Assembly: GCF_030686945.1 (NCBI RefSeq)
Contig: NW_027122708.1
Coordinates: 5,802,248 to 5,866,247, forward strand
DNA from: Centruroides vittatus
Lineage: Eukaryota
Direction of reading: 5' to 3'
Length of the DNA stretch: 64,000 nt
Shown here: one piece after another, positions 1-64,000 of the stretch
Layout of the letters: each line of letters starts with the position of its first letter
Numbering within the stretch: the first letter of the stretch is position 1
The notes under the pieces: generated by a model
The model's input: the letters and a program-made list of their open reading frames with translations, nothing else
Told to the model about the DNA's origin: nothing
Database searches by the model: none
Translations under genes and position numbers: made by a program

Positions 1-196
1 GTATACAATGGGACTAATTATTCCAGCAAAATTACGGTAACTCATGCAAAAACTCAGCATGTTTGTTGTTTTATGATGCATGTTAAATCCTAATTTTCTG
101 TAATCTATCTGTCTACATCACTTGAGTTCACAAATTGCCATTGCAAGATAGATTAAAAATTTAATATTAAAAAAAGTTAAATTAATTTAAAATTAC

Positions 197-436
197 CTTT
201 CAAATATCTTATCTCTAAAATAGAAAAAAGATCGTTCTGTGGCAGCAGAGGGATCAGCTAAAGCTGCACAATAAATTTCTAATTCAGTTAATGATGCGCC
301 AGGAGGATATTCCTGTACCCAATCAAATTCTGGATTATTTGAAACATTATATTCTGCAATTTGTCCATATCTTTCACCAAGGATACCAAGAAAATATTCA
401 CATCTTGCCACTTCTGATAAACATATTTCCAAAGAT
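197..436 (-). CDS. DUF4062-domain protein, second exon; the gene continues past the window start
   Basis: The translation reads SLEICLSEVARCEYFLGILGERYGQIAEYNVSNNPEFDWVQEYPPGASLTELEIYCAALADPSAATERSFFYFRDKIFER, which carries the DUF4062/NWD1 motifs (RC.PYF.GLLGERYG ... S.FYFR). The exon ends with a strong donor GAAAG|GTAATT at plus 195-196. A possible next exon starts at an acceptor near plus 97, with an ORF open to position 1, but that is speculative. Confidence 0.6.
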
Positions 437-512
437 CTGATAAAAAGTTAGTTTTTATAAAATTATAGTTATTCAGTAAAAAGATATTACATCAGATATT
501 ATATTAACCTAC
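437..512 (-). other. 76-nt spliceosomal intron (GT..AG) of the DUF4062 gene
   Basis: On the minus strand the donor is GTAGGTTAAT, a CTAAC branch-like motif follows, and the acceptor is TTTTTATCAG|ATCTTTGG. Splicing restores the reading frame ...ESNNS-K-SLEICLSE... Confidence 0.55.
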
Positions 513-689
513 TTGCTATTATTTGATTCTGCTTCTGTTATCCCCCATCTAAGATCAACTTCTTGAATATTAACATTAAGTGTTTTAGCACGTGCTCTTA
601 ATTCGGGAATTATAAAGCGCACAATCAAATCTCTTTCTCCATGCATATCTTTAAAAGTAGATGAAATAAATATTCGAACAGTCTTCCAT
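513..689 (-). CDS. DUF4062-domain protein (NWD1-like N-terminal domain), upstream exon in window; phase-1 start, phase-2 end
   Basis: The translation reads (W)KTVRIFISSTFKDMHGERDLIVRFIIPELRARAKTLNVNIQEVDLRWGITEAESNNS, which matches the DUF4062 consensus (vFISSTF.DM..ERD...PEL...VDLRWGI). On the minus strand there is an acceptor TTATTTGTTATGTAG|ATGGAAG at 690-691 and a donor CAA|GTAGGT at 511-512. No in-frame ATG is present, so the start codon lies in a further upstream exon that I could not locate. Confidence 0.6.
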
Positions 690-1140
690 CTACATAACAA
701 ATAAATTTGTTATATACATAAGTAATACCAAAGATTAGACTAATTCAAATATATAAATATATTAAAACAACAAAATGTCTTCATTTTCCATTACTCACAA
801 CACCGGTGACAGTCCAAAACAATTTTCACTTATGGAGATGACCTTTTATTTGAGGCTGTGCCAAATTTCTGTCACTTAAAAAACACCTCATCCCAAGAAT
901 AGAAAAATAGCCAAGACTTGGCAATCCTAATTTTAATCCACATGATTTCATAAAAACAGACTAATTTACACAAATTTTACAAAACTATGAAGATACCTGA
1001 AACAGTAGCTTCATACTTTTGTGAAAACTGTGTAGATATTTAATTAAATCTACAGTTTATAAAAAAAAATTTTAATGCATAAGTGAAAACAGAAATGAAA
1101 TATTACAAATGCTAAATTTTACTTGTTATACAGTGGAGCC

Positions 1141-1931
1141 TCGCTTAATGAGCATAATTTGTTTTAGATTCGTACTTGTTAAGCAAAACAATTTTTCCCA
1201 TAGAAATTAATGTAAAATACAATAATGCATTCCATGCCGAAAAAAATTCTCAAATGTTTTATGTATAATGTTTATTCAAAGAAAAGTGTACAATGTGCAT
1301 TGTTAAGGAGCATGAATCATCATCATCTTTTCTTCTAGCGCTGAATGAACCAACCTGGATTTGCAGAAAACAAAAAAAAATATGTTTGATAAACACTCCA
1401 AACGATATGCCAAATTCTTGGGCCATGTAAAGTCTATAATTAAATATTAGAAATTAATTTGACTAGAGGTAGGCAGTTACGCTTCCATCTCGTATTAAAT
1501 TTAATAATTATAAATAGTTAACTTTTAATTCAGACATTTCTAAAATTTAATTTGGAATTGGTCATTAAATTTAATACGAGATGGCAGCATAACTGCTTAC
1601 CTCTAGTTAAATTAATTTCTATTATTTAATTATAGCCTTTACATGGCCCAAGAATTTGACATATCGTTTGGAGTGTTTATTATATAACAGGCTACGGTTG
1701 TTGACGTTTATAAGTAATATGTGTGAACACAAGTTTGGAAAAATGTGTGATCACGAGCGACACTAAGATGCTAGCGGAATGAGTGCTAAACACAGACTGA
1801 CAGAGCATGCGCACAATTCAGGACTTCTCTCATTGTCACTTGTTATGCAAAACACCACTCGTTGAGCGAGGTAATTTTTTACAATTTGTTTTGCTCATTA
1901 TGCAAGGTGCTTGTTAAGCAAGGTTCCACTG
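1141..1931. mobile_element. Non-autonomous Tc1/mariner-type element (about 790 bp) with about 20-bp TIRs and TA target-site duplication
   Basis: The left end reads TA|CAGTGGAGCCTCGCTTAA and the right end TTAAGCAAGGTTCCACTG|TA, matching at 17 of 20 positions. The CAGTG terminus and the flanking TA on both sides are typical of Tc1-like elements. A foldback element is nested inside it. Confidence 0.5.
1390..1680. repeat. Foldback/hairpin MITE (about 290 bp) with arms of about 115-125 bp and a loop of about 60 bp
   Basis: The stretch 1390-1505 is the reverse complement of 1566-1680 with very few mismatches, for example ATAAACACTCCAAACGATATGCCAAATTCTTGGGCCATGTAAAG paired with CTTTACATGGCCCAAGAATTTGACATATCGTTTGGAGTGTTTAT. 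Confidence 0.75.
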
Positions 1932-2639
1932 TATTTAATATTCTGCTCGAAGTGCCAAGGAAAGCTTTAATTAAGAAAAACTTGACTTTATCAAAAATTC
2001 CAGATAGGAGGGATGATCTAAAAATATGGTTTATTCTTATTTTCTTGTTCTCGTTTATGGGTCCCAACTGTAGCCATAATTCAGTGGATGGCCCATTGTG
2101 GTTTTAAATCCTGTAAAAGACTGCACAGTCATTGAACTAGACAAGGCACAAAGATGTCAACCTGCTTGGAGAGCTGGATGTGTGAGGAGCTGGTGTGTTA
2201 TTCATTTTATGTGGGCAAAAGTGTGTCACTGCCCACTAGCAGCCAAGTGGATAAGACCACTAAACACTGGTAGTTGGTCATGGGTTCATGTCTCACCAAC
2301 AGGCTGGCCACATGGATTTTTTTCCAGGTTTTCTTGACATTTGTAACACCTAAATAGGGGCAAGTTTTCCTTAGAAAATGCTCCTGGGAAGCATCCCCCC
2401 TCAGCAGATTGTCTGTGTGCACAGATGTCCCCCTCAGCAGATTGTCCGAAAATCCATCATGAATTAGTTGGTGTATATGGGGAAACAGTAATGAATTGCA
2501 ATAATGTGGGAAATGGTGCTTACTGTTTGCAGAGAGAAGAGAAAAAAATTGGTGATGCAGAATGCACTGGTGACAAAACACAACTTTGCCATTTTATCAA
2601 ATCCAAGCATGCGTTGATCACTGAGAGTGCACAAACCTA

Positions 2640-3400
2640 CTCTTGAGGATGAAATTCAGGGCTACAGAATCTGCTGGAAAGTGATGACAACCATCTTTTG
2701 GAACTAGAAAGGTGTCATAGATTTCATACTAGTTGACTTCATGTCACATGGGACCCAATCACTAATACCAGTATCCAAGGCCGGCTGGTGGGTGCGGTGA
2801 ATGGGGCAACTACACAAGGCCCACGATCCTGCATGATCAAACTCTTGCAAAATTTAAAAATTGATCATTTCATTATTCGCTAAGTTAAATAACTTTTGCT
2901 AATCTATTTAACGGATGGTATGTCTACCATTAAAATATTATTTTGTTGTTCAAAATTGCTATTTTTTTATTAAAAGGTCTAGCATGATAACCTTGCACAG
3001 AGCCCTGCTATTTCTTGGTCTGACCCTGCCAGCACCTATGATGAAACAATGCAGTGTCTAAGAAGAGCAATTTGGAAAAACAAGTCCTGACCTCTCACAA
3101 AGGAGTCATTCTGCTGCATAACAATGCAACTTCTCATATTGGCATGATGTCTTAGTGGGTTTTGGGTGGGATGTGCTCCAACATCCAGCATACAGTCTAG
3201 ACCTTGCTCAAAGCGATTACCTCCTCTTTGCTCCTCACAAATCATGAAGATATGCAAGATGAAGTAAGGACATGGCTTCAACAACAGGACCCAATTTCTA
3301 TAAGATAAGCATGATAAACCTCATGAAGTGCTGGGTTAAATGCCTGAACCGGATGAGAAACTATGTTGAGTACTGTTAAAAGGGAAATGGGTAGGATATC
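2640..3400 (+). pseudogene. mariner-like transposase remnant (C-terminal two-thirds, multiple stops and frameshifts)
   Basis: The translations contain KVMTTIFW..KGVIDFILVDF, then SHSAA.QCNFSYWHDVLVGFGWDVLQHPAYSLDLAQSDYLLFAPHKS, then ...KWVGYLIYFF. These correspond to the mariner motifs VILLHDNARPH ... LGWEVLPHPPYSPDLAPSDYHLF ... RW..VI..NG.Y. Confidence 0.6.
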
Positions 3401-4106
3401 TTATATATTTTTTTTATATAATACTAGCTGACCCGGCCACGCATTGTTGTGACTCAAAATGTATCTATTATAAATGTATAACACTTCCCCCGCAAGGGGA
3501 ATTTCAAAAAATCCCTTCTTAGGGACATTCTCTTGACATACCCTATTAAAATGCAAAAAACCGCATCTAAAATAGTATAATAGAAGCCAAGTTCTTCACA
3601 GTAAGCCTTAATCCTGTCCATCTCCCCCCAATGGGGGAATTTCGACATGCATATTAAATAAAAACACGTGCGTATTCAAATGCAACATTGTGTCAAAATT
3701 TCAAAGGAATCAGTAGGAACAAACAAACGTTATATTTTATTTATATAGATAGATAGAAAATGATCTGCTTTAGTCCATTCTCTCAGAAAAGCATAATGCC
3801 TCACAGAAAAGCAAACTTAGGTCGTTGAAAGTTAGCGCCATCTGTTGGACATAAAAGCCTTAATCTATATATAAATATATTTTTGAAAGGGGGAAATGGT
3901 GGTCTTCACATATGCCAGAAACCTTCGCGGGAGTGTATTAAACAACTTTCCGAAGTTTCATGGCAATCGAATAAATGGTGTGGTAATGCATGAAGGACAA
4001 ACACACACAGACAGACAGACACATACTGTACATTCGTTTTTATATATATATAGATAATGTACAGTATGCATCATTTAAAAAAAAAAAAAAAAAAAAATTG
4101 TATTAT
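3400..4106 (+). repeat. Possible retroposon 3' end: (CAGA)n and (TA)n microsatellites followed by a 30-nt poly(A) tract (4077-4106)
   Basis: A run of 30 A residues is preceded by acacacacagacagacagac and then (ta)n. Upstream there are duplicated motifs CCCCCGCAAGGGGAATTTC and CCCCCCAATGGGGGAATTTC. I did not recognise a SINE head. Confidence 0.3.
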
Positions 4107-4249
4107 TTCTTTCTTTCTCTTCTATTGGCAGTGAAAATGTTTTTCCATTAATTTTTCTGGAATTGAATTGTTTACGATGATAAAAATAATACATAAATTA
4201 TATAAAAATATGTTAAATAACACACAAACATATGCACACACAAATGTAA

Positions 4250-4720
4250 AGTTCATTTTTTGTGATGAAGATCCTGTCTTTTCTGAAATTCTTGTTTTTT
4301 GCAATAAAGTCGTATAGTTTCATTTCTCGCTTTCTTTTTCTTTCCTGAAGCAAATTTCAGTAGCAAGATGATCACATCCAAAACTCCTTGTTTTGCATTT
4401 ACATGCCTTTCAAAATCTGGATCATTCGCTACAATTTGATCAATGATATTTGTTATTGTTACCAAACTTTTACTAAAGAAATCTGTAGAGAAATTCTTTG
4501 GGTTCTTCATTTTCAGAATCTCTATTTTCTAGTTCTACATGAATTCCTTGCTCTGCCAGTTCTTATCATCATCATTGGTAAGGCTCACCAGAAACCTGCA
4601 GTAACTCCTCAACATCCTGCTCGTCTACATCTCCTAGACCTGCTGATTGATTAGGTTGACAATTTGGTCAACTTAATGATACAGCGATAGGCTCTTCTCG
4701 TTGAGACTTCCAGCCATAAC
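4250..4720 (-). mobile_element. Tigger/pogo-family DDE transposase C-terminal fragment
   Basis: The minus-strand translation reads ...DVDEQDVEELLQVSGEPYQ.. and then FFSKSLVTITNIIDQIVANDPDFERHVNAKQGVLDVI...RLYCKKQEFQKRQDL. This parallels the Tigger-like fragment at 27960-28700 (FLKKSLATITEIMDQFIQNDFNFDRSSKARRSVIDAM...RKRQTTL). Confidence 0.5.
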
Positions 4721-6489
4721 TTCTTCCACACTCCATTCATGAATTTATCAGTTAATTCTTGCCAAGCAAAGTCAATATTTCCTATAGCATCTATTATGTT
4801 TTATTTTTTCCAAAATTGCACAAAACAAACATAGATTTAAGAGAAGTACAGTGCTACAACGAATTGCCACCTTTTGCTCATAGGTTCATGTTCATAAATA
4901 ATTGTATTATATATGAATCAATGAAATGCCACGATAATTTGAATCGGCATAAATTTTATGCTTTTTTTTTAAGCTTCGAGCAAACGGTGTTATATCGAAT
5001 CAGCGTTAAGTGGGGTCTTACCGTATTTTGAGTTTATAGGTTTATACTGTATTTATTTTCATGACAATCAAAACAATAGTTGTAATTTATTACATTTTTA
5101 TTGATATAAAATGTAGGTGTTTTTTAATCAGTGGAATTAGTTTTCTAAGGATGTCATCAAAAATTAACACTAAAAATAGTTCTATTGTAAATAAGAAAGT
5201 TGTGCCTCACTTCAAATTTAATTCATTCCAGGAGGCTGTTCAAAGTCAGAATCAATTTTTTTCCATTAGAAATATTAGAAAGTGAAGTAATCCATTCCCA
5301 GATCCTAAACAATACCCATTTTGATAAATTAAAACAGCAAATACACATAATTTAAGGTAAAAAATAACATGATTAAATACCCTAACAATAAATATTCATA
5401 ACAAAATGAAAATTCCATTTAATAGTTGCACACTGTCAACTTTGATATCTTAAATAAGGCTTCCAGAAAGCACCACACATACAGCTTTGATGTTTTGTGA
5501 TAAATTCTTTTTTCATTTCAGTCACTGATATTCTAACCTTCTTAGGCTTCATTGCTTCCACACATTTCTTGGATGCCATAGTTACTGAATAAAGGTTATA
5601 TTGGATTGAACAAAGTTTTTGAGTATTTTTAACAGCTATTGTTACTTAATATAATTGCAGTAATTAAATCACAGCTGTTTTAACACATTATTGCTAATCT
5701 GAAATTGTATTCTTTGTTTAGAAGTTTAAAACAAACTTTTTACTTCACACTTTGTTTGAAGAAAATTAAGTTGAAATGTCTTCAAATAAAAAGCATATCA
5801 GGCATATTAAGCTATACGAGTTTTGTAAAGAATATAACAACACTGTACAAACAGTAAAAAAAAATTTTAACATGTGGAGATGATGCTCCTAAACTTCAAA
5901 TATGTCAAATGTGGTTTAAAAAGGTCTGTTCAGAAAATTTTAAACTAAGGGATAAAAACATATGGGGTGCCCAAAAGCTGTCAACAAAGAAAAATTGCAA
6001 GAATTGTTACAAATCAGCAAATAATGCAATATACATGTGGTGCCTGTCCCCCATGCTAATATGACTTGGTTGAGTCTGATGTCGTGCACAGGCATCCCGC
6101 ACAGACGGGAAAAAAAATGAACCATTTCCGGGAAAGATGAGTTAGAAAAAGAAGCAGCAACGACATAGCACGAATGACATGTCCACTCCAAGATGATTAA
6201 TATCTGTTTAATAATTAGTATCAAGATGATTTGTTTAGTGTTCTTTGTTTTGTAATGTTTTCTGTATCGTATTATAATATACGTCATTATATGTCATAAG
6301 CTCTTAGTATTCTTTCTTAAACTGCATTCTGCATATACTTCTTAACATCCAGCCCAGCCATCTATAGACACCACATATATATATATATTGTGGCCGTGCA
6401 CCTTATTTTGTATATTGTAGTATATATTATTCTTAGTATTTATTCCATTTTCTTCCTCTTCATTAGTTCTTTTGTCTACCTTTTCCTAG

Positions 6490-6900
6490 AAACTTCTGTC
6501 TTCCCTAACCCTTCCCTGTTCAAATGGTGGTGACTTAATTAAAAGACAAAGAAAAGGTGGTAGCCTGAGGGCTAAGTGGAGGACAAGAAGTCACTTTTTG
6601 ACTGGGACGTTGGAGATAGGATGTATTGTGAAGACCTCCAGGTTGTTCTGGCATTGACTGGAGGACAAAGGAGACGATAAACCTAAGCTAGCGTTCGAGA
6701 GGAATCCGAAATATATCCCGATATAGGAACCTCGAGAAGCTTATTGAGAGGATCGGAGAGACGTCCACAATCAACAACGCAGAAAGTTAATAATCTAGCA
6801 TTCGCCACCATCACCCCAAGATCGTCAACACTTTGGGTACCCATTCTTTTCTATCATCATATATCCAACTATCCTATTGTCTATCTTTTCTTCTCTCTCT
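6490..6900 (+). repeat. Interspersed repeat module (family X); diverged copies at 51960-52417 and 53290-53400
   Basis: The module aligns to 51990-52400 at roughly 70% identity, for example ...AGGAGACGATAAACCTAAGCTAGCGTTCGAGAGGAATCC... against ...GGGAGACGATAGGCCTAAGTTAGAATCCGAGAGGATCC..., and both end in TTTGGGTACCCAT. Confidence 0.5.
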
Positions 6901-7854
6901 TTTTTTATTTGTATAAGTAGTTTTAAGTATTTAGTCTTAGTTCCTTATTTTTGTAACACGGTGAATATTCCTTTTTTGCGAGGTTGCTTAACGATTCTAC
7001 CCAAGTATCTGCAGGAATTATATGTAAAAAGGTTAATAGTGAAAGAACGAGGAGTGTCAAAATTGTAAAAGAATCCTGTAAAGTAAATAAACACGGGTGA
7101 CACATTTATATGTGTTATATTCTCTTGTTGAATAACTCACCACATGCAATATATATATATATATATATAACTAAACACACCAAAAATAAAGCAAAAAAAT
7201 AAAGCACTGAAAACATGAGCATAACATAAGAATGAGAGACTACTTGGGCACACAACAGATTGTGTTTATGCTTCGAGTGTATTTTTCCTTGCATGTGCAT
7301 TTGAACTTTGAAGCATTGTTCAAACACCGAGGTGAATTTTTATCAAATTTAGCATTTAAACTCTGAAGCATTTGAAGTTAATTGTTCGAAGTTTGAGGTA
7401 CTACTGTGTTAAAGATGCACAACATACCAATACCAGCACACTCGAAATTAAATATTTACTAACGTTTTCATATGTTTATAACAGACAATTTCAGGCATAT
7501 AATGAAAAACAAAATAGCCACATTAAAATTGAACACATTTTCACGAATGATTTAAAAGTTCAAATTAAAATCGCTTCTGAAATAAAGTGCATCTACAGTT
7601 TAAAATTACTTTTGAATAACTTACAAAATGCGTTAAATACATAATTTTTACGGGAAATAAATTAAAAATATTTTAATATAATAATTCAATTCAATTCTTT
7701 ATTCTATGAACCTTAGTTCATTACAAGGGGGTTAAAGTATTACATAAAAACTGAAGTTAGCACAATTTAACATTTTAAAAATTCGTGGGAAGACAGTTAT
7801 AGGTCACAAAAGACTGAAGTCTTCAGTGAATACAGCAGAGGATGAATCCTGGGA

Positions 7855-8337
7855 TTACAATGCTATCATTAGTTTTTCAATGTCAATAGAATTTAGCACC
7901 ATAATGACTTCCTTTTGTAAATGATTGTTGTTGCGACATTCCTGTATGACCACTGCTGTTTCTAACCAATCTGACACTATTTGCATAAAATCTTGTAAAA
8001 ATGCTACAAGATCTGCTGCTGAAGGACTGTCTACACCTGGATTAAAAAAAATCAAACTGGTAGCTTTTCCTAAATTTCCAACTCTCCCTGTTCTACCAAT
8101 TCAGTGAACGTATTTTTGGATTGTTTTGGCAAGATCGCAGTTTATTACATGGCGGACATCTTTGATATGTAAACCTCTAGCTGCAACAGCCATGGCTACT
8201 AAGATCAACATTCTTCCTGTTCGGAAATTCATCACAGCTTCCTCTCGCTCACATTGTAAACGATCCATATATACTTGTAGAATAATTATTCTGAGACATA
8301 AAAAGATGCTATAAAATCTGCTGTTCTCTACCTGCAC
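7855..8337 (-). pseudogene. DEAD-box RNA helicase (DDX3/PL10/Vasa-like) C-terminal fragment with in-frame TGA
   Basis: The contiguous translation reads ..[103 protein letters not shown]. It carries the DEAD-box motifs V and VI (ARGLDI, HRIGRTGR) and a DDX3-like tail. The invariant Arg of HRIGRTGR is a TGA codon (TAC GTT CAC TGA ATT GGT), consistent with a CGA to TGA change. Confidence 0.7.
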
Positions 8338-8649
8338 TTAAATCAAACAACACAAACTTTTTAAGATGCAGTCTTTTTAAACTCAGGAAAAATCGAATAT
8401 TACGATTTATAACGAACAAACATAACCTAGAATGCTTTTTGGCATTCTATCCTATCAATCATCTTTATTAAAATACTAAAGTTAGGTAGTCAAATGCCAA
8501 CATGTTCGTGAGATCCAAATTTAAATCAAATTTTAATACTACATAAACTGTAACAAACAAAATTTTATTATACTTTCTCAGAGCAACTGTATACTTGTCG
8601 ACAGACGGACAAGGCAACGAACTTCCATGCGTTTTTTTTTACAAGTGTT

Positions 8650-9768
8650 GGCGCACAAACCATGTGGAGATCAGTACCTTGGCAACTGTGTCCGCTGTCT
8701 GGTCTGGTAATGGCATTGCCTCCACCCACCTTGAAAATCGGTCAATTGCGGTAAGTAGGTACCTCGATCCTTCCGAGAGTGGTAATGGACAGACTATGTC
8801 GATGTTGATGTGCTCAAGTCGTGAATTTGGGATGAGGAACTTCAACAGAGGTGCATGTGTATGGCGATGGATTTTCAACTTTTGGCAAGCTAAGCATGTT
8901 TGTGACCATGCCTGGCAGTCTTTTTTTTTTTTATATTAGGCCAAATGTATCTCTGAGTGATCAGTTTGGAAGTAGTACGAGCTCCTGGGTGCGAGAAGCT
9001 GTGAATGGCTGAAAACACTTCCTGTCAAAAACGTGGAGGTATGTCCGGTCTACAGTAACCAGTAGAGGCGTCACAGAACAGGGACTTTGTTGAATTTGGA
9101 AGGGGTAAATTTACTATTTTACAATTTGGGTTATTTTGCAATTCTAACAGTTAATCATCCTGTTGTGCATCTGCGATGGCTTCGTAGTTTATGGATGGTG
9201 TGCCGATGGTGTTTATGCGAGACAGTCTGCTACGACGTTGTCCCTGTGGATATATGGTGTAAGTCGGTCGAAAACTGTGACACATAGTCCAATTGTCAGA
9301 GTTGACAAGGTGACGCTTTGGCCAAATCTTGGAGGACAGCAAAGGTGAGGGGTTTATGTAGATAATAAATGGCCTCCCCTCCACCAGGTGTCAAAAATGC
9401 TTGATGGCGGAATAGATGGCTAGGAGCTCCCGGTTGTATGTGCTGTATTTCATTTGAGGCTTGGTGAGAGTTCTGAAGAAAAAACACAGGGTTGTTTAAC
9501 GCCATCGAGTTCTTCATGTAAGACAACTCCCATCGCAACATCTGACACACCCATGGTTAAGGAAAGTTTAGCCTCTGGTGCTGGAGTGGGCGAGCAGAGC
9601 AGCTCTGCTTAAGGCTTCTTTCATGTTGTTGAAGGCTCAGTTTGCTTCTTCAGACCAGACAAGAGGCTTGGTGATGCTTTTGGTATGACTGATTAACATG
9701 GCGTTAAGAGAAACCTGAAATGTAGCACATCCAGGGATGAACCTGTGGTAAAAGTTAATCATTCCAAG
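8650..9768 (-). mobile_element. LTR-retrotransposon pol remnant (Ty3/gypsy- or BEL/Pao-like): RT connection, RNase H and truncated integrase
   Basis: Reading the minus strand gives [17 protein letters not shown]...[19 protein letters not shown] (the FLG.vnYYRrFIp...W.ee...AF..lK motif). RNase H follows as VSDVAMGVVLHEELDGVKQPCVFFFRTLTKPQMKYSTYNRELLAIYSAIKHF. Integrase follows as [87 protein letters not shown]. The region contains stop codons. Confidence 0.7.
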
Positions 9769-10177
9769 GTCAATTAGTAAATTTTGTGCTTTCAAATCAT
9801 GATGAAGAATTCGACGTTGATGGCAATATACTATGGCTTGTAAAATCTGATGCACATCACTCTTGACAAGCATCTTATCCATATACTGCCCAGTAGGAAT
9901 ACTGTCCAAATATTTTTTTAGGTCCATTGATAAATATTGAAAAACCAAATGCAGCTGATTTTCTTGCATAAGTACATGCTGTAAATGAATAATATTGCTA
10001 TGATTCAGTTCTTTCAACAGTGAAATTTCTCTTATGCCTGTAGATGGAACACCGCCACCTTCAATTTTCAATCTTATTTCCTTTAATGCAACTAATTGTC
10101 CAGTTCTGTTTTTTCATTTGTATACCACTCCATATGTTCCTTCTCCAATATTCTCTACTTTTATATAATCATTCATT
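9769..10177 (-). pseudogene. CDK1 (cdc2)-like kinase N-terminal fragment, intronless, in-frame TGA, fused in frame to pol
   Basis: The translation reads [135 protein letters not shown]. It carries the glycine loop, a PSTAIRE-like helix, and the HRDLKPQNLLID motif of CDK1/2. There are no introns across about 136 codons. A TGA sits where Gly21 is expected. The frame then runs directly into the pol remnant ([16 protein letters not shown]). Confidence 0.75.
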
Positions 10178-10196
10178 TCATATCTCTAATTCTTGG

Positions 10197-11215
10197 GCAT
10201 GGTCACAAACATGCTTAGCTTGCCAAAAGGTGAAAATCCATCGCCATACACGTGTACTTCTGTGGAAGTTCCTCGTCCCAAATTCACGACTTGAGCACAT
10301 CAACATTGACATAGTCAGTCATCACTCTCAGAAGGATTGAGGTACCTTCTTATCTTAGCTGACCAATTTTCAAGGTGGGTGGAGGCAACGCCATTACCAG
10401 ACCAGACAGCAGACACAGTCACCAAGGCTCTGATCTCCACATGGTTTGTGCTCTTTGGTGTTCCAACGAAGATCACAATGGATCAGGGCAGACAATTTGA
10501 AAGCCAGTTGTTCAGATCCCTAAGCAACTACTTAGGCTTTCAAATCAGCCATACCACGGCCTACCACCCCCAAGCTAACAGGCTAATCGAGAGACAACAT
10601 CGAACTCTGAAATAGCCCTGTCAGAACATCTGCAACAGGTGACCCCATGGACTGCAACCTTGCTGCTCATCTTCCTAGGTTTATGCTCGGCCATCATGGA
10701 GGACATTGGAGCATCCCCAGCCAAGCTGCTGTACGGCACTCCATTACGATTACCAGGCGAACTTCTGCTGGATTCCCCAGTCATGGAGAAGATGGAGTTC
10801 ATGCAACAGCTGCAGTAATTCCTTCGTACGTTAAGACCGTCCCCAACAACTTGACATGGGAAGCGAACAACCTTCATTTCTGAACGGCTAACAGACTGTT
10901 TGCATGTCTTTGTGCTCAATCCAGTGGCACATTGTTCTCTTCGACCAGCCTATCTTGGCCCATACCGCAAAAAGTTTTTCAAAATCAATGTCGCGAGCTC
11001 TCCTAAAAGGGTATCATTAGATAGACTAAAACCTACATTCCTTCTGAATGAAGATGCCGCCACCAGAACTCATCCTACGAGCACGGTGACACCATCAGAC
11101 TGCCAACATACATCATCACCTGTCAAGACAACTGGAAGACAAACCTCATTAAGGCACATTATCTGACCAACCATACGTTTCCTGGATATGATACACTCGC
11201 CCACTAGGGGGAAGT
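10197..11215 (+). mobile_element. LTR-retrotransposon integrase remnant with a putative polypurine tract at its 3' end
   Basis: The translation carries the integrase catalytic core and C-terminal region (RNase H-like fold plus HPQ.NG.ER motifs): [128 protein letters not shown]...LLYGTPLRLPGELL...LRPAYLGPYRK...LDRLKPTFL. This is inverted relative to the integrase at 8650-8940, and homology to it begins exactly at 10197. A purine run CTAGGGGGAAG is followed by TGTGTAGGG, which may be a PPT followed by an LTR start. Confidence 0.7.
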
Positions 11216-11516
11216 GTGTAGGGCAGAGGGTGCCACCACATGACCTTCACCCTCTGACATCACTTTGCTCTCGGACTCCAATGAAAAGAGACTTTTTTGT
11301 TCTACGCCAACCCTTTAGAGTCAACAGTAGGGTTTCTCAAACAGGATCCCAAGATCCCAGTTGTTTTTAAACCTGGGAAATTCTTCTCATCCCAGAAAAT
11401 CCCACAAAATTCTTAAAAATTCACTTTTTTCTTATTTTGTGTTAAGGTTGAGGAAATTTTGCAAATAAAAAGTATAATTAACTCAAACCATCAGAATACA
11501 TTTACAGTAGAGCGTC

Positions 11517-11931
11517 GTTTATCCGAATCAATTAAGGACTGGGGTTGTTCAGATAACCGATTTTTTCAGATAACCGATTATGTATAAAAAAATGCATTAA
11601 CCTATCCTAAATGTTGAAATTTTTCTCCATTGCGTGTCGCTTCACGATGAATTTTTCTCCGTTGCATGTCGCTTCGTGTTGAATTATTGTCGATTTTAAG
11701 CCTAACGAAAATTTTTATAATAATAATCAAAGCTATTGTATCGTTAAAAATTATTTCTTTATTGTGTACAAACAAAATAAATATATTGAAAAATATAAAA
11801 ACAAAAAAATTATACTTTAAAAGTTAATCCAGTATCAATAAAGTTCGATTCAGCACGACACAGTCCGACTGGAACTCTTTCGGATAACTGACATTTCGGA
11901 TAACCGATTTTCAGATAACGACGCTCTACTG
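11517..11931. mobile_element. Tc1-like MITE (about 415 bp) nested in hAT-like copy A; TA TSD
   Basis: The left end reads TA|CAGTAGAGCGTCGTTTATCCGAA and the right end TTCGGATAACCGATTTTCAGATAACGACGCTCTACTG|TA. Internal GATAACCGATT subrepeats are present. Confidence 0.6.
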
Positions 11932-12099
11932 TATATTTATTAATTTTAAACCTACTTATTAGTTTTTTAAATTTTTGCTTGTTATGGCATGTCACAAATG
12001 GTCAATAATCAATATGTAGCTTATTTATGGCAGGACTCTCAAAATTCTTTACCAGTAATATCTGGAATAATTGTGCTTATGCTGTCTTAATTTTTAACC

Positions 12100-12354
12100 A
12101 TGCCCGGTAGCTTCAATAACTGCGTAACGCCAAGTTGCGCAAATTGGACAAGGATACAAACGAGTACGAAGTCTGCAAGTATGAAGTTTTTCTTCATAAA
12201 CTTGATTATCAAAGTCAAACGAACTGCCGAATTATTGGGCTATAAGCTTGATGTTTCTATTAAAGCAGCCGAGATAGACAAATCAAGAATACTAGAGAGC
12301 AAAAAAGTACTACAATCTCGAAAACGAACTAGAAATCTTCCAGACTACAGGTGA
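12100..12354 (+). CDS. Conserved 84-aa ORF carried by the hAT-like family (copy A); unknown function
   Basis: The ORF reads MPGSFNNCVTPSCANWTRIQTSTKSASMKFFFINLIIKVKRTAELLGYKLDVSIKAAEIDKSRILESKKVLQSRKRTRNLPDYR. It is open and similar in all three copies (see 39269-39523 and 49164-49445). Confidence 0.3.
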   Translation: MPGSFNNCVTPSCANWTRIQTSTKSASMKFFFINLIIKVKRTAELLGYKLDVSIKAAEIDKSRILESKKVLQSRKRTRNLPDYR

Positions 12355-13384
12355 AAAAACACACAACGTCTGCCTTCTCTTAAATGCATTAAACACAATT
12401 CCACTCACATCAATTGAATTGGAAAGGGCATTCTCGGTACCAAGACTTTTCATTACTAAAATAAGAATCAGATTGAGTAATTGGAGTATTGACCAGCTTT
12501 GCTTTTTAAAAACTTATTATAAAAAGTTTACAATAATATTTTGTATTAAGTTTTATTTGAAACACAAAAATTACCTTCTAATTACAGGTTTGATCTAAGT
12601 TCATTTTTTTTTTAAATTTTCAACTCAATTCAAAGCATTTTATTATTGTTGTATCAAACTTTAATAAATTTTTTCTATTTGTGAAAATTTCTACATAATT
12701 TAAAGGTAATCTTTAATATATATCTTACACAGCATTATTAATATGATTTTGGAGGTTGCAGAACATATTAAATTACTTTAAAAAATAAAAAAATAATTAT
12801 ATCATTTGATTTCAAGATATTTTGTCTATCTTAAAAATAATTAATTCTATCCCAGAATTTCCCGGGATCTCTAGAAACAGTTCTTTTATCCCAGAACAAG
12901 CAAAGGACTGGGAAATGAGAAACCGTAGTCAACAGCATCACAGATCTCGTATTTGTACAGTAACTATTGTAAATATCTCATAACCACGACAAATAAAGTA
13001 TATTATTTGCCTGGATCAGGGTCTCAGTTAATCCTAACCAACGAAAAACAAAGAACGCAGGACACATGGTCGAGGTCGACATGGACATCAGACAATGTAG
13101 GATCAAACCCAGGCCAATACTGCCTAGCATCAAAACATGTCGCGTATGGATTTTAGCCACGCCACTAAAGCAGTGAGCCAGATGTGATGATTAAAAAAGA
13201 AAAAACTTCAAAGACAGAAATAGAGGAGAAATACGTCAGCAGTCAAGTGATCTGCTGACTTCGAGCGAGGTCACGTGACACAATGTGCAAGCGTCCGCCT
13301 CCAATGTACTACTCCATGATATAAAGAAGGTTATGCAATGGTGGCTTCCACCATGCATAATTGAGAAAGAATTAGAGATCTGAA

Positions 13385-14065
13385 ATGAATGATTATATAA
13401 AAGTAGAGAATATTTGAGAAGGAACATATGGAGTGGTATATAAATGAAAAAAACAGAAGAACTGGACAATTGGTTGCATTAACGGAAATAAGATTGAAAA
13501 GTGAAGGTGGTGGTGTTCCATCTACAGGCATAAGAGAAATTTCACTGTTGAAAGAACTGAATCATAGCAATATTATTCGTTTACAGCATGTACTTATGCA
13601 AGAAAATCAGCTGCATTTGGGGTTAATGTTACCTATGGTAGCGAACATGGCGGCTCGTCTCTGAAACAGTCGGGATGCACGTTCTAACCTAACCTAACCT
13701 ATTCTAATAAATTACCATAATTATTGCCACCCAAATTATTACAATATGGATAATTTATTAAAATAGGTTAGGTTAGTATGTGTCCCCCCACTGTTTCAGA
13801 GATGAGACGCCATGTTTGCTACCATAGGTAACATTAACCACATTTGGTTTTTGAATATTTATCAATGGATCTAAAAAATATTCAGACAGTATTCCTACTG
13901 GGTAGTATATGGATAAGATGATTGTCAAGAGTAATCTGCATCAGATTTTACAAGCTATAGTATATTGCCATCAACGTCGAATTCTTCATCGTGATTTGAA
14001 AGCACAAAATTTACTAATTGACCTTGGAATGATTAACTTTTACCACAGGTTCATCCCAGGATGTG
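13385..14065 (+). pseudogene. Second copy of the CDK1-like/pol chimera fragment, interrupted by a MITE and frameshifted
   Basis: The copy reads [67 protein letters not shown], then a 219-bp insertion, then ...[53 protein letters not shown]. It shares the same TGA after GVVYK and the same CDK/pol junction as copy 1, and diverges from copy 1 beyond FIPGCA. Confidence 0.7.
13621..13839. mobile_element. Merlin-type MITE (219 bp, about 50-bp TIRs, 8-bp TSD) inserted in CDK1-like copy 2
   Basis: The left TIR is GGTTAATGTTACCTATGGTAGCGAACATGGCGGCTCGTCTCTGAAACAGT and its inverse lies at 13790-13839. The flanks are gCATTTGG at 13613-13620 and aCATTTGG at 13840-13847. Copy 1 (9769-10177) has an uninterrupted CTGCATTTGGTTTTT at this point. 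The TIR start matches the TIRs of the 5.4 kb Merlin element at 21392-26796. Confidence 0.7.
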
Positions 14066-14897
14066 CTATGATGTATGATGTATTCATTTTGATATAGAAT
14101 AGTCCTGTCTGCACATGTTTAGTATTGTATTTTGCATGGTCTTAGGTATATTTGAATTGATTGTTTTTCGAGAGAAGTGCGAGATCCTATCGTGAGACAG
14201 TTATAACTCTGTCATAAAAGAGCACATTAAAATTATCAACATTCTCATGGTTCTAAACACCAAGTACCTTCATGGGAGAAGATAAATCACCTACGTAACC
14301 AGGTGATTGATTAGCTAAAAGCCGGATTGACTATAATCGATGAACTCTGAGTCTACAAAAGACAAAGGAGGGAAAGAACATGAGGTTCCTGTCTATCAGA
14401 AAAAATGTCATCTTACCGATCTTAACACGAGTTCTTATCGGCCTCTGACAGAACGAAATGTGTGCATGTCGGACTCTAATGAAAAGGAATAGGCCTACTT
14501 AGTGAGACACTTATGGATACAGACGTAATTGCCAGACCACTCGAAAAGCATCGGAAGAATAAAGACTGATAGAAAAACACAGAGATCTAAACTTCCGGAA
14601 ACAAGAAGAGCCACATCAATGCCAACAAACCAAGGAAATACGATTTACCTTTGAATAATACTTTAAATTTCATACTTTTTCTACTGTCATATTTTCGAGA
14701 GCAGTTATTATTTCCTTTGTACATGACCGTTATTAATAAAGTATTTTAAATATTTATTTATGAAAATTTGATTTTTAAAGCAAATTATACTTTAAATGGC
14801 AATAAATTGGTATCTCTCTAATGAGTGTTACTTACGGCCTATATATCAGTAATAAGAAATTAATTAAAAATACACCTATAGTACATTTTATGTTAGA

Positions 14898-15230
14898 TGG
14901 CTGGATGGCTGAGTGATCAAGGTGGTAGCCTACTGCTCTGGGGGATGCAGGATCGAATCCAGAATATAGATGGGTCGAAAAATCCCCAGGAATTTTTTGG
15001 GGGTGGTCTTCATAACAAACTAAGTAATTTGCCTCTGCTCTGCCAACTGGCACTACAGAGTACAAAGAGACTGTCTTAATCATAGGCATGGTCTGATGCC
15101 CAGCATCTACTGGGCCTTGGTGTCTTAAGTCGACCTGAGATAAATGCTCTGCCTCTGGTTCATGTGTAACCCAAGAGGAGACCATCGCCTTCCTTGCTCT
15201 GAAGTCCAATCATCTTACATGAACATACAT
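14898..15230 (+). mobile_element. Candidate tRNA-derived SINE
   Basis: An A-box-like TGGCTGAGTGA and a B-box-like GGATCGAATCC lie about 40 nt apart near 14905-14965. I have not checked for a cloverleaf structure. Confidence 0.3.
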
Positions 15231-15724
15231 TTTGGTGCAGCCTGTACTGCACATAGAGTTCTCTATGACTAGCTCATAATAATGGTCAGTGAGGTTCCCT
15301 CCCCTAAAAAAGGGGGCCCTGTCCAGTGTATCCACTGAGCTTATAAGTCAAAGAGACCTATCACTTTTCCATCAACTCCTTTAGTTTCTTCAAGTTTCCT
15401 TTACTAGCTGCTAGTGTTCGAGGTACTTGTTCAGAAGGCTTAGACCAGTCGACTTGGTCAGCCCCTCAGCAGAAATCTTCAGTAAGAGGAGAGTAAGTAC
15501 AGTACATAGTGCCTCGCACCACCATGAGGACATCCACAGAAACAGCTACCATCTCCTTGTTCAAACTTGCACTTAAAATGGGGAAACCTCCTATGTCTGG
15601 TCAGTATTTGCATCACAAACCAATTACAACACACTGGAGTATGGCTAACTTCAGGCACGAAGGCATAGGTTAACCTACCTACTGTACTTTGAGTCCAGCA
15701 CTCTTGCCAGTATGTCATCGGTCG

Positions 15725-16033
15725 TTGCACTAGAGCAGGGATGGCGAACCTTTTTGAGTCCGCATGCCATATTGCAAGCATACTTAGCTTTAAAGATGTT
15801 AATGCATGCCAAAGTCTTGGACTTCCAATAATGATATTTAAAGAAATTGAACAATACGCTTTAATTCAAATAAGTGTAAAAATCTGATTGAAAAAAAATG
15901 ATCAGGTGATAAACAGAAAGGATGATTAAAAAGGACAGAAATCATATGATACATTACATGCCAGATGATTTCTCTCACGTGCCACTTTGGGCACGTGTGC
16001 CATAGGTTCGCCACCCCTGCACTAGAGTACCTT
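15725..16033. mobile_element. MITE (about 300 bp) inserted in the LINE remnant; 8-bp direct repeat CACTAGAG at both ends
   Basis: The TIRs are CAGGGATGGCGAACCT and its inverse AGGTTCGCCACCCCTG. Both ends are flanked by GCACTAGAG. The insertion splits the LINE C-terminal ORF. Confidence 0.5.
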
Positions 16034-16328
16034 TTATGTATGTAGTCGAGGGTTCCACTGTCCTCATTACAAATGGGCCCCAGGCCCCTGCCTTGGCCAG
16101 TTGGTCAGTGTGCTCATTGTCCAGGATCATGATTTGGCCTCGGACCCACCTGAGGGAAACATGTCATGCATGCCTCGCCCTCAGTACCCTACCTCTGATC
16201 TTCTGTACCAACTCGTCCCTGTCGTCCCTATCGCTCAAGACCTGAAGCAACAACTGGTTGTCAGAGTAAACCATGACCAGCTCTGGATCCGGATTCACAT
16301 GATCCACTGGGACACCTTCTCGTTCAGT

Positions 16329-16352
16329 CTGACTGACTGACTGACTGACTGA
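16329..16352. repeat. (CTGA)6 microsatellite
   Basis: The sequence is ctgactgactgactgactgactga. Confidence 0.9.
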
Positions 16353-17249
16353 CTGCATGCACTCCATCAGAAAAGATGCAGTATGCAGCACCTACTAAAC
16401 TACCGTCTTTAGAGCCATCAGCGTATATTTCAACACAGATTCCTGTTGGTTCACCAACATCCCAATCTAGTCTGATCCTATGGGCTGGATGGACTCTCAG
16501 TACATCTGTCTGATGTCTAAGTCTGACCGGGTACATCTGATTGCAATGCTTAGCCTCTATACCTTCCATAGTTGTTCCATAGAAGGCTGCCTCTTGGCTG
16601 ACCACCAGAGGCAATGGCAGCAGCTCGGCCAAGACCGGGGCTGCATCCATAGACACAGCTCTGTATGCTTTCGTCACCCACAGGATGGTGGGTCTCTGAA
16701 TCGTAAGCAGCATCCTGCTCATTTTGACATTGGCAGAGTCCTTCCACCAAACACCACAGGCATAGCAGATAACATGTTCTACATTTATCTTGTAAATGGC
16801 TCTTCCCTGCTAAGACCATAATCTTGCTTAGACAGTCTCGATAGTGCTGCTATCGTGAGGTTTGTTCTGTCTCAAACACTCCTCAGATGGGGCATCCAGC
16901 ATAGCATTTGGTCAATGATAACACCGAGATACTTTAACTTGTTCACCCTTCGGATGGGGTTGTCCTGGATTCAGTATATCGGTCGGCATGCCAATACTCC
17001 TGTCTGGGCCACTGTCAGAGCCTCTGATTTCTCAGAGCTGAAGGACCGCTTATGTAGCTCTCCCCAGCAAATGAACTGTTTTATTTCTTCATTGCTGCGA
17101 ATCTCCATATCATGTCTACTAACACCTGCAACTACTAGCAACAAATCATCTGCGTAGGCCTGCAGCTAGACATTGTCTGGAAGGACAAGCCTCAGTGCCA
17201 TGTCTGCAAGAATGTTCTATAGGGGCCCTATGCATGACCCCTGGGGACA

Positions 17250-17316
17250 ACCCCTCTCCGGTTTCCTTACAAACCTGACACTTAGTGTCAGGAAACCGGA
17301 GAGGGGTTGGTACTCA
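17250..17316. repeat. 66-bp near-perfect palindrome
   Basis: The sequence CAACCCCTCTCCGGTTTCC..TGACACTTAGTGTCA..GGAAACCGGAGAGGGGTTG sits at the apparent internal deletion point of the LINE. Confidence 0.7.
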
Positions 17317-18199
17317 ACAGTGTGGTCTCTCAGGAAACTCCTGGTATGAGATATGAGGGTGGTCGGCAGGTTTGCCTTCCACAATTCACCCACTATGGAT
17401 AGCCACCAGACATTGTTGAATTTGTGTATGAAGTAATATCAAACGCTTATCCCTGTTTACTGACCGTAATTGGTCCTTGCCTAAACTCTTTCAAGTTCCT
17501 GCACATAGCACGAGCAGTTGGTACTCAGAAGAGTGACTGGTACCCAACTGCAGGCTGAACCTTTGGTCTGCGTTTGTGCAGTTGATGCACTTAGGCATAG
17601 TGGCCTTACACTCCTTGTAGGAGTGGCCCTCTGCACACTTGCTACAGATCTGAGCTGCCACTGAACAGCTCTTTGCCACGTGATTGAACCCATAACATCT
17701 GTAGCACCAAATGATAGCCAAATGTTCTCTCACCCAGTTTTGAGTCCACCCAACATGTAATTTCCCCTTCTGCAGGAGCTTGTGGTAGACCTTCAGTGAG
17801 GCCTCTAAAACCCAACCGACTAGGCCTCCCTTTTCCTTCATAGAGAAACGAGGTTGGAGCTCACCAGGCCCAACCTCGATGCTATTTTAAAACTTGATGC
17901 TCTCCACGAGGGACTCGCTCTTGATGTTTGGGCTGACATCAGAAAGTATGTCCCTTGGCCAGCGCTTTTGGGGCAGACGGCAACTAACTGCCTCTCTCAA
18001 CGCCAATGGGTCTTCCATCAATTCCTTTATGATCTTGATTGTGTCTTGGTGCTTTGTTATCTCTATCAGGACGCCACCATTGCGCACTCTTCGAACATTT
18101 TTGATCCCATCTCCCAACTTAGCTGGGTTAATTTTCGTTTTTAGCAGTAACCATGTCTGGTCACTGCTCATTATATCTTTCTAAGGGTACACCAGGAGC

Positions 18200-20650
18200 A
18201 TGTGTTCAATGGTTGGTACCCCTCTTCAGTTTAGTAACAGCCTGTGGCCCCTCTTGGTTTTGCTTCAAGGCCAGATGGACTGCGACCATCACAGTTGCTC
18301 CCCACCTTTAAGAACTGCTGATGGAAGCATATTGGGCAGTTGTCGGCCACACACGGCCTTTCTAAGAGGAAGGCTATCTTGACCACCTGGGCACCTAGGA
18401 TTGCAGCAACTTTGCTAAAGAGGATGAAGATGACTGTGCGCATATGGCCTTCTGATACCAGCTGTCAGTCTTGGCCAAGAGCTTCGTCAGCTCATCATGC
18501 ACAACATCCAATGCAGCTCATCGATCCTCAACCATTTCTAGCTTTTCCTGTGTCCCACAGGTGTCGACAAGGGTGTTTTGGCAGCTGCTGCTGTGATAGG
18601 GTCTTTTTTCCTTTTAGACCCACCCTTGTTTTTGGCAGGGGGTTTTCCCCTCTGCCATGGTCACCGCAGCTTTAGCAGATTCCCCCTTAGGCTTGTCACC
18701 TTCAGGTTTCCCCACCTTTGCTTTGGCCACCTCGTGCCGTTTTTTCCTCTGCCTGTCCCTGGCGGTGGCTGGAGCAGCCTTCCAGTCATTGTCCTCAGAT
18801 GTGGCAGTGTTAAAAAACATCCTCTTGATCAGGCTCAACCATACCATTTCGAAGCGGAGCTACTGTCCCTTAGAGGCATTGGCACAGTGAGAGCATTGGT
18901 TTGAAGCCCTTTATCCCTGGGCTCCTCGGGTGAGTCATTAGCGGGCCTACATTTCCGCAGGGTCTGCCTCTCCAGTGGTTTGGTGCTGACTGCACCTCCC
19001 TTATCCTCTCTCTGGGTTGTTGATTAGTCACCATTAGATTAGTACTTGCATCCGCCTGCACATCAATTGCACCGAAGGCAGTACTAATGCATTTGCTTAT
19101 ATCCATAGTTTTTCACCAATAAAAATAAAAAGAGAGTAAGTAGGTTGAGGTGACCATAACTTTTCACAGATGCCCAGAATTCTTTCAGGAATCAGAGTAT
19201 GCATTTAAGAGCCTACCCACAACTGGTTTGGCCCGCTGCTGGGATAGCTACCCATTTAAATGGACACCTACCCAAGGTCACCCCAGTCCAGCTGGTTGCT
19301 TGGCTTGGGCCGCCCCATCATCCCTACTAGGAAACCTTTCCATTTCCAGTTCTCCAGGCCCATATACAGCCATCCAATGCGTCGTCAGGTCTTTAAGCAC
19401 CACTCCCCCAAAGCATAGTGGAAGTTGGCCCTATGCCGAGGAGTGGCTCTGCCAACTGCCTGTCACGGTAGATATCAGTTAGCAGGATCCTGTAATCCAC
19501 AACGGACACTATCCCCCTGGCCACCAGCAAGGCTTTGGCTATGGGAGTACGACTCCTTCCCCACTGGCTTCGGCATGCAGGTTGTGGCCCCCAGGCCAGC
19601 ACTGGGTGTGCGAAGCAGTCTTCCTCCTGGGAAACTGATTTTCCTTTACCAGACAGAAGGAGCTTTACGTGGTCTGCATTACCATGGGCTAAGGCAAATC
19701 GATTGCATTCAACCATCTTTGTGTTCAAAACAACAGCCCCATGCCACTGGGGTGGACAAGTTTGCTTTGTGTGTGTCAGATTCCAGAAAGTAAGGATTGT
19801 CGGATCCATGTCCTCCAGTCTCTGTACAAATGCGGAAATTGAATCCAGAAGTTTTGGCATCCTCTGTGGCTAGTCAGGGACTTCACTCGCCAGCCCAGGG
19901 TACAGTATCCATCTCGCTTCGAGCAGATGCTTTAACCATTGCGATTAGGGGTCTCGGGACCGTTCTGCCAAAGCAGAGGGCCCCTATCAAGTGCCACCAC
20001 ACCGCAGGCCTTTGAGCGCTACACTTCCATTGGCAGAATTACCAATTTTCATCAGACAAGTCCAAATGACTGCAAATGCTCCAATCTACTTATCTCATCC
20101 GAAAACAAGATCTCCCTAGGAATCTAGTTAGTAACGGCTACAACGATCATCAAATTTTGGACTTACTGAGGGACCATTCTGGCCCTCTTATTGTCGGACC
20201 AGAGCAGATAACCGCCTCGCCTCGACCATACCAGTCTCCCTTCTGTTTTGATGTGAGCCTGCATGCCACTATGCCAAATTGCAGCTCTGTTTACCACCCG
20301 CCTGAACAGATAAGTTCCAGTTTAGGGAGATGTTAGAAACCCTGATGGGGGCCGTAGATAAGAACACAGCACATGGGCAACAAACTTCATTAAGGCCTGG
20401 TACACAGACCCAAGGCCGATGATTGTAACACCTCTGAAACCTTAGGCCAGAGTCTAAAGACTCCATCAATGGTCAAGACCAAGGCGGGACCTTCGGATCC
20501 TCTATACCACCGCTAGGCCCCCCGCCACATCCAGGCAGTTCCCTGTCTATGGGGGTCCGTCTGGATATGTCGGGCCCCATCCCTCACAGCCTGGCCACTC
20601 CATTGTGAGCATGGCTGAACCCATAATGGGCTTGCTGAATGAGGCCCTCT
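18200..20650. other. GC-rich block with overlapping ORFs on both strands; probably degenerate retroelement sequence; unclassified
   Basis: Composition shifts to about 55% GC. Many 60-155-aa ORFs overlap in all frames, and none contains a motif I recognise. An A10 run at 20676-20685 could be a retroposon tail. Confidence 0.25.
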
Positions 20651-20901
20651 TAGTGCCCACAGGGTGGAAAGAGTTAAAAAAAAAATAATACATTTTATGT
20701 ATTTAATTTTCTATGATTCTCGAACACAAATCGTGCTACTATTTAAACACTTGGCGTTTTTCCATCTGTATTTAGTTGATACGAGTATTAATACATGTTT
20801 TGGGCGATACCCCTCCTCAGTCAACTAAATATTAAAAAAGGTTATACATAAAATTCTTTTTACAAGACAATATTACACAGAAAAGCTATTTTACAAATAT
20901 A

Positions 20902-21257
20902 CACAGTGGACCTTCGTTATAGTGCTGCTCACTATACCGTGCGCTCAGTTATAGTGCAGACAATATTTGCAACGCAATAAGCTCAAACACGTTTATACAG
21001 GTCCAAGCGGCATTAGTGAGTAGCACATTTTATTGTTACTGCATATTGAGTAATTGTGTATGTATTGAGTTCCTGAATGTATTTTGAATAGTGTTTAATT
21101 ATTGTATGCATGATGAGTAAAAAAAAAGCTTACAGTGTGAAAGAAAAGCTTGACATTATTGCTAAAGTAAAGAGGTAAACCGCATTACACAGAGCGGGGC
21201 AGTATAACACGGGTGTTGTTTCCGGCCCAACATGCGCGTTATAACGGGGGTCCACTG
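20902..21257. mobile_element. Tc1-like MITE (about 355 bp) with TA TSD, present only in the left arm of the foldback
   Basis: The left end reads TA|CACAGTGGACCTTCGTTATAGTG and the right end CGTTATAACGGGGGTCCACTG|TA. The homologous position in the right arm (about 29800) is an uninterrupted ...CAAATATATACTTAAATG. Confidence 0.65.
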
Positions 21258-22215
21258 TACTTAAATGTATAAATTGCTTTGCAAGACTAAAATTGATAAA
21301 GAATCTAATGGTACAAGATATACACATGTATAAGGATGATATGTTTTTTACATCTGTCTAAAGAAATTTTACATACTTGGTTACAAATTTTGGTTAATGT
21401 TACCTTAGGTGCCAAGATGGCGGCGCTTCCAGTCGCCACATTGGATTAGTTGGAAACTGTGCAGTATGTGATACTTTGATAGTAGATCACGTGACGGCAA
21501 GATTCTAAGACCAGATGAAGAGGTTGCCCCCAAACTGTAAACCCCCCTGTGCAAGCATAAAAGTCAAAGGAACCATACCTCTATATGTGACCCTTCGCAA
21601 GATATAGCCCTGCAAAGATGCGCCTACGTCATTTCCAGTCACAACTCCATGCCCAAAAGGAACGCGTCACACGGCCAAATTTTTTTCTTGCTTTTTCCAC
21701 CTCTTAGTGTTTAAAAAAGTGCGCACTTCCCTCTCTTAGCCCCCCAACGCGCGCCTTGCCCTCCTGTACATGCCGCCGCCACTGTCTCCCCCTTGCACGC
21801 ACCCGCAGGCCAAGTCGCCCACCTGCAGTCGTCTGGAGTCACCACCTATTGCCTGTAAAGACAAATATCTATTATTATTTCAGCTCTTACCTGAGCAAAG
21901 ACTCAAACCCCCGTTCTGGCAGGCGCCAGTCCACTTCTCTCTGCACTGGCCCACCAGGTCACTTTGCCCAAAATATTTCAGAACTCATACTTGAGGCATG
22001 CAAGGCCAAGGAACACACTGCATGATGGGCCGTCCAGGCGGTCCCACCTCAGCCAGAGATGCAGTGTGCCTGACCACACGGCCCCACCTCCGCTGCAAAG
22101 TTGAAGCAGGCCGGCTGCAGGTCACATGACCATGGCACGGCCTACTGAAGTTTTATAAGCTTGTAGCTGCCTTGGTGCCGTTGTTCCTAGTTTTACAAGT
22201 GTTTACAGGTATTTG

Positions 22216-22416
22216 CAGTACACTCAAACCTGTTTTTGTGCGGTCTATTTTTGCGTGATTTTTTATTTGTGCGATTTGTTTTGTGTGATTTTTTGTGCGC
22301 GATATATGAATTTCAATCAAATTGGTATACTGCACAAAAATAATTGCACAAAACACATTCCACGTATAAAAAATCGCACAAAAAAAGACCGCACAAAAAC
22401 AGGTTTGAGTGTATGT
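22216..22416. mobile_element. Short MITE (about 200 bp), family with TIR CAGTACACTCAAACCTGTTTTTGTGCGGTC
   Basis: The TIR at 22216-22245 has its inverse GACCGCACAAAAACAGGTTTGAGTGTA at 22389-22416. The interior is a GTGCGATTTTT subrepeat. A family member lies at 30114-30632. Confidence 0.6.
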
Positions 22417-22433
22417 TTACAATTTTTACAGTA

Positions 22434-23057
22434 CAGTAGAGCGCCGTTAACCCACGGTGATTGGGGTCCAAACTGCAGAAAGTGTATGAAAGGCAGTTTT
22501 GAGTCATACTTCCGAAAATTTTCACTTTTAAATTTTACCCCATTTTTGAGGGTCTCAAAAAGTTCACATGTAGTCATTTCGGGGGGCCTGTATCTCGCAA
22601 AGGGTCACTCGTACAGCCATGGTTCAATATTTCAGCTGCAGCTTAGGTGGTCCGCGGCTGAAATATTTTTTGATAATGCATAAATTACAATAAATGAAGT
22701 GATTTACGTTATTCTCAAATTAAAAATCATACACTGTACTTTAAATACAAGTTGATTTTTTGCGGATTTACCGCAGATTAACTTAGTAGCATAGTAAGGT
22801 ATGAATCAATTACAATGGCGGCATCCATAACGCTGACACCAGGCGTGAATAAAACAGATTAGCATTTGAATTTCATTGTAAGTTATTTTATTATTTATTG
22901 ATAAATATAAGACTAATCTTCTGTAAATACCTCTTTGAAGTTATAAGCCAGCATTTAAATATTTAATCCGCGGTAGTGCAAAATTGGGATCCAAGCTTTT
23001 TCTGCGGCTTCAGCCAATTCGCGTGTTACTGACCTGCGGCTTAACGGCGCTCTACTG
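22434..23057. mobile_element. Tc1-like MITE (about 620 bp), TIR CAGTAGAGCGCCGTTAA
   Basis: The left end reads TA|CAGTAGAGCGCCGTTAACCCACGG and the right end GCGGCTTAACGGCGCTCTACTG. A 120-bp internal segment (22505-22630) is repeated directly at 25935-26055. Confidence 0.55.
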
Positions 23058-23126
23058 TCTTTGCAGTATTTTACAATCAGTATTTTACAGTATTTGGAGT
23101 ATTTGTATTTGGCCTGTATTTGTATA

Positions 23127-24777
23127 ATGCCATTCACGTGTGACATGTCAGCGTCTCCCGTTTTGGATCCCGACGACATATTTGAAAACATAACATCGTA
23201 CGCATTTCGTACCTACCTCCCCACCGAAGAGGCCGCCCAGAAATTTTGTCATCTTGTGGGGCTCGTGCCACATCCAGACCTCACCGGTTCCATTCCACTG
23301 TGCCCTCGTTGTGGAGGTAAGCATCGCTTGATTCCTGCATGTACACTACAGTACAGGAACAGCCAATATTCGCGGCGCTACTTTTCTAAGCCGTTTCAAT
23401 GTGTTTGTCATAATTTTGCAGGCCTGATGCAAAAGGAACTGGCTCCACCTGAGAGGTTCGATTTATCTACTGCTGCGAAAAACTGAAAGAAAAGAAAACA
23501 GTTTGACGACGGACAGGCGGCACCTTCCAGAGCGCCGTGTGCACCGGTAGCCTGTCATGTACCCACAATACATTCTTCGACGGGGCGAGACTTTCAGCGC
23601 AAGTATGATATTACAGTCGATCACCGATTTCTGTAATTTGATCGTGCTGATTACGATGACGTATCTATAACAGATGTGTTTTGTTTGTATTTTACAGGTG
23701 CTGACTTTGATATATTCATGGGTCATGCAGCTGCCAGTCACCATTCCCTCGGAGCAATGTCGCGTGGCCCTTGTGACAGCGGTAAATTGGTACAACTTCT
23801 GCTGGGAAGTTGCGGAAGTTTTTGTCTCCCATGCTCAGAACATCCAGCTTGGCGGTGAAGGATTGCACATCGAGGTGACCGTCAACCCACGTTGCTGACT
23901 TTGCCGAAATGTCTGTCTATATTACTTTTTTTTTTTTCTTTCTTTCAGATCGATGAGACCTTCACCCGGAGGCGAAAATACAACCGCGGCTGCGTAGGTG
24001 TAGGCACCCAAATTACAATATTTAGTGCCTACTGTTGGGAAACGTGAGAGCTGATGCACTGGCATGTAAGTAGTAGCGAAACATTACTTCCTTTTATTGT
24101 TTAGTTATCGTGGAAAACACTGTCCGGCAGACATTGGCGCATTTTAGACGTGTTATATTTTCTTGTATTCTTTCAGGTGGACAACAAAAGCAGACGTGTT
24201 CTGTGGAGCCACATGCTCAGATACATCGCTCCAGATTCCATCAGTTTCCAACAGCATGGCCCAGTATCGCGGTTGTGCAGCTTTTTTGGGCTTCTCTGGA
24301 CATAACATCGTCAACCACAGTCGGCGGGGCCCCGGGAGGTAAGAAAGCATGAAACTGTGCTATGTGCTAATTGAAAGAAATGGACGGGCATTATGGAGAA
24401 GCGACATTTATCTGTTTTTTCTTTTTTTTTGTAGATTCGTAGACACAGATGATCCCGAGGCCCATACTCAAAACATTGAGTGCAGAAATAGCTGGCTGAA
24501 GAAGTCCATAAAGTCGCTCCACACGGACAGGAGCCTGCAAAGCTATACCTGCAGTTACGTGTACAGGACGCAGTTCCTGTCCCAGTGGCCAACAACATTG
24601 GCCAAATTCTGGCAGTTTCTACAGGACAGACATCATGGCCGTCTACCTGGGTCCCGGTCGCCAGGGTCTCGAACTCCAGACGATCGGTGCGCCTGTGGAT
24701 CAACATCTGCTGCCAGACATGCCCTATTTCGATGTTCCCGTGCAAGAGGGCGACAAAGAGGAACGGCAGGGGGATGA
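23127..24777 (+). CDS. Merlin/IS1595 (ISXO2-like) transposase gene with spliceosomal introns; at least partly degenerate
   Basis: Recognisable exons lie at 23127-23316 (MPFTCDMSASPVLDPDDIFENITSYAFRTYLPTEEAAQKFCHLVGLVPHPDLTGSIPLCPRCGG; donor G|GTAAGC), 23698-23874 (VLTLIYSWVMQLPVTIPSEQCRVALVTAVNWYNFCWEVAEVFVSHAQNIQLGGEGLHIE; acceptor TTTTACAG, donor GAG|GTGACC), 23949-23993 (IDETFTRRRKYNRGC), about 24172-24336 (..VFCGATCSDTSLQIPSVSNSMAQYRGCAAFLGFSGHNIVNHSRRGPGR; donor AG|GTAAGA), and 24431 to about 24777 (FVDTDDPEAHTQNIECRNSWLKKSIKSLHTDRSL...). The exon-1/exon-2 join and the 23994-24171 interval need frameshifts to stay in frame, so this copy is probably a pseudogene. Confidence 0.55.
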
Positions 24778-25220
24778 CGACCGCCCAGTGAGTAGTGCAG
24801 CCTGTGTGTAGTGCACGCAACCAAATGATACTTCTTGGCGGATGTGAAACCTGGATTATGTGATTTTTCAGACAACATTGAGCGCCACCACCACCACCAC
24901 CTTCGTCATCGACCCCCAGGACCTAGCCGAGGCAGGGACCAGTGGCCTCACCCCGTCCTCACCTACAGAACATCAGGAACAGGCTAGGCGTCGCCAGGTA
25001 GCGAGAGGACGACGTCGTGGGAGAAGCAAGAGGAGACGCTGTTAAAGGTGAGTGCAGAATCTGTTTTCTTGCCCTTTTCCATCGGTAGTTAGAATGTGTT
25101 AGAGATAGCAAAATAGGGTTTAGATGGAAGCAGAATAGAAGACATCTGATGTTCGAAAAGCATTGCTCTTTGCAGCTTTGAGTGTTAACGCAAGGAAAAG
25201 TTTTTATGTCGAGGATTTCG

Positions 25221-25308
25221 TTAAAGGCTTGCCCAATGTGGTTGGTATGGAATGGGTGCCTAATCTCAACATCCATTCTATACTAACGACATTGGGCAAG
25301 CCTTTTAA
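25221..25308. other. 88-nt hairpin of about 33 bp with G:U wobbles and a 14-nt loop (pre-miRNA-like); function unknown
   Basis: The stem TTAAAGGCTTGCCCAATGTGGTTGGTATGGAATGG pairs across the loop GTGCCTAATCTCAA with CATCCATTCTATACTAACGACATTGGGCAAGCCTTTTAA. All mismatches in the inner stem are G:T, meaning G:U pairs in RNA. Confidence 0.3.
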
Positions 25309-25332
25309 CCAACAAGAAGAATGCCCAGCAAG

Positions 25333-25361
25333 CAGTGAAGCTTGTGTGGTGTGTGTGTGTG

Positions 25362-25395
<34 letters not shown>

Positions 25396-25408
25396 ATATA
25401 TATATATA
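25333..25408. repeat. (GT)n followed by (AT)n compound microsatellite
   Basis: The sequence is gtgtggtgtgtgtgtgtgttgtgtgtgtgtgtgtgtgtgtgtgtgtgtggatatatatatatatatag. Confidence 0.9.
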
Positions 25409-27832
25409 TATAGTGCGCGTGACTGAAGGATACTTGTATGCGAAACCTGGATTATATGCGATTGTTCGGACACCATCTTTGTCGTTGTCGAACTCCAGGA
25501 CATAGCCGAGGAGGCGGCGGTGACCGGTGACCTCACCCCGTTCTACACAAGATCGGAAACAGGCTAAACGTTGTCAGGTAGCGAGAGGAGGAGACTCTGT
25601 CGAAGGTGAGTGCAGGATCTGTTTTCTTGGCCTTTTCAGTAGTTAGAGCATGTTAGAGATAGCGCGAAATAGAAGAAGCGCACTCTATTTATGTAGGAGC
25701 AGCGTCGGAGAAAGCGTTGCCTAATTAGTCTTGTTAATCGGGCTTTTCTTTGGCCTTTGCCGACGAGTATCGTTAGAATAGGGCTTGCTGCCTGTTAAAC
25801 GCGCGACAGGCTTAGCGGAGAGAGCGGAGCGAGTTCCGACGGCACTCCCCGGAAGTGGCACCCTCGTGTTTAGGGGGTTTTTAGGAGTCTCTAGTAAGTT
25901 GTAACAGAAAGCGTTCTAAATGCAATTTTTAGTTGTACTTGTGAAAATTTTCACTTTTAAATTTTACCCCATTTTTGAGGGTCTCGAAAAGTTCACATAT
26001 AGTCATTTTGGGGGACCTGTATCTCGCGAAGGCTCGCTCGTACAGCCATGGGTTCATTAGACTTTTTTATTCCTATCAGTATGATCTACAGCTCTGTTAA
26101 GGTCCCAACCGCGTCATTCGGACCTGTAATTGTGCCGAATAGGTTAAGTTAGTACAAGCATCCCCACTGTTTCAGAGACGAGCTGCCATTTCGCTACCAT
26201 AGATAACATTAACCCTAATTTTCAAGCACATTTATAGGCATTATCATTATCATGGTCCTAACCTAATTTGAAATATTCAATTTCCATTAGCTAATAGAAT
26301 TTATGGGCTGGTACAACCTAACCAAAATTCCATCGGAACTTAATTCTACAAAACTCATTGTTGCAGTATTAGCAAAAAACTAAAAAAAAAGTTAAAATTT
26401 AACAACAAATTTTGATGATATTTAATTCAACTTTTCAAATACTATCGTTTAAGAAATATATATTTACCTATTTAACTTCTTGGAAAAAAATATTGTAAAA
26501 AAAGAAATCAAATGTTCCACTACACATACAACGCAACACCGTCAGTGTAGTCTACCTACATGTTAATTTGCATAATTCCACGATAAACAACCATCTAACG
26601 TCATCTAACTCCATACAACGTCAAATCTAACAAATTTGCATATCCGTTCACGATCACATTTTACGTCACGTTCAACGTATTTTCAAATTTCGTCACACTA
26701 TTAACAGATAGCTCCCTCTATCATCAGTACCTCGCGTGACTCTATTTCGAGATTACCAGAAGCGCCGCCATCTTGGCACCTAAGGTAACATTAACCGAAA
26801 TTTTTAATACTGCTTTTTAATCTTAGAAAAATTTTTTAAAAAAAGATTTTTATAAATATTACATGCCTTAATTGAAAAAATACTTGCTTTGTAATCTTTA
26901 TAAAAATCTTTTTTAAAAAACTTTTCTAAATATTACATACCTTAATTTTTTCAATCTTTCTATTTTTGTTAGTGAGATTCCGAATCCGCTTTTTCTAAAA
27001 ACAGGCTACGCCAACTCGAAATTTCCGTACATCTAGTTTGTAATAAGCAACCAATATATAAATACATAAACAGTATACTAGTATCAAATGGACATTACCT
27101 GATGTAAAAGTTTTTTAACTAAAAATTTTTAAGAATTGTTCATTGGATCCTTTTGTGCTTAGATGTGATATAATTTGTTTTTTAGCATTTACAAATAAAA
27201 TAACAAAGTATACTAGTTTGTGTTTAACAAGTAAGTCTTACTTTACTAATTAGACATCGTTACACGACATTAATAAGACTTGCTTCCGCTTTTCGTGGTA
27301 ATGCGGTCTAATACAAATTTGCATATCTTTATGAAATACAGTAATTTGTTTCACAATTTTCGTTTTCACGATCATATGTTTCGATGTTTCACGAAGCATA
27401 GTTAAACCAGTTTTTATTTTAATATTAAAATGTATTTTACAAGACATTTAACCAGTTTTCGTTTATTTTTATGCTCAAATTTTTATTAATATAATTTTTA
27501 GCTTTAAGATTTCAAAACTTTCTTTAAATTTTTTACTATATATGTTTTTTCTTTATGTAAAATTTCAACATTAGACTTATCGATATTACAGTTATTCGTT
27601 AAACAGTGATCGTGGAAAACGGAATTTAATCTATTGTATTTTAGGCCAGCGATGTGTTCTTTTAATCTTATACTTGATTTTCGTCTTGTTTCTCCTATAT
27701 AAGATTAAAAGAACACATCGCTGGCCTAAAATACAATAGATTAAATTCCGTTTTCCACGATCACTGTTTAACGAATAACTGTAATATCGATAAGTCTAAC
27801 GTTGAAATTTTACATAAAGAAAAAAACATATA

Positions 27833-29029
27833 CAGTAAGGCCCCGCTTAACGCTGTTTCGGTATTACGCGGTAGTATTGGAATTCCCCGAGATCGCACGC
27901 AGTGTTGGGATCAAGGCGTAATATCAAATTTTAAAGCTTATTATCTGCGGCGGACATTCCGACAACTGATTGATAAAATAGATGGAGCAGATAAACAATC
28001 CATTAGAGATTTTTGGAAAAGCTATATCATCATGGATGCTGTAGACAACATCAATCTTTCCTGGAATGAGGTGACCGAGAAATGTTTGAAAGGAGTGTGG
28101 AAGAATGTATAGCCGGAGCTAAGCAAGGATGTTGACACAAGAGAATCTATTGTTGATGTCGATGAAATTGTCAAGCTAGCTAATGAAACAGGGTTGGATA
28201 ATATAAATGCGCAGGATATTGAAGAATTATTGCAAGTTACAACTGGAGAAAGTTTTTCCAACGACGCTCTTAAAGAATTAGAACAACAGGTGCATAAAGA
28301 TGACGAAATTAGTGTTTCTAAAGATGAGGAACAAAAGGTTCATCATCTTTAGATGGCTTTCTACGGCTTTTCTAAAAAAAAGTTTAGCTACTATAACGGA
28401 AATAATGGATCAGTTTATACAAAATGATTTCAATTTTGATAGAAGTTCAAAGGCAAGACGAAGTGTCATAGATGCGATGTCTTGTGATCGACAACCGCTT
28501 GCTGAACGAAACAGGAAAAGGCAAACGACGTTAGCAGTAGCGCAGCGAGGGGTGTATCATCCACCGGGCACCATTCTCAGAGGGGCGCCCAAATCGTCTC
28601 CAAGACAAACTATATGTGTTTCTGGAGGGGGAAGAGGGGCGCCAATAAAGTGTCGGGCGCCAGTTATGTTCGCTACGCCACTGGACGTTAGATGACTTCT
28701 TCACAAAGGAACAAAAGATGTCAAATGAGGAAGAACCTTCCTCATCACAAACATAAAAAAAAAAGTTCGAGTAAAGAAGTTATTTTCATGAATGTTTTTT
28801 GAATAAATTTCGATATTAGCAATAAATAAGTCTATAATTAATGTAATAAAAAAGTATTTAACAATAAATGTTACAAAATAAAACAAAAAAAAACTGATAA
28901 ATTTTCTTATTCTCTGTTCTGTTTCACTATCCCCCTTATTTACATGTTAAGATGACCCAGTTTAACGCTGTTTCGTTTAGCGCTCTGTCATCTAGGAACG
29001 CATCCCTCGCGTTAAGCGGGGTCTTACTG
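27833..29029 (+). mobile_element. Tigger/pogo-like internal-deletion derivative (about 1.2 kb) with 22-bp TIRs and TA TSD, inserted at the centre of the foldback
   Basis: The left end reads TA|CAGTAAGGCCCCGCTTAACGCTGTTTCG and the right end CGTTAAGCGGGGTCTTACTG|TA. The host sequence reconstructs to ACATATA|TAGTAAAA, which matches the opposite arm. Internally it encodes a pogo DDE transposase C-terminal region (..SWNEVTEKCLKGVWKNV.PELSKDVD...VDVDEIVKLANETGLDNINAQDIEELLQVTTGESFSNDALKELEQQ...FLKKSLATITEIMDQFIQND..). Confidence 0.7.
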
Positions 29030-30113
29030 TATAGTAAAAAGATTTAAAGAAAGTTTTATTAATATAATTTTTAGCTTTTAAGATTTCAAAACTTTGAGCA
29101 TAAAAATAAACGAAAACTGGTTAAATGTCTTGTAAAATACATTTTAATATTAAAATAAAAACTGGTTTAACTATGCTTCGTGAAACATCGAAACATATGA
29201 TCGTGAAAACGAAAATTGTGAAACAAATTACTGTATTTCATAAAGATATGCAAATTTGTATTAGACCGCATTACCACGAAAAGCGGAAGCAAGTCTTATT
29301 AATGTCGTGTAACGATGTCTAATTTGTAAAGTAAGACTTACTTGTTAAACACAAACTAGTATACTTTGTTATTTTATTTGTAAATGCTAAAAAACATATT
29401 ATATCACATCTAAGCACAAAAGGATCCAATGAACAATTCTTAAAAATTTTTAGTTAAAAAACTTTTACATCAGGTAATGTCCATTTGATACTAGTATACT
29501 GTTTATGTATTTATATATTGGTTGCTTATTACAAACTAGATGTACGGAAATTTCGAGTTGGCGTAGCCTGTTTTTAGAAAAAGCGGATTCGGAATCTCAC
29601 TAACAAAAATAGAAAGATTGAAAAAATTAAGGTATGTAATATTTAGAAAAGTTTTTTAAAAAAGATTTTTATAAGATTAAAAAGCAGTATTAAAAATTTG
29701 TATGTAAAATTTCTTTAGACAGATGTAAAAAACGTATCATCCTTATACATGTGTATACCTTTAAAATTGATAAAGAATCTAATGGTACTACTGTACGTCT
29801 CGTAAAACAATTTATACATTTAAGTATATATTTGTAAAATAGCTTTTCTGTGTAATATTGTCTTGTAAAAAAGAATTTTATGTATAACCTAATTTAATGT
29901 TTAGTTGATTGAGGAGGGGTATCGCCCGAAACGTGTATCAATACTCGTATCAACTAAATAAAGATGATAAAACGCCAAGTGTTTAAATAGTAGCACGATT
30001 TGTGTTCCAGAATCACAGGAAATTAGAAAACACGGTTTCAGAAAATTGGGAAATTTAACTTTAATAGAAAGTTTTTTAAATAAATACCTATGGAACCTAC
30101 CAACTGAATTTTG

Positions 30114-30632
30114 CAGTACAGTCAAACCTGTTTTTATGCGCTCTTTTTATGTGCGATTTTTATTTGTGCGATTTTTTTAATGCGAATTTTTAATTTGTGC
30201 GGTATAGTTGGCGACTAGTCTCGTGCGATTCGTCATGTCTTACGTTGACTTATTATAGCTAAATAAACTTATTATAGCATAAATGCACTTATTATAGTAA
30301 TATTATTGCATGAATATGCGAAAAATGAAATAATTTACTTTTTAAGTCAACAAAACACCACCTGGACAAAAATATGTAAAACAGACGATAGACCAGACGA
30401 TGCAGTCAAGTGCTGACATCTGTTGTCAATAAATTCTATTTCGTACGGTTTTGAGTTATTTTCTATGTGAGACTTTTTTATGCGGTCCCTGTTGACCGCA
30501 TAAAAGAATATTTTTTAAATTGTGTTGCTAAAACTATTATTTACAGCCATTCGTGAAGTTTTGTGAGATTTTTTTTTATGCGTTTTTTTTAATGCGGTCC
30601 CTATCCCCCGCATAAAAACAGGTTTGACTGTA
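30114..30632. mobile_element. MITE (about 520 bp) of the CAGTACAGTCAAACCTGTTTTTATGCG family
   Basis: The left TIR CAGTACAGTCAAACCTGTTTTTATGCGC has its inverse GCGCATAAAAACAGGTTTGACTGTA at 30606-30632. An internal copy of the TIR core lies at 30470-30505, and GTGCGATTTTT subrepeats are present. Confidence 0.6.
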
Positions 30633-32126
30633 TTTATTAATTTTTGCATTGTTTCCCTAAGTTTTCCGAAATCCTCGAATAGCAGAAGCGGTTACTATTC
30701 CAGGGCGATTATTATGATAAGCTTTAACGACGACATGCAGTTACTATTTGAATAAAACCGGTAAATATAATTCGAAGTTTTAATTAGATATGATTAAATA
30801 TCCAATTAATTGTTACCGTTTTCAATTTAATTAATGTAAGGTACTTTCTCTTAGTGAGTCACGAAAATCGATATTAAAAAAACATTAGAATAAAATAGGG
30901 TAGAGGCACTGAAAATGAATTCATAGAACCAATAGGACAATAACAGGAAAAATTTGGGAACCACCGCTCTAAATGGTTGCAGTGTAATCGGTCAGCTCTG
31001 GGATGCAATTAGTGGAAGAAATTTCATGTCATAATGCATACGCTACCATCGACTTTTGCATGGATAAAAAGAAGAATGTGTTTCCAAAATGAAAAACATT
31101 TAAAATGTAAGAAATTAAATAAACTTTTTTATACACCTGTAACTAGTTAATTTAATCAGATTTTGAATCAGCTGATATAAGAATTAAGCCTAGATCAACC
31201 TTACTGCGTCCTATGAAGTCTAAGATCAATGGTTTTCAACTTTTATAAAACTAATAAAAACTAGCAAAAAAACCAGAATGGTAATTACATTTAAACAATT
31301 TTAACAAAAAAAAACTACACAGGAATTCTTTCTTTATCCATCGTCGTTTTCAACTTCAAGCATAAGTCTTGCCGCAGAGTCGACCTTTTATTGTTGTCTA
31401 TTATCAGTCTCAATATTTAAAACATGTAAAAGAAATTTTCCTTTGGCAATGGCTAAAATCGTACATGTGTATATAACAGCATTAATAAAACTAGTAAATT
31501 GTCAGGACAATAATTACATTTTAAATATTCACAAGAAGCTGTAAGACTTTGTTCCTGAGATGCGGATTGAAGAAAGATGAAGAATCTGTTTTTTCTTCTG
31601 TTAATTTCTTGTGAAAATATATATTTTTAAAATTTTTTTGTAAATTTTTTAGTTTTTTCAATTTTGTCAAAGAAATTAGTCGTGAAATTGGCTTATTATG
31701 TTTAAAACATTTAAGACGACAAAATACAGGCGCACAATTGATTTAATTCAAGGTCTATTTTAATTTTTTGAAATCGCATTATGAGAGATCGCGTACAAGA
31801 AGGGATATACCCTGTATACACTAAGGGTGGATCAATAAATATCCAGCCAAAAGCAATAGCATGGCTGATTGCCCCGGATGGTTCTTTATTGATCCACTCT
31901 TATACACAGTATGTACAGTACTTGTATCAGGCTGTTAAAAAAGTGATTTATTTCTCAACGTTAAAAAGTTAATTACAATTTTGTAATTATTTAGATTAAT
32001 TATTAATGTTTCTACAAGTAATTACTTGTGTAATTTGTCAAAGGCATTAACTATGTCATAATTTATGAGATCGATAAAAAAAAATCATCATAGATTTGTT
32101 AAAACTTAGGAAAGATTAATTGTAGC

Positions 32127-32151
32127 AAAAAAAAAAAAAAAAAAAAAAAAT
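32127..32151. repeat. Poly(A) tract of 25 nt
   Basis: The sequence gcaaaaaaaaaaaaaaaaaaaaaaaaatg could be the tail of a retroposon, but I did not recognise one. Confidence 0.8.
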
Positions 32152-35100
32152 GTTTCGCTTCTACTCGAACGAATGATATACAGTATGTCGTCTAGTTACG
32201 TGGTTAGAAACAATATTAATTTACATCTCAAATTTCTAATTATTCCAAGAAGTAACAGATGACATTGACGACGATCGAAAAACGACGACGACGAAAATTG
32301 TACGCTAAAAAATTAAAATTCTATTGGAAAACCATGATGTGCAATCGTAAATCGTTTTTATTTATGAAAAAAAGGAAAGGGAAAAACTTTTAAACAATAA
32401 AATTAGGAAAAAAATTATAGAAAAATTGTTATAAATGTTTAGTAAGGGGGAATAGCCTTTATAAATGTATAAAATATATTCTAATCAATAAATGGCATCA
32501 TTTTAAAGGATTGAATTTAGAAATAACTGTTATTATACTTTGTAATTTTATTTACGTAATTTATAATAGCCTATATTAAACAGTAAATATTAAATTTTAA
32601 TTTTTTATTTTACGCGTATTTATTAATAAATTTTAATTTTTTTGTAATTTCTAGAAAGTTTTTTTCATTTTTTGATACTAAAATAGCTAAAATAGCTGTT
32701 CTACAGTTAGCCTATTACATCATTAGTTAAATTGGTTTTAATTATTATATCATTAATTCACTTACAGAAAATTTTTAAATTACATCCGTGAACACACAAC
32801 AGGTTTTCCTAGCTTATAAAACAGTAACAAAATATTTTGGAATTATATCATTTTATATCGTAACTGTAAAATATTATTATATTTTACAGTTAGGATGTAA
32901 TACTTACTTAAATAATACTTAAATATATTATTATATTTCAAAAAAATTAAAAGCGGTAGTAGTGAAATATTTCGTTAATATTTAGTTATATTAAATTATT
33001 ATTTATAACCCTTTGAATAAAAAAATGGCACTGAACTTACTGGCAATTTCTTTTAACAATCCTTTCCGGTCATTGAATGTAAACGGGTATCAAAGAGTTT
33101 AAATAGGCTTAAGTTTTTTTTTTATCAACCGTTTGAACTAGGGTACAAAGACTTCGGTGAACTCATTTTGTTTATTAATTCGGCCTTAATTTACGGATTT
33201 TTCAGGTTTTAATCAATTTGGCTGATAATAAAACTTCATCTTTCTTAGTAATAATCTTCTAAAACAAATTACTTTTTAACAGCAATTTACTTCTAAGAAG
33301 TAATCTATAAATTTAACAAGCGCGGCGAATATATTCTAAAAATACAACAGATCTATCACAACATTTATAAAGTATCAAAGCAATACTACTAAGTACGCAA
33401 AATCTAATACATTTTATCGAATTGTTTTAACATTCTATATATTTATTTTTAACAATCATTGAGAAACGTTTCTTTTTATTTATATAAATGTCGTGTAGTT
33501 TCTACGAAAACGTGTATATTATTTAATTGGAATCTATAATTTGTAAATATATATTTTAATTAAGAAATGAAAATTAACCGTGGAAATGACAAAACGAGTT
33601 AAATGAATGTATGAAGTCATATTAAGAATTATGCTTTTAAAAATATAGTAAAAATAAATATAAATGAAAACAGTTATGCAATGTAAAAAGAATAAATGGC
33701 ATTTATTTTTAAAAAATAATAATAATAATTGACTGAAGTAGTAGGCTTATAAGCTATCAATTTACACTTTACGAACTGAAAGTGACGGAAACAGATGTTC
33801 ATTTAGTCAAGTTTACTTCCTCTTATTAGTCAACAAACCATTAAAAATGTTTAATTACTTATATCATAATTTGCAGATTATCTATAAGGAATTCATTTAT
33901 AAAGATATATAATTCAAAATTCTATAACATTCATTAGAAAGAAACATTTTCAATTATTCTTTACTTACACACACAAGTTTGAAATGAATTTAAAACTACG
34001 ATCATAAATTTTGAAGTAAAAGGTATAAAAATTTTCTGATTTTTGTTTGTTAAATTGACTAATTGTAATTACGAAATACTTTTTAAATTTTATTTGAATT
34101 TCTCATTTGAAAGATGAATTCTGCTAACACATTAATTTAGTTATTATGTACACTACTTTAATACACCTATATCCTAATTATTAAAAAATAAACTAGAAAA
34201 TTATCTACATTTTCATCTCATCTACAATGAATTTTCTTTATGATTTGTTAATGAAGTAAATCTAATTTCTTGAATGGATATTTATGGAAATATTAACTTC
34301 TATAATCCAGTAATTTTATTTTATAATTACTGTATAATGAATAAATATGCGTTATTTTCTAGATTTTTCTATTCGATAGAATATTTACTTATCCAAGAAA
34401 TTCTAAAAGAAGAAGAAAAGATAAAACATTTGGTTTGTGTCTTAATGTCCATTTAAATTACTTAAATTGAACTTTCAGGTCTACTAAATTTTCATAATTT
34501 ACACGAAGACGAATAAAGTATTTTATCAATAAACATTATTATACATTTGTTAGTCAATTTATATTAAAATCTTAACTAATAATTAGACCTTTTATTAGTT
34601 TATTAAATTTATAAAGTAATCAGAAATTAAAACCGCAAGACCTAAATATAAAATAGAATTTCCGCTTATATTCCACGCCTACAATTTTGAAATTAATATT
34701 GAGTTCTCACGTTTATTGAATGAAGTTAATAGTTTAAACATATGAATCAACCACATGGAAATGTGTAACTGAGAACAAGGCATCATCTGATCTCTACGAA
34801 AATATTCAGTTTTTGTCGTGGTAGTACCAAAATGTGTTTCTAACAAATAAAATTTAACTTACAATTTATGTTGAAATAATTCATTTAAGTGTTAATCAAT
34901 TATATTTTTAAAAAGATATATTATACATTTAAACCTATAAACTACTATATAAATAAATGAGAAGATAATTTAGATAATGCTTAACATTTAAATTTCAAAT
35001 GTAAGAATTCAAAGAATTAAGTGATGAAAACTATCGTTACACACTATCTTAATTATGATTCCTTTAGTTAACTTTGAATAATAGAGTCCTTAATTGTTTT

Positions 35101-38100
35101 TTAATTTTTATTCGAATAAAAATGAAATCTGAAAATTTCAAGTTTTAATTCAAACTAAATTAATAGATTCGAAGTCGGCTGCAGTTTTCATGTTTAAGAA
35201 ACTATTATTAATTGTTTTATCACCGGTTCAATTGATACCTCGATTAACTTTAAATCCCAGATTTCACAGAGTCAACCGATGTCCAGCCAATTGCTCGATA
35301 TCCGGTCGTCATCCAGTATGAGGTCGTATTAATCAAGAATGAAATAAGTAGGAAGTCATTCCTCTTATTTTGTCCTTGTAACAGGACGAGTAATGTGGAT
35401 CAGCGAAAATATATCCTCTTATTAACAAGATTAATAAACAGGTAAGGATGCATTCAATAAGTTATATCCCGCATTATAACTCTTATCATCGTTTAAATAA
35501 TTTATCTTCATCCGTTTTAATTAAAACGAATTGTATTATAAAGGGAAATGAATGCAAAGTATTAATCATACAACTGTTGGAATGAACCGACTAATTTATT
35601 TTACCATACAGTTAAATCTTACGGAATTAGATTTATGTATATTTAATTCCAATAGAATTATGAATTCAAATAAATTTTAAAGTTCTATTTTATATGATAT
35701 ATTATTAGTGAACATAAAATTCTTTAGTAAAATTTTAGATAATAATAATTTAAAATTATGATATTTTGGACTTTTATAATTATAAAAACTGGAAAAAAAA
35801 TTAGTAGTACTTAAAACAAATGAAAAGAAAATAATAGCAATGTTTTATTTACTTAATATTTTATATCTACTATCAGATAGGCTTGACCAGTCTTGTTTAT
35901 TTAAAAATGATGATAATTAACAATTTATTAAGCCTATTTTATTTTTATCGCTGCTTTCATAATAAAAATCTAATGGGGTATTTAAGTTACATATAAAAAA
36001 TGTATAGAAAATGCAAGTTTTAATCGATTTATAGTATAAATATCTTTATATTAAGATTATTACCATGCAAATCTTAATAAAGATAATCTTTATATTAAGA
36101 TATTTATACTGTATATCCATTAAAATATTTATCTTAAATGTATATAAATGATATATAAATAAAATTAAAAAATAATATATCCTTAATAAATTAAATGAAT
36201 GATGTATTTATAATTTAAATTTATTTTACTGTTTTTAAATACTATAAATTTAATTATAAAGAGATATGACAACACTTTAAAATAATGCAAATGAAAATAG
36301 TATGAGCAATAAATGTGGATATTTATATTTGCCTCAAATATAATTACTTAATTATATTCTGTAATATATAGATAACATAAGCAATGATAGGAAATATATT
36401 GAGGTAATTATAAAGTAGCTTACTTTTGTATTTGCAAATTTGATGCGAGATAATCTACATTACTTTCATCTTTTGTTGAAGGACGAGGCTTAGGCATTGA
36501 CTTCAAAGAATATTTTTTATCAATATTTTCTACATAATTTAACTGGCTCCCATTTCCTCTTTCTGCAATAAATCTACAAAAATATAATAATATATTTATT
36601 TGTATTATAAATTTAAAATTATTTAATATAATCAAAATAAATGTTATATATTTTGCTATTGTTAATTTTTTTCCCTTTTATCAATATAATATATTTACAT
36701 GAGATATTCTCATATAAGACAAAGAATAATAAGAAAATTCAATAACTTGAGAGAGAAACTTCAATTTTAGATAAGAACTTGACATTTGCAAAATAAAAGA
36801 TAAAAATTTGTAATAAAAATTGAAATCATCATCCTTTTCAAATCCTGAAATTATTTAGTGTAACAAAAAAGTTGATTAATATAAATAAAATCATAGGGGA
36901 AAAAATCACCATATACTACTGATTTTTAAATTTAGTAGAATTCAAATGTTTGTAGTTTTTCTTTAATTTTAATCTTTAAGCATAAAAATGCTTAAACTTA
37001 TTCAACTTATTAATAAGAATATAATTTTAAAATTAGAAATGATTTATTTAAGTTTCATGTTTAATTACAGTAAGACCTGTGTAAACCAGACTCACACGGT
37101 ATCCAATATATTTTCCGGTGTGGCAGGTTTCTGTTTTGAACAGTTTTACTGTAGTAAATATTTGTACTTTTGTAATTTTATTTTGTTTACTTCCAAAAAA
37201 ATCCAATTAAACGATTTCCAAATTTCTTTTGTAACATACTTAATAATTAAAATAAAACATTGGCCGATGGTATTTACATAAAAGTATAAAAATATGTATT
37301 TAACATTATTAAGTATAAAAATTTAAGCATTTATGGTTACACTTATATATTCACCAATAATATTTAACTTTACTTCGAAAACTATGCTAAATATTAACTA
37401 ATCTCAGATTAAAAAGTTTCTGGTCCCACTTGAAATCGAAATGTCTATTTTGATTTTAATTTCTTTCTTGGGATATGTGTAAGTCGCGGTAATCGTGACT
37501 TGGCGTGAAATTTCTAATGAAACATGAATTTTGAGAATTTATCATTTTGCAAGAAATAGTGCGAATTTTAGAATTATCATCTTTTTCGACTGGATTTTTA
37601 TTTACACGGATTCGAAAAGGTCCAATCTACATTTTGTACGTTTACATTTAAAATATCCGTCGTAACACTACGGCGCTATAAAACGATCAATCGAATTCGA
37701 TTGGAATCTGAGCAAAACTATAAAAATTATAAATAAAACCGAGGAAAATTTCTCATCACCAGGGAAGAAAGGGAAGTATTACGCATTCCGTTTCATTGAA
37801 TAAATATTGTTTGTTGGTTTTAACCATTTTGTGTATATGAAAGGAAGCTAGAACAAAACAATTTAAAATTAATAATAACGGACAGTAGTCTTAGTTAATA
37901 ACATTTTTAGTTAGTGCTCGTATCGCATAACATCTAAGAAGCACGAAGCAAAAAATATTACTACTTAGAATAAAGTAAAAAAATTTCCACGCTAATAATG
38001 GGAACATGTTCTGCTTTACATGCAATGTTGTTGTTAATCACATCAGGAAAGCTAGTTACAAAAACATTTAAAGTCTGAGAAACCGCGAAGAATAGAAGAA

Positions 38101-38467
38101 AAAAATGAGAGGTTTTTTTATTTGGTAAAAAGGAGAAAAAGTAGAATTTGAGTTCAAACTTGGTACACAAGTTTTAAATCCGCAAAAGCCACTTGGAGCT
38201 AATACAACTCCTAGACAAAAAATTAGAATATTCACCTAACTGAAAGTTTAGAGCACATTTTCTCATGAACAACACAGAGTACGAAACTTTTTTTGACCCT
38301 ATATAAACAATGTCTATGTATATTTATTATACCCATTAATCAGACAAATTAACTCAAACGTTTTTTGTTACAAATGGAAATGAAATGACAAAAAAAGTAA
38401 AAAATAGAACAACAGTTTGACCATGACAAAAAAAAAATTAGAATATTAGCTAAATGTGGGTTTAAAT

Positions 38468-38882
38468 ATAGGAAATACAGGTATACCTCACCTTACGTCG
38501 GTAATTGGTTCCTGGAGACGCGACGTAAGTCGAATTTACTTATGTAGTAAGTCGAACTACGGTGGAAAATGCCAATAATGAGCACTTAAAGACCGCTAAA
38601 CAAGACGACAACACAAACACAGATGTTTTCATGTTTCGTTCTCTAGGATTTATGATTATTATATTAACATTTACTGTAAATGTACATATTTTAATATGAT
38701 CTTATTTGCTTTTAACGCTTTTCTAGTGATATTACTACTTCAATATTTGTGGCGGACGGACGTAAAGTCGAATAAAATGACTTAAACTTGATTTTTATTT
38801 TTCCATGTACTTTTTTCACAAACGACGTATAATCGAGAACGACGTAACTCGAGGTATACCTGTACAATAAAATAAACTTATT
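38468..38882. mobile_element. Tigger-type MITE (about 415 bp), TIR CAGGTATACCTC..., TA TSD, nested in the Tc1-like element
   Basis: The left end reads TA|CAGGTATACCTCACCTTACGTCG and the right end CGACGTAACTCGAGGTATACCTG|TA. CGACGTAAGTCGAA subterminal repeats are present. The TIR resembles the canonical Tigger/pogo CAGGCATACCTCG terminus. Confidence 0.7.
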
Positions 38883-38940
38883 TTGTTGCGTCGCCTTTTG
38901 CCATAATCAGTGCTCGCAATCTGTCGGGCATGGTGCGGAT

Positions 38941-40097
38941 TAGGATTTCTCAAACGTGATCCCAGGATCCCGGTTATTTTTTTTAACCCGGGAAATTCCG
39001 CAAATTTCTTAAAAATTCACTTTTTTCTTATTTTATATTAAGGTTGAGGAAATTTTGCAAATAGAAAGTATAATTAACTCAAACTGTCAGAATACATTTG
39101 TATTTATTAATTTTAAACCTACTTATTAGATTTTTCTAATTTTTCAATTGTTATGGCATGTCACAAATGGTCAATAATCAATACGTAGCTTATTTATGGC
39201 AGGACTCTCAAAATTCTTTACCAGTAATATCTGGAATAATTGTGCTTATGCTGTCTTAATTTTTAACCATGCCCGGTAGCTTCAATAACTGCGTAACGCC
39301 AAGTTGCGCAAATTGGACAAGGATACAAACGAGTACGAAGTCTGCAAGTATGAAGTTTTTCTTCATAAACCTGATTATTAAAGTCAAACGAACTGCCGAA
39401 TTATTGGGCTATAAGCTTGATGTTTCTATTAAAGCAGCCGAGGTAGACAAATCAAGAATACTAAAGAAGAAAAAAGTACTACAATCTCGAAAACGAACTA
39501 GAAATCTTTCAGGATACAAGTGAAAAACACATATTTGTCTTCTCTTAAATGCATTAAACACGATTCCAATCACATCAATTGAATCGGAAAAGGCATTCTC
39601 GGTAGCAAGACTTTTCATTACTAAAATAAAAATTAGATTGAATGATCGGAGTATTGACCATCTTTGGTTTTCAAAATCTTATAATACAAAATATTGTAAA
39701 TTTTTGTTTTATTTAAAAACGAAAATTACTTTTTAAGTTAGAAGTTTGATCGAAGTTCATTTTTTAAAAATTTTTAACTCAATTCAAAGCATTTTGTTGT
39801 TGTTGTTGTATGCAGTTTCCAGCAAACTTTAAATTTTTTCTATTTGTGAAAATTTCTATGTAATTCAAAGGTAATTTTTAATATATATCTTACATAGCAT
39901 AATTAATATGATTTTGGAGGTTACAGAACGTATTAAATTACTTTAGAAAACGAATAATAATTATATCATTTGATTTCATGATATTTTGTATATCTTAAAA
40001 ATAATTAATTTTGTCCTGGGATTTCCGGGATCCCAGGACAATCAGTTTTATCCTGGAATCCTGGGACAAGCAAAAGACCGGGAAATGAGAGACCCTA
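38941..40097. mobile_element. hAT-like non-autonomous element, copy B; 8-bp TSD GTGCGGAT / GTGGGGAT
   Basis: The termini are TAGGATTTCTC...GAGAGACCCTA. The flanks match at 7 of 8 positions. It is inserted in the Tc1-like element and contains the conserved ORF at 39269-39523. Confidence 0.6.
39269..39523 (+). CDS. Conserved 84-aa ORF of the hAT-like family (copy B)
   Basis: The ORF reads MPGSFNNCVTPSCANWTRIQTSTKSASMKFFFINLIIKVKRTAELLGYKLDVSIKAAEVDKSRILKKKKVLQSRKRTRNLSGYK. It differs from copy A at about 6 residues and has no stops. Confidence 0.3.
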   Translation: MPGSFNNCVTPSCANWTRIQTSTKSASMKFFFINLIIKVKRTAELLGYKLDVSIKAAEVDKSRILKKKKVLQSRKRTRNLSGYK

Positions 40098-40109
40098 GTG
40101 GGGATTAAT

Positions 40110-40990
40110 GCTTCGCATTCGTTTCTGGTGATGCAGTTCCAAATGTGTCGAATGTACGTCACTAGTTCCGCTTTAAAAGTTGATCACCGTTCATTAAGTC
40201 GTCATTTCGTGACTCCCCACAAAACTTCAATGGATTTAAGTCTGAGGAATTGCTTGGCCAACGCACGATTGCAATCTGTCGTTCTTGTAACCAACGTATC
40301 GTTGACTTCGCTGTATGAGAGGATGCTCCATCTTCTTGAAATAGAAATGTTTTCTCAATTAAATCCTCTGTCGATGGTATCATAAATGTCTCTAAGATGT
40401 CTAGATATGTCTGTGCATTGACACGTTCCCGAAGAATGCACAGTTGTCCTACGCCGTTAGCACTCATGCATCCCCAGATCATGACAGACGATGCAAACTT
40501 CACGGATCTCTTCATACAGTCCTTTTCGAAGGTTTCCAGCCTCTGGTTGTTCTTTTCCAGGTTTCCTTTCCAGCCTCTGGTTGTTCTCCATACACGTGGG
40601 CCTTGGTCACTACAGGAGAGACAAAACAGGGATTCGTGACTGAAAAGAACGTTATTCCAGTCGTCTTGTTCCACATGAGCCTTTCTCTGTACCATCTGAC
40701 ACTCGCTTGTCGTTGCTTTTTCGTTAGAGATGGCTTTGCCTTGGGAACACGGAAGTTGAAGTGCAAGTCGTGCAACCTTTGGCATCTACTAACGTTCACT
40801 CCAGTTGCTCTGCATTGTGCGTGTAAGTGTTTAACGCTCTTAAAGCGGTTTTGCACGACAATCCTCAAGTTTCTCACATCTCTCTCAGTCGTTGATCGTT
40901 TACGTCCACATTTCTGGCGTTTATTAGTTAAAAGTTGAACACTGTTTTGTTTCAGTACTCTAGAGACTGTTGGCTGCAAGCATTTTACAT
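40110..40990 (-). pseudogene. Tc1-family transposase (HTH plus DDE), frameshifted
   Basis: Two overlapping frames read ...RKRSTTERDVRNLRIVVQNRFKSVKHLHAQCRATGVNVSRCQRLHDLHFNFRVPKAKPSLTKKQRQASVRWYRERLMW... and WNNVLFSHESLFCLSCSDQGPRVWR...MIWGCMSANGVGQLCIL...LFQEDGASSHTAKSTIRWLQERQIAIVRWPSNSSDLNPLKF. These carry the Tc1 D,D34E catalytic signature. Confidence 0.7.
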
Positions 40991-41419
40991 AATTCGCAAT
41001 TTATTGTTGTTTTCCTACTTTGTACAAGGCTATGATAATACCTTTAGTTCTGTCACTGATGTCGCGCTTACGCTCCATGTTGTACTGTTATACTGCTCTG
41101 CTCAGCAATATGGAAATTTGCATTACAATATAGTTTTTCATGGGTGTTTGTTTGGCTGTTTTCGCTAATATTCTAATTTTTTTTTTTTTTTGTCATGGTC
41201 AAACTGTTATTCTATTTCTTTTTTTTTGTCATTTCATTTCCATTTGTAACAAAAAAACGTTTGAGTTAATTTGTCTGATTAATAGGTATAATAAATATAC
41301 ACAGACATTGTTTATATAGGGTCAAAAAAAGTTTCGTACTCTGTGTTGTTCATGAGAAAATGTACACTAAACTTTCAGTTAGGTATATATTCTACAAGGG
41401 TGGATCCGAAAAAGGTTAC

Positions 41420-41850
41420 AAAGGTAATAAAAAATTATTTACTGATAATTCCCTTTTGTATTTTCTGTCTATTAAGAGGCATACTTGCCAATCACTTTTC
41501 CACAATCATCAAATCTATTTAGCCATTTATCTGAACGCAGGACCAACTTGTATAACCTGGCTTGGTAGAAATGACGTCCCTGCCCATTGAGCCAGTTCTC
41601 GGCAGCTGTTTTCACATCACTGAAGAGAACCTTGTTCCGGATAAGTTTTTCTTCATTTTCAGAAAAAGAAAATAGTCATTGGGTGCCAAATTTGTGCTGT
41701 ATGGGAGGTGGCTTGGAGAATCCCCATTTGAACTTTTGCAAGCAGTATGAGGCCTGGCATTGTCATGCAGGAGGATGACAACATCACTCAACGTTCAACA
41801 CGCCAGGGCGTTTGCGTCAGATGCCCATAAGAAACGAATCACAGCTGGCA
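41420..41850 (-). pseudogene. mariner transposase C-terminal fragment with stops
   Basis: The minus-strand translation reads ..VVILLHDNARPHTA...LPYSTNLAPNDYFLFLKMKKNLSGTRFSS......LNGQGRHFYQARLYKLVLRSDKWLNRFDDCGK, which matches HDNARPH ... YSPDLAPSDY.LF ... the mariner tail. Confidence 0.55.
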
Positions 41851-42199
41851 CCTCCAAGCGAGACCACTTTTCTAAACGTCTTGCTATTTCAATCACTGAC
41901 GCGTCAGCGAACTTACACTACCTACCTGCACAACCGCTGTAAGACAACTAGTACCATCTGTCTCCACTCTGGAGAAAAAAATATTCCCTCCACATTAATT
42001 ACTTTCCAAATGCTGCTGCTTGTAACCTGTTTTTGGATCTACCTACGTAATTTTTTGTCTAGGAGTTGTAGACGCTTTTACATTAGTTCACATCCCTTTG
42101 GAAAAACTAGACTTTTCTAAATTACGAGAATTTTTAACAAAGAATATCCCTGTGGCGCGCTGTCATTGGCAAACAAGTTGAGACAGGATTTATGTAAGT

Positions 42200-43060
42200 T
42201 GCCGACATATGGGGGCAATTAGTTAATTGCGCGTCAGGAAAAACCCAGGGACCGATCGTACGTGGGTGGTGGCGGCAGAGGCAAAGATGACGAGTGTCTT
42301 ACAACAACCATTTATTTTAACATCAAAGCAAACTTACAAAGAACAATACGCGTTGCGATCTAGATCGTCTGCGGCAGGAGCTCCGGATGATGGTGATCGG
42401 GGAGTGCTGTCGTCGGTGAAGCCCCGGGGCAGTCGGGCAGAAGAGTCCGAGGGGTCGGTGACGGACGTCGGTGAAAGAGTAGGTGGCTGTTTGGAGTCCC
42501 GTCGTTCACTTCCTGGTCGAAAGCTCCGTCGTCTCCCCTCCGACCTTGATTCGGGGATTTTTATACGATACGATTTTCCCTCGAATCTTCCCCTCTTGGT
42601 CTTGGGTCCCTTTTTCCTTTTCTCGATTGGTCAGTCTCTTGTTTCTAAGCAAGACGAAAACCAAGTTTGGCCGGGGACGGCGCCCGAACGTTGACAGCTA
42701 CTCACATAATTTACACTGTTTGCCCCCCTCGCGCGGACATCTGGCTGAACCGATCAGCGAAACGTTCTGTGGCCGACCCTCTTTCGAGACGGTCCCGGGC
42801 TCACATGGTCTAACAGGTGTCCTTGACCATATGTCTCTCTTCTTTCTCCCCTTTTTGTTAATTGTTTACATCTCGACTCTTGTATACGAGCACCGCGACA
42901 TCCCCTTCGTCGTTTATTACCGCGTTGTGTTTGTTTTAGAAGAAATGCTTTACATCGGTCAGGTTTGTAGCCCGATGCGCGTTCTCGCTCCGATTGACTT
43001 TCCGAAATTTCCCGATGTAGTAATCTTGTAATCAATCGAATTCCCGGCGCGATTTTAGGA
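42200..43060. other. GC- and CpG-rich island of about 0.9 kb with long overlapping ORFs in several frames; unclassified
   Basis: The block shifts abruptly to more than 50% GC and has many CG dinucleotides (for example CGCGCGGACATCTGGCTGAACCGATCAGCGAAACG). It has 155- and 182-aa plus-strand ORFs and a 93-aa minus-strand ORF with no motif I recognise. It could be an LTR or promoter-like TE segment, or a CpG island. Confidence 0.25.
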
Positions 43061-45677
43061 TCTTCACATTTATCTGCCAGTTTTAGAGAAAATTAAACAA
43101 GTTAGCCTCCATTATAAGCTTCTTTTAGTCTAACTTTTGAGTTTTGTTACAGATGAAAGTAGTGACTTTCAAGATTGTATTTATGCTGCTGTCAAAAGGA
43201 CAACAATAATTGTTTAGATTTACAATACTACTTAATAACGAGTGAATGTTTGTTTGGATGTCGTATATACAACAGTTGCACAATCTACACGAACGTGCAA
43301 GTATCGGGATTTGTCACGGATAATCCAAAGTATATTGAAAAAATATTTGAAGGACTGAAAATATTTTCAAACTGTGTTCATATAATGTGCAATGTGCACA
43401 ATGTTGCATTAGTGAGGAATGTTTGGCAAGCTCATTTTACTATGGTCGACAGGTTTGTAGCATGTGTGCGAAGGCAGCTTTAAACACTGCCACAGCAAGA
43501 AAATAATGCACTGTATCCCAGCTTCTCAATAACAGTCCCTTGGAAAAGAATCGTTTCCTCCGGAATATGTAGTGACTTGGTGGAATACATACAGGTGGGA
43601 GAAAAAAAACTAGGCATTGAGAAATCGTTATATTATTTTGTAATAATAATGCAATCATAATAAAATTTGTATGTACAGTACATGTACATAAATCAATGGA
43701 ATTTTATACTTCCCGCATCAGTGGTGTGGGCAATAACAGAGAGAGGCTGCACTCAGAGGAAAAAATAGCCAACCGCTTGTCGGTTTAGGAGCGAGCGCAA
43801 ATTGCTTCACGCAATGAGATGTGGAAATCACTGGTTGCTGTGCAGTGATAGTGGCGTACGGTAAAGGTACAATACATCATGCCACAATCCATCGAGAAAC
43901 AATCAAGAATTATCATTCGAAACTAAAATGACCATGGTTCGGTTACGGACGCATAAAGAAGTGGCCATTCATTTAACTTACATCACGATCTGAGGAAAAC
44001 GTCTCGATGATAGATGGCGATGGTGTATCCATTGACTTTTAAGGTAGGTATCTGTATTTAATAAGGTATTGAACATGTCAAGCAATTTTTATCATCTCTG
44101 CGCTAGAAATATACAAATTAGAGAGATTGCTAGATGCCTAGTTATTTTCCACCCATGCTGTAGTTTGGTGACAATTAGTTACCATACCAGATACTTTGAA
44201 ATTTACAGAAATGAAACGTAAAATCACTCCTGCAACAACTATGATGAAAGAATTAGAAAAGATACTTAATGGCAAATTTCTTCTAGAAGATATGAAATTT
44301 ATTGCCGAGCATGCTTCTAGACTGCAGTCAGAATCTGATTTGAAGCTTGTAAAGTGAAAATCAAACATATGAAAAAAATAAAAATAATGTGTTGGATTGG
44401 TTCCATGGCTAAATAAACCAGCAACGAGTTGCTCAACTTTCCCGGAAACAGTTAAAATTTTGGTGGCACCATCTGTTAAAAATATCATATTTTATTAAAA
44501 AACTTTTTATAACTATTATAAAACGGCAAAAGGTCGTTTTTGAGGACAGGGATTTTGAGGATAAAAAAAATTGGAAATGCTAATAACTAGTAAAATCGTC
44601 ATTGAAGTTTGACCCTACTGGAGATACACGCGACCCTCTTCCCACCCCTTGACATTTAACCACCAAAATTTAATATCATCAATCCCCTAATAAACAAACC
44701 TCCCTGCAAAATTTCAGAAATTTTCGACAAAAAGCACAGGAATTATTAAGCTTCAAACAGGGTGAACAAAATCGTGCCCTCCACACACAAACTAACATCT
44801 ATATATACAGAAATTACCTCCGAATTTTTTTGTATTTCACGACGTTTCAAGGTAACCTAAGTCGAAAAATGTAAAAATCTGGGGGGGAGCATATTTTGCC
44901 TGATCGCCATACTTTTCCTCTGTTATATATAAAAGCCGAGAATATAAAAAAGAAATACTCCTGTTTTCTACAAAGAAATTCTTACAAGAAGTATTTTTTG
45001 CAATTATGGACAAAGCACGCTAAGCATCATTCCCATGTGTTCGACAACGTTATTCTATACCGTTTCAAATGGAGTTCCAAATTTTAATCGGCCAAGTATG
45101 CAGATTTCTCATATTTTTGACTCAACGTACGCATCTATGCTAAAAGAGAAGCTTTTCCAAGTTCGACATTTCTTTTATAGGCAACATTTCCGTCTTTTCA
45201 TTACAGGTTTAAATCTCTCACTACTTCAAATGTGTCCACTAAGTAAATGAATCCATCCCAGTTAGAGAGTTTTGGAAAACGCAAGCTACTGCTGAGAAAC
45301 TTGCTATTCTTCCAATTTGACAGCCAAATATTTAGATAAAAAGAGATCACACGTTTCCGTTGAGAGGACAAAAAACAAAAAAAATGTAAAAATTAAAAAG
45401 TAAATTTATCAAAATTGAAAAAACGGAAAAAATATAAATTACTAGAAACTACGAATAGGCCTACATCGAAAAAATAGTTCAGTTTAAGTTGTAATTTTCA
45501 TCTATATTTAAAATAAAATTTTTGTAACTTAAAAGTAAAGAATCGTAATTGTTAAAAGAATGAATGGCATATATATATATATATGCCATTCAATTTTTTT
45601 TTTTTTTACTACTAAATATATGTTAGTTTTGCGAAATATAATTAAATTACACGATAGGAACCAGGATCGTGTAAACC

Positions 45678-46139
45678 AGGGGTCACCAAACTTTTTTCAC
45701 AGCGCCCCAGATAACTGAGAGAATGACGAGCGCGGGCCGTATAACCATTTTTCTCAATACAGCACAATGAATACAAAAAATAAAGACAACCAACATATTT
45801 ATTTACCAATACACAAACGCGATCGCTGCAGCAAGCTCGTAATCGCTTTTCTTAGAAACTTCATTGCAGGTACTTACACAAAAAGCGCTGATATCCAAAG
45901 TTGCCGAATTTTTTATTTCACTGATTTTCCTAAAAATGATATTACTGTCAGATGCAAAAATCAAATTAGACCAATTTTGGCATTTTTACTTACAACTTAT
46001 TTTAATTTTTTCTACGTGGTAAGTTCATCTACAATCTATGATATTTCCATATAAATAATTATATTTTAGCTCATTTGTGGCACAGTGCGGCGGCGGGCCA
46101 GATGAACTGACCTCGCGGGCCGTAGTTTGGTGACCCCTG
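45678..46139. mobile_element. MITE (about 460 bp) with 15-bp TIR (C)AGGGGTCACCAAAC and a 9-bp direct repeat GTGTAAACC at both flanks
   Basis: The left junction reads CGTGTAAACC|AGGGGTCACCAAACTTTT and the right GTTTGGTGACCCCT|GGTGTAAACC. There is an internal CGCGGGCCGT near both ends. The TSD length of 8-9 bp suggests hAT, Mutator or Merlin type. Confidence 0.55.
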
Positions 46140-47336
46140 GTGTAAACCAGTGGTTTTAACCTTTTTGAAGTCACGAAACATTTTAGATTGTAAGAAAAAT
46201 TTGCGGAACAGCACAATAACTAAGATCATAAAACAACAACAAAAATATGCACAAGCGTGAATACATAAAATACATAAAAGTAAAAAAATATTCATTCAAA
46301 AAATTGTATTTGTAAAAACTGTAAAATAAATCTTTTATAAAAATGGAACTTCTTTAAATCAATTATAATGCGATACTTGAGCTTGTCGGCTTTTGCAGAT
46401 TTCGTCAATATCAGGTCTAATATGAAATATGGCTACCCTCACTTCTTCTACATTAGTCTTTCTCGTTTTTGAATTTATATATTGCTATATGTGAGATCCC
46501 ACCTCACAAATGGAAAGAGCTGGTAAATAACCAGCTCTCTCCAAATTCTTCAAATCTAAATAAGATTTGAAGAATTTGGGATTTTTCTCCAGAGTTATTT
46601 CAGAGAATTTCATTTTTAATATAACATGCGTTGACAAGGTAACCAATTGTTCTCGTAACGAAAATTCCCAACTTGATATATTAATTGGGTCAAATTGATT
46701 TCGTAATTTTCTATATTTAAGAAAGGAAAGTAACTTGCGATCTTTTCTTCCAATAGTGTTATAACGGAAATACATTGACATTTTTATTAAGCAAAGAAAC
46801 GTATATTATATAGGCCTGTTTTTTTCTGAAATGCGATTTTTCAGAGATACTTTTCTTGAAATGCTGACAGCATTTCAAGAATATTTTCATTTTTTCCTTG
46901 GATACTTGTATTAACGCAATTCAAATAATTAAAAATATCGGCTAAATATGCCATTTATCACACCGAATATCATTTTTAAGGCATTTTATAAAAGCATTTG
47001 TACCTTAATTTTGGAAAAAGACCAACAATTCATTAAGTTCTAAAAATGAGCATGTTATTTTATCCTTGAATAACCATATTATTTTCTGCGTGCAAAAGAA
47101 AAATTTTCGTACTGAGCTTCCATAGATATTGGAGCTTTTTTTTTTTTTAAAAAAAAAGACGTTTTTAATGTTCTTGGCTTGATGCAATTAAACGTATTTA
47201 CAACTTGATCCAGTGTAGTTTTTAACGTTGCCGGTAAAGTTTCTGAAACTAGGGATTCTCTATATGCAAAAAATTTGCTTAGATATAATATCTGAGTTTC
47301 TTGTCTTTGCAAAAGTAACAAGGATAAAGTTCAACG

Positions 47337-47452
47337 CAGACAAAAAGCAACTGCAAAATGCATATTTTGCAGTTGCTTTTTGTCTGCAATGCAGTTTACA
47401 ATGCAGACAAGCAAAATGCATATTTTGCTTGTCTGCATTGTAAACTGAAAAT
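47337..47452. repeat. Two tandem long hairpins (22-bp and 26-bp stems) sharing AAAATGCATATTTTG cores
   Basis: The first is GCAGACAAAAAGCAACTGCAAA-atgcatat-TTTGCAGTTGCTTTTTGTCTGC. The second is CAGTTTACAATGCAGACAAGCAAAAT-gcat-ATTTTGCTTGTCTGCATTGTAAACTG. Confidence 0.7.
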
Positions 47453-48818
47453 TTACACTAAAGTTCGCATAATCATAGTTTCAACTAGTATGCCGTTTTC
47501 ATAATTTTGCAGAATACTTGCAACAAGTTCGCGGAACACCGCTTAAGAACCACTGGTGTAAACGAAAGAAACTTGAATGAATTATCTTCAAACAAGTAGC
47601 TATTGTACTACTAATAAATAGCTACTGTAATAGAATTCAGGAAAAACAAAACAAAAAAAAAATTCATCCTAAAAAGCCCAGGCACACGGAGGAAAAATTA
47701 AGACAACCCTTTTAGGTGTGTAATCCTATTTAGATCTAAAATCTTCGTTGACGATTGATTGAGTCAGTCTTCGATAACTGTCATGTCACCGACGTTTAAT
47801 TTTTCGTTCGTGTACATCGACCTTAATGCATGTTATAAATAATGTTAAGTAAAAACAAAAAATAAGAAAAAAAAATCAAGAGAAGGAATAAATTCTTTCC
47901 GTCTTGTGGGCACTAAGACATTTTTTCATGGTTATCATATGTACAGAACTGAGTTCAATTAGAGCACCAGAAATATCGAGTGGGTTCATCAATCATTTTA
48001 GATTCATATACTGAGTTAGTTGCAGTAGGGAATACACTTAATGTCATAGCTTTCGTTGAGTAATTTGTATTTTATAGCGCTTATTTTATCGAAATAGTCA
48101 TTGTTTGTCATGTTTAATGTCATGTCATGTTTGTCATAATAGACTCACTGGAACAGATAAATATCGAAAATATTGCTTTCTAAGAGAAAAATTAGAAGGA
48201 AACGACGAGTAATAATGAAGAAGAAATAACTGATTCCAAGATCTGGAATCAAATCCAGGCGAGCAACCCCAGAAATTTTTCATGATATTTCTGTCGGACC
48301 TCGTTACCCGTTGTGGATTCGACCGAACCCATGATGGATATTAACAGGGCAGCCCCTCTAGCAACCGCGGTCCCGGGTCAATCATGAAAAATATACATTA
48401 TATAATTTTTACCACAATTTTATTTAAAAAAATAAATTTTAAATAAAGTTATTTCATCTATATATATAAAAAATACAATAATAAAACTACATAGATTATA
48501 TAATTTAAAATATTACAAAGTTGTAAAAAAAAATCAAAGATAAAAATTAAGAAAAGTATTAATTAAAAGAATTATATCATAAAATTTTTTATCTGTGCTT
48601 TGATTTCAGTGAAATCCATAATTATATCGTCAAAATTAATTTTTCACATACTTTGTGTTCTATTGATAATAGATTCTAAACTGCACGATTTCTTCTGGAA
48701 ATCGTGCAGTTTAGACAGCCTATTTAAACGAAATGGAATCGCATTAGTTATAGTATGGGAGCACATGGCACAAAATATTTTAATTTTGTCGTATAAATAG
48801 TCATCTTTATATCCCGAT

Positions 48819-49982
48819 TAGGTTTCTCTAACGTGATTCCGGGAACCCGGCTGTTTTTTTAACCAGGGAAATATCCCGAGAAATCCTGCAAATTTCTTTA
48901 AAAAAAAGAAAAAAGTGAACTTTCGGTGTTAAAGTTGAGGAAATTTTGCAAATAGAAAGTATAATTAACTCAAACTCAGAATACTTTTGTATTTATTAAT
49001 TTTAAGCCTGCTTATTATTTTTTAAAATTCTTTGCTTATGACATGCCACAGATTGTCAATAGTCAATATGTAGCCTATTTGTAACAGGACTCTGAAAATT
49101 CTTTACTCGTCAGAACCTGTAATATCCGGAATAATTGCACCGATGCTGTCTTAATTTTTAACCATGCCCAGTAGCTCCAATAATTGCATTATGCCATGTT
49201 GTACAAATTGGGCAAGGATACAAACAAGTGTGAAGTATGCAAGTATGAAGTTTTTCTTCATAAACTTGATTATCAAAGTCAAACGAACTGCCGAATTATC
49301 GGGCTATAAGCTTGATGCCGCTATTAAAGCAGCCCAGGTAGACAAATCAATACTACTAGACAGCAAAAGAAGTACAGCAACGCATCTCGAAAACGAACTA
49401 GAAATCTTTCAGGCTACAGGCTCCATAACATTTGTCTTCTCTTAAATGCATTAAAGACGGTTCCACTCACATCAATTAAACCAGAAAGGACATTCTCGGT
49501 AGCAGGACTTTTCATTACTAAAATAAGAACCAGATTGAGTGATTGGAGTATTGACGATCTTTGCTTTTTAAAATATTATAAAAATTTAAAATAATATTTT
49601 GTATTATATTTTATTTAAAAAACTGAAATTACTTTCTAAGTTAGAAGTTTGATCTAAGTTCCTTTTTTTTTAAATTTTCAACTCAATTCAAAGACTTTCT
49701 TTTGTTGTAAGCAGTTTCCAATAAACTTTAATAAATTTTTTTCTATTTGCGAAAATTTCTACATAATTCAAAGGTAATTTTAATACATATTTTACTATTA
49801 TTATTTTGAAGGTTGCAGGATGTATTAAATTACTTAAAAAATGAAAAATAATTATATCATTCGATTTCAAGATTTATTTTATATCTTAAAAATAATTGCT
49901 TGTCCCGGGATTTTGAGAAAAAAGTGACCTGTTTCCCGGGATCTCGGGATATAACTAAAAAACCGGGAAATGATAACCCCTG
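48819..49982. mobile_element. hAT-like non-autonomous element, copy C; perfect 8-bp TSD ATCCCGAT
   Basis: The termini are TAGGTTTCTC ... GATAACCCCTG. ATCCCGAT is present at 48811-48818 and 49983-49990. It contains the conserved ORF at 49164-49445. Confidence 0.6.
49164..49445 (+). CDS. Conserved ORF of the hAT-like family (copy C, more diverged, 93 aa)
   Basis: The ORF reads MPSSSNNCIMPCCTNWARIQTSVKYASMKFFFINLIIKVKRTAELSGYKLDAAIKAAQVDKSILLDSKRSTATHLENELEIFQATGSITFVFS. Confidence 0.25.
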   Translation: MPSSSNNCIMPCCTNWARIQTSVKYASMKFFFINLIIKVKRTAELSGYKLDAAIKAAQVDKSILLDSKRSTATHLENELEIFQATGSITFVFS

Positions 49983-50611
49983 ATCCCGATTATCTCCTTT
50001 CCTCAGTGCTAAATCTAAATCCATTGAATGCTTCTTAAGCTCATCCTTGTCCATTGTCTTTAATATAGGAATATTGTAAAGAAAATCGAAAATGGCACTA
50101 TGATCTTCAATTTGCTTAAAATTTTCTTCTGTAGAGATTATTTCTTGATTTACTATTGCTAAAAAATAATTCCTAAAGAAATTTGTTTCAGAAGTATTTG
50201 TACTGTACAGTACATGTACATTACACACACACACACACATATATATATATATTAGTTTCTTCATAATCAAATAAACGTTTTCGTTTTCTTTATCTGAATT
50301 CTTTGAATACAAGGGAGATGTCGCATTTTGTACAAATTTCATTTGCTATTAATTTGATTTTAAGAAAAAATTCCCTCAAATCTTTTAAATAATCTGTCAG
50401 TCCATTTAATAATGACATTACTAAACTTACATCGTTGTCAATGTTTTGCAAACTTTTACTTATTTCATTTACTGCAGATAAAAAGATCATATCAAATAAT
50501 CGCTGATAAAAATATCCAAAATTAAATTTTGATTTGTGCTAGGTTTTTTCAATTTTTTTAAATCAAATTTTATATTAAAAAAAACATACACTTTTGTGCC
50601 AGTTTTTCATC

Positions 50612-51960
50612 ACAGCTATTATTATTATGTGTTGGGTTAAGTGAGATATACTTGGTTAACACCGGTGGCTATGTACTATGCCGGACCAAAGTCAAGGCAT
50701 AGTAACCAAAACAGAAATTAAAGAACTGTATCAGTGTGTGTGTCTGTATTCAAGAATTTTCTCACAATATGACATGTATTCAATATAGTGGCCTTCTTTA
50801 GTGTGATGTATGTGTTTCTATTCAATTGTAATGTGCCCAGGCTTTTGTGCAGTGTGTGTGGTATGACACCTGTAGAGGAGAGAACAACAGGTTCAATAAG
50901 CACCCTATCCATCCTCCACAGATGCCTTATTTCCTGGGCAAGTTCTGTGTACTTGCTGACTTTTTCAGTGCATGTGTTTTGTACATTGTGAGTGTTTGAA
51001 TGGATATGTCTATAATGTATGTGATTTTATTGTGTTTGTCAATGAGTGTGATGTCTGGTCTGTCGTGGTGAATTGTTTTATCTGTGATTATGGCTCTGTC
51101 GTAGTACATGTTGTGCGTGTTGTTTTCCAATACTGTCTATGGAATGTATGTGTAGTATGGTTCATGGATGTCTACTAATTTGTTTCTTTGCAAGCTCTGG
51201 TGTATTATATTTGCAACTTGATTATTGTTCTCACCTTTTTCTGCTATTAACTCGTTTAATCGGTTGTTGAAGTGATTATTCATATCACTTAATAATTCCT
51301 CCATGATCGTTACTTTTGTCAAAGAAGAAAGATTAACTACTGGTCACATAAATTTAAAATTCGGTACTAAATGCAATACACAAGCGCAACTAATTGTAAG
51401 ATGTAAGTTCTGATTGGCTAGTGTATGTCGGATGATCACTTCTCAACGTGTTATTATCACTTTGCCCGACTAGGTGGTAGCAGTATTCATAATGACCGGT
51501 CAATTTGATAAATTGTTGAAATTTATTACAATGCCTGATTTTGTTGGTCATTATTCATAATGCCCGTATTAATCACTTTGCCCATAACATCTATATAAAT
51601 AATCTGTCTGTGCCAAGAGCTTGCAACCGGAAGTGATGTGTTGTATAGTTTCTGGCATGATGTGACATTTTCTGCATGTGTCATTTGTGAGTATTGCATC
51701 TTTGAGTATGTTTTCTGTAGTTTTTAGTATTTATGACCTGATCCTGTATGGCAATCATGAATCCTTCCATCTCCCAAAGAGGCAACCTGAGCTAACCAGC
51801 AGTTTGATGCAGTTTTGTCAACAAAATCCTGGGCCTGGTTGTAGGGATGCCTGCCATGAAGTGACTTTTGAACCCACAATTGTGTGGCCGTCGGCCATAT
51901 TGTTGTATATTATTTTTATTAGTTGTTAAGTTAGTTGTAATATTTCCTGATTTTCTTTCG
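50612..51960 (-). mobile_element. R2/R4/HERO-type (restriction-like endonuclease) non-LTR retrotransposon 3' fragment, copy I, degenerate; (ATA)n tail
   Basis: The minus-strand frames read ..NQVANIIHQSLQRNKLVDIHEPYYTYIP.., then ENNTHNMYYDRAIITDKTIHHDRPDITLIDKHNKITYIIDISIQ.., then MDRVLIEPVVLSSTGVIPHTLHKSLGTLQLNRN. The 3' end reads CTTAACCCAACACATAATAATAATA. Confidence 0.6.
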
Positions 51961-53207
51961 TTCTCTGTTCTTTGTTTATCACCTTCCAGGAACTTCTTCA
52001 TTGTGCAGTGGTGATGACCTAGTTACAGGACAATAGAAAGGGGTAGCTGGAGGGCTAAAGGAGAAATATGAACTCATTCTTTGGTTTGAGCGTTGGAGAG
52101 AAAAGATGTGTGAAGAACAAGGGAGACGATAGGCCTAAGTTAGAATCCGAGAGGATCCTGGAATACTTCGATAGGACATTCGGAAAACATATTTTGAGAA
52201 CTTGAAAGAAATCGGCAATCTTCAGTTTATACCATTTGGACAGATAATCAATCAGAAATCACCACGAGGTCGTTGAAGATTTTGGGTACCCATCTCTCTC
52301 TATCACCATACATTCATCTGCTCTACTGTCTATCCTTTCTTCCCCTCCTTTTTTTTCATTTGTAATATAAGTAAGGTCTATGAGGAGAAATGAAGCTAAG
52401 AGTGACCACACCCACATTCTGTGGAGATATTTATCATACAGGATCAGGTCATAAATACTAAAAACTACAGAAAACACATACTCAAAGATGCAACACTCAC
52501 AAATGACACATGCAGAAAATGTCACATCGTGCCAGAAACTATACAACACATCACCTCTGGTTGCAAGCTCTTGGCACAGACAGACTATTTACATAGACAT
52601 AATCAAGTAGCAAATATAATACACCAAGAGCTTGCAAAGAAACACAAATTAGTAGACATCCACGAACCATACTACAAATACATTCCACAGACAGTATTGG
52701 AAAACAACACGCACAAAATGTACTACGACAGAGCCATAATCACAGATAAAACAATTTACCACAACAGACCAGACATCACACTCATTGACAAACACAATAA
52801 AATCACATACATTATAGACATATCCATTCCAAACACTCACAATATACAAAACGCATGCACTGAAAAAATTAGCAAGTACACAGAACTTGCCCAGGAAATA
52901 AGGCATCTGTGGAGGATGGATAGGGTGCTTATTGAACCTGTTGTTCTCTCCTCTACAGGTGTCATACCACACACACTACACAAAAGCCTGGGCACACTAC
53001 AATTGAATAGAAACACACACATCACACTACAGAAGGCCACTATATTGAATACATGTCATATTGTGAGAAAATTCCTGAATACAGACACACACACTGATAC
53101 AGTTCTTTAATTTCTGTTTTGGTTACTATGCCTTGACTTTGGTCCGGCATAGTACACAGCCACCGGTGTTAACCAAGTATATCTCACTTAACCCAATAAT
53201 AATAATA
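51960..53207 (+). mobile_element. Family-X module (51960-52417) joined to a 5'-truncated R2-type LINE 3' fragment, copy II (52418-53207) with an intact 229-aa C-terminal ORF
   Basis: The ORF at 52421-53110 reads CRKCHIVPETIQHITSGCKLLAQTDYLHRHNQVANIIHQEL...HNRPDITLIDKHNKITYIIDISIP...EKISKYTELAQEIRHLWRMDRVLIEPVVLSSTGVIP. This is a CCHC motif followed by the PD..D..K motifs of the R2-clade restriction-like endonuclease. It ends in (AAT)n at 53185-53205. Confidence 0.65.
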
Positions 53208-53658
53208 ATAACTCTCCCGGGGTCACCACCTGGTCGTGGTGGGAGAGCCCAGTAATTTTACTGATCCATAGGGCAATGCAGACTGGAGCACAAGCTCCTG
53301 GTAGAGACACCCATGCCAGTAAGGTCTATGGGGAGAAATGAAGCTAAGAGTGACCATACACCCACATTCTGTGGAGATATGTATCATGGTAGTAACCAGA
53401 TCTAAATGTGATACCGGTTCGGACGTCGCCTGGGTTAACAAGGTCTGCGTTCGTGGGTTAGGCAGAGGCTCACGTTCGAAAAATAGGCCACAGTCTCCCT
53501 TGGTTACCGGTGGCGAAAGCAGCACCAGCCCAAGCATGGCTACTGCAATGCCCTCAACAGATGTGAGGAACCAACCTAGCCTTGGTGTTTCTGTGGCAAT
53601 GCATCCACAGACCACAAAGGCTGGAAAACCACGCCAACGGATGAAATGAACAACGGAA

Positions 53659-54102
53659 ATGAACAAGTTTATCATCTGTACTTATTACACCATCACAAAA
53701 CTCCAAACAAACATGACAGCATACAGACAACAGCTACACCATAAATTCACACAACAATATCCTCACCTCACTGTCACCGAACAAAGGGTTGTTGATCAAA
53801 AAAGAACAATTATACACAACAACCTTATTCCACAAACAACACTTGAACTTATCAAACAACAGGTTGCTGATCAAATACATCAACAGACAGAAACATTTAA
53901 CATTAATGAAGATCATGTAACCTGTCAGGATAATCCAGCAACAAGCACTGATTATAGCACGCACACAACAACTACCACTATTGATACTACAAACACTTCC
54001 TCATTCATCACCGATAACATAGACATAGATTTAGTTAATACGCTCTCACTTATATTTCAGGAAACACTCACTAAATATACAGGCACAGATCCCAAACCTT
54101 AA
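53659..54102 (+). CDS. 147-aa ORF of unknown identity downstream of a family-X module fragment; possibly a retroelement ORF1 piece
   Basis: The ORF reads MNKFIICTYYTITKLQTNMTAYRQQLHHKFTQQYPHLTVTEQRVVDQKRTIIHNNLIPQTTLELIKQQVADQIHQQTETFNINEDHVTCQDNPATSTDYSTHTTTTTIDTTNTSSFITDNIDIDLVNTLSLIFQETLTKYTGTDPKP. I see no motif I can name, and it has a Thr-rich low-complexity stretch. Confidence 0.2.
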   Translation: MNKFIICTYYTITKLQTNMTAYRQQLHHKFTQQYPHLTVTEQRVVDQKRTIIHNNLIPQTTLELIKQQVADQIHQQTETFNINEDHVTCQDNPATSTDYSTHTTTTTIDTTNTSSFITDNIDIDLVNTLSLIFQETLTKYTGTDPKP

Positions 54103-56756
54103 GAATTTTAAAACATTGACAAGAAATTCATTATTCAGACTATTCTAAGCATAAGAAAAGTAGGGAAATGTTAGACCAACATTTTATCATGCTAGAAATA
54201 ATTTTTTCTCTAATTAAACAAACACCATAAATATTTTCTGTTTTCTACATCACTATTTTTTTCTGTAAGTATATTTACATGCTGTAATAAAATCATTTTC
54301 CATTTAATTAACTGTCACAATTCTAAAGAAGATTCATTTTGGTGACCAACTTTTGAAATTGATAAGTGAAGATTGAAACAGCAAACATTTCATACAGCAG
54401 AACCCAGAGACTACAAAAAATGGGGGACACAAGCTATGAAAAAAAGGGCATCATGCATTAAGGAAGAAGCTTCAAACTATGATTCAACGTCGGATTAGCA
54501 CTTCCGCAATGTAACCGGTTTTCAAGGCTAACTTGGCCTTGAAAACAAGGAATGTAGTTTTGGTCGACATAGAACAAAGTTACATGGGACAATGGACGAA
54601 TATAGTTCAGTAGTTCCTTTTATATTTGCATAATAGTCTAGAAGTCATGCATTTTCTGTTGTTTGTTGATATTGGGATTAGGGTCCCCTTGGGGATTAGG
54701 AAAAGAGCAACTCTGACAGAAAAGGCAGGACATGTCCTCCAAGTGCCCCAATGTATGCGCATCCCTGATTTTATGTTTGCCGTTTTATTATTTTATGTTA
54801 TTTCTTGTTTTTATTGTATGAGTGGATGTTTCACAAATTGTCAGAAAATAAAAAATGTGGTCATCAGAATTGGTAAATTTCATGGAAGACATTGTTTATT
54901 TAACTCCAACTGAAAAATGTAGACCTAGAAATTACCACTATCATCCGTCCGTCTGATGTCTGTCTGTCTTTCCTTAATCTCGAGAATGGAGCTAAATTGA
55001 TGAAAGACGAGACCATATGTGGAAACCTTAGGGGCAGGAAGCCCTCAATTAACTTATATATGAACTTCCGATGCAAACTGGAAGTCGTGTTATTTCAATT
55101 CAAAAATTTTCCCCTGAAACATGTTAGATGACTGGCACGACTATTGTTAAAGGAAAAGTATGATGTACAAGGGAAGCCATTACTAATTCAAGGTGGAGAG
55201 CATATATTAATATTTTAAATTAAAAATCAAAAAATATGATTAAAACTTGCAGCCCGGCATGTGACGATACAAAACAATAACAAGCAATTATTTATCGTGA
55301 CATCATTATATTAAAGCCAAACGATTGCCATATTATATCGGGCTATATTAATGCAACCATTAATAATTAAATGTTAAGCAATTTGGCTTAGAGACAGGCA
55401 TTAGGTGCCATCTCTTGATAAATTTAATAATTATAATTAATATTTTAATAATTAATTTAGGAGGTTCTGAAAAAAGAATCTGCTCAAAGTTGGATACAAA
55501 CCCACAACTCCCACATACAGTGTGGTTGCATAGCCAGTTATGCTACCCTGACTTCTGTCCGATCTTTCCTTCCAGAACTATTAATTTAGATGTAACCCAT
55601 ATTGATTATTCAACACATATTCAAGAAAGTAAAAGTTATTAATGTAATGACTAATTTTCAAGTTTAAGAGATCAAAATGCAGTTGTTTTGCTTTTTCACA
55701 AATGATGACCTTAGAAACACTATCACTAGCTAATTGTTTTTCATCCAAACAATAACAATTTCTCAACCTCTCAATTGTGATCTTTGTTTTGTAACCATTT
55801 TCACCTCTTAGCAACATCAGCTTTTTTTGGACTATTTTTTTAGTATTATAGAGATTGTAGATTTTGCTGTAAGAAAGTCAGTAGCAAGATCAGACATGGG
55901 AGCACCACTTTCATATTTTGCTGAGTTTTTTCATCTCTATTGGCTGTTATAACCAATTTTCTTTTCAGTTGGCTGTTATCTTAGGCTCTACAATAATTTA
56001 TTTGTATGAGGAATATAAAAGAAAGCCAAAAAACGCAAAAGAAATGAGAAACTTTACAGTGAAGTTTGGCAGAGTTGTGCATTGAGTGACAACTGTGAGA
56101 AGACTGACATATTTCCTTTGTTTCAGCCAAGAATATCCATACACAACACAGAGTGACAAAATACATCTATTAATTTTAGCAATAACTTTATCTGATGAAG
56201 ATAGAAAACTCTAGGGTTTCATTTTATTCTTAAATTAGTAATTCATTTTTAAAAATTGCAAACCACACATTTTCATTCTATTTATGATTCTTCCCTTTTC
56301 ACTTCAATTTATTTTTAGTTATATCTGTTTTCTTTATTCACTATATTAAATTCAAAAATGAAATCAAATTGTAGTTGATGATAAATTTATTTAAAATAAG
56401 TAATGGAGTTTTGGAATTATGAATATATGGTAAATTACTGTAATAAATAGTGTATCTTCTGTCTTAGTGATTTATAAAATAAAAAGAAATGCAATTCTTT
56501 TCTTATTTTTAATTTTTTAATACTCTGTGCACTTTGTCAATACAATCACCATGATGCTACTGGTATATAATTAAAAATAAGCAATTACCATTAAACCAAC
56601 AATTAATTGTCGTCCAAACAAATGTTTTCTTCTGTTTTAAATGGTCATTGTCAGTTTCAATGTAAATGGAATGTTTGTAAAAGGACGTAAATTCAAAAAT
56701 TTAAAAAGTCGCATGTCATAAAGATATGTGCGTGCTCGTGACGCATTTAAAAAATT

Positions 56757-57270
56757 AATCTTCCAGCTGGATTTCAGTTTAAAATATTAAGTTTTAAAAC
56801 AAACTTGACAAGAATCTATCATAAGTCAAAGGACGCCGTCTACACAGCTGCTAATGTGTCCATGTCTTTAAAATTAATGGCTGTTTCCCTCTTAGATGCT
56901 TTAAATATCTCCAGTTGTTCGAGATATTTAATGTTGGCCAAGTCCTCACACCGTTGGAGTAATTGGGCATTGTCAAAGTCAGTCGGGACATCATTATCAA
57001 CAGCAAAAGAAGCCAATGCAGTAGTTGTAAGATCTCTCTGAATGGCGTATTTATGCTCCTTGATCCACATGTTTAGATTACGTGCAGTAGCACCAATATA
57101 TTCACGAGGTCGGTTCAAACCTATGATTGTAAATAGGGATAGTATAGATCCCTGGGGTACATGGATACATTAGCAGCTGCGTGGAGGGTTTCCTTTGACC
57201 TATGATAGACTCGTCAAGTTTGTTTTAAAACTTAATATTTTAAACTGAAATCCAGCTGGAAGATTAATTA
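56757..57270. repeat. Cassette bounded by perfect 56-bp inverted repeats enclosing a Penelope-like GIY-YIG endonuclease fragment
   Basis: TAATCTTCCAGCTGGATTTCAGTTTAAAATATTAAGTTTTAAAACAAACTTGACAAG at 56757-56812 is the reverse complement of 57212-57270. Confidence 0.7.
56840..57118 (-). pseudogene. Penelope-like element GIY-YIG endonuclease domain fragment
   Basis: The translation reads MNRPREYIGATARNLNMWIKEHKYAIQRDLTTTALASFAVDNDVPTDFDNAQLLQRCEDLANIKYLEQLEIFKASKRETAINFKDM, which matches vYIGeT.R.l..Ri.EH...........A.H........f...il. No RT is found upstream. Confidence 0.55.
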
Positions 57271-57271
57271 A

Positions 57272-58170
57272 TTTACAACCAGGCCCAAGATTTTGTTGAC
57301 AAAACTACATCAAACTGCTGGTTAGCTCAGGTTGCCTCTTTGAGAGATGGAAGGATTCATGATTGCCATACAGGATCAGGTCATAAATACTAAAAACTAC
57401 AGAAAACATACTCAAAGATGCAATACTCACAAATGACACATGCAGAAAATGTCACATCATGCCAGAAACTATACAACACATCACTTCCGGTTGCAAGCTC
57501 TTGGCACAGACAGATTATTTATATAGACATAATCAAGTAGCAAATATAATACACCAGAGCTTGCAAAGAAACAAATTAATAGACATCTATGAACCATACT
57601 ACAAATACATTCCATAGACAGTATTGGAAAACAACACGCACAAAATGTACTACGACAGAGCCATAATCACAGATAAAACAATTTACCACAACACACCAGA
57701 CATCACACTCATTGACAAACACAATAAAATCACATACATTATAGACATATCCATTCAAACACTCACAATATACAAAACACATGCACTGAAAAAGTCAGCA
57801 AGACCACTGAACTTGCCCAGGAAATAAGGCAACTGTGGAAGATGGATAGGGTGCTTATTGTACAGTACCTGTCACTCTCTCCTCTACAGGAGTCATACCA
57901 CACACACTACACAAAAGCCTGGGCACATTACAATTGAATAGAAAAACATCACACTACAGAAGGCCACTGCTTTCTGTAGTGTGATGTATGTGTTTCTATT
58001 GAATATATTGAATACATGTCATATTGTGAGGAAATTCCTGAATACAGACACACACATTGACATGCTTATTTAATTTTTTGTCTTGTTTTGATTGTTATGC
58101 TTTGACTCTGGTCTGGCACAGTACACAGATACAGTAACTGATGTCAACCAAGTATAACCCTGTAAGGAAC
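57272..58170 (+). mobile_element. R2-type LINE 3' fragment, copy III (degenerate), immediately abutting the GIY-YIG cassette
   Basis: The region is homologous to copies I and II (..ENNTHKMYYDRAIITDKTIYHNTPDITLIDKHNKITYIIDISIQ..). The 5' junction at 57272 lies next to the right inverted repeat. There is no (ATA)n tail. Confidence 0.55.
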
Positions 58171-61100
58171 TGAGTCCGAACGTTATTTTTATTTTATTAT
58201 TATTTCTGTTTTATTATCTTTTGTTTGGGGTTTATGTTTATTTAGGACAAAGGTTCCCCACCACTCTCTTGTTAGTAATGAAAAATGAAGATAAAACAAC
58301 TCACGGAGAAATAAGCGCCATAGACAACATCTTGCGCGCTTGCGCTGCCCGGCGGAAGTAACAGTCCGCAGAGAAAAAAAAATGGAGGGGGAGTCCCCAC
58401 AATCACTAGTAGAGAAATACTTGATAAACCGTCTTAAACATCCCAGAAAATTATGATAAATATTTTGTAAACGGTTTATAAGCTTTGTCGGAAACTTAAA
58501 GCTGCCAGAAAAGAAAGTTAATGTTAGCAACTAAGTATGTAAATAAGGGGAGTAACCCAGCTCAAGTGTGACGTCACCTCACAGTATAAAACCTTAACCT
58601 AACACAGTATAAACCCTTTCGGTGCATGCTTAAAAGCCCAGGCCTGGCAAACTAATCTCAAATCCGCATAAAGTACCAGTTAGGTTAACGGAAGTTTTAC
58701 CGACCGTAATTATAGTCGGTTTCCTAAGCTACTAAAAAAATAGTACTTTACAACCCACTACACTCAACATAATGATGATAATAAAGAAACAAACTATCGT
58801 TTTCTCCCTCTAATTAAACTTTAGCTAGAGAGAAATAAGAGCTGAAATAGGTTTCTCTTAAAAAAAGTAGATGAAAAATAGTTAAACAGCAATAAGCAGA
58901 TATATTGACTTTACATTTAAGTAACAGTAAGTTAAATATCTGTTACTCAATATAAATTCATCATGCCTTATTTATTTTAAAATTTTTCATAAAATAATTT
59001 TAAAGAATAACAATATAATTCTCACCTTAATAATTGATCACTGAAACCATGCAGAAATACATCATTTGGATGCTGAGACTGTTTCTTTTCATCAAAACTA
59101 TAAATAAAATTGTTGCAGATTAATTTAATTTACAAAAATAAACAAAATAATCAATAACATATTTGGCAACATTCGACCCAAAGAGCAGGCAGGTTTAGAA
59201 GCAATTTTAGTAATTTTCTAGACCACATTCACAGATTAAAATAACTGATAGAAAAACCAAATAAAATGTAATAAACCTCTCTTCTTGGCTTTTATCATTT
59301 ATGAGAAAGCTTTTTGACCCCATTAAGAAATTTGCTATATTAAAAATATTATAAAATTAGGGTATCCATAAGACCTACATATACATACTCAAATTTATAC
59401 ACACCTATGCAACTTCATGGCAATAGTAATTGTGGCAAATATATATTTTTCAGATATTTGCATTTTATACATCATTTTTATCACTATTTGATGAAATCAT
59501 TATTATTATTTCATATCAATCAAAAATAAATTAGAAAAAGTTATTTCAAGCTATATTTTTACATATAAATATGTAATCATTGGATTATTATTTTTTTATT
59601 CTGATGGCAGCTTTATTTTTCCATTGAAGAATAATTAAATGTAGCTATAATAACCAACACTAAATTTTTAAGCTTATTACTTGATTTAATTATATGATTT
59701 ACTATATAAAAATTATATTTTAATATTTTTATATATAATTTAATATTTAAAAAATTAATCAAATTGTAATCTTTATTAACATGATAACCAACCCTGTTAT
59801 GCAATTATAAATAATTTATTTAATACAAATATATTTTTTCTTCTTTACTTTTCAAATAGTTCTGCTTCCTATTAAAATTTTTCACAAAATGATACGTCCT
59901 ATCCATAGGTTCTTCACATTCACATACTGTATGCTTTTAATGAGTAATTTTCTCAATAAAAATGACCAAACTCCTTTTAATTTAAAATAGCTATTACTGA
60001 TCTGAAAATGCAGATACTCAAAAATATTGAGTCTCACCTATACCATTCTTCTTTTCTAATAAAAAAAATAGTTGTTTTATACAAATAATTATTGGTAGTT
60101 CTTGTGAAAAAAACAAAATATTTAGACTTGTATATGAAATTTTAAACTTTTGCAAAATTTTCCATTAACAGTTTTTCTCTTATATAATTCTGATTCTCCA
60201 CACAATAGTACTGGTAACAGTTTAAACTTGTTTGATATTATTTCTATCTTATAATATAATTCATTCAATTATGTATCTTTACATTTTCATTATAACAACT
60301 TACCAAATATCCAAATAATTCTTTCATCAATATATTTACACTTTTAGCTACATAATATAAAAATTGAATAATTCAATCATTATATTACATTAATTATCTA
60401 ATCTGTTAATTTTATGACAAGATACATATCCCTGTATATGGCATTTCAAATAAAACAATATGCTCACAGACATTATCTAAACTGTTTCTAATTTATCTAT
60501 CTAATCTCTTACTATAATCAGAGCTACATACAAAACAGATCCCAATATTACTGTATGAAACAGTTAAACATTAATTATTTTATTAGTACTAACTAATACT
60601 CAAAAGTGTATTAAGACAAATATTTTTGAATTATATGGAATTCAACTTCTGATAATTAATGTTTCATTCAGAGTTAAACAGTTTATTTTCATATGATGAC
60701 ACAATAAACAATTTACATATTTTAAATGTATTTATTTTTCAGCATGTTTTATTATTATTTTTTAAATGTGCATTTGTGCAAATCTAAGATTTTTAGAATT
60801 TATTTTTTTCTACAAAGTAGTGTTCTGAAGCTGAATTCTTTACAGTGAAAAACATCTTAAAATTCTTAATAAATTCTTTTAGATTTGAAAAAAGCCTGTG
60901 ATTATTTCACTTGTTGAAGCAGATGGCAATATATTTTTTTAAATTTTTACACAAATTTCATTACAGAAATATATTTTAAAAAAAAAACCTCAATTTTTCA
61001 TAAGAATTTGTTTTGACTTTTATTATGATTATATAAATAATAATATTTTTAAATATTAACTTATTAACTTTGACTATTTTATACTCATCATTTCATTATA

Positions 61101-63600
61101 TAAGGAGATTATATGATACTTTTAATGTTTGAAAGAAATTTTCAGTGAAACAAAATATATTCATTTTATAATTATATCAAATTATAATATCACTGCACAC
61201 ACAAAATTCATTTTTTCATAATATACATATATATAAAATGAGAAAATTTTGGATTTTTATAAAAGTTTTATGATAAAATGGGTGAATTTAAAATTATGAA
61301 CAAACCAAAAGAAATTTTTAAATGATTGTGTAAAGAAAATATATAAATAAAAATCTTTTATTTAAATACTTTTTCTGAAATGCTTAGATAGCATAATAAC
61401 AAAAATTGTTACAATATAATTACTGTATTAAAAAATTTTGATTTGAATTTAATTTTTCAGTTTGATTCTTGAAAGTTCTATATACTGTTATTGAATAAAA
61501 AATTAACCAAAAACAATTTTTTTGAATATTTTTTTATTCTAAATAAAACGTATAAAATATCAGTTATTTATTAATCTATAATAGTATTCATATAAACAAG
61601 TAATGTTAATTATTTCAAAGAAATACTTTTTATATTAATTAATAAATGATATAATTTTTAAAATCAAAACTGACATATATTTATTATATATTGTGTATAA
61701 AATTATTTTACCTGTTTTGATTTCCTGTTAAATCGACTTCAACGTGTAGTGCATTTTTATTTACAGTATTTCTGTATTTTTTCATAAAATCTTTTAAAAT
61801 ACTTGATGGAAGTGTAGACTCAAAATTATTTCCAGATGTCAGAAATATAATATTATCAAACTGAAATTGAATTTTTAAATTATACGTAAGAAAACTTAGG
61901 CATTCAACAAATTTAAGTTAAATACACTACATAATTAGTAATTTTTTATAATTTGGAAAATTATATAAAATTAAAATATTCTTATTGAATCATTTAATAT
62001 CCTACAGATATAAAAATAACAAGATAAAACAAAAAATAAAAATGTTTAATTCTGTTTTATTTTTAAAATAAATAATACTGAAACCTTGTATGGATTTAGC
62101 ATCTTTACTATGTAAATCTTGTAAATGCATTTTATATATAGATAGTATTTCATAAATATCTGTATTATTGCTTTGCAATACAGATGTGGAGTACATTATA
62201 ATTTTTTTATATAAACAATATTAATTTTATATATAATTGTAAATAATGTAATTATATATTAACATAGTTTCGGTCACATAAATAGAGTTTTAGTACTAAA
62301 ACTAAAACTTTACATATATAATGATTAGACACTGATAAATGTTACTATTGGTACACAAATTTCTAATCTCTGAGCTGACAGGACTAAAAAAAAATTAGCT
62401 TAGAAATTTGTATACTGGTAATCCTTGGGTTAGGTTAGATAATAATTTGTGGAGCCTCTAAATATTTAGAGCTCTAAATACTTTTCAGTTTACTCTTAGA
62501 AAGTAGTAAAGGTATAATTTGTTAATTTACAAATGAATGATTTATCATCATCCTTCAAATTTTTATTAAAATCATATAATGAAGCTTTCTACATTTTAAA
62601 AATTATTACCCAAAATCTAATATTTTATCATTTATATATTCTATTAGTTAATTTTACAATATTTTTTCTAAATAATTCTTTAAACAATATTAAACAAATT
62701 TTTTAATATACATAAAAATGATTTAATTTAGCTTTTATTTTAATATATAAATTATCAGAAATAAAATTAAAAATTTAATTAAACAATTTTAAATTTTTCA
62801 TTAAATTTAACTTAAAATTTTCAATATGCATTATAAATTTTAATGCTTTAAACAACCAATTAGTTCCCAAATCATTTAAATTATATTTAGAATGATGCAC
62901 TATCAAAAACAATTTTAAAATACTATAAAATATTATAATAATAATCTTATTTAAGCCTATGTTGATGTAAATATAAAACTGTATATGTAAGAGAAATAAA
63001 AAAAACTTAATTATCAGTTTGTTCGGATTATTCATTCATCAATAAATAGCATTTTACAATCTTTGCATTTTAGAGGCTTCACAATTGAAAGGTTTCGTTA
63101 CTGCCGTTCTAGTTAAATTAATTATATTTTTGTCAAGAAAGCATATGAATAAAGTAAAATATAGATGAATACAAAACTCTGACAAGAACAGATTTTAAGT
63201 TGCTTTGATAATTTTTATACACATTGATAATGTTATTTTTTTATGATTTTAGTTTGAATGGAAAGTAAGATTCATTAAAGTATAAAATTACTAATTAAAG
63301 ACTGAAGGTAAGTAACAGCTTTCTTAAAAATAATAGATTATATAAAAGATTTATTCAATGAAAATAATTACTTAATAGTTTATTTTTTTTAATTTTATTA
63401 TAATATTTCTACTTTTAGTTTTGTTTTTAAAACTCATACAAATGTCATAAAAAGCATAAAATATTTCCAGATAGGGACAGAATATATTAAAAATTACAGA
63501 AAGTTATAATAGCTAACTTAATATATAATTAAACAAATTCAATTGTTTACTATTTTTGGTAAATTCTCCATGTGAAAAATACTTTACATTCTTTTTCAGA

Positions 63601-64000
63601 TGGACCTACCTAAATTCACACCAATAGTATTTTTTATTTTGAGTGTTAGCTATTCAGATGACATTCAGCATCCTCCTTGTAATTTCAATCCTTTATGTAC
63701 TTGTGCAAAAGCTGGACCAAATCCTAATCTAGTAAACTGCCATCAAGTACCATTAATAAGTCTACCTCAAGAATTATACAATAAAACATTATATATTCTT
63801 AGTCTTAAGTACAATGGATTAAGAATCTTAGATGAAAATAGATATTTTGAAAAAAGCTTGTGGAGATTAGAAATCCAAAATAATTTACTGACTAACATAC
63901 CAAAAAAGCTATTTTTTGGTGTAGGAAAGACGCTTCGAGAATTATATCTAAGTTATAATGAAATTTTTCAAATCCCTAGAGAAGCATTAATAAGTTTAGA
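63601..64000 (+). CDS. Secreted or transmembrane leucine-rich-repeat protein, first coding exon (signal peptide, LRRNT, and about 3 LRRs); continues beyond the window
   Basis: The translation reads MDLPKFTPIVFFILSVSYSDDIQHPPCNFNPLCTCAKAGPNPNLVNCHQVPLISLPQELYNKTLYILSLKYNGLRILDENRYFEKSLWRLEIQNNLLTNIPKKLFFGVGKTLRELYLSYNEIFQIPREALISL. It has a hydrophobic N-terminus, the LRRNT pattern C..NP..C.C......V.C, and repeats matching L..L.L..N.L..IP. The ATG is immediately preceded by TTCTTTTTCAG, a likely acceptor for a 5'-UTR intron. A candidate donor lies at 63306 (AAG|GTAAGT). The ORF is open to the window end. Confidence 0.6.

Follow-up and report, generated by a model that had tools for sequence, protein, structure and literature searches.

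The 64-kb stretch of Centruroides vittatus DNA analyzed here (the window) contains two copies of a sequence in which the beginning of a CDK1-like coding region is fused to retrotransposon pol. Copy 1 lies on the minus strand (10194..9723) and copy 2 on the plus strand (13367..14068), in a head-to-head, inverted arrangement with 3.2 kb between them. In pairwise alignment 451 of 471 nucleotides are identical, in four blocks (86, 157, 32, and 196 nt long), and the BLAST E-values are far beyond chance. Both copies carry an in-frame TGA after GVVYK, at codon 21 (10116-10114 in copy 1 and 13445-13447 in copy 2), and both pass from CDK1 to pol at GAC C/TT GGA ATG ATT AAC, or LLID/LGMINF (9771-9766 in copy 1 and 14020-14025 in copy 2; junction sequence ACTAATTGACCTTGGAATGATTAAC), a fusion point that is the same to the nucleotide. 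The initial annotation, which had recognized two copies of one chimera with a common stop codon and a common junction and had suggested this alignment, was borne out: the copies are related across the junction and the TGA positions agree. It had placed the point of divergence ∼35 nt into pol; the similarity actually runs for 45 nt (15 codons) and ends after 14068. Apart from these 45 nt, the flanking sequence that copy 2 has in common with copy 1 amounts to no more than 7 nt 5' of the CDK1 5'UTR. The surroundings of the pair consist of mixed-orientation TE fragments, among which lies a vasa-like pseudogene piece.

The best protein matches of the copies were Centruroides CDK1-like proteins, with 85% identity, and Pfam recognized a Pkinase domain in the CDK1 part (E = 3e-30). 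At the nucleotide level the copies share 92-97% identity with the exons of two intron-bearing CDK1-like genes of Centruroides sculpturatus, L001 and L002. In both of these parental genes the copied region is cut by three GT-AG introns, which measure ∼72 nt, ∼590 nt, and ∼4.4 kb in L001. All three are absent from copies 1 and 2, which are colinear with the spliced sequence, and this marks the CDK1 part, on sequence comparison, as a processed retrocopy of a CDK1-like gene; we count both the processed origin and the parent gene family as established at that level. Neither a poly(A) tail nor a LINE-type target site duplication (TSD) was found for the CDK1 part, and the copy stops inside the coding sequence, at codon 137, where it is fused to pol. 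A chimera made by template switching would be expected to lack poly(A), and its absence speaks against a processed pseudogene of the classical kind.

The pol sequence continues beyond the common 45 nt only in copy 1 (8653..9722, minus strand), where Pfam and alignment with spider Ty3/gypsy polyproteins revealed the RT connection/RNase H region, an integrase zinc finger, and the first half of the integrase core. The Pfam domains are, in order, PF17919 (RT_RNaseH_2), PF17917 (RT_RNaseH), PF17921 (Integrase_H2C2), and PF00665 (rve). This continuation contains stops and frameshifts and is truncated after ...STWFV. Its closest relatives are spider polyproteins annotated as Ty3/Tf2-like (∼43% identity, E = 1e-77), and judging by these matches we treat the assignment of the pol to Ty3/gypsy as secure. 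Homology to pol sets in precisely with the L of LGMINF, a motif that aligns to ...RKF-LGLLNFYRRF in the polyprotein P0136; CDK1 codon 137 is followed by gypsy pol from the RT connection onward, with the gag, protease, and N-terminal RT regions absent. At the exact junction there is at most 1-2 nt of possible microhomology, judged by analogy with P0136 (...KF/LG...). CDK1 and pol also share an 8-nt identity, GGAATGAT, but it lies 3 nt out of register and therefore cannot be a simple crossover point.

We infer RT template switching as the mechanism of fusion. During Ty3/gypsy reverse transcription in a Centruroides-like scorpion, the RT, copying pol RNA from 3' to 5', would have switched template at the RT-connection region to a CDK1-like mRNA and run to the 5' end of that mRNA, giving a product in which an intron-less CDK1 5'UTR and codons 1-137 were joined in frame to pol (RNase H and integrase). 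The enzyme responsible for the fusion may also have been a LINE-type RT.

Copy 2 can be followed from the heptamer ACCATGC (13350..13356, plus strand), recognized by parental alignment and inverted-repeat comparison. Directly 3' of it is a stretch derived from the CDK1 5'UTR, ATAATTGAGAAAGAATTAGAGATCTGAA (13357..13384, plus strand), delimited by a four-way alignment with the 5' regions of L001 and L002 and ∼10 nt longer than that of copy 1, the extra part being ATAATTGAGA. The feature had initially been drawn from 13385, which is indeed the ATG, but the similarity between the copies reaches to at least 13367 and the parent-derived 5'UTR begins at ∼13357. CDK1 codons 1 to ∼78 follow without introns (13385..13620, plus strand; alignments with copy 1 and the parents) and include two changes private to copy 2, a TGA at codon 11 (13415-13417) and one additional A in the run at ∼13448-13454. 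Beyond an inserted element, codons ∼81-137 (13848..14023, plus strand) end in ...LLID plus the first base of codon 138; here the private changes are a 1-nt deletion in an A7 run (after 13872) and a CAG-to-TAG change at codon 98. The last segment is the 45 nt of Ty3/gypsy pol (14024..14068, plus strand), delimited by the alignment and by tblastn, in which pol 1-16 matched 14023-14070; pol homology starts at the L encoded here.

The stretch of copy 1 common with copy 2 (9723..10194, minus strand) comprises a truncated 5'UTR, CDK1 codons 1-137, and the first 45 nt of pol, with the junction at 9768/9767. Its 5' end adjoins an opposite-strand integrase fragment of the same family as the copy 1 pol (10195..11166, plus strand; BLAST, Pfam, and tblastn), which runs to a stop codon. 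The first 256 nt of this fragment recur in inverted orientation at 8912-8653, the two stretches differing by 24 substitutions and a 4-nt indel. The two copies differ in length at three places: 13453-13456 (4 nt), 13614-13840 of the alignment (a 227-nt insert), and after 13872 (a 1-nt gap). With the parents giving polarity, the first of these, annotated as a 4-nt insertion in copy 2, is present as a difference but resolves into a 3-nt deletion private to copy 1, at codons 23/24, plus a 1-nt insertion in the A-run of copy 2; the 1-nt deletion truly belongs to copy 2.

The 227-nt insert is made up of a 219-bp element (13621..13839, no strand assigned) and one copy of an 8-bp TSD. The left TSD copy, GCATTTGG (13613-13620), and the right copy, ACATTTGG (13840..13847), match at 7 of 8 positions, in agreement with the MITE and 8-bp TSD originally described. 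The element was delimited by comparison of its terminal inverted repeats (TIRs), by its DNA fold, and by the insert relative to copy 1, and it is absent from both parents. It has termini GGTTAATGTTACC...GGTAACATTAACC, of the GG...CC form, lacks an ORF, and has arms that match at 47 of the first 50 nt and remain similar to ∼80 nt; the DNA folds as a hairpin at -78.4 kcal/mol (z = -20.7). It thus has the generic properties of a MITE, being short, non-coding, bounded by TIRs and a TSD, and repeated (within the window). The window contains four more termini of the family, whose flanking 8-bp sequences match at 7 of 8 positions; termini beginning with GGTTAATGTTACCT lie at 21392 (plus), 26796 (minus), and 26214 (minus), with flanking 8-mers CAAATTTT, GAAATTTT, and CTAATTTT. 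Rfam miRNA matches on the element scored 24-42 bits against gathering thresholds of 70-140 and reflect the hairpin shape only. A piggyBac (TTAA) reading of the GGTTAA terminus was discarded, the empty site containing no TTAA.

Copy 1 and exon 3 of each parental gene have the target GCATTTGG without any insert, and relative to these three empty sites the insert is exactly 219 + 8 nt. As the initial annotation had proposed, the MITE therefore inserted after the duplication, and we count this order, read from the aligned sites, as established. The exact empty-site control also defines the ends and the 8-bp TSD of a MITE family that is otherwise uncharacterized here.

To polarize the changes in the CDK1 part we used the two parental genes as the outgroup. 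Thirteen substitutions, including the GGA-to-TGA change at codon 21, are shared and derived, and each copy has about 9 private ones (8-10). All but one of the 13 are non-synonymous, among them G21 to TGA and P131A in the catalytic loop, and this indicates that there was no constraint. The 13 shared-derived substitutions, against about 9 private to each copy, indicate that one chimera decayed before it was duplicated. The earlier proposal that the chimera was already a pseudogene at that time is therefore upheld, by 13 substitutions that include the TGA and are absent from the parents and by an identical junction. We consider it very probable that the two copies go back to one chimeric retrocopy, which underwent template-switch fusion, decay, duplication, and then private decay with MITE insertion; the locus is an ordinary non-functional relic.

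Under this scenario the chimera would never have been functional, and the 13 substitutions would have gathered on the shared branch. A segment with the whole CDK1 part and both junctions would then have been duplicated to give the head-to-head pair 3.2 kb apart. After that event copy 1 would have acquired its 3-nt deletion and about 9 substitutions and lost ∼10 nt of 5'UTR, while copy 2 would have acquired two further stop codons, the +1 and -1 frameshifts, about 9 substitutions, and, by cut-and-paste insertion, the 219-bp GG...CC MITE, which would have duplicated the 8-bp target GCATTTGG. Because copy 2 keeps ∼10 nt more of the 5'UTR, it is not descended from present-day copy 1, and neither present copy is the source of the other.

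Common descent of the copies has to be weighed against three other accounts of their likeness. RT switching can recur at preferred sites, and a recurrent site is documented (PMC5131818), so that two independent switches at a hot spot, between the same parent gene and the same element, might be imagined. Such an origin is effectively refuted by a junction that is the same to the nucleotide and by the 13 shared-derived substitutions, all missing from both parental genes, which include a nonsense mutation and 12 of which alter residues identical in the CDK1-like proteins of C. sculpturatus and C. vittatus. Gene conversion between older inverted copies could have imposed the likeness later, TGA included, in which case the shared lesion would not date pseudogenization. 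Inverted copies only 3.2 kb apart have the geometry that favors conversion, and the CDK1 arms differ by 4.2% and the integrase overlap by 9.4%. However, about 9 of the 24 integrase differences fall at CpG sites in a GC-richer segment, and without them the divergences are similar; the private changes are evenly spread over both copies without a conversion-tract pattern, and the junction would still need a single origin. We therefore hold conversion to be improbable. That the second copy is an assembly artifact (collapsed or duplicated haplotigs) has next to no probability: TE-rich regions are prone to misassembly, though nothing specific points to it here, and the copies are ∼4-5% diverged, lie in opposite orientations, differ in their flanks, private stops, and indels, and have a TSD-flanked MITE in one of them only. 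The second copy shows the junction to be biological rather than an error of assembly.

For the duplication itself, we infer a local inverted event at the DNA level (fold-back or template-switch duplication), to which we give roughly an even chance and which is the mode that we favor. It is favored because the ACCATGC 5' of the copy 2 5'UTR is the reverse complement of the integrase sequence joined to copy 1 and because the 256-nt integrase stretch is present twice in inverted orientation, in the pol of copy 1 and at the start of the 3.2-kb spacer. Copy 1 has the heptamer too, at a distance of 2 nt from its own 5' end, as the reverse complement of GCATGGT in native integrase. The probability of a chance occurrence was estimated at ∼0.012, and the heptamer may be a relic of inverted-junction microhomology. 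The initial annotation had also allowed that the chimera was re-mobilized, copy 2 then being a secondary retrotransposition of a non-autonomous LTR element that was later truncated. Secondary retroposition of such chimeras with identical switch points has been documented (PMC5131818), and some LTR-like features are present 5' of copy 2: integrase, a purine run, AGGGGGAAG (11206-14), a candidate LTR with TGTGT...ACACA termini (from 11215 to 13062-66) and an AATAAA, and then TGG (13067). Copy 2 begins ∼290 nt downstream of this candidate LTR end, the position at which a pseudo-element would carry the retrocopy. Against this, only 45 nt of pol follow the copy 2 junction and their continuation is nowhere in the 64-kb window; the candidate LTR has no second copy in the window; a tRNA-complementary primer binding site (PBS) was not verified; and a PPT-LTR-PBS order around a single LTR requires a tandem or circle intermediate. 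The flank common to the two copies is so short that re-transposition of a whole element needs further deletions, and ACCATGC, which in copy 1 is antisense to native integrase, points to a junction made at the DNA level. Re-mobilization is in our view possible but rather unlikely.

Searches for wider traces of the element were negative. No LTR pair was found within the 64-kb window, and neither copy is demonstrably bracketed by LTRs; on its 5' side, copy 1 adjoins antisense integrase. The window contains neither further pol of this family nor a repeat of 11215-11327 or 12936-13366, and the likeness of the LTR-like segment to the sequence downstream of copy 2 does not exceed that of shuffled controls. 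ARAGORN and Rfam gave no support for a tRNA-like or PBS reading of 13067-13180, and the repeat at 11328-12927, considered as an LTR, proved to be a hAT-like non-autonomous element with TAGGG termini and a perfect 8-bp TSD. As for more copies of the chimera, the protein matches included no chimeric protein and an exact-ORF look-up was empty; metagenome contigs contained neither the junction 25-mer nor the MITE terminus.

The MITE had been called Merlin-type. Merlin elements have 5'-GG-3' TIR ends (PMC8101967) and 8- or 9-bp TSDs, and the GGTTAATG...CATTAACC ends and 8-bp TSD of the MITE agree with this part of the call; no link to a Merlin transposase was found in the ∼140 kb of scorpion DNA searched, and the superfamily assignment is tentative. 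Merlin transposases are abundant in C. sculpturatus, with 48 sequences (PMC8101967), and a separate decayed Merlin element (21496-26136) is enclosed by the MITE-family termini at 21392..26796. This remnant, the sole one with Merlin transposase sequence in the window, matches P0121 (E = 9e-102), a protein that carries PF12762, and it ends in GGCAAGATTCTA..., as does a C. sculpturatus relative (L004, 8520-11983) with a perfect 9-bp TSD. A stitched translation from inside 21392-26796 matches PF12762-bearing Centruroides proteins, and Pfam gave no match on raw or stitched translations from the interval. The 5.4-kb element 21392-26796, with its GGTTAATG termini, was rejected as an autonomous partner, since the transposase sits in the inner element with its own GGCAAGATTCTA termini.

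The head-to-head arrangement also raises the question of whether the pair could act as a small-RNA locus, with read-through RNA folding into a long hairpin that would feed endo-siRNAs or piRNAs directed against functional CDK1-like genes, much like the pseudogene-derived endo-siRNAs of mouse oocytes and retrocopy-derived piRNAs. The potential hairpin would have arms of ∼470 nt, 95% identical, around the 3.2-kb spacer, and either copy still matches each parental mRNA perfectly over 5-8 stretches of 21-68 nt. We judge such a role, suggested by analogy, to be very unlikely. The locus has no bearing on CDK1 function and contains nothing unexpected for a TE-rich arthropod genome. Its value is as a clean, datable chelicerate case of probable RT switching from a gypsy template to a host mRNA, in which the parents, as the outgroup, give the order of events: fusion, decay (including the TGA), duplication, and private decay with MITE insertion.

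Several known systems resemble parts of this locus. Fold-back or microhomology-mediated inverted duplications, which arise by replication template switching, have in common with it the inverted arms around a 3.2-kb spacer, a junction at a 7-nt inverted microhomology (ACCATGC/GCATGGT), and the 256 nt of integrase present twice in inverted orientation, after copy 1 and at the start of the spacer; in contrast to them, the right arm is now only ∼480 bp and the copy 1 junction needs an additional 9-10-nt deletion to fit. LINE-mediated chimeric retrogenes likewise have a 5' partner that reaches approximately to the mRNA 5' end, as expected when the RT runs off its template, and copy 1 with the adjoining sense integrase recalls 5'-inverted (twin-priming) insertions, in which an inverted 5' segment is joined to a direct 3' segment, here with a 256-nt overlap. 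Unlike these, no poly(A) tail or target site duplication was identified, and the direct segment appears to cross PPT-LTR-like sequence, which is unexpected for a simple element RNA. The MITE resembles those of the Merlin superfamily (Feschotte 2004; PMC8101967) in its 5'-GG...CC-3' termini, long TIRs, and 8-bp TSD, although no transposase-bearing element with its TIRs was found, and likeness in TIRs or subterminal sequence to a DDE_Tnp_IS1595-encoding element did not extend beyond the GG, in the ∼140 kb of scorpion DNA searched; other parts of the genome may contain a partner element.

LTR-mediated retroposition is known to generate elements in which partial mRNAs replace internal ORFs, with secondary copies that have the same switch points (PMC5131818). 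Compared with LTR-mediated chimeric retrocopies (Tan et al. 2016, Genome Res; maize Bs1; yeast Ty cDNA chimeras), our locus differs in that no pair of flanking LTRs was found in the window and antisense integrase takes the place of a sense leader or gag 5' of copy 1, in that the exact junction would have no more than 2 nt of microsimilarity, and in that copy 2 is a fragment of ∼480 bp and not a whole pseudo-element. It agrees with them in the direct fusion of a partial intron-less host mRNA to internal retrotransposon sequence, in the loss of part of the element ORF, in the non-functional state of the chimera, and, as described by Tan et al. (2016), in the secondary copies with the same switch point, here copies 1 and 2. 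We read the chimera as a new example of known LTR-mediated chimeric retroposition.

Local alignment of the reverse complement of 9300-10500 with 13000-14400 related the minus-strand chimera (copy 1) to the plus-strand chimera (copy 2) across the CDK1-pol junction. The aligned bases were identical at 451 of 471 positions, in four colinear blocks (copy 1 10194-10109, 10108-9952, 9951-9920, and 9918-9723; copy 2 13367-13452, 13457-13613, 13841-13872, and 13873-14068, respectively), with the similarity limited on the 5' side at 10194/13367. Self-BLAST of the window recovered this pair of pieces at ∼95% identity, with no further copy. As the initial annotation had claimed, both copies carry a TGA at the same codon, in-frame codon 21 (10116-10114 in copy 1 and 13445-13447 in copy 2), and the same fusion, ...AATTTACTAATTGAC C|TT GGA ATG ATT AAC..., read as LLID and then 15 pol residues; the divergence that it had placed ∼35 nt into pol lies instead at 45 nt (15 codons). 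Relative to copy 1, copy 2 differs by 4 nt at 13453-13456, a 227-nt block, and a 1-nt gap after 13872.

The conceptual translation of the chimera best matched the "cyclin-dependent kinase 1-like" proteins of C. vittatus and Centruroides sculpturatus (85% identity), followed by horseshoe-crab and mollusc CDK1. We compared both copies with two C. sculpturatus genes, L001 (KZ494966) and L002 (KZ494660), whose exons show 92-97% DNA identity to them. In these parents the copied region is interrupted by three GT-AG introns, after codons 12, 65, and 106 (lengths in L001 ∼72 nt, ∼590 nt, and ∼4.4 kb). Neither copy retains any of the three, so the CDK1 part is a processed copy of the 5'UTR and codons 1-137. 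At diagnostic sites it is closer to the L001-type paralogue (12 sites versus 4), and CDK1 C-terminal sequence is found nowhere in the window. L001 and L002 are intron-bearing paralogues with identical intron positions and, together with the further CDK1-like Centruroides proteins P0004 and P0006, are consistent with retained CDK1 duplicates in scorpions.

Downstream of the junction, copy 1 encodes, in order, RT_RNaseH_2/RT_RNaseH, Integrase_H2C2, and the first half of rve, and several stops and frameshifts interrupt the sequence; spider Ty3/Tf2-type polyproteins are its closest relatives (∼43% identity). We place the fusion point after D137 of CDK1, with gypsy pol following from the RT connection onward, because BLASTP homology to the spider polyprotein P0136 starts precisely at the L of LGMINF (opposite ...LRKF-LGLLNFYRRF). 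Where the chimera reads GAC CTT GGA ATG ATT AAC, the parents have GAC CAG AAA GGA ATG ATC AAG; an 8-nt CDK1/pol identity, GGAATGAT, adjoins the junction 3 nt out of register. At the exact crossover itself the partners would have at most 1-2 nt in common.

To polarise the changes, we aligned spliced L001 and L002 with both copies, the inserted element removed, over 408 ungapped coding positions. Both copies share 13 changes absent from both parents, and each carries 8 (+2) private ones. The common set comprises D2N, K9N, G21*, K34E, E38K, D41G, E42G, A48G, V64I, D68H, R75Q, P131A, and one synonymous change; with 12 of 13 non-synonymous, the shared branch shows no sign of constraint. The proteins of C. 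vittatus and C. sculpturatus agree at the residues hit, so the common changes are not species differences. This pattern supports a single chimera, with the TGA already present, that was duplicated later, in agreement with the earlier proposal that it was a pseudogene at duplication. The "4-nt insertion" ascribed to copy 2 exists as a difference but has two sources: against the parental codons 21-26 (GGA AAA AAC AGA AGA ACT), copy 1 lost AGA (-3) and copy 2 has an extra A in the A-run (+1). The 1-nt deletion, judged in the same way, truly belongs to copy 2, in an A7 run. Copy 2 also has private stops at codons 11 (TGA) and 98 (TAG).

The element within copy 2 spans 13621-13839 (219 bp; termini GGTTAATGTTACC...GGTAACATTAACC). 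With arms that agree at 47 of the first 50 nt, the element folds into a near-perfect hairpin (DNA fold, -78.4 kcal/mol; z = -20.7). On either side lie GCATTTGG and ACATTTGG; the uninterrupted target, GCATTTGG or, in L002, GTATTTGG, is present in copy 1 and in exon 3 of both parents. These empty sites firmly establish the ends of the MITE, its 8-bp target-site duplication (TSD), and its insertion into the copy-2 lineage later than the duplication, as first described. The family has other termini at 21392, 26214, and 26796, with flanking 8-mers CAAATTTT, CTAATTTT, and a GAATTTT-type (GAAATTTT) that match one another at 7 of 8 positions. Further MITE-like palindromes lie at 22219-22413 and 27533-27838. 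Another MITE-like repeat (1389-1908, palindromic at 1389-1680, 86% self-complementary) has an ∼83% identical copy in the large intron of L001 (4216-4609).

Merlin elements are defined by 5'-GG terminal inverted repeats (TIRs), 8-9-bp TSDs, and a DDE_Tnp_IS1595 transposase, and 48 Merlin sequences have been reported in C. sculpturatus (PMC8101967). The MITE shares the GG ends and the 8-bp TSD. A decayed Merlin transposase sits between two GGTTAATG termini, the ends of the MITE family; its stitched translation matched Centruroides proteins (E = 8e-130), and tblastn of the Merlin protein P0121, which carries PF12762, covered 23127-24985 (E = 9e-102). However, because a C. sculpturatus relative (L004 8520-11983, perfect 9-bp TSD CCAATAAGA) shows the limits of the element, we assign the transposase at 23127-24985 to an inner element at 21496-26136 with its own termini, GGCAAGATTCTA...AATTGTGCC, and no TSD of its own in the window. 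The comparison thus gives no support for the enclosing GGTTAATG ends as its TIRs. The "Merlin-type" label stands as far as ends and TSD go but lacks the transposase link, the window's Merlin having other termini; it is compatible but unproven.

The surroundings bear on the mode of duplication. The pol of copy 1, on the minus strand, ends at 8653 (...STWFV). Directly 5' of copy 1, the plus strand carries another integrase fragment from this family (10195-11166, to its stop codon). Over its first 256 nt this fragment repeats 8912-8653 in inverted orientation, differing by 24 substitutions (9 of them at CpG sites) and a single 4-nt indel. Beyond its stop codon lies a candidate gypsy LTR (11206-11327 plus 12936-13069) split by a hAT-like non-autonomous insertion (11328-12927; perfect 8-bp TSD GTCAACAG): a purine run, AGGGGGAAG (11206-14), precedes TGTGT (11215), an AATAAA follows the insertion, and the end reads ACACA|TGG (13062-69). 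Such PPT-like and PBS-like context round a single candidate LTR would call for a tandem or circle-type arrangement; self-BLAST found no second copy of it in the window, and no tRNA-like PBS was detectable nearby. ACCATGC (13350-56) follows ∼290 nt past ACACA|TGG, with the 5'UTR of copy 2 directly next.

The antisense arm, from STWFV back to the CDK1 5' end, is thus followed by sense integrase, LTR-like sequence, a leader-like stretch, and CDK1 with 45 nt of pol, a layout that fits an inverted (fold-back or template-switch) duplication. Its junction would lie at an ACCATGC/GCATGGT microhomology; copy 1 would then have lost 9-10 nt, and the right arm would have been cut short. ACCATGC also lies 2 nt from the copy 1 5' end, as the antisense of native integrase GGCATGGTCAC, itself present in the other integrase copy; a 7-mer is common to such positions by chance in ∼1.2% of trials. 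Some 10 nt of parental 5'UTR (ATAATTGAGA) survive in copy 2 but not in copy 1, so present-day copy 1 cannot be the source of copy 2. The layout also resembles an aberrant reverse-transcription product. An exact-ORF look-up gave no match for the chimera, and metagenome contigs contained neither the junction 25-mer nor the MITE terminus. Re-mobilisation of the whole element is less attractive, because the pol of copy 2 stops 45 nt past the junction and resumes nowhere in the window.

Other features lie nearby. The hAT-like family (11328-12927, 38941-40099, and 48821-49897; termini TAGGGTTTCTCA...GAGAAACCGTA) has an hATC-like remnant (ERAFS..RL), and the copy at 11328 bears a further ∼430-bp insert (11504-11933). 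On the strand of copy 1, ∼310 nt beyond the truncated integrase, lies a vasa/DDX3-like DEAD-box helicase C-terminal fragment (8275-7855, minus strand; Pfam Helicase_C; best solved-structure match Drosophila vasa) with an in-frame TGA in YVH*IGRTGR, either a decayed exon or another host-gene piece of this mosaic. By eye, 13067-13180 (-) and 14890-14960 (+) resemble tRNA-derived SINE heads, with GGGTTTGATCC and GGATCGAATCC as B-box-like motifs; no tRNA was reported there by ARAGORN or by Rfam (E <= 1). A GC-rich block at 15500-20000 (49-50% versus about 30-35% elsewhere), with an RNase H-like ORF (16324-16722, minus strand, ...IYADGSKDGSLVGAAYCIF...), is probably a LINE.

The only less ordinary possibility left by these data is that the inverted pair is a hairpin source of small RNA against CDK1; each copy has 5-8 perfect matches of 21-68 nt to each parental mRNA, and we consider this role very improbable. 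The pair is non-functional, and its presence in a TE-rich arthropod genome is no surprise. Flanking LTRs and junction microsimilarity, as in the LTR-mediated retroposition described by Tan et al. 2016 (PMC5131818), are not demonstrable for the chimera. It shares with that process a partial intron-less mRNA, the replacement of part of the element's ORF, and secondary copies with the same switch point; the chimera matches this known phenomenon and is a further example of it.

Follow-up and report, generated by a model that had tools for sequence, protein, structure and literature searches.

We found that a locus of the scorpion Centruroides vittatus contains a palindrome whose two arms, 20704-27672 and 27698-30025, are reverse complements of each other over ~1.19 kb when three insertions are excised from the alignment. 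Each of these insertions, a MITE, a Merlin element and a Tigger-like element, is present in a single arm, is bounded by a target-site duplication of its own and has an intact empty site opposite it in the other arm (Table 1). Taken together, these observations support a long inverted repeat, capable of forming a hairpin, that has recorded independent insertions. Positions are those of the window, i.e. the whole 64-kb stretch of DNA that was analysed.

Structure and limits of the palindrome

The preliminary description of this locus had proposed that the arms are reverse-complementary over about 1.2 kb after excision of the insertions, around a centre at about 27685 with a 23-nt loop. The alignment, which runs from end to end of the arms, bears this out, and the length of the non-palindromic central spacer is given here as 23-25 nt because a TA is ambiguous. 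The uninterrupted hairpin at the centre folds at -146 kcal/mol, with a z of -34 that sets the palindrome apart from chance. The outer limits had been placed at 20690 and 30062 and are narrower: homology between the arms stops at ~20698-20704 and 30025-30032, and we found no extension of the palindrome past 20698 or 30032, the flanking GC-rich block and the MITE at 30118-30631 included. The locus is AT-rich (24-29% GC). An Rfam search of the window gave no match, and exact-protein look-ups of the window's open reading frames (ORFs) matched no record. When the arm ORFs were compared with 5.8 billion predicted proteins, 4279 candidates shared words with them and none was significant; having no homologues, the arms are taken to be non-coding.

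Table 1. Features of the palindrome and of the elements inserted in it.
Feature	Position	Strand	Remarks
Inverted-repeat block	26898-27484 vs 29088-29674		587 nt, 99%
Inverted-repeat block	27545-27672 vs 27698-27825		128 nt, 99%
Inverted-repeat block	20704-20861 vs 29868-30025		92%
Inverted-repeat block	21315-21376 vs 29700-29761		97%
Left arm, outermost segment	20704-20901		Pairs with 29827-30025
354-bp non-coding MITE, Tc1/mariner type	20904-21257		Left arm only; TIRs, TA duplication, CAGT ends
Left arm, middle segment	21260-21383		Holds 27-nt inverted block and extra 8 nt
Merlin-superfamily DNA transposon, 5405 bp	21392-26796	+	Left arm; TIRs, 8-bp duplication, transposase
191-bp palindromic MITE nested in Merlin	22221-22411		95-nt arms, 82% complementary, 5-nt loop, TA/TA flanks
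624-bp MITE nested in Merlin	22434-23057		CAGTAGAGCGCCG termini, 21-nt TIRs 95%, flanks TA / TC
Left arm, inner segment	26805-27672		Holds 75-nt stretch absent from right arm and second inverted block
Asymmetric central spacer (loop)	27673-27697		CTTGATTTTCGTCTTGTTTCTCC(TA), centre 27685
Right arm, innermost segment	27698-27832		99% complementary to 27545-27672
Tigger/pogo-type element, 1197 bp, internal-deletion derivative	27833-29029	+	Right arm only
149-bp MITE nested in Tigger, putatively hAT-like	28535-28683		8-bp duplication, short TIRs
Right arm, remainder	29032-30025		Counterparts of both local inversions and extra TACTGTAC

Insertions and their empty sites

Nested insertions, such as the retrotransposon nests between maize genes, serve as a chronology in which the interrupting element is the younger one, and empty sites permit exact reconstruction. 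Unlike in the maize nests, the empty site is supplied here by the opposite arm of the palindrome and not by another genome or copy, and the insertions can be reconstructed exactly because that arm acts as a built-in control. The earlier claims that the insertions are one-armed, with duplications typical of their families (TA, 8 bp and TA) and preserved empty sites, all held, the MITE and Merlin duplications having one substitution each. The count of three falls short of the events at the locus: the transposon copies have themselves received at least three more MITEs, two in Merlin and one in Tigger.

The MITE in the left arm begins with CAGTGGACC and ends with GGTCCACTG. It is flanked by CA (20902-20903) and TA (21258-21259), and the right-arm empty site (...AAATATATACTTAAATG) reads TA, which indicates the single substitution. 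This element had been described as a 356-bp Tc1-like MITE; its TA duplication and CAGT ends do place it in the Tc1/mariner superfamily, but "Tc1-like" is a call at that level only and the length is 354 bp. A hint of pogo affinity, from the comparison of a 22-aa ORF with CENP-B_N, was not significant (p ~0.1).

It has been reported that Merlin transposons encode a DDE_Tnp_IS1595 transposase and have TIRs that begin with 5'-GG and measure 24-462 bp, and target-site duplications of 8-9 bp (PMC8101967). The TIRs of the large left-arm insertion begin with GG (GGTTAATGTTACC...) and are perfect over 38/38 nt (21392-21429, 26759-26796), with 47/49 matches when extended. The target-site duplication, CAAATTTT (21384-21391) and GAAATTTT (26797-26804), matches at 7/8 positions, and the right-arm empty site is CAAATTTT. 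A tblastn map located a decayed transposase gene at ~23127-24985, with stop codons and intron-like gaps. None of the raw frames of the Merlin interior gave a Pfam match, and the cut-off was reached only by the exon-stitched translation (DDE_Tnp_IS1595, PF12762; 27.9 bits, cut-off 27, E = 2.7e-6). The stitched ORF matched Centruroides PF12762 proteins with E = 7e-118, and its closest homologues all carry this domain. The 5.4-kb insert thus resembles the Merlin superfamily, which is related to IS1595/IS1016, in domain, GG-ended TIRs and 8-bp duplication, and its earlier identification as a 5.4 kb Merlin element stands on every defining feature tested. Unlike an intact Merlin, the present copy is dead, with stop codons, frameshifts and two nested MITEs. 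It also contains internal repeats with a period of ~582 bp. Of its nested MITEs, the 191-bp one and the MITE at 30118-30631 are members of one family, and the 624-bp one has a sibling copy at 11505-11931.

The right-arm insertion has 25-nt TIRs (CAGTAAGGCCCCGCTTAACGC; 24/25, 96%) with CAGT-type termini and is flanked by TA on both sides (27831-27832, 29030-29031), the left arm preserving the empty site. Pfam detected DDE_1 (PF03184; E = 8e-9, 35.7 bits, cut-off 22), of which only the C-terminal part is present, and the best named matches were annotated as "tigger transposable element-derived protein 1-like". Furthermore, the copy is 86-91% identical in DNA to a full-length element (L005) with CENP-B_N, HTH_Tnp_Tc5 and DDE_1 domains; the 1.2 kb Tigger-like element proposed earlier is thus substantiated by both its domain and its parent. 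The TA duplication, the CAGT termini, DDE_1 and the two additional domains of the parent are features of the Tigger/pogo group of the Tc1/mariner superfamily. Unlike the parent, our copy lacks ~1.2 kb (positions 122-1307 of L005), a stretch that includes the DNA-binding domains and the beginning of DDE_1; it also has a nested 149-bp MITE. Because CENP-B_N and HTH_Tnp_Tc5 are deleted here and present in L005, we regard the copy as a non-autonomous derivative. The nested MITE starts with CAGTAGCG, ends with CGCCACTG, has TIRs matching at 11/13 positions and is bounded by a perfect 8-bp duplication, GACGTTAG (28527-28534, 28684-28691); its empty site is preserved in L005. The length of this duplication is the one feature that suggests a hAT-like element.

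As a separate observation, copies of the Tigger family from the scorpion and from a bee, Osmia, share ~88% DNA identity. Horizontal transfer of transposons is well known in arthropods, and from this similarity a transfer of the family between scorpion and bee is possible. This identity may prove more useful than the palindrome itself.

Differences between the arms

Identity between the arms is uneven, falling from ~99.6-99.7% in the inner part to ~92.5-93% in the outer part. Two mismatches were found over 579 nt of the inner segment (26898-27476 vs 29096-29674), and another stretch of it, 27522-27672, differs from the right arm by one mismatch and two one-nt indels. The outermost segment, 20704-20901, is 92.5% identical to its counterpart, with 13 mismatches and 2 gap columns over 199 nt. 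The contrast is significant overall (16 mismatches in 228 outer nt vs 3 in 730 inner nt; Fisher p = 3e-8), and divergence steps outward from ~0.4% (inner) through ~2% (middle) to ~7% (outer), although neither step is significant singly (middle vs inner, p = 0.10; outer vs middle, p = 0.11).

It has been previously reported that the arms of palindromes undergo conversion by one another (PMC8600007), and the gradient fits arm-to-arm copying blocked by insertions. With an arm identity of >99% close to its centre, which is consistent with intrachromosomal conversion, the palindrome resembles the large sex-chromosome palindromes whose arms gene conversion maintains (PMC8600007; bioRxiv 10.1101/800185). 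Those palindromes differ in being 10 kb to megabases long, gene-bearing and homogenised over the whole arm, whereas the one described here is 1.2 kb and non-coding, and its identity decays outward at points that coincide with heterologies. If conversion were indeed the cause, the stepwise climb in divergence would date the insertions and gauge how much uninterrupted homology conversion needs, a proposal that we make tentatively. Alternatively, a two-step origin of the palindrome may account for the gradient, the inner 0.8 kb having been re-copied recently with no continuing conversion.

The arms also differ by small rearrangements. A 27-bp segment had been described as locally inverted between the arms, and this was confirmed by a direct match of 27/27 between 21288-21314 and 29762-29788. 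We identified a second local inversion of ~40-46 nt, where 27477-27521 matches 29050-29095 in direct orientation (96%). The left arm alone contains 75 nt at 26823-26897 and 8 nt (CTTGGTTA) at 21376-21383, and the right arm has 8 additional nt (TACTGTAC) at 29789-29796. Short inversions of this kind have been documented as products of template switching (PMC5453318), and the two in-place inversions and three indels would be ordinary scars of template switching or slippage. Tandem Repeats Finder reported one 74-nt unit in 1.9 copies, restricted to the left arm, and a weak 13-nt AT-rich periodicity. The right arm has a single repeat unit, chimeric between left copies 1 and 2. Arrays of ~40-bp subrepeats, which the preliminary description had attributed to the arms, were not found in them by this program.

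Origin and significance of the palindrome

We consider it somewhat probable that the locus is an old, genuine palindrome in non-coding scorpion DNA, produced by local inverted duplication, with arms homogenised by conversion, in which transposons landed later. The duplication would most likely have involved fold-back priming or a template switch during replication, the short spacer being what remains of the loop. Inverted duplications formed by fold-back, with a spacer and short inverted homology, are documented (PMC3907307), and the palindrome resembles fold-back and template-switch duplications in having inverted copies on either side of a short, single-copy spacer, the equivalent of the loop in the fold-back (PMC3907307; PMC10766183). 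Human cases differ in being kilobases to megabases long and linked to terminal deletions, whereas the palindrome is 1.2 kb, interstitial and evolutionarily old, with a junction signature that is no longer readable.

From the relative ages of the insertions, we infer the order MITE, Merlin, Tigger. The MITE and Merlin duplications have one substitution each and the ORF of Merlin has decayed; the Tigger duplication has remained intact and lies in the 99.6% zone. The TA-targeting MITE would thus have landed first, followed by the Merlin element, itself carrying two MITEs, and finally by the deleted Tigger element with its small MITE. Gene conversion would have kept the arms alike where homology was continuous, and divergence would climb stepwise outward because each interruption severed the outer homology from conversion.

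An FB-like foldback element had been suggested initially, and a palindrome that is one copy of a scorpion family of foldback or long-TIR non-autonomous transposons, with 1.2-kb TIRs, a tiny middle and a later role as landing pad, is a reading that we consider unlikely. Foldback elements are defined by long arms and a minimal loop (PMC4079207), and arms of ~1.19 kb around a middle of 23-25 nt have this overall architecture. As in Drosophila FB, Galileo and Tetris, the unit consists almost wholly of inverted arms, with a very short middle and no coding capacity (PMC4079207). Small palindromic MITEs also occur in the same region (e.g. 22221-22411 and 1389-1680), which shows that this genome gives rise to elements of the foldback type. 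However, the TIRs of FB, Galileo and Tetris contain tandem-repeat arrays, and these elements have target-site duplications of 7-10 bp and occur in multiple copies per genome; we looked for arrays and a duplication here and both are absent. Direct repeats of 3-10 bp were sought at all boundary offsets in 20670-20711 and 30018-30065, a range that covers target-site duplications of 4-10 bp, and matched termini showed none. An AATT match at the outer ends was rejected as a duplication, as it belongs to the palindrome itself. No superfamily motif could be recognised at the arm termini, and the outward fall in identity is unexpected for freshly transposed TIRs.

Other copies of the arms, of which a foldback family would have several dispersed in the genome, were also sought. 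Neither the 64-kb window nor the predicted proteins yielded a second copy, and a comparison of the arm, MITE and Tigger sequences with 89 kb from four Merlin loci of C. sculpturatus gave no match other than Merlin. An exact-pattern scan of JGI metagenome contigs with an arm 24-mer gave no match; an 18-mer gave 11, which had no similarity past the word and were attributed to chance. The scorpion DNA searched amounts to just 64 kb and 89 kb of a host genome close to a gigabase in size, which gave the sample very low power. With neither subrepeat arrays, nor an outer duplication, nor another arm copy in the sampled DNA, the FB-like reading is unsupported.

Repeats and nested insertions fill the window and the spacer is short and non-palindromic, as might be expected if two copies of a ~1.2-kb repeat had inserted independently in head-to-head orientation with 25 nt between them, or if one had inserted beside the other; this is improbable, since the sampled DNA holds no third copy, neither arm is visibly flanked by duplications, and an inner identity of 99.6% beside an outer 93% would still need conversion between the copies. 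An assembly artefact, i.e. a chimeric inverted join such as a long read with a missed adapter, is very improbable: the join is known from assembled sequence, the inner 0.8 kb is near-identical and two of its five differences are one-nt homopolymer indels that could be sequencing errors, but an artefact would yield near-identical arms, whereas these arms are distinguished by three transposons, each with its duplication and the corresponding empty site, by two inversions, by one indel of 75 nt and two of 8 nt, and by ~7% outer substitutions, with one insertion and one inversion inside the near-identical zone and no N gaps in the region.

The old inverted duplication that we favour has no indicated function and appears to be a passive record of transposition. 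Nothing in the sampled DNA pointed to mobility of the palindrome. A putative hairpin RNA may be produced from the locus. The record is tidy but ordinary, and its main value lies in annotation and teaching: for a little-studied arachnid genome, it cleanly illustrates the target-site duplications of Merlin, Tigger and MITE families and also gives the relative order of events. In addition, the outward decay of identity offers a small, testable hint as to how heterologies limit conversion in short palindromes.

Structure and origin of the palindrome

We recovered the inverted blocks of the preliminary description with both a repeat finder and self-BLAST (20000-30800). When the three insertions were cut out (20902-21258, 21392-26804 and 27833-29031) and the left arm was aligned with the reverse complement of the right, the arms formed a single collinear alignment of ~1.19 kb, centred at 27685 on a spacer of 23-25 nt, CTTGATTTTCGTCTTGTTTCTCC(TA). 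Homology ends at about 20698-20704 on the left and 30025-30032 on the right, slightly inside the limits first proposed, and none resumes beyond the flanking repeats. The central part, still uninterrupted, has a folding energy of -146 kcal/mol as single-stranded DNA (z = -34 vs shuffles). All three insertion junctions and their empty sites in the opposite arm were as claimed, and so was a 27-nt local inversion between the arms. The palindrome is real and its first reading was mostly correct; the ~40-bp subrepeats described in the arms are not there.

Features of the palindrome and the surrounding window
Feature	Position	Length	Detail
Inverted block	26898-27484 vs 29088-29674	587 nt	99% identity
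Inverted block	27545-27672 vs 27698-27825	128 nt	99% identity
Inverted block	20704-20861 vs 29868-30025	158 nt	92% identity
Inverted block	21315-21376 vs 29700-29761	62 nt	97% identity
Outermost arm segment		228 nt	16 mismatches, 7% divergence
Arm segment between MITE/inversion and Merlin site		92 nt	2 mismatches, 2% divergence
Inner arm segment		730 nt	3 mismatches, 0.4% divergence
Left-arm MITE	20904-21257
Merlin element	21392-26796
Merlin transposase gene	23127-24985
Palindromic MITE in Merlin	22221-22411	191 bp	flanks TA/TA
Second MITE in Merlin	22434-23057	624 bp	flanks TA/TC; sibling 11505-11931
Merlin 3' internal repeats	24842-26807		period ~582 bp
Internal copy of Merlin right TIR	26176-26228		degenerate
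(TG)27 microsatellite	25343-25394
Tigger-like element	27833-29029		TA/TA duplication
MITE in Tigger copy	28535-28683	149 bp	8-bp duplication
MITE outside right arm	30118-30631
First inversion	21288-21314 vs 29762-29788	27 nt	direct orientation
Second inversion	27477-27521 vs 29050-29095	~40-46 nt	direct orientation, 96%
Left-arm extra segment	26823-26897	75 nt
Left-arm extra CTTGGTTA	21376-21383	8 nt
Right-arm extra TACTGTAC	29789-29796	8 nt
GC-rich block	~16000-20673		47-56% GC
Kinase ORF	9640-10071 (-)		Pkinase, E = 2e-20
Transposase ORF	40165-40785 (-)		DDE_3, E = 4e-9
1-kb repeat	11934-12929, 39101-40099, 48929-49913		three direct copies, 83-88%
Further palindromes and repeat families	1389-1680; 36018-36125; 50617-51225 vs 52599-53210

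With slightly better than an even chance, we favour a local inverted duplication, which would have arisen through fold-back or template switching and left a spacer derived from the loop; fold-back inverted duplication with a loop-derived spacer has been documented as a mechanism (PMC3907307). That the palindrome is a foldback or long-TIR transposon is possible but unlikely: its arms are long, as such elements require, but they hold no subrepeat arrays and no flanking duplication borders the outer ends, which leaves the FB-like interpretation first put forward unsupported. A search of very low power, covering the 64-kb window, 89 kb of C. sculpturatus loci, a protein database and the JGI metagenomes, found no further arm copies, and we consider it improbable that the arms are two head-to-head copies of a repeat. 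Arm ORFs had no coding homologues in the protein database, and the arms had no Rfam match. An assembly artefact is very improbable indeed: the insertions that set the arms apart have duplications and are matched by empty sites, the arms differ further by inversions and indels and, in their outer part, by 7% substitutions, and the region is free of N gaps.

As a kind of feature, palindromes of repeat-rich DNA that hold nested class II insertions are already known. The GC-rich block abuts the left arm (GC in the arms is ~27%), and its end is 82% identical to positions 9535-9618 of L004, another sampled locus, so that the block is a repeat family; its ORFs gave no Pfam match. Elsewhere in the window, a CDK-like protein kinase fragment lies among inverted repeats, apparently a piece of a gene that was captured or retro-copied, and a second ORF is a Tc1-type transposase remnant. 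Other repeats of the window include a 303-nt self-complementary element and a 613-nt inverted pair (96%).

Differences between the arms

Divergence between the arms increases outwards (outer vs inner, p = 3e-8), a gradient with which uniform independent decay of the arms is incompatible. Its simplest reading would be that arm-to-arm copying went on only where homology stayed unbroken. If so, the left-arm MITE and Merlin insertions are old, and the Tigger insertion would be recent, because its duplication is intact and it sits inside the 99.6% zone, neither copied nor erased. The pattern would look no different had the inner 0.8 kb been re-copied just once, recently.

We also found a second local inversion, bounded by short inverted ends (TTTTT/GTTTT...AAAAC). 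The site of the Tigger insertion is ~17 nt away from it, and the 27-nt inversion lies ~29 nt from the left-arm MITE; this proximity may be coincidence, the chance probability being roughly 0.06 by a rough estimate, not a computed one. The single unit of the right arm that corresponds to the 75-nt difference is a chimera in a three-way alignment, its first 17 aligned nt being identical to left copy 1 and the remainder to left copy 2. From the alignment, we read the difference as a probable slippage deletion between two old tandem units, 84% alike. The extra CTTGGTTA abuts the Merlin duplication and resembles the Merlin terminus GGTTA. The extra TACTGTAC adjoins the 27-nt inversion and includes TACTGTA, the canonical footprint of Tc1/mariner excision (TA+CTG+TA), though a GTAC...GTAC duplication at a junction would account for the stretch equally well.

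The inserted elements

The left-arm MITE is non-coding and of Tc1/mariner type, with ends CAGTGGACC... and ...GGTCCACTG. It is flanked by CA and TA and its empty site is a single TA, so one copy of the duplication has mutated. It may be Tc1-like or pogo-like: its 22-aa ORF aligns with the start of a CENP-B_N domain, but not significantly (p ~0.1).

The Merlin and Tigger identifications were both right. For Merlin, the TIRs (38 nt, perfect, starting with GG), the duplication (CAAATTTT and GAAATTTT, the empty site being CAAATTTT) and the transposase domain fit the defining features listed in PMC8101967. Its transposase gene has in-frame stops and intron-like gaps (tblastn with the best match); the exon-stitched translation matches Centruroides proteins only, every one with PF12762 (E = 7e-118), and itself passes the Pfam cut-off for DDE_Tnp_IS1595. 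The source of the DNA is accordingly a Centruroides-like scorpion. Nesting goes further than first described, here and in the Tigger copy. Both MITEs nested in the Merlin copy, the smaller a near-perfect palindrome, sit in its 5' part; the motif TTTGCAGTA recurs beside several such insertions. In the 3' part are the microsatellite and a set of diverged internal repeats, which include the degenerate TIR copy. A further MITE lies beyond the right arm, at a distance of ~90 nt; its 24-nt TIRs are perfect (TACAGTCAAACCTG...), and it belongs to one family with the palindromic MITE of the Merlin copy.

The Tigger-like element, with 25-nt TIRs, retains the C-terminal part of DDE_1 (E = 8e-9) and is 86-91% identical in DNA, TIRs and non-coding parts included, to a 2.2-kb element of the ENA metagenome contig L005, which encodes CENP-B_N, HTH_Tnp_Tc5 and DDE_1. 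The window copy is without ~1.2 kb of this parent-type element. The MITE within it has a perfect duplication (GACGTTAG), and its empty site is kept in the L005 relative. The window element also shares 83-88% identity with a copy from the bee Osmia bicornis and ~86% with human-gut (Hadza) metagenome contigs; annotated Centruroides Tigger proteins reach only 65-69%, at the protein level. On these sequence comparisons, the Tigger family is a candidate for horizontal transposon transfer between distant arthropods.

Follow-up and report, generated by a model that had tools for sequence, protein, structure and literature searches.

The 5,405-bp unit at 21392-26796 of the analyzed window, a 64,000-nt stretch of the Centruroides vittatus genome, is a broken copy of a Merlin cut-and-paste DNA transposon, an ordinary and already-known kind of mobile DNA. 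Based on comparison with transposase-bearing relatives, this one copy is probably a composite, non-autonomous Merlin transposon, in which a decayed core (21496-26136) lies within a shell related to GGTTAATG-type MITEs. The outer 38-bp TIRs most likely belong to that MITE family, which is itself of a related Merlin type (GG ends, 8-bp duplications).

Assignment to the Merlin superfamily, already proposed by the sequence-only reading, was supported by the profile searches. PF12762 (DDE_Tnp_IS1595) was the sole credible Pfam match to the conceptual window protein (E = 1.2e-5; 25.7 bits at a cutoff of 27; profile positions 5-150 of 153), intact paralogues sharing 64-85% identity exceeded the cutoff with 39.8-46.4 bits, and the NCBIfam model IS1595 (NF033547) matched the window protein with E = 3.3e-8. 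The N-terminal cysteines C59, C62, C81 and C103 (CPxC...C...C) were invariant in alignment A3, and no Pfam zinc-finger model, Zn_Tnp_IS1595 included, was significant for the window protein or its paralogues. The nearest proteins originate from Centruroides scorpions; identity to P0001, an intact C. vittatus model of 450 aa, is 85%, and the P0001 cluster comprises at least six full-length C. vittatus models, XP_067121638, XP_067124405 and XP_067128014 among them. TIRs starting with 5'-GG, a Merlin trait (PMC8101967), were found at the outer (GGTTAATG...) and inner (GGCAAGATT...) ends as well as in the relatives (GGTAAGATTT... or GGCA(A/C)(G/A)ATT...).

The transposase gene was reconstructed by tblastn of P0001, splice sites and paralogue structure (Table 1). 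As the sequence-only reading had seen, it is split by canonical introns; six were found, all of them GT..AG (intron 6: 24788-24871). Their positions equal those of four C. sculpturatus paralogues, splicing of which at these introns rebuilt the annotated proteins exactly, and intron 1 was precisely lost in one C. sculpturatus copy, L005. The hallmark motifs CPRCGG, LIYSWV, WYNF, IDETFTRRRKYNRG, VNHS and HTQNIE, listed in that reading, were all recovered in frame translations. D184 (IDET) and E290 (NIE) were invariant in alignment A3; all seven relatives have the second catalytic Asp (as SD or TD), whereas the window copy has Asn at this position, next to a frameshift, so that the D-D-E triad present in the family is lost here. 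Compared with P0001, the spliced reading frame is interrupted by three frameshifts (exons 2, 5 and 6) and two in-frame TGA stops (exons 2 and 4). Transposase cannot be produced from this copy. The element had been described as apparently autonomous, which is wrong for the window copy; it had also been judged probably dead from at least two frameshifts, a verdict that stands with greater damage than supposed. With GTGAGA at 24045 as an alternative donor, exons 4 and 5 would be linked with neither stop nor frameshift; this donor was rejected because the peptide would lose ELMxWHVDNKSRRVLWSHMLRYIAP, which is conserved in all paralogues.

Table 1. Features of the Merlin-type unit and associated elements (window coordinates).
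Feature	Position	Strand	Evidence or remark
Foldback arms	20704-21391 and 26797-27484 vs 29088-30025		inverted-repeat comparison
Left 8-bp target-site duplication CAAATTTT	21384-21391	+	same as single 8-mer of empty arm
Outer left 38-bp TIR, GGTTAATG type	21392-21429	+	inverted match to 26759-26796, 0 mismatches
Outer left arm (shell), 104 nt	21392-21495	+	alignment A2: L005 homology only from 21496
Inner left Merlin terminus GGCAAGATTCTAAGACCAGATGAAGAGG (starts GGCAAGATT...), decayed	21496-21523	+	aligns with true L005 left TIR GGCAAGATTCTAGGACAAATG...
Left subterminal region	21527-21645	+	BLAST matches in the two arms of L003, L005, L006; motif CCTTCGCAAGATA at 21592-21604
Nested foldback MITE, 191 bp, TA/TA flanks, Tc1/mariner-Stowaway type	22221-22411	.	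inverted-repeat comparison
Nested 624-bp element, perfect 17-nt TIR CAGTAGAGCGCCGTTAA	22434-23057	.	motif scan
Transposase pseudogene, 7 exons	23127-25045	+	tblastn of intact C. vittatus protein P0001, splice sites, paralogue structure
Pseudogene exons 1-4	23127-23316, 23422-23602, 23698-23874, 23949-24065	+	
Pseudogene exons 5-7	24177-24338, 24435-24787, 24872-25045	+	
Diverged tandem duplicate (intron 6, exon 7, 3' UTR start)	25409-25670	+	source 24830-25116
Native 3' core region	25604-26136	+	collinear with L005 11248-11793, where L005 ends
Subterminal block in native 3' region	25905-26051	+	
Inner right terminus ...CCGCGTCATTCGGACCTGTAATTGTGCC (ends ...AATTGTGCC)	26109-26136	+	
Internal MITE-type arm, ends GGTTAATGTTATC (reverse complement)	26137-26214	-	83-89% identical to both 219-bp MITE arms
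544-nt AT-rich segment, 31% GC	26215-26758	.	matches nothing in relatives or rest of window
Outer right 38-bp TIR	26759-26796	-	perfect partner of 21392-21429
Right 8-bp duplication copy GAAATTTT	26797-26804	+	7/8 match to left; first base differs
Empty target site, single CAAATTTT	29693-29700	-	partner foldback arm, element absent
219-bp GGTTAATG-type MITE, 79-nt arms 87% identical	13621-13839	.	flanks GCATTTGG (13613-13620) / ACATTTGG (13840-13847)

Further elements have accumulated inside the unit. The nested 191-bp foldback MITE has a related copy at 30110-30206, and a second member of the 624-bp element's family was found at 11505-11931, its TIRs alone being common. The tandem duplicate near the 3' end of the gene shows approximately 82% identity to its source, is preceded by a (GT)n(AT)n microsatellite (~25340-25412) and is absent from L005. 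A 147-nt repeat (22476-22622 vs 25905-26051) was considered as a Merlin subterminal direct repeat and rejected, since its first copy sits within the independent element with 17-nt TIRs.

The 38-bp TIRs previously reported at the ends of the unit were confirmed without mismatch, and the 38-mer occurs exactly twice in the window (0 copies expected by chance, 100 shuffles). An 8-bp target-site duplication, (C/G)AAATTTT, with an empty site in the opposite foldback arm had likewise been reported; its length and the empty site (...CATAC AAATTTT TAATAC...) were corroborated, the two flanks matching at only 7/8 positions. Such a duplication with a single-copy empty site agrees with the 8- or 9-bp target-site duplications of Merlin/IS1595 elements. 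The foldback arms are 92-99% identical, and the insertion is therefore regarded as fairly recent. The filled arm carries 8 additional nt (TTGGTTAC) beside the left duplication that are absent from the empty arm.

The outer TIRs had been interpreted as the native transposon ends, and this is contradicted by the relatives. Homology of the fetched transposase-bearing relatives to the window begins at 21496 and ends at about 26136 (26136-26138 for L005), and each of the five with a preserved terminus (L003, L005, L006, L007 and L008) has it at the inner position. By nucleotide sequence, L005 is nearest (83-87% identity); its terminus is GGCA(A/C)(G/A)ATTCTAGG..., with its own TIRs matching at 26/28 positions, and the termini of L003, L006 and L008 read GGTAAGATTTACCC. 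Both L003 and L008 represent complete elements, flanked by perfect 8/8 duplications (GTAATTGG and GTAAAATG, respectively). Different termini in other copies, which the sequence-only reading had itself named as evidence against it, are thus largely what was encountered: the TIRs bounding the unit are not the family's own termini, since the relatives end at inner, type-C termini. L001 and L002, which share a 99.7% identical gene segment, were discarded as further copies with ends, as their common 2.4 kb lacks Merlin TIRs.

Within the window, the inner left and right termini match each other at 18/28 positions, compared with 38/38 for the outer TIRs, which fits retired versus working ends. No 8-bp duplication was found around the inner termini (CACGTGAC vs GAATAGGT), and duplications are also absent at the type-C ends of L005 and L006, which in C. 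sculpturatus are bordered by pieces of other copies. In L003-type elements, a second terminus-like motif lies approximately 150 nt inside the right end, after TCACGTGACC, and CACGTGAC stands directly 5' of the inner left terminus of the window; for this reason, repeated terminus-like sites may be a native feature of the long arms instead of relics of nesting. Moreover, outer GGTTAATGTTACC and inner-type GGTAAGATTTACC are identical at 9/13 bases, indicating that the families are related and that shell and core may share an origin.

The affinities of the shell lie with short, core-free elements. Beyond the TIR, the outer left arm showed no homology to the transposase-bearing relatives in BLAST comparisons, whereas the TIR consensus of about 38 nt recurs in elements lacking the core, namely 13621-13839 of the window, L006 9022-9162 and L004 11970-12040; the L006 MITE, from C. 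sculpturatus, is flanked by a 7/8 duplication. The 219-bp element at 13621-13839 qualifies as a MITE, being short and non-coding, with TIRs, a 7/8 flanking duplication and its own empty site in a partner arm (9945-9952, minus strand). It had been called cognate to the large element on the grounds of a shared 13-nt terminus and duplication length. Both features and the relatedness hold, the 13-nt terminus being found at both MITE ends; the sharing extends beyond 13 nt, with approximately 30 of 39 aligned positions in common with the outer TIR. Its closest match is the internal arm 26139-26214 (83-89% identity), and it has nothing in common with the core, its termini matching those of the core at 9/13 over the first 13 nt. 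The segment 26139-26214 was rejected as a complete nested MITE, as it represents one arm only, with no second GGTTAATG end within the element. Screening metagenome and prokaryote genome collections with the TIR consensus yielded 0 matches, as expected of an animal repeat. The locus has no bearing on the function of host genes, except that a duplicated copy of a kinase-like exon is interrupted by a MITE.

On the proposed composite reading, the unit would have been cut and pasted as a whole via its outer TIRs, with a Merlin transposase acting in trans; C. vittatus has full-length models belonging to that protein cluster. Repair of a staggered 8-bp cut would have left the duplication. The shell may have been gained through nesting of the core within a MITE, and a later rearrangement, e.g., a deletion between directly repeated left TIRs, could account for the extra MITE arm at 26137-26214. 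Given the absent duplication at the inner termini, this nesting need not have been a clean insertion. A further-reaching version, in which ends were exchanged and a Merlin core with disused termini moved as a passenger between related MITE TIRs, giving rise to a composite family, is put forward tentatively and considered possible, though not probable.

The most serious competitor, in line with the sequence-only reading, treats the unit as one Merlin element and the 38-bp TIRs as its native ends; the GGCAAGATT.../...AATTGTGCC sites would be internal transposase-binding repeats in long arms with several sites of this kind, and the short GGTTAATG elements internal-deletion derivatives. It would explain why the left 250 nt are collinear with 25970-26214 in reverse complement (outer terminus, TGAAAC.GTG, inner motif, AAAAGTC..GAACC, CCTTCGCGAGATA), and it draws on the second terminus-like motif within L003-type arms, the 9/13 identity of outer and inner termini and the resemblance of the MITE arms to the element's outer-type arms. 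However, collinearity with the left arm stops at 26214 and not at 26796, the arm of the right TIR (26215-26796) has only 38 nt in common with the left arm, and the two sides of the shell differ strongly in length (104 nt left, 660 nt right). Together with the inner ends of all five terminus-keeping relatives, two of them with perfect duplications, these observations render a single element rather unlikely.

Less probable still, and a minor alternative to the composite, is stepwise nesting at this site, whereby a non-autonomous GGTTAATG-type element of approximately 0.76 kb would have generated the AAATTTT duplication on entering the foldback arm and the core would have landed inside it later, without the 5.4-kb unit ever having moved in one piece. 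What the empty site records is the absence of 21392-26796 from the partner arm; being equally compatible with movement of the unit and with local nesting, it cannot separate the two. C. sculpturatus Merlin copies, moreover, often lie inside other elements, as at the type-C ends of L005 and L006. Against this, the 92-99% identity of the foldback arms speaks for a fairly recent insertion, but the core looks older than the arms, given its 18/28 inner TIRs, the missing end duplication, the ~82% internal duplicate and the two nested elements; these traits could already have been present in a dead donor. Finally, a domesticated, host-co-opted Merlin-derived gene, suggested by the conserved multi-intron structure, the paralogues with RefSeq gene models and the TIR-less, nearly identical L001/L002 segment, is highly improbable and already contradicted for the window locus, which is a pseudogene enclosed by TIRs and duplicated flanks, has an empty site and belongs to a multicopy family including L003 and L008 with TIRs and perfect duplications.

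Merlin elements were described by Feschotte in 2004, as summarized in PMC8101967, where 48 Merlin sequences are listed for Centruroides sculpturatus; their occurrence in that species is thus already published. The window element shares with the superfamily the DDE_Tnp_IS1595 domain, 5'-GG TIRs, the 8-bp duplication and an animal host, and with some families, for which very imperfect TIRs as well as internal tandem repeats are described (PMC8101967), these features too. It differs in being a dead copy with two nested sets of Merlin-type termini and in its six-intron transposase gene, conserved across paralogous scorpion subfamilies; introns are not mentioned in the Merlin survey PMC8101967. Bacterial IS1595/IS1016 elements resemble it in the homologous DDE domain, 8-bp duplications and N-terminal cysteine motif, whereas the eukaryotic host, the introns, the much greater length, the long subterminal arms and the lack of a match to Pfam's Zn_Tnp_IS1595 model set it apart.

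In pairs of MITEs and autonomous elements, e.g., mPing with Ping/Pong in rice or Stowaway with mariner-like elements, non-coding elements depend on a transposase acting in trans. Here, too, short elements agree with a coding family in TIRs and duplication length, but MITE-type arms flank a coding element with different inner ends of its own, and the MITEs consequently need not be its deletion derivatives. In composite transposons (Tn5/Tn10) and maize Ac/Ds macrotransposons an outer pair of ends mobilizes a larger segment, and the IR/DR arms of Sleeping Beauty each contain two transposase-binding sites. From its sequence, the window unit may be likened to either arrangement; its arms are, by contrast, asymmetric, with an outer-to-inner spacing of 105 nt on the left and approximately 78 nt when counted from 26214.

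The value of these results lies mainly in annotation. The locus represents a dead copy of the P0001-cluster Merlin family and provides clean Merlin 8-bp duplications verified by empty sites. Centruroides RefSeq models of this cluster named 'uncharacterized protein' are Merlin transposases, and those with readable termini sit in Merlin transposons. Transposon curation that equates the outermost TIR pair with the ends of the family can go astray: in the nearest relatives, the ends lie further inward, by approximately 100 nt on the left and 660 nt on the right. If the exchange of ends proposed above is true, MITE shells could rescue and re-mobilize dead autonomous elements in scorpion genomes and, together with the six-intron gene and the loss of intron 1 in L005, Centruroides Merlins would represent a useful case for separate evolution of transposase and transposon ends.

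The element at 21392-26796 is bounded by the 38-mer GGTTAATGTTACCTTAGGTGCCAAGATGGCGGCGCTTC, which is present in the window in two exact inverted copies (21392-21429 and 26759-26796, 0 mismatches) and had 0 matches in 100 shuffles. The 8-mers flanking these outer terminal inverted repeats (TIRs) are CAAATTTT (left) and GAAATTTT (right). The empty partner arm of the surrounding inverted duplication reads uninterruptedly ...CATAC-AAATTTT-TAATAC..., with one CAAATTTT at 29693-29700, and the locus is a textbook pair of filled and empty sites. Both the inverted 38-bp TIRs and the empty site described in the sequence-only reading are therefore real. In the filled arm, eight additional bases, TTGGTTAC (21376-21383), adjoin the duplication on its left and are absent from the empty arm; they match TT|GGTTAA, the junction of duplication and TIR, at 7/8 positions and could be a footprint left when an earlier insertion was excised, or else templated filler.

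The Merlin/IS1595 motifs reported previously were all found in frame translations, and profile searches supported the superfamily assignment. Within Pfam, DDE_Tnp_IS1595 was the only credible match of the conceptual protein (E = 1.2e-5; 25.7 bits, below the 27-bit cutoff, spanning nearly the whole profile), and the NCBIfam IS1595 transposase was matched with E = 3.3e-8. The protein database search returned scorpion matches, such as an intact 450-aa Centruroides vittatus 'uncharacterized protein' (P0001, 85% identical); C. sculpturatus protein models were 64-72% identical, and intact Centruroides relatives exceeded the Pfam cutoff (39.8-46.4 bits). These matches assign the window to a Centruroides-like scorpion. 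The element is a new, uncurated-looking member of Merlin, a known superfamily of which 48 sequences in C. sculpturatus were already recorded in a published survey (PMC8101967).

The gene is split by GT..AG introns, as had been proposed. In four C. sculpturatus loci, splicing of seven exons over six such introns reproduces the annotated proteins exactly (exon lengths of 181-193, 185, 174-177, 117, 161, 337-343 and 81-84 nt; the annotated model of locus L003 ends inside exon 6), and the exon boundaries in the window match. Between copies, exons are somewhat more conserved than introns, e.g., 86% vs 80% for the window and the C. sculpturatus locus L005. The latter (KZ494065.1, 9270-9285) lacks intron 1 precisely at the exon-exon junction TGCGGAG|GCAATATG and retains the remaining introns. 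This provides indirect evidence for genuine splicing of intron 1 and suggests that a copy of a DNA transposon lost an intron by way of cDNA.

The window copy itself cannot encode a transposase, in agreement with its earlier classification as probably dead: compared with P0001, it carries frameshifts in exons 2, 5 and 6 and, in exons 2 and 4, TGA stops in place of Lys and Arg codons, and the second catalytic Asp, invariant in seven relatives, is replaced by Asn. Since the cluster of P0001, defined at 90% identity or more, contains six or more C. vittatus models of full length (446-504 aa), supply of transposase in trans is plausible in this lineage. Between the two copies of a duplicated exon 7 region, an 83-bp hairpin (25223-25305), whose arms of 17 nt read AAAGGCTTGCCCAATGT, was observed together with a (GT)n(AT)n microsatellite (25337-25412), and these may mark a rearrangement point.

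The proposed autonomous element with native 38-bp TIRs was not supported by comparison with eight C. sculpturatus loci (L001-L008), among which no 38-bp TIR bounding a transposase-bearing copy was found; relatives with a kept terminus end at an inner position instead. The complete elements L003 and L008 are flanked by GTAATTGG and GTAAAATG, respectively. L005, the nearest nucleotide relative (83-87% identity), possesses TIRs matching at 26/28 positions (GGCA(A/C)(G/A)ATTCTAGGACAAATGTAGCAAA, at 8360 and 11791), and its homology to the window has exact limits, at GGCAAGATTC (21496) on the left and at AATTGTGCC (26136) on the right. These inner termini agree at just 18/28 positions, compared with 38/38 for the outer TIRs. 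Outside them lie 104 nt on the left and 660 nt on the right, the latter comprising an internal arm (83-89% identity with the 219-bp MITE arms, 13621-13839), 544 AT-rich nt without a match to any sequence tested, and the perfect right TIR. Alignment of the outer left and right arms, the internal arm, both MITE arms, L004 and L006 revealed a TIR consensus of about 38 nt common to all GGTTAATG-type arms.

The 219-bp MITE was likewise supported: the identical 13-nt terminus stands at each of its ends, its arms are 79 nt long, its flanks are GCATTTGG and ACATTTGG, and a second inverted duplication holds, in the partner arm, its empty site with a single GCATTTGG at 9945-9952. The mismatch between the duplications falls, for both elements of the window, on the base adjoining the right end, which is treated as chance; in relatives elsewhere the 8-bp duplications are either perfect or mismatched at a different position. 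The MITE splits a kinase-like exon copy (13590-13880) on one arm; the unsplit partner ORF (9637-10071, minus strand; Pfam Pkinase, E = 2e-20) continues into unrelated sequence and is therefore probably part of a gene that was captured or duplicated. Short (CCTAA/TTAGG)n runs, an arthropod telomere-like pentamer, occur in MITE arms just internal to the 38-nt TIR. Furthermore, the window contains a Tc1/mariner-type element and an AT-rich repeat family of about 1 kb in three direct copies (11380-12865, 38976-40029, 48926-49920).

Coordinates of features in the window and in C. sculpturatus loci
Feature	Sequence	Position	Remarks
Inverted duplication around element	window	20704-21391 + 26797-27484 vs 29088-30025	arms 92-99% identical
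Transposase exons 1-4	window	23127-23316, 23422-23602, 23698-23874, 23949-24065	boundaries as in C. sculpturatus loci
Transposase exons 5-7	window	24177-24338, 24435-24787, 24872-25045	boundaries as in C. sculpturatus loci
Internal arm	window	26137-26214	78 nt, first piece of right shell; ends GGTTAATGTTATC (reverse complement)
Telomere-like pentamer runs	window	13680-13700, 13765-13780, 26140-26155	
Tc1/mariner-type element	window	38224-41394	143-nt inverted repeats 38224-38366 and 41252-41394, 96% identity
Degenerate Tc1/mariner-type transposase ORF	window	40162-40785	minus strand; Pfam DDE_3, E = 4e-9
Complete element	L003	about 8153-12861	termini GGTAAGATTTACCC...; perfect 8-bp duplication
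Complete element	L008	7285-10893	termini GGTAAGATTTACCC...; perfect 8-bp duplication
Second terminus-like motif	L003; L006; L007; L008	about 12720-12745; 11348-11371; 10549-10572; 10710-10733	
Type-C ends abutting Merlin fragments	L005; L006	8300-8360 and 11792-11930; 7973-8101	
141-bp intron-1 MITE	L006; L007; L008	9022-9162; 8262-8402; 8244-8384	

Several further features were observed at these loci. L003-type elements hold a second terminus-like motif, GCCACAATTTACCCTGCGAATGAG, about 150 nt internal to the right end and preceded by TCACGTGACC, and in the window the inner left terminus (21496) comes directly after CACGTGAC; such motifs may be repeated transposase-binding sites. In L005 and L006, inner-type (type-C) ends directly adjoin pieces of other Merlin copies (exon 6, intron 6 or exon 7) and lack matching 8-bp duplications, which may reflect self-insertions or aberrant rearrangements among copies. 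Three L003-type transposase genes carry, within intron 1, the same 141-bp GGTTAATGCTACT... MITE (8-bp flanks GCTATCTA/GCTATCCT in L006), a nested insertion inherited by this subfamily. Moreover, L001 and L002 (both 9702-12096) share, on two scaffolds, a 99.7% identical 2,395-bp segment with the whole 7-exon transposase gene, its borders without Merlin TIRs and its flanks unrelated. Segmental duplication or capture by another element may account for this segment, or it may be a candidate for domestication.

It is proposed that the transposase-bearing core (21496-26136) would be an old Merlin copy with retired ends of its own, the ends working at the last insertion having been supplied by a related MITE family, and that the composite would have been mobilised in trans as one unit. 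A serious alternative is that the family natively ends in the 38-bp TIRs and that the inner motifs are binding sites belonging to the interior of its long arms, as the left 250 nt are collinear with the reverse complement of 25970-26214, right arms of the L003 type hold the second terminus-like motif, and outer and inner termini are 9/13 identical. However, all sampled relatives with a kept terminus end at the inner position, and the arm with the perfect right TIR has just 38 nt in common with the left arm. Stepwise nesting at this locus, instead of movement of the composite, is also compatible with the empty site, which by itself does not discriminate. We think that the composite moved as a unit: decayed inner TIRs, the lack of an inner duplication, two additional nested elements and an internal duplication (about 82% identity, missing from L005) give the core an older look than that of the surrounding inverted duplication, whose arms are 92-99% identical. 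The value of this finding is modest and lies chiefly in transposon annotation.

Follow-up and report, generated by a model that had tools for sequence, protein, structure and literature searches.

Insertions of Penelope-like elements (PLEs) leave a recognised signature, in which 5′-truncated copies are accompanied by inverted partial copies (PMC8557442, PMC3846280). In Adineta vaga, 5′-truncated copies are flanked by inverted pLTRs, most commonly in a head-to-head arrangement, and self-priming has been proposed (PMC3846280). Purified PLE protein cuts and extends both target strands from the same reverse transcription start sites; it favours ATT sites and begins reverse transcription internally on the RNA (PMC11167929). 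The endonucleases of canonical PLEs (Penelope/Poseidon, Neptune, Nematis and Naiad; cd10442) possess a CCHH zinc finger, with two Cys residues between GIY and YIG (PMC8557442). Hydra is the only described clade with a C-terminal endonuclease (EN+) that lacks CCHH, and is characterised by a CxCX5C linker, the motifs DKT and RWK, (TA)n targets and aquatic hosts (PMC8557442).

Here we examine a locus within a 64-kb stretch of DNA from the scorpion Centruroides vittatus (64,000 nucleotides, hereafter the window), where the original prediction placed a Penelope-like GIY-YIG remnant between perfect inverted repeats of 56 bp. The locus is almost certainly a decayed PLE 3′ fragment that carries an inverted partial copy of itself. 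The remnant is ~700 bp in size, the whole unit spanning 56573–57269 (697 bp), and along the plus strand its pieces occur in the order antisense UTR, antisense arm, antisense endonuclease and sense arm (Table 1).

Table 1. Positions of the PLE remnant, its inverted repeat, its coding lesions and its immediate flanks within the window.
Feature	Position	Strand	Basis and detail
Candidate left target-site duplication copy, AATT	56569–56572	unstranded	Read from sequence; ≤3 nt from the outgroup-predicted 3′ end
3′UTR of PLE remnant	56573–56818	minus	Centruroides UTR alignment; ~246 nt, predicted 3′ end ~56570–56575
Left arm of inverted repeat	56753–56865	minus	Repeat search, self-BLAST and gapped alignment; 113 nt
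Double stop of the original ORF	56816–56821	minus	TGA at 56819–56821
Pseudogenised GIY-YIG endonuclease domain	56819–57158	minus	phmmer, tblastn and alignments
Premature TAG in place of Trp (TGG)	56840–56842	minus	Homologues and right arm keep Trp; right arm GCG TGG
Arg to Trp (TGG) in R..EH motif	57065–57067	minus	Column R31 ≥90% invariant in 24-sequence alignment
YIG motif	57092–57100	minus	Frame 1
Frameshift, 1-nt insertion between GIY and YIG	57117–57119	minus	DNA alignment; window CATAGGTTTGAAC versus Centruroides CATAGG-GTGAAT
GIY motif	57144–57152	minus	Frame 0, PGIYTIPIYNHR
Right arm of inverted repeat	57159–57269	plus	Repeat search, self-BLAST and gapped alignment; 111 nt
Candidate right target-site duplication copy, AATT	57270–57273	unstranded	Read from sequence; between right arm and LINE III
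R2-type LINE copy III, 5′-truncated, outside the PLE	57274–58156	plus	Self-BLAST to copies I and II, three-way alignment and tblastn

Identity and decay of the endonuclease remnant

The minus-strand peptide running from 57169 to 56843 reads ..NRPREYIGATARNLNMWIKEHKYAIQ...INFKDMDTLAAV and then a stop, and the window copy also contains the EH, E (LEIFK) and N (INF) of GIY-YIG nucleases. A Pfam scan of this peptide alone gave no match, PF01541 included; a word-indexed homologue search gave none either, and public assemblies searched for an exact match to the 92-aa ORF had none on record, as was also the case for the homologue P0003. The identity of the domain was established by an exhaustive phmmer search of 1.84 billion representative proteins (cut-off E≤1e-3), which returned 51 matches, the best being to the C-terminus of protein P0001 (E 5e-28, 63% identity). 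The matched proteins P0003, P0014 and P0053 are long and comprise Pfam RVT_1 followed by a C-terminal GIY-YIG domain, and it is the extreme C-terminus of such homologues that the window copy matches, through the stop codon. Specifically, tblastn aligns residues 239–337 of P0001 with 57118–56822, and residues 571–584 of P0003 with 57158–57117. With full-length homologues as queries, tblastn detected no PLE reverse transcriptase across the 64-kb window, and only the endonuclease part is represented.

At the level of the clade, Pfam GIY-YIG is matched by 17 of the 24 endonuclease domains (best E 1.1e-5), and P0029, a canonical-type phmmer match, scores above the threshold for this family (26.7 bits). 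A profile of the clade searched against the PDB yielded only two matches, both of them to GIY-YIG nucleases (T4 endonuclease II and I-TevI; E about 0.15). The GIY-YIG α/β fold was checked on an AlphaFold model of P0001 (mean pLDDT 83), a homologue 60% identical to the window domain, rather than on the decayed window copy. The top three Foldseek matches of this model in the PDB are all to the I-TevI catalytic domain (including 1ln0 and 1mk0), with probability 0.99–1.00, TMt 0.65–0.68 and rmsd 3.6–3.9 Å. The similarity to RT-containing proteins and the I-TevI-like model of P0001 uphold the assignment of the remnant to Penelope-like elements, and the sequence between the arms is a genuine, and dead, PLE GIY-YIG endonuclease domain. 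The ORF of the window copy has been inactivated by a frameshift, a premature stop and the loss of a near-invariant Arg, and the 697-bp unit is very probably without function today.

Structure of the inverted repeat

The inverted repeat is real and not a product of chance; a 55-nt probe from the outer arm has exactly two exact matches, one per strand, where shuffled sequences lead to an expectation of 0.00. The perfect repeat of some 56 bp noted originally was recovered by gapped alignment as an outer run of 57 nt (56753–56809 and 57213–57269), and the whole repeat proved to be twice as long. Self-BLAST joins the arms into one repeat with 91% identity over 113/111 nt, and the repeat search reports two adjoining arm pairs, 56753–56812 with 57210–57269 (60 nt, 98%) and 56812–56865 with 57159–57212 (54 nt, 85%). 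In the gapped alignment, the inner ~55 nt of the arms contain 8 substitutions and a 2-nt indel. The spacer between the arms is 293 nt in length. The probe and self-BLAST revealed no further copy of the inverted repeat within the 64-kb window, and an exact search with a 32-nt piece in bacterial, archaeal and metagenome collections gave 0 matches, which is uninformative for an arachnid genome.

Folded as single-stranded DNA, the region forms a 111-bp stem (–130.7 kcal/mol, z = –17), and the differences between the arms are clustered non-randomly. Both properties would fit a repeat kept for a function, either as an invertible segment or as a source of hairpin RNA or small RNA, with selection or ongoing gene conversion holding the outer 57 bp. 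However, a long DNA stem is a trivial result of the duplication itself, the enclosed ORF is dead through its frameshift, stop and Arg to Trp change, and no Rfam family matches 56757–57270; all nine sub-threshold Rfam matches in 55500–58500 lie outside that interval, and none is a hammerhead. We consider a retained function very improbable. Inversion of the segment by recombination, as envisaged in the original prediction, is possible in principle.

Extent of the element and composition of the arms

Protein and DNA homology to Centruroides PLE copies starts exactly at 57158, the right-arm junction, by both tblastn and alignment. Since the window also contains no PLE reverse transcriptase, the remnant is 5′-truncated at the GIY motif. 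To place the 3′ end, we used the closest Centruroides copies, L001 and L002, which have in common a 3′UTR of about 232 nt beyond the stop. The whole window was searched on both strands with the UTRs of L001 and L002; the best matches, at 56661–56583 (E 5.7e-5) and 56658–56575 (E 2.3e-7), are on the minus strand. Both lie downstream of the ORF in collinear order, and as far from the stop as expected. The Smith-Waterman score of 26 compares with 11.5±1.4 for shuffled sequences (maximum 18). A three-way MAFFT alignment is likewise collinear over the interval bounded by the stop codon and the TTGGTAATT block, and passes the outer end of the left arm without a break. The 3′UTR extends about 180 nt beyond the left arm, to about 56573, where the 3′ end and the family consensus are those inferred from an outgroup that is only 67–71% identical.

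Because UTR homology continues past it, the left arm is internal to the remnant, and the alignment assigns to it the final 14 codons of the ORF, the stop and 66 nt from the start of the 3′UTR. The right arm, read in frame, gives MDTLAAAWRVSFDL followed by two stops, which is the C-terminus of the same endonuclease ORF. The right arm is therefore an inverted, plus-sense copy of the internal piece that forms the left arm, joined to the 5′-truncation point. The repeats that were thought to enclose the remnant do enclose the nuclease ORF, but they do not delimit the element. We had also considered a pair of 5′-truncated copies whose 3′ termini would be 56753 and 57269, respectively; this reading was dropped because the Centruroides 3′UTR aligns past the left arm.

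The composition of the arms likewise bears on whether they are terminal inverted repeats of a MITE or other DNA transposon with a captured GIY-YIG fragment of unrelated origin, the scenario by which the original prediction could have failed. The perfect 57-nt termini do adjoin the A/T-only sequences ATTAAT and AATT, which could pass for a palindromic target-site duplication. Against this, the left arm has its collinear place with the endonuclease domain on one side and the distal PLE UTR on the other, the C-terminus of the same ORF can be read in frame from the right arm down to the same double stop, and no other copy of the repeat occurs in the window. As both arms consist of the end of the PLE ORF and its UTR, this scenario is effectively refuted. 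In annotation, 56573–57269 is to be masked as a PLE fragment, and not as a MITE or an invertible element.

Flanking sequences

The 697-bp unit may be flanked by a target-site duplication of AATT; the duplicated sequence is 4 bp long in an AT-rich context, with a chance expectation of about 0.08. On the right, the LINE copy III starts 4 nt past the right arm, so that the repeat does adjoin a LINE 5′-truncation point as described originally. The coding homology of LINE copy I extends at least 36–60 nt further in the 5′ direction than that of copy III, which is therefore truly 5′-truncated. An ORF of this LINE family (52421–53110) encodes CRKCx8Hx5C and then RPDI...IIDIS...EKISKY, corresponding to a CCHC knuckle and a PD-(D/E)xK endonuclease, and the C-terminal ORF matches the R2 protein structures 9nl3, 9dou and 9nl2 (E 5e-4 to 2.5e-3). 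On these sequence matches, the label 'R2-type' is fair at the superfamily level. On the left, the nearest LINE fragment is copy II, which ends at about 53213, and the intervening ~3.3 kb is LINE-free; blastx of 53200–56760 against a protein set that included LINE C-terminal homologues gave no match. The remnant thus has a LINE neighbour on its right side, and is not sandwiched between LINE fragments as had been proposed.

LINE III contains a local inverted duplication of its own (36 nt, 57933–58004), which is missing from copies I and II. A sharp break in BLAST identity between LINE III and copy I (98.8%, then 84%) was found by three-way alignment to be mostly an indel artefact, and was for this reason not used as evidence for local gene conversion.

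Origin of the inverted copy

The suggestion that the locus preserves a partial inverted PLE arrangement fits well with a right arm made of the ORF's own C-terminus, and has precedent in described insertions (PMC8557442, PMC3846280). On balance, we favour an origin in a single PLE insertion event next to a pre-existing LINE. In this model, a PLE of an arachnid lineage would have inserted by target-primed reverse transcription at an AT-only AATT site, just upstream of the 5′-truncated R2-type LINE that was already present. Copying would have taken in the ~246-nt 3′UTR and the GIY-YIG domain and stopped at the GIY motif (57158), whereupon 111 nt of element sequence, made up of 14 codons, the stop and 66 nt of UTR, would have been added in reverse at the broken end. 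This addition could have occurred by either of two routes: (i) the end of the nascent cDNA snaps back and self-primes 293 nt upstream, or (ii) the second target strand, once nicked, serves as a primer at an internal A/U-rich site of the element RNA, and synthesis then switches onto the first cDNA. Decay of the 697-bp unit followed, with a single frameshift and a premature stop, loss of the Arg and ~9% divergence between the arms. No clear microhomology is seen at the inner junction; at best it amounts to TGT, as inferred from the outgroup. In this account, what the pieces are, how they are ordered and oriented, the internal left arm and the decay are read from the sequence; the single event, the switch of template, the insertion after the LINE and the target-site duplication belong to the model.

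The inverted copy might instead have formed at the DNA level after insertion, with no involvement of the PLE machinery, through fold-back at the 5′ end of the remnant, where a fork had stalled or a double-strand break had been resected. Priming would have taken place 293 nt away, with 111 nt copied before the strand was joined to the other end, and the break could have been that of the 5′ junction of LINE III. An antisense arm, a loop and a sense arm on a single strand are the exact geometry of a fold-back, the PLE 3′ terminus is absent from the inverted piece, and the right arm directly adjoins the LINE III 5′ junction. Moreover, the 36-nt inverted duplication that sets LINE III apart from copies I and II indicates that small fold-backs happen at this locus without PLE involvement. 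However, inverted partial copies at 5′-truncated ends are a specific and repeatedly documented feature of PLEs, both PLE remnants in the window carry one, and the candidate AATT around the whole unit favours a single insertion. A DNA-level origin is accordingly a credible but unlikely alternative. A template switch during reverse transcription and a later fold-back of DNA are indistinguishable from the sequence alone.

The second PLE endonuclease remnant of the window, at 27533–27838, is of an unrelated CCHH type and forms a 99% hairpin with its centre in the YIG motif. Among related Centruroides copies, L003 contains a perfect head-to-head palindrome of 2116 nt with the 3′ ends facing outward, and L002 also contains a large, 100% identical palindrome. 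Palindromes of such identity could be assembly artefacts, and provide only weak parallels. Neither L001 nor L002 has a comparable inverted repeat around the endonuclease domain.

A further possibility is dual target-primed reverse transcription, in which each of the two nicked target strands gave rise to its own 5′-truncated cDNA with a 3′ end, the two were joined head to head, and the short copy later lost the distal 180 nt of its UTR, either by deletion or through the insertion of LINE III. Purified PLE protein does extend both strands from the same reverse transcription start sites (PMC11167929), head-to-head is the commonest inverted arrangement of PLEs (PMC3846280), and outward-facing 3′ ends are seen in the L003 palindrome. 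On the other hand, a search within several kb, covering the sequence after the right arm and both sides of LINE III, found no copy of the distal UTR, with Smith-Waterman scores at the level of shuffled sequences. The model also needs a precise loss that ends exactly at the LINE junction, and the candidate AATT would be a coincidence. We regard it as improbable, and rank the single-event insertion first, followed by DNA-level fold-back and then by dual priming with loss of UTR.

Age of the duplication and possible gene conversion

Comparison with the Centruroides outgroup identifies derived changes in both arms, namely GCG to GTG and TGG to TAG in the left arm and GAC to GAT in the right arm. 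The duplication is therefore old, and both of its copies have decayed. The perfect outer run had originally been taken to imply very recent formation or gene conversion; with arms only 91% identical overall and derived substitutions in each, very recent formation does not hold. All 8 substitutions between the arms fall in the inner half, which has p 0.003 under uniform mutation and p 0.008–0.03 with a heavier weighting of G/C or CpG sites; the outer half has 25% GC and no CpG. That the outer half underwent partial gene conversion is plausible but unproven. The single-event model without gene conversion leaves the contrast between the perfect outer 57 nt and the diverged inner 55 nt unexplained (p 0.003–0.03).

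A zinc-finger-less endonuclease lineage

All named phmmer matches that were examined come from two scorpions, Centruroides sculpturatus and C. vittatus, and further members of the lineage are SRA contigs. The CCHH zinc finger is missing from the window copy, where the relevant positions have neither Cys nor His (GIYTIPIYNHR.NRPREYIG and ALASFAVDNDV), and across the alignment of the clade, whereas the canonical matches P0029 and P0042 from the same search possess C..C and H...H. Upstream of the GIY motif, there is no Cys linker in ~60 aa of P0053, and P0013 has one Cys.

The lineage resembles Hydra in the absence of CCHH, in the presence of RWK in the full-length P0053 (FRWK) and in an altered DKG motif. 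It differs from Hydra in that the homologues lack the CxCX5C linker and the CxxC/CxH motifs, and carry DKN or DKS in place of DKT; the named hosts are terrestrial scorpions, not aquatic invertebrates, and the candidate AATT target of this locus is not (TA)n. Overall, compared by described motifs, hosts and targets, the lineage does not fall within Hydra as that clade is defined. A phmmer search with full-length P0053 against PDB sequences gave no matches, and our literature search found no paper on scorpion PLEs.

Judged by described features, the combination seen here matches no clade catalogued in 2021. The remnant may derive from a PLE lineage expanded in arachnids that has neither CCHH nor a Cys linker, and we suggest only tentatively, from sequence motifs, that this lineage could be an undescribed clade; alternatively, it may be a variant of a known clade that has lost its zinc finger. 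Were it an undescribed clade, target recognition must work without either zinc finger. A zinc-finger-less endonuclease lineage in scorpions may interest transposon taxonomists, and is the only mildly notable point of the locus.

Comparison with known insertion systems

Inversions at the 5′ end of L1 reportedly arise by twin priming, as proposed by Ostertag and Kazazian in 2001. The locus resembles such insertions in being a 5′-truncated copy with an inverted 5′ segment, and in the explanation offered, by which the second nicked strand primes internally on the RNA. In L1, however, the inverted segment derives from RNA upstream of the direct segment, whereas here it duplicates part of the direct segment. 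Such a duplication calls for a second template or a snap-back.

Snap-back inverted duplications at the ends of double-strand breaks have an antisense segment, a loop and a sense segment on one strand. The same order is found here, with the copy beginning at the broken end; nothing at this locus points to a chromosomal break, as opposed to an intermediate of retrotransposition, as the source of that end.

With respect to PLEs, no direct pLTR, tandem copy, hammerhead or 'tail' is recognisable in the short window remnant, in contrast to known insertions. No hammerhead ribozyme was detected in 55500–58500 (Rfam, E≤10), and the remnant is without the pLTR/ORF-start region in which the ribozyme lies. 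Nor was a hammerhead detected in the Centruroides copies L001–L003 (E≤0.1), all of which are 5′-truncated and lack the ribozyme region; their only Rfam matches are hairpin-driven miRNA false positives on the palindromes. In its overall plan, the locus corresponds to the complex insertions described for PLEs, the GIY motif being the point at which it is truncated and to which a 111-nt inverted partial copy is joined. Like insertions of Penelope in D. virilis, of Pen2, Pen5 and Pen6 in Adineta vaga and of Naiad, it is 5′-truncated and retains the C-terminal GIY-YIG domain and the 3′ region (PMC8557442, PMC3846280). It also shares with known PLE insertions an inverted piece of the same element placed head to head at the truncated 5′ end, and an AT-rich target with a short or ambiguous target-site duplication. 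The locus is thus a PLE fragment of an ordinary kind, decayed and bearing a fold-back copy of part of itself, and neither a switch nor a new kind of element. Its value is that of a small, clean case of an inverted partial copy at a 5′-truncated PLE insertion, and junction positions across many genome-wide copies could help to separate self-priming from internal priming by the second strand. What distinguishes it from described inverted pLTRs, which normally include the terminus, is that the inverted piece is internal, comprising 111 nt and omitting the distal ~180 nt of the element.

Hairpins and palindromes at GIY-YIG remnants

A second GIY-YIG remnant, unrelated to the decayed Penelope-like element (PLE) 3′ fragment at 56573-57269, has as its top tblastn matches P0029 and P0042, which are PLE endonucleases of the type carrying the CCHH zinc-finger motif. 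In this remnant, two 128-nt arms (99% identity, reaching ~140 nt) flank a 25-nt spacer to give a near-perfect hairpin, and the palindrome centre lies within the YIG..R motif. In contrast to the PLE remnant at 56573-57269, the arms are symmetric and adjacent, such that the hairpin looks like a snap-back product.

Perfect palindromes, with 100% identity, were also observed at two loci of Centruroides sculpturatus (GCA_000671375.2) with related PLE copies (L002 and L003). Such palindromes could have arisen very recently in association with PLEs, or they could be artefacts of the assembly.

Coordinates of features within the window and of the C. sculpturatus palindromes
Feature	Position	Strand	Description
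ORF with CDK-like kinase fragment	9637-10071		Kinase fragment fused with a retroelement-like stretch
Second GIY-YIG remnant	27533-27838	minus	Peptide SYIGETRRKSSIRLKEHIAGLKYNRLNSVFHDHC...
Apparent Tc1/mariner transposase remnants	40162-40979		Overlapping ORFs
R2-type LINE copies I and II	50647-53213		Head-to-head, ~520 bp between
LINE copy I, 5′ end	~51906	minus	
Insertion in LINE copy I	51226-51589		365 bp
LINE copy II, 5′ end	~52424	plus	
147-aa ORF	53659-54102	plus	MNKFIICTYYTITKLQTNMTAYRQQLHHKFTQQYPHLTVTEQRVVDQKRT..., Thr-rich tail
Inverted duplication in LINE copy III	57933-58004		36 nt; ..CACACTACAGAAGGCCAC TGCTTTCTGTAGTGTG..
Palindrome, L003	3882-8134		2116 nt, 21-nt spacer; two PLE copies, head-to-head
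Palindrome, L002	7013-9727		1167 nt, 45-nt spacer; PLE 3′ terminal 247 nt present twice

LINE copies and other reading frames

The R2-type LINE copy adjoining the PLE remnant (copy III) contains a local inverted duplication that is missing in copies I and II, indicating that small fold-back duplications occur at this locus independently of PLEs. Copies I and II themselves form a pair, with copy I split by an insertion containing short internal repeats (tcataatgacc / atcactttgccc). Between copy II and the PLE remnant lies the 147-aa ORF, which might represent the 5′ part of a retroelement; it had no matches among the proteins retrieved in the analysis. The assignments of the Tc1/mariner remnants and of the kinase fragment were made solely from the ORF list.

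A scorpion clade of PLE endonucleases

Proteins P0001-P0063 and P0184-P0205 make up the scorpion PLE clade, in which every named member comes from Centruroides. For a second subgroup (P0008, P0009, P0017, P0019, P0040, P0041, P0043 and P0045), the only sources are SRA (Logan) contigs. The C-terminal GIY-YIG endonucleases of this clade possess neither the CCHH motif nor a cysteine linker, and their GIY and YIG motifs lie 4 aa further apart than those of canonical PLEs.
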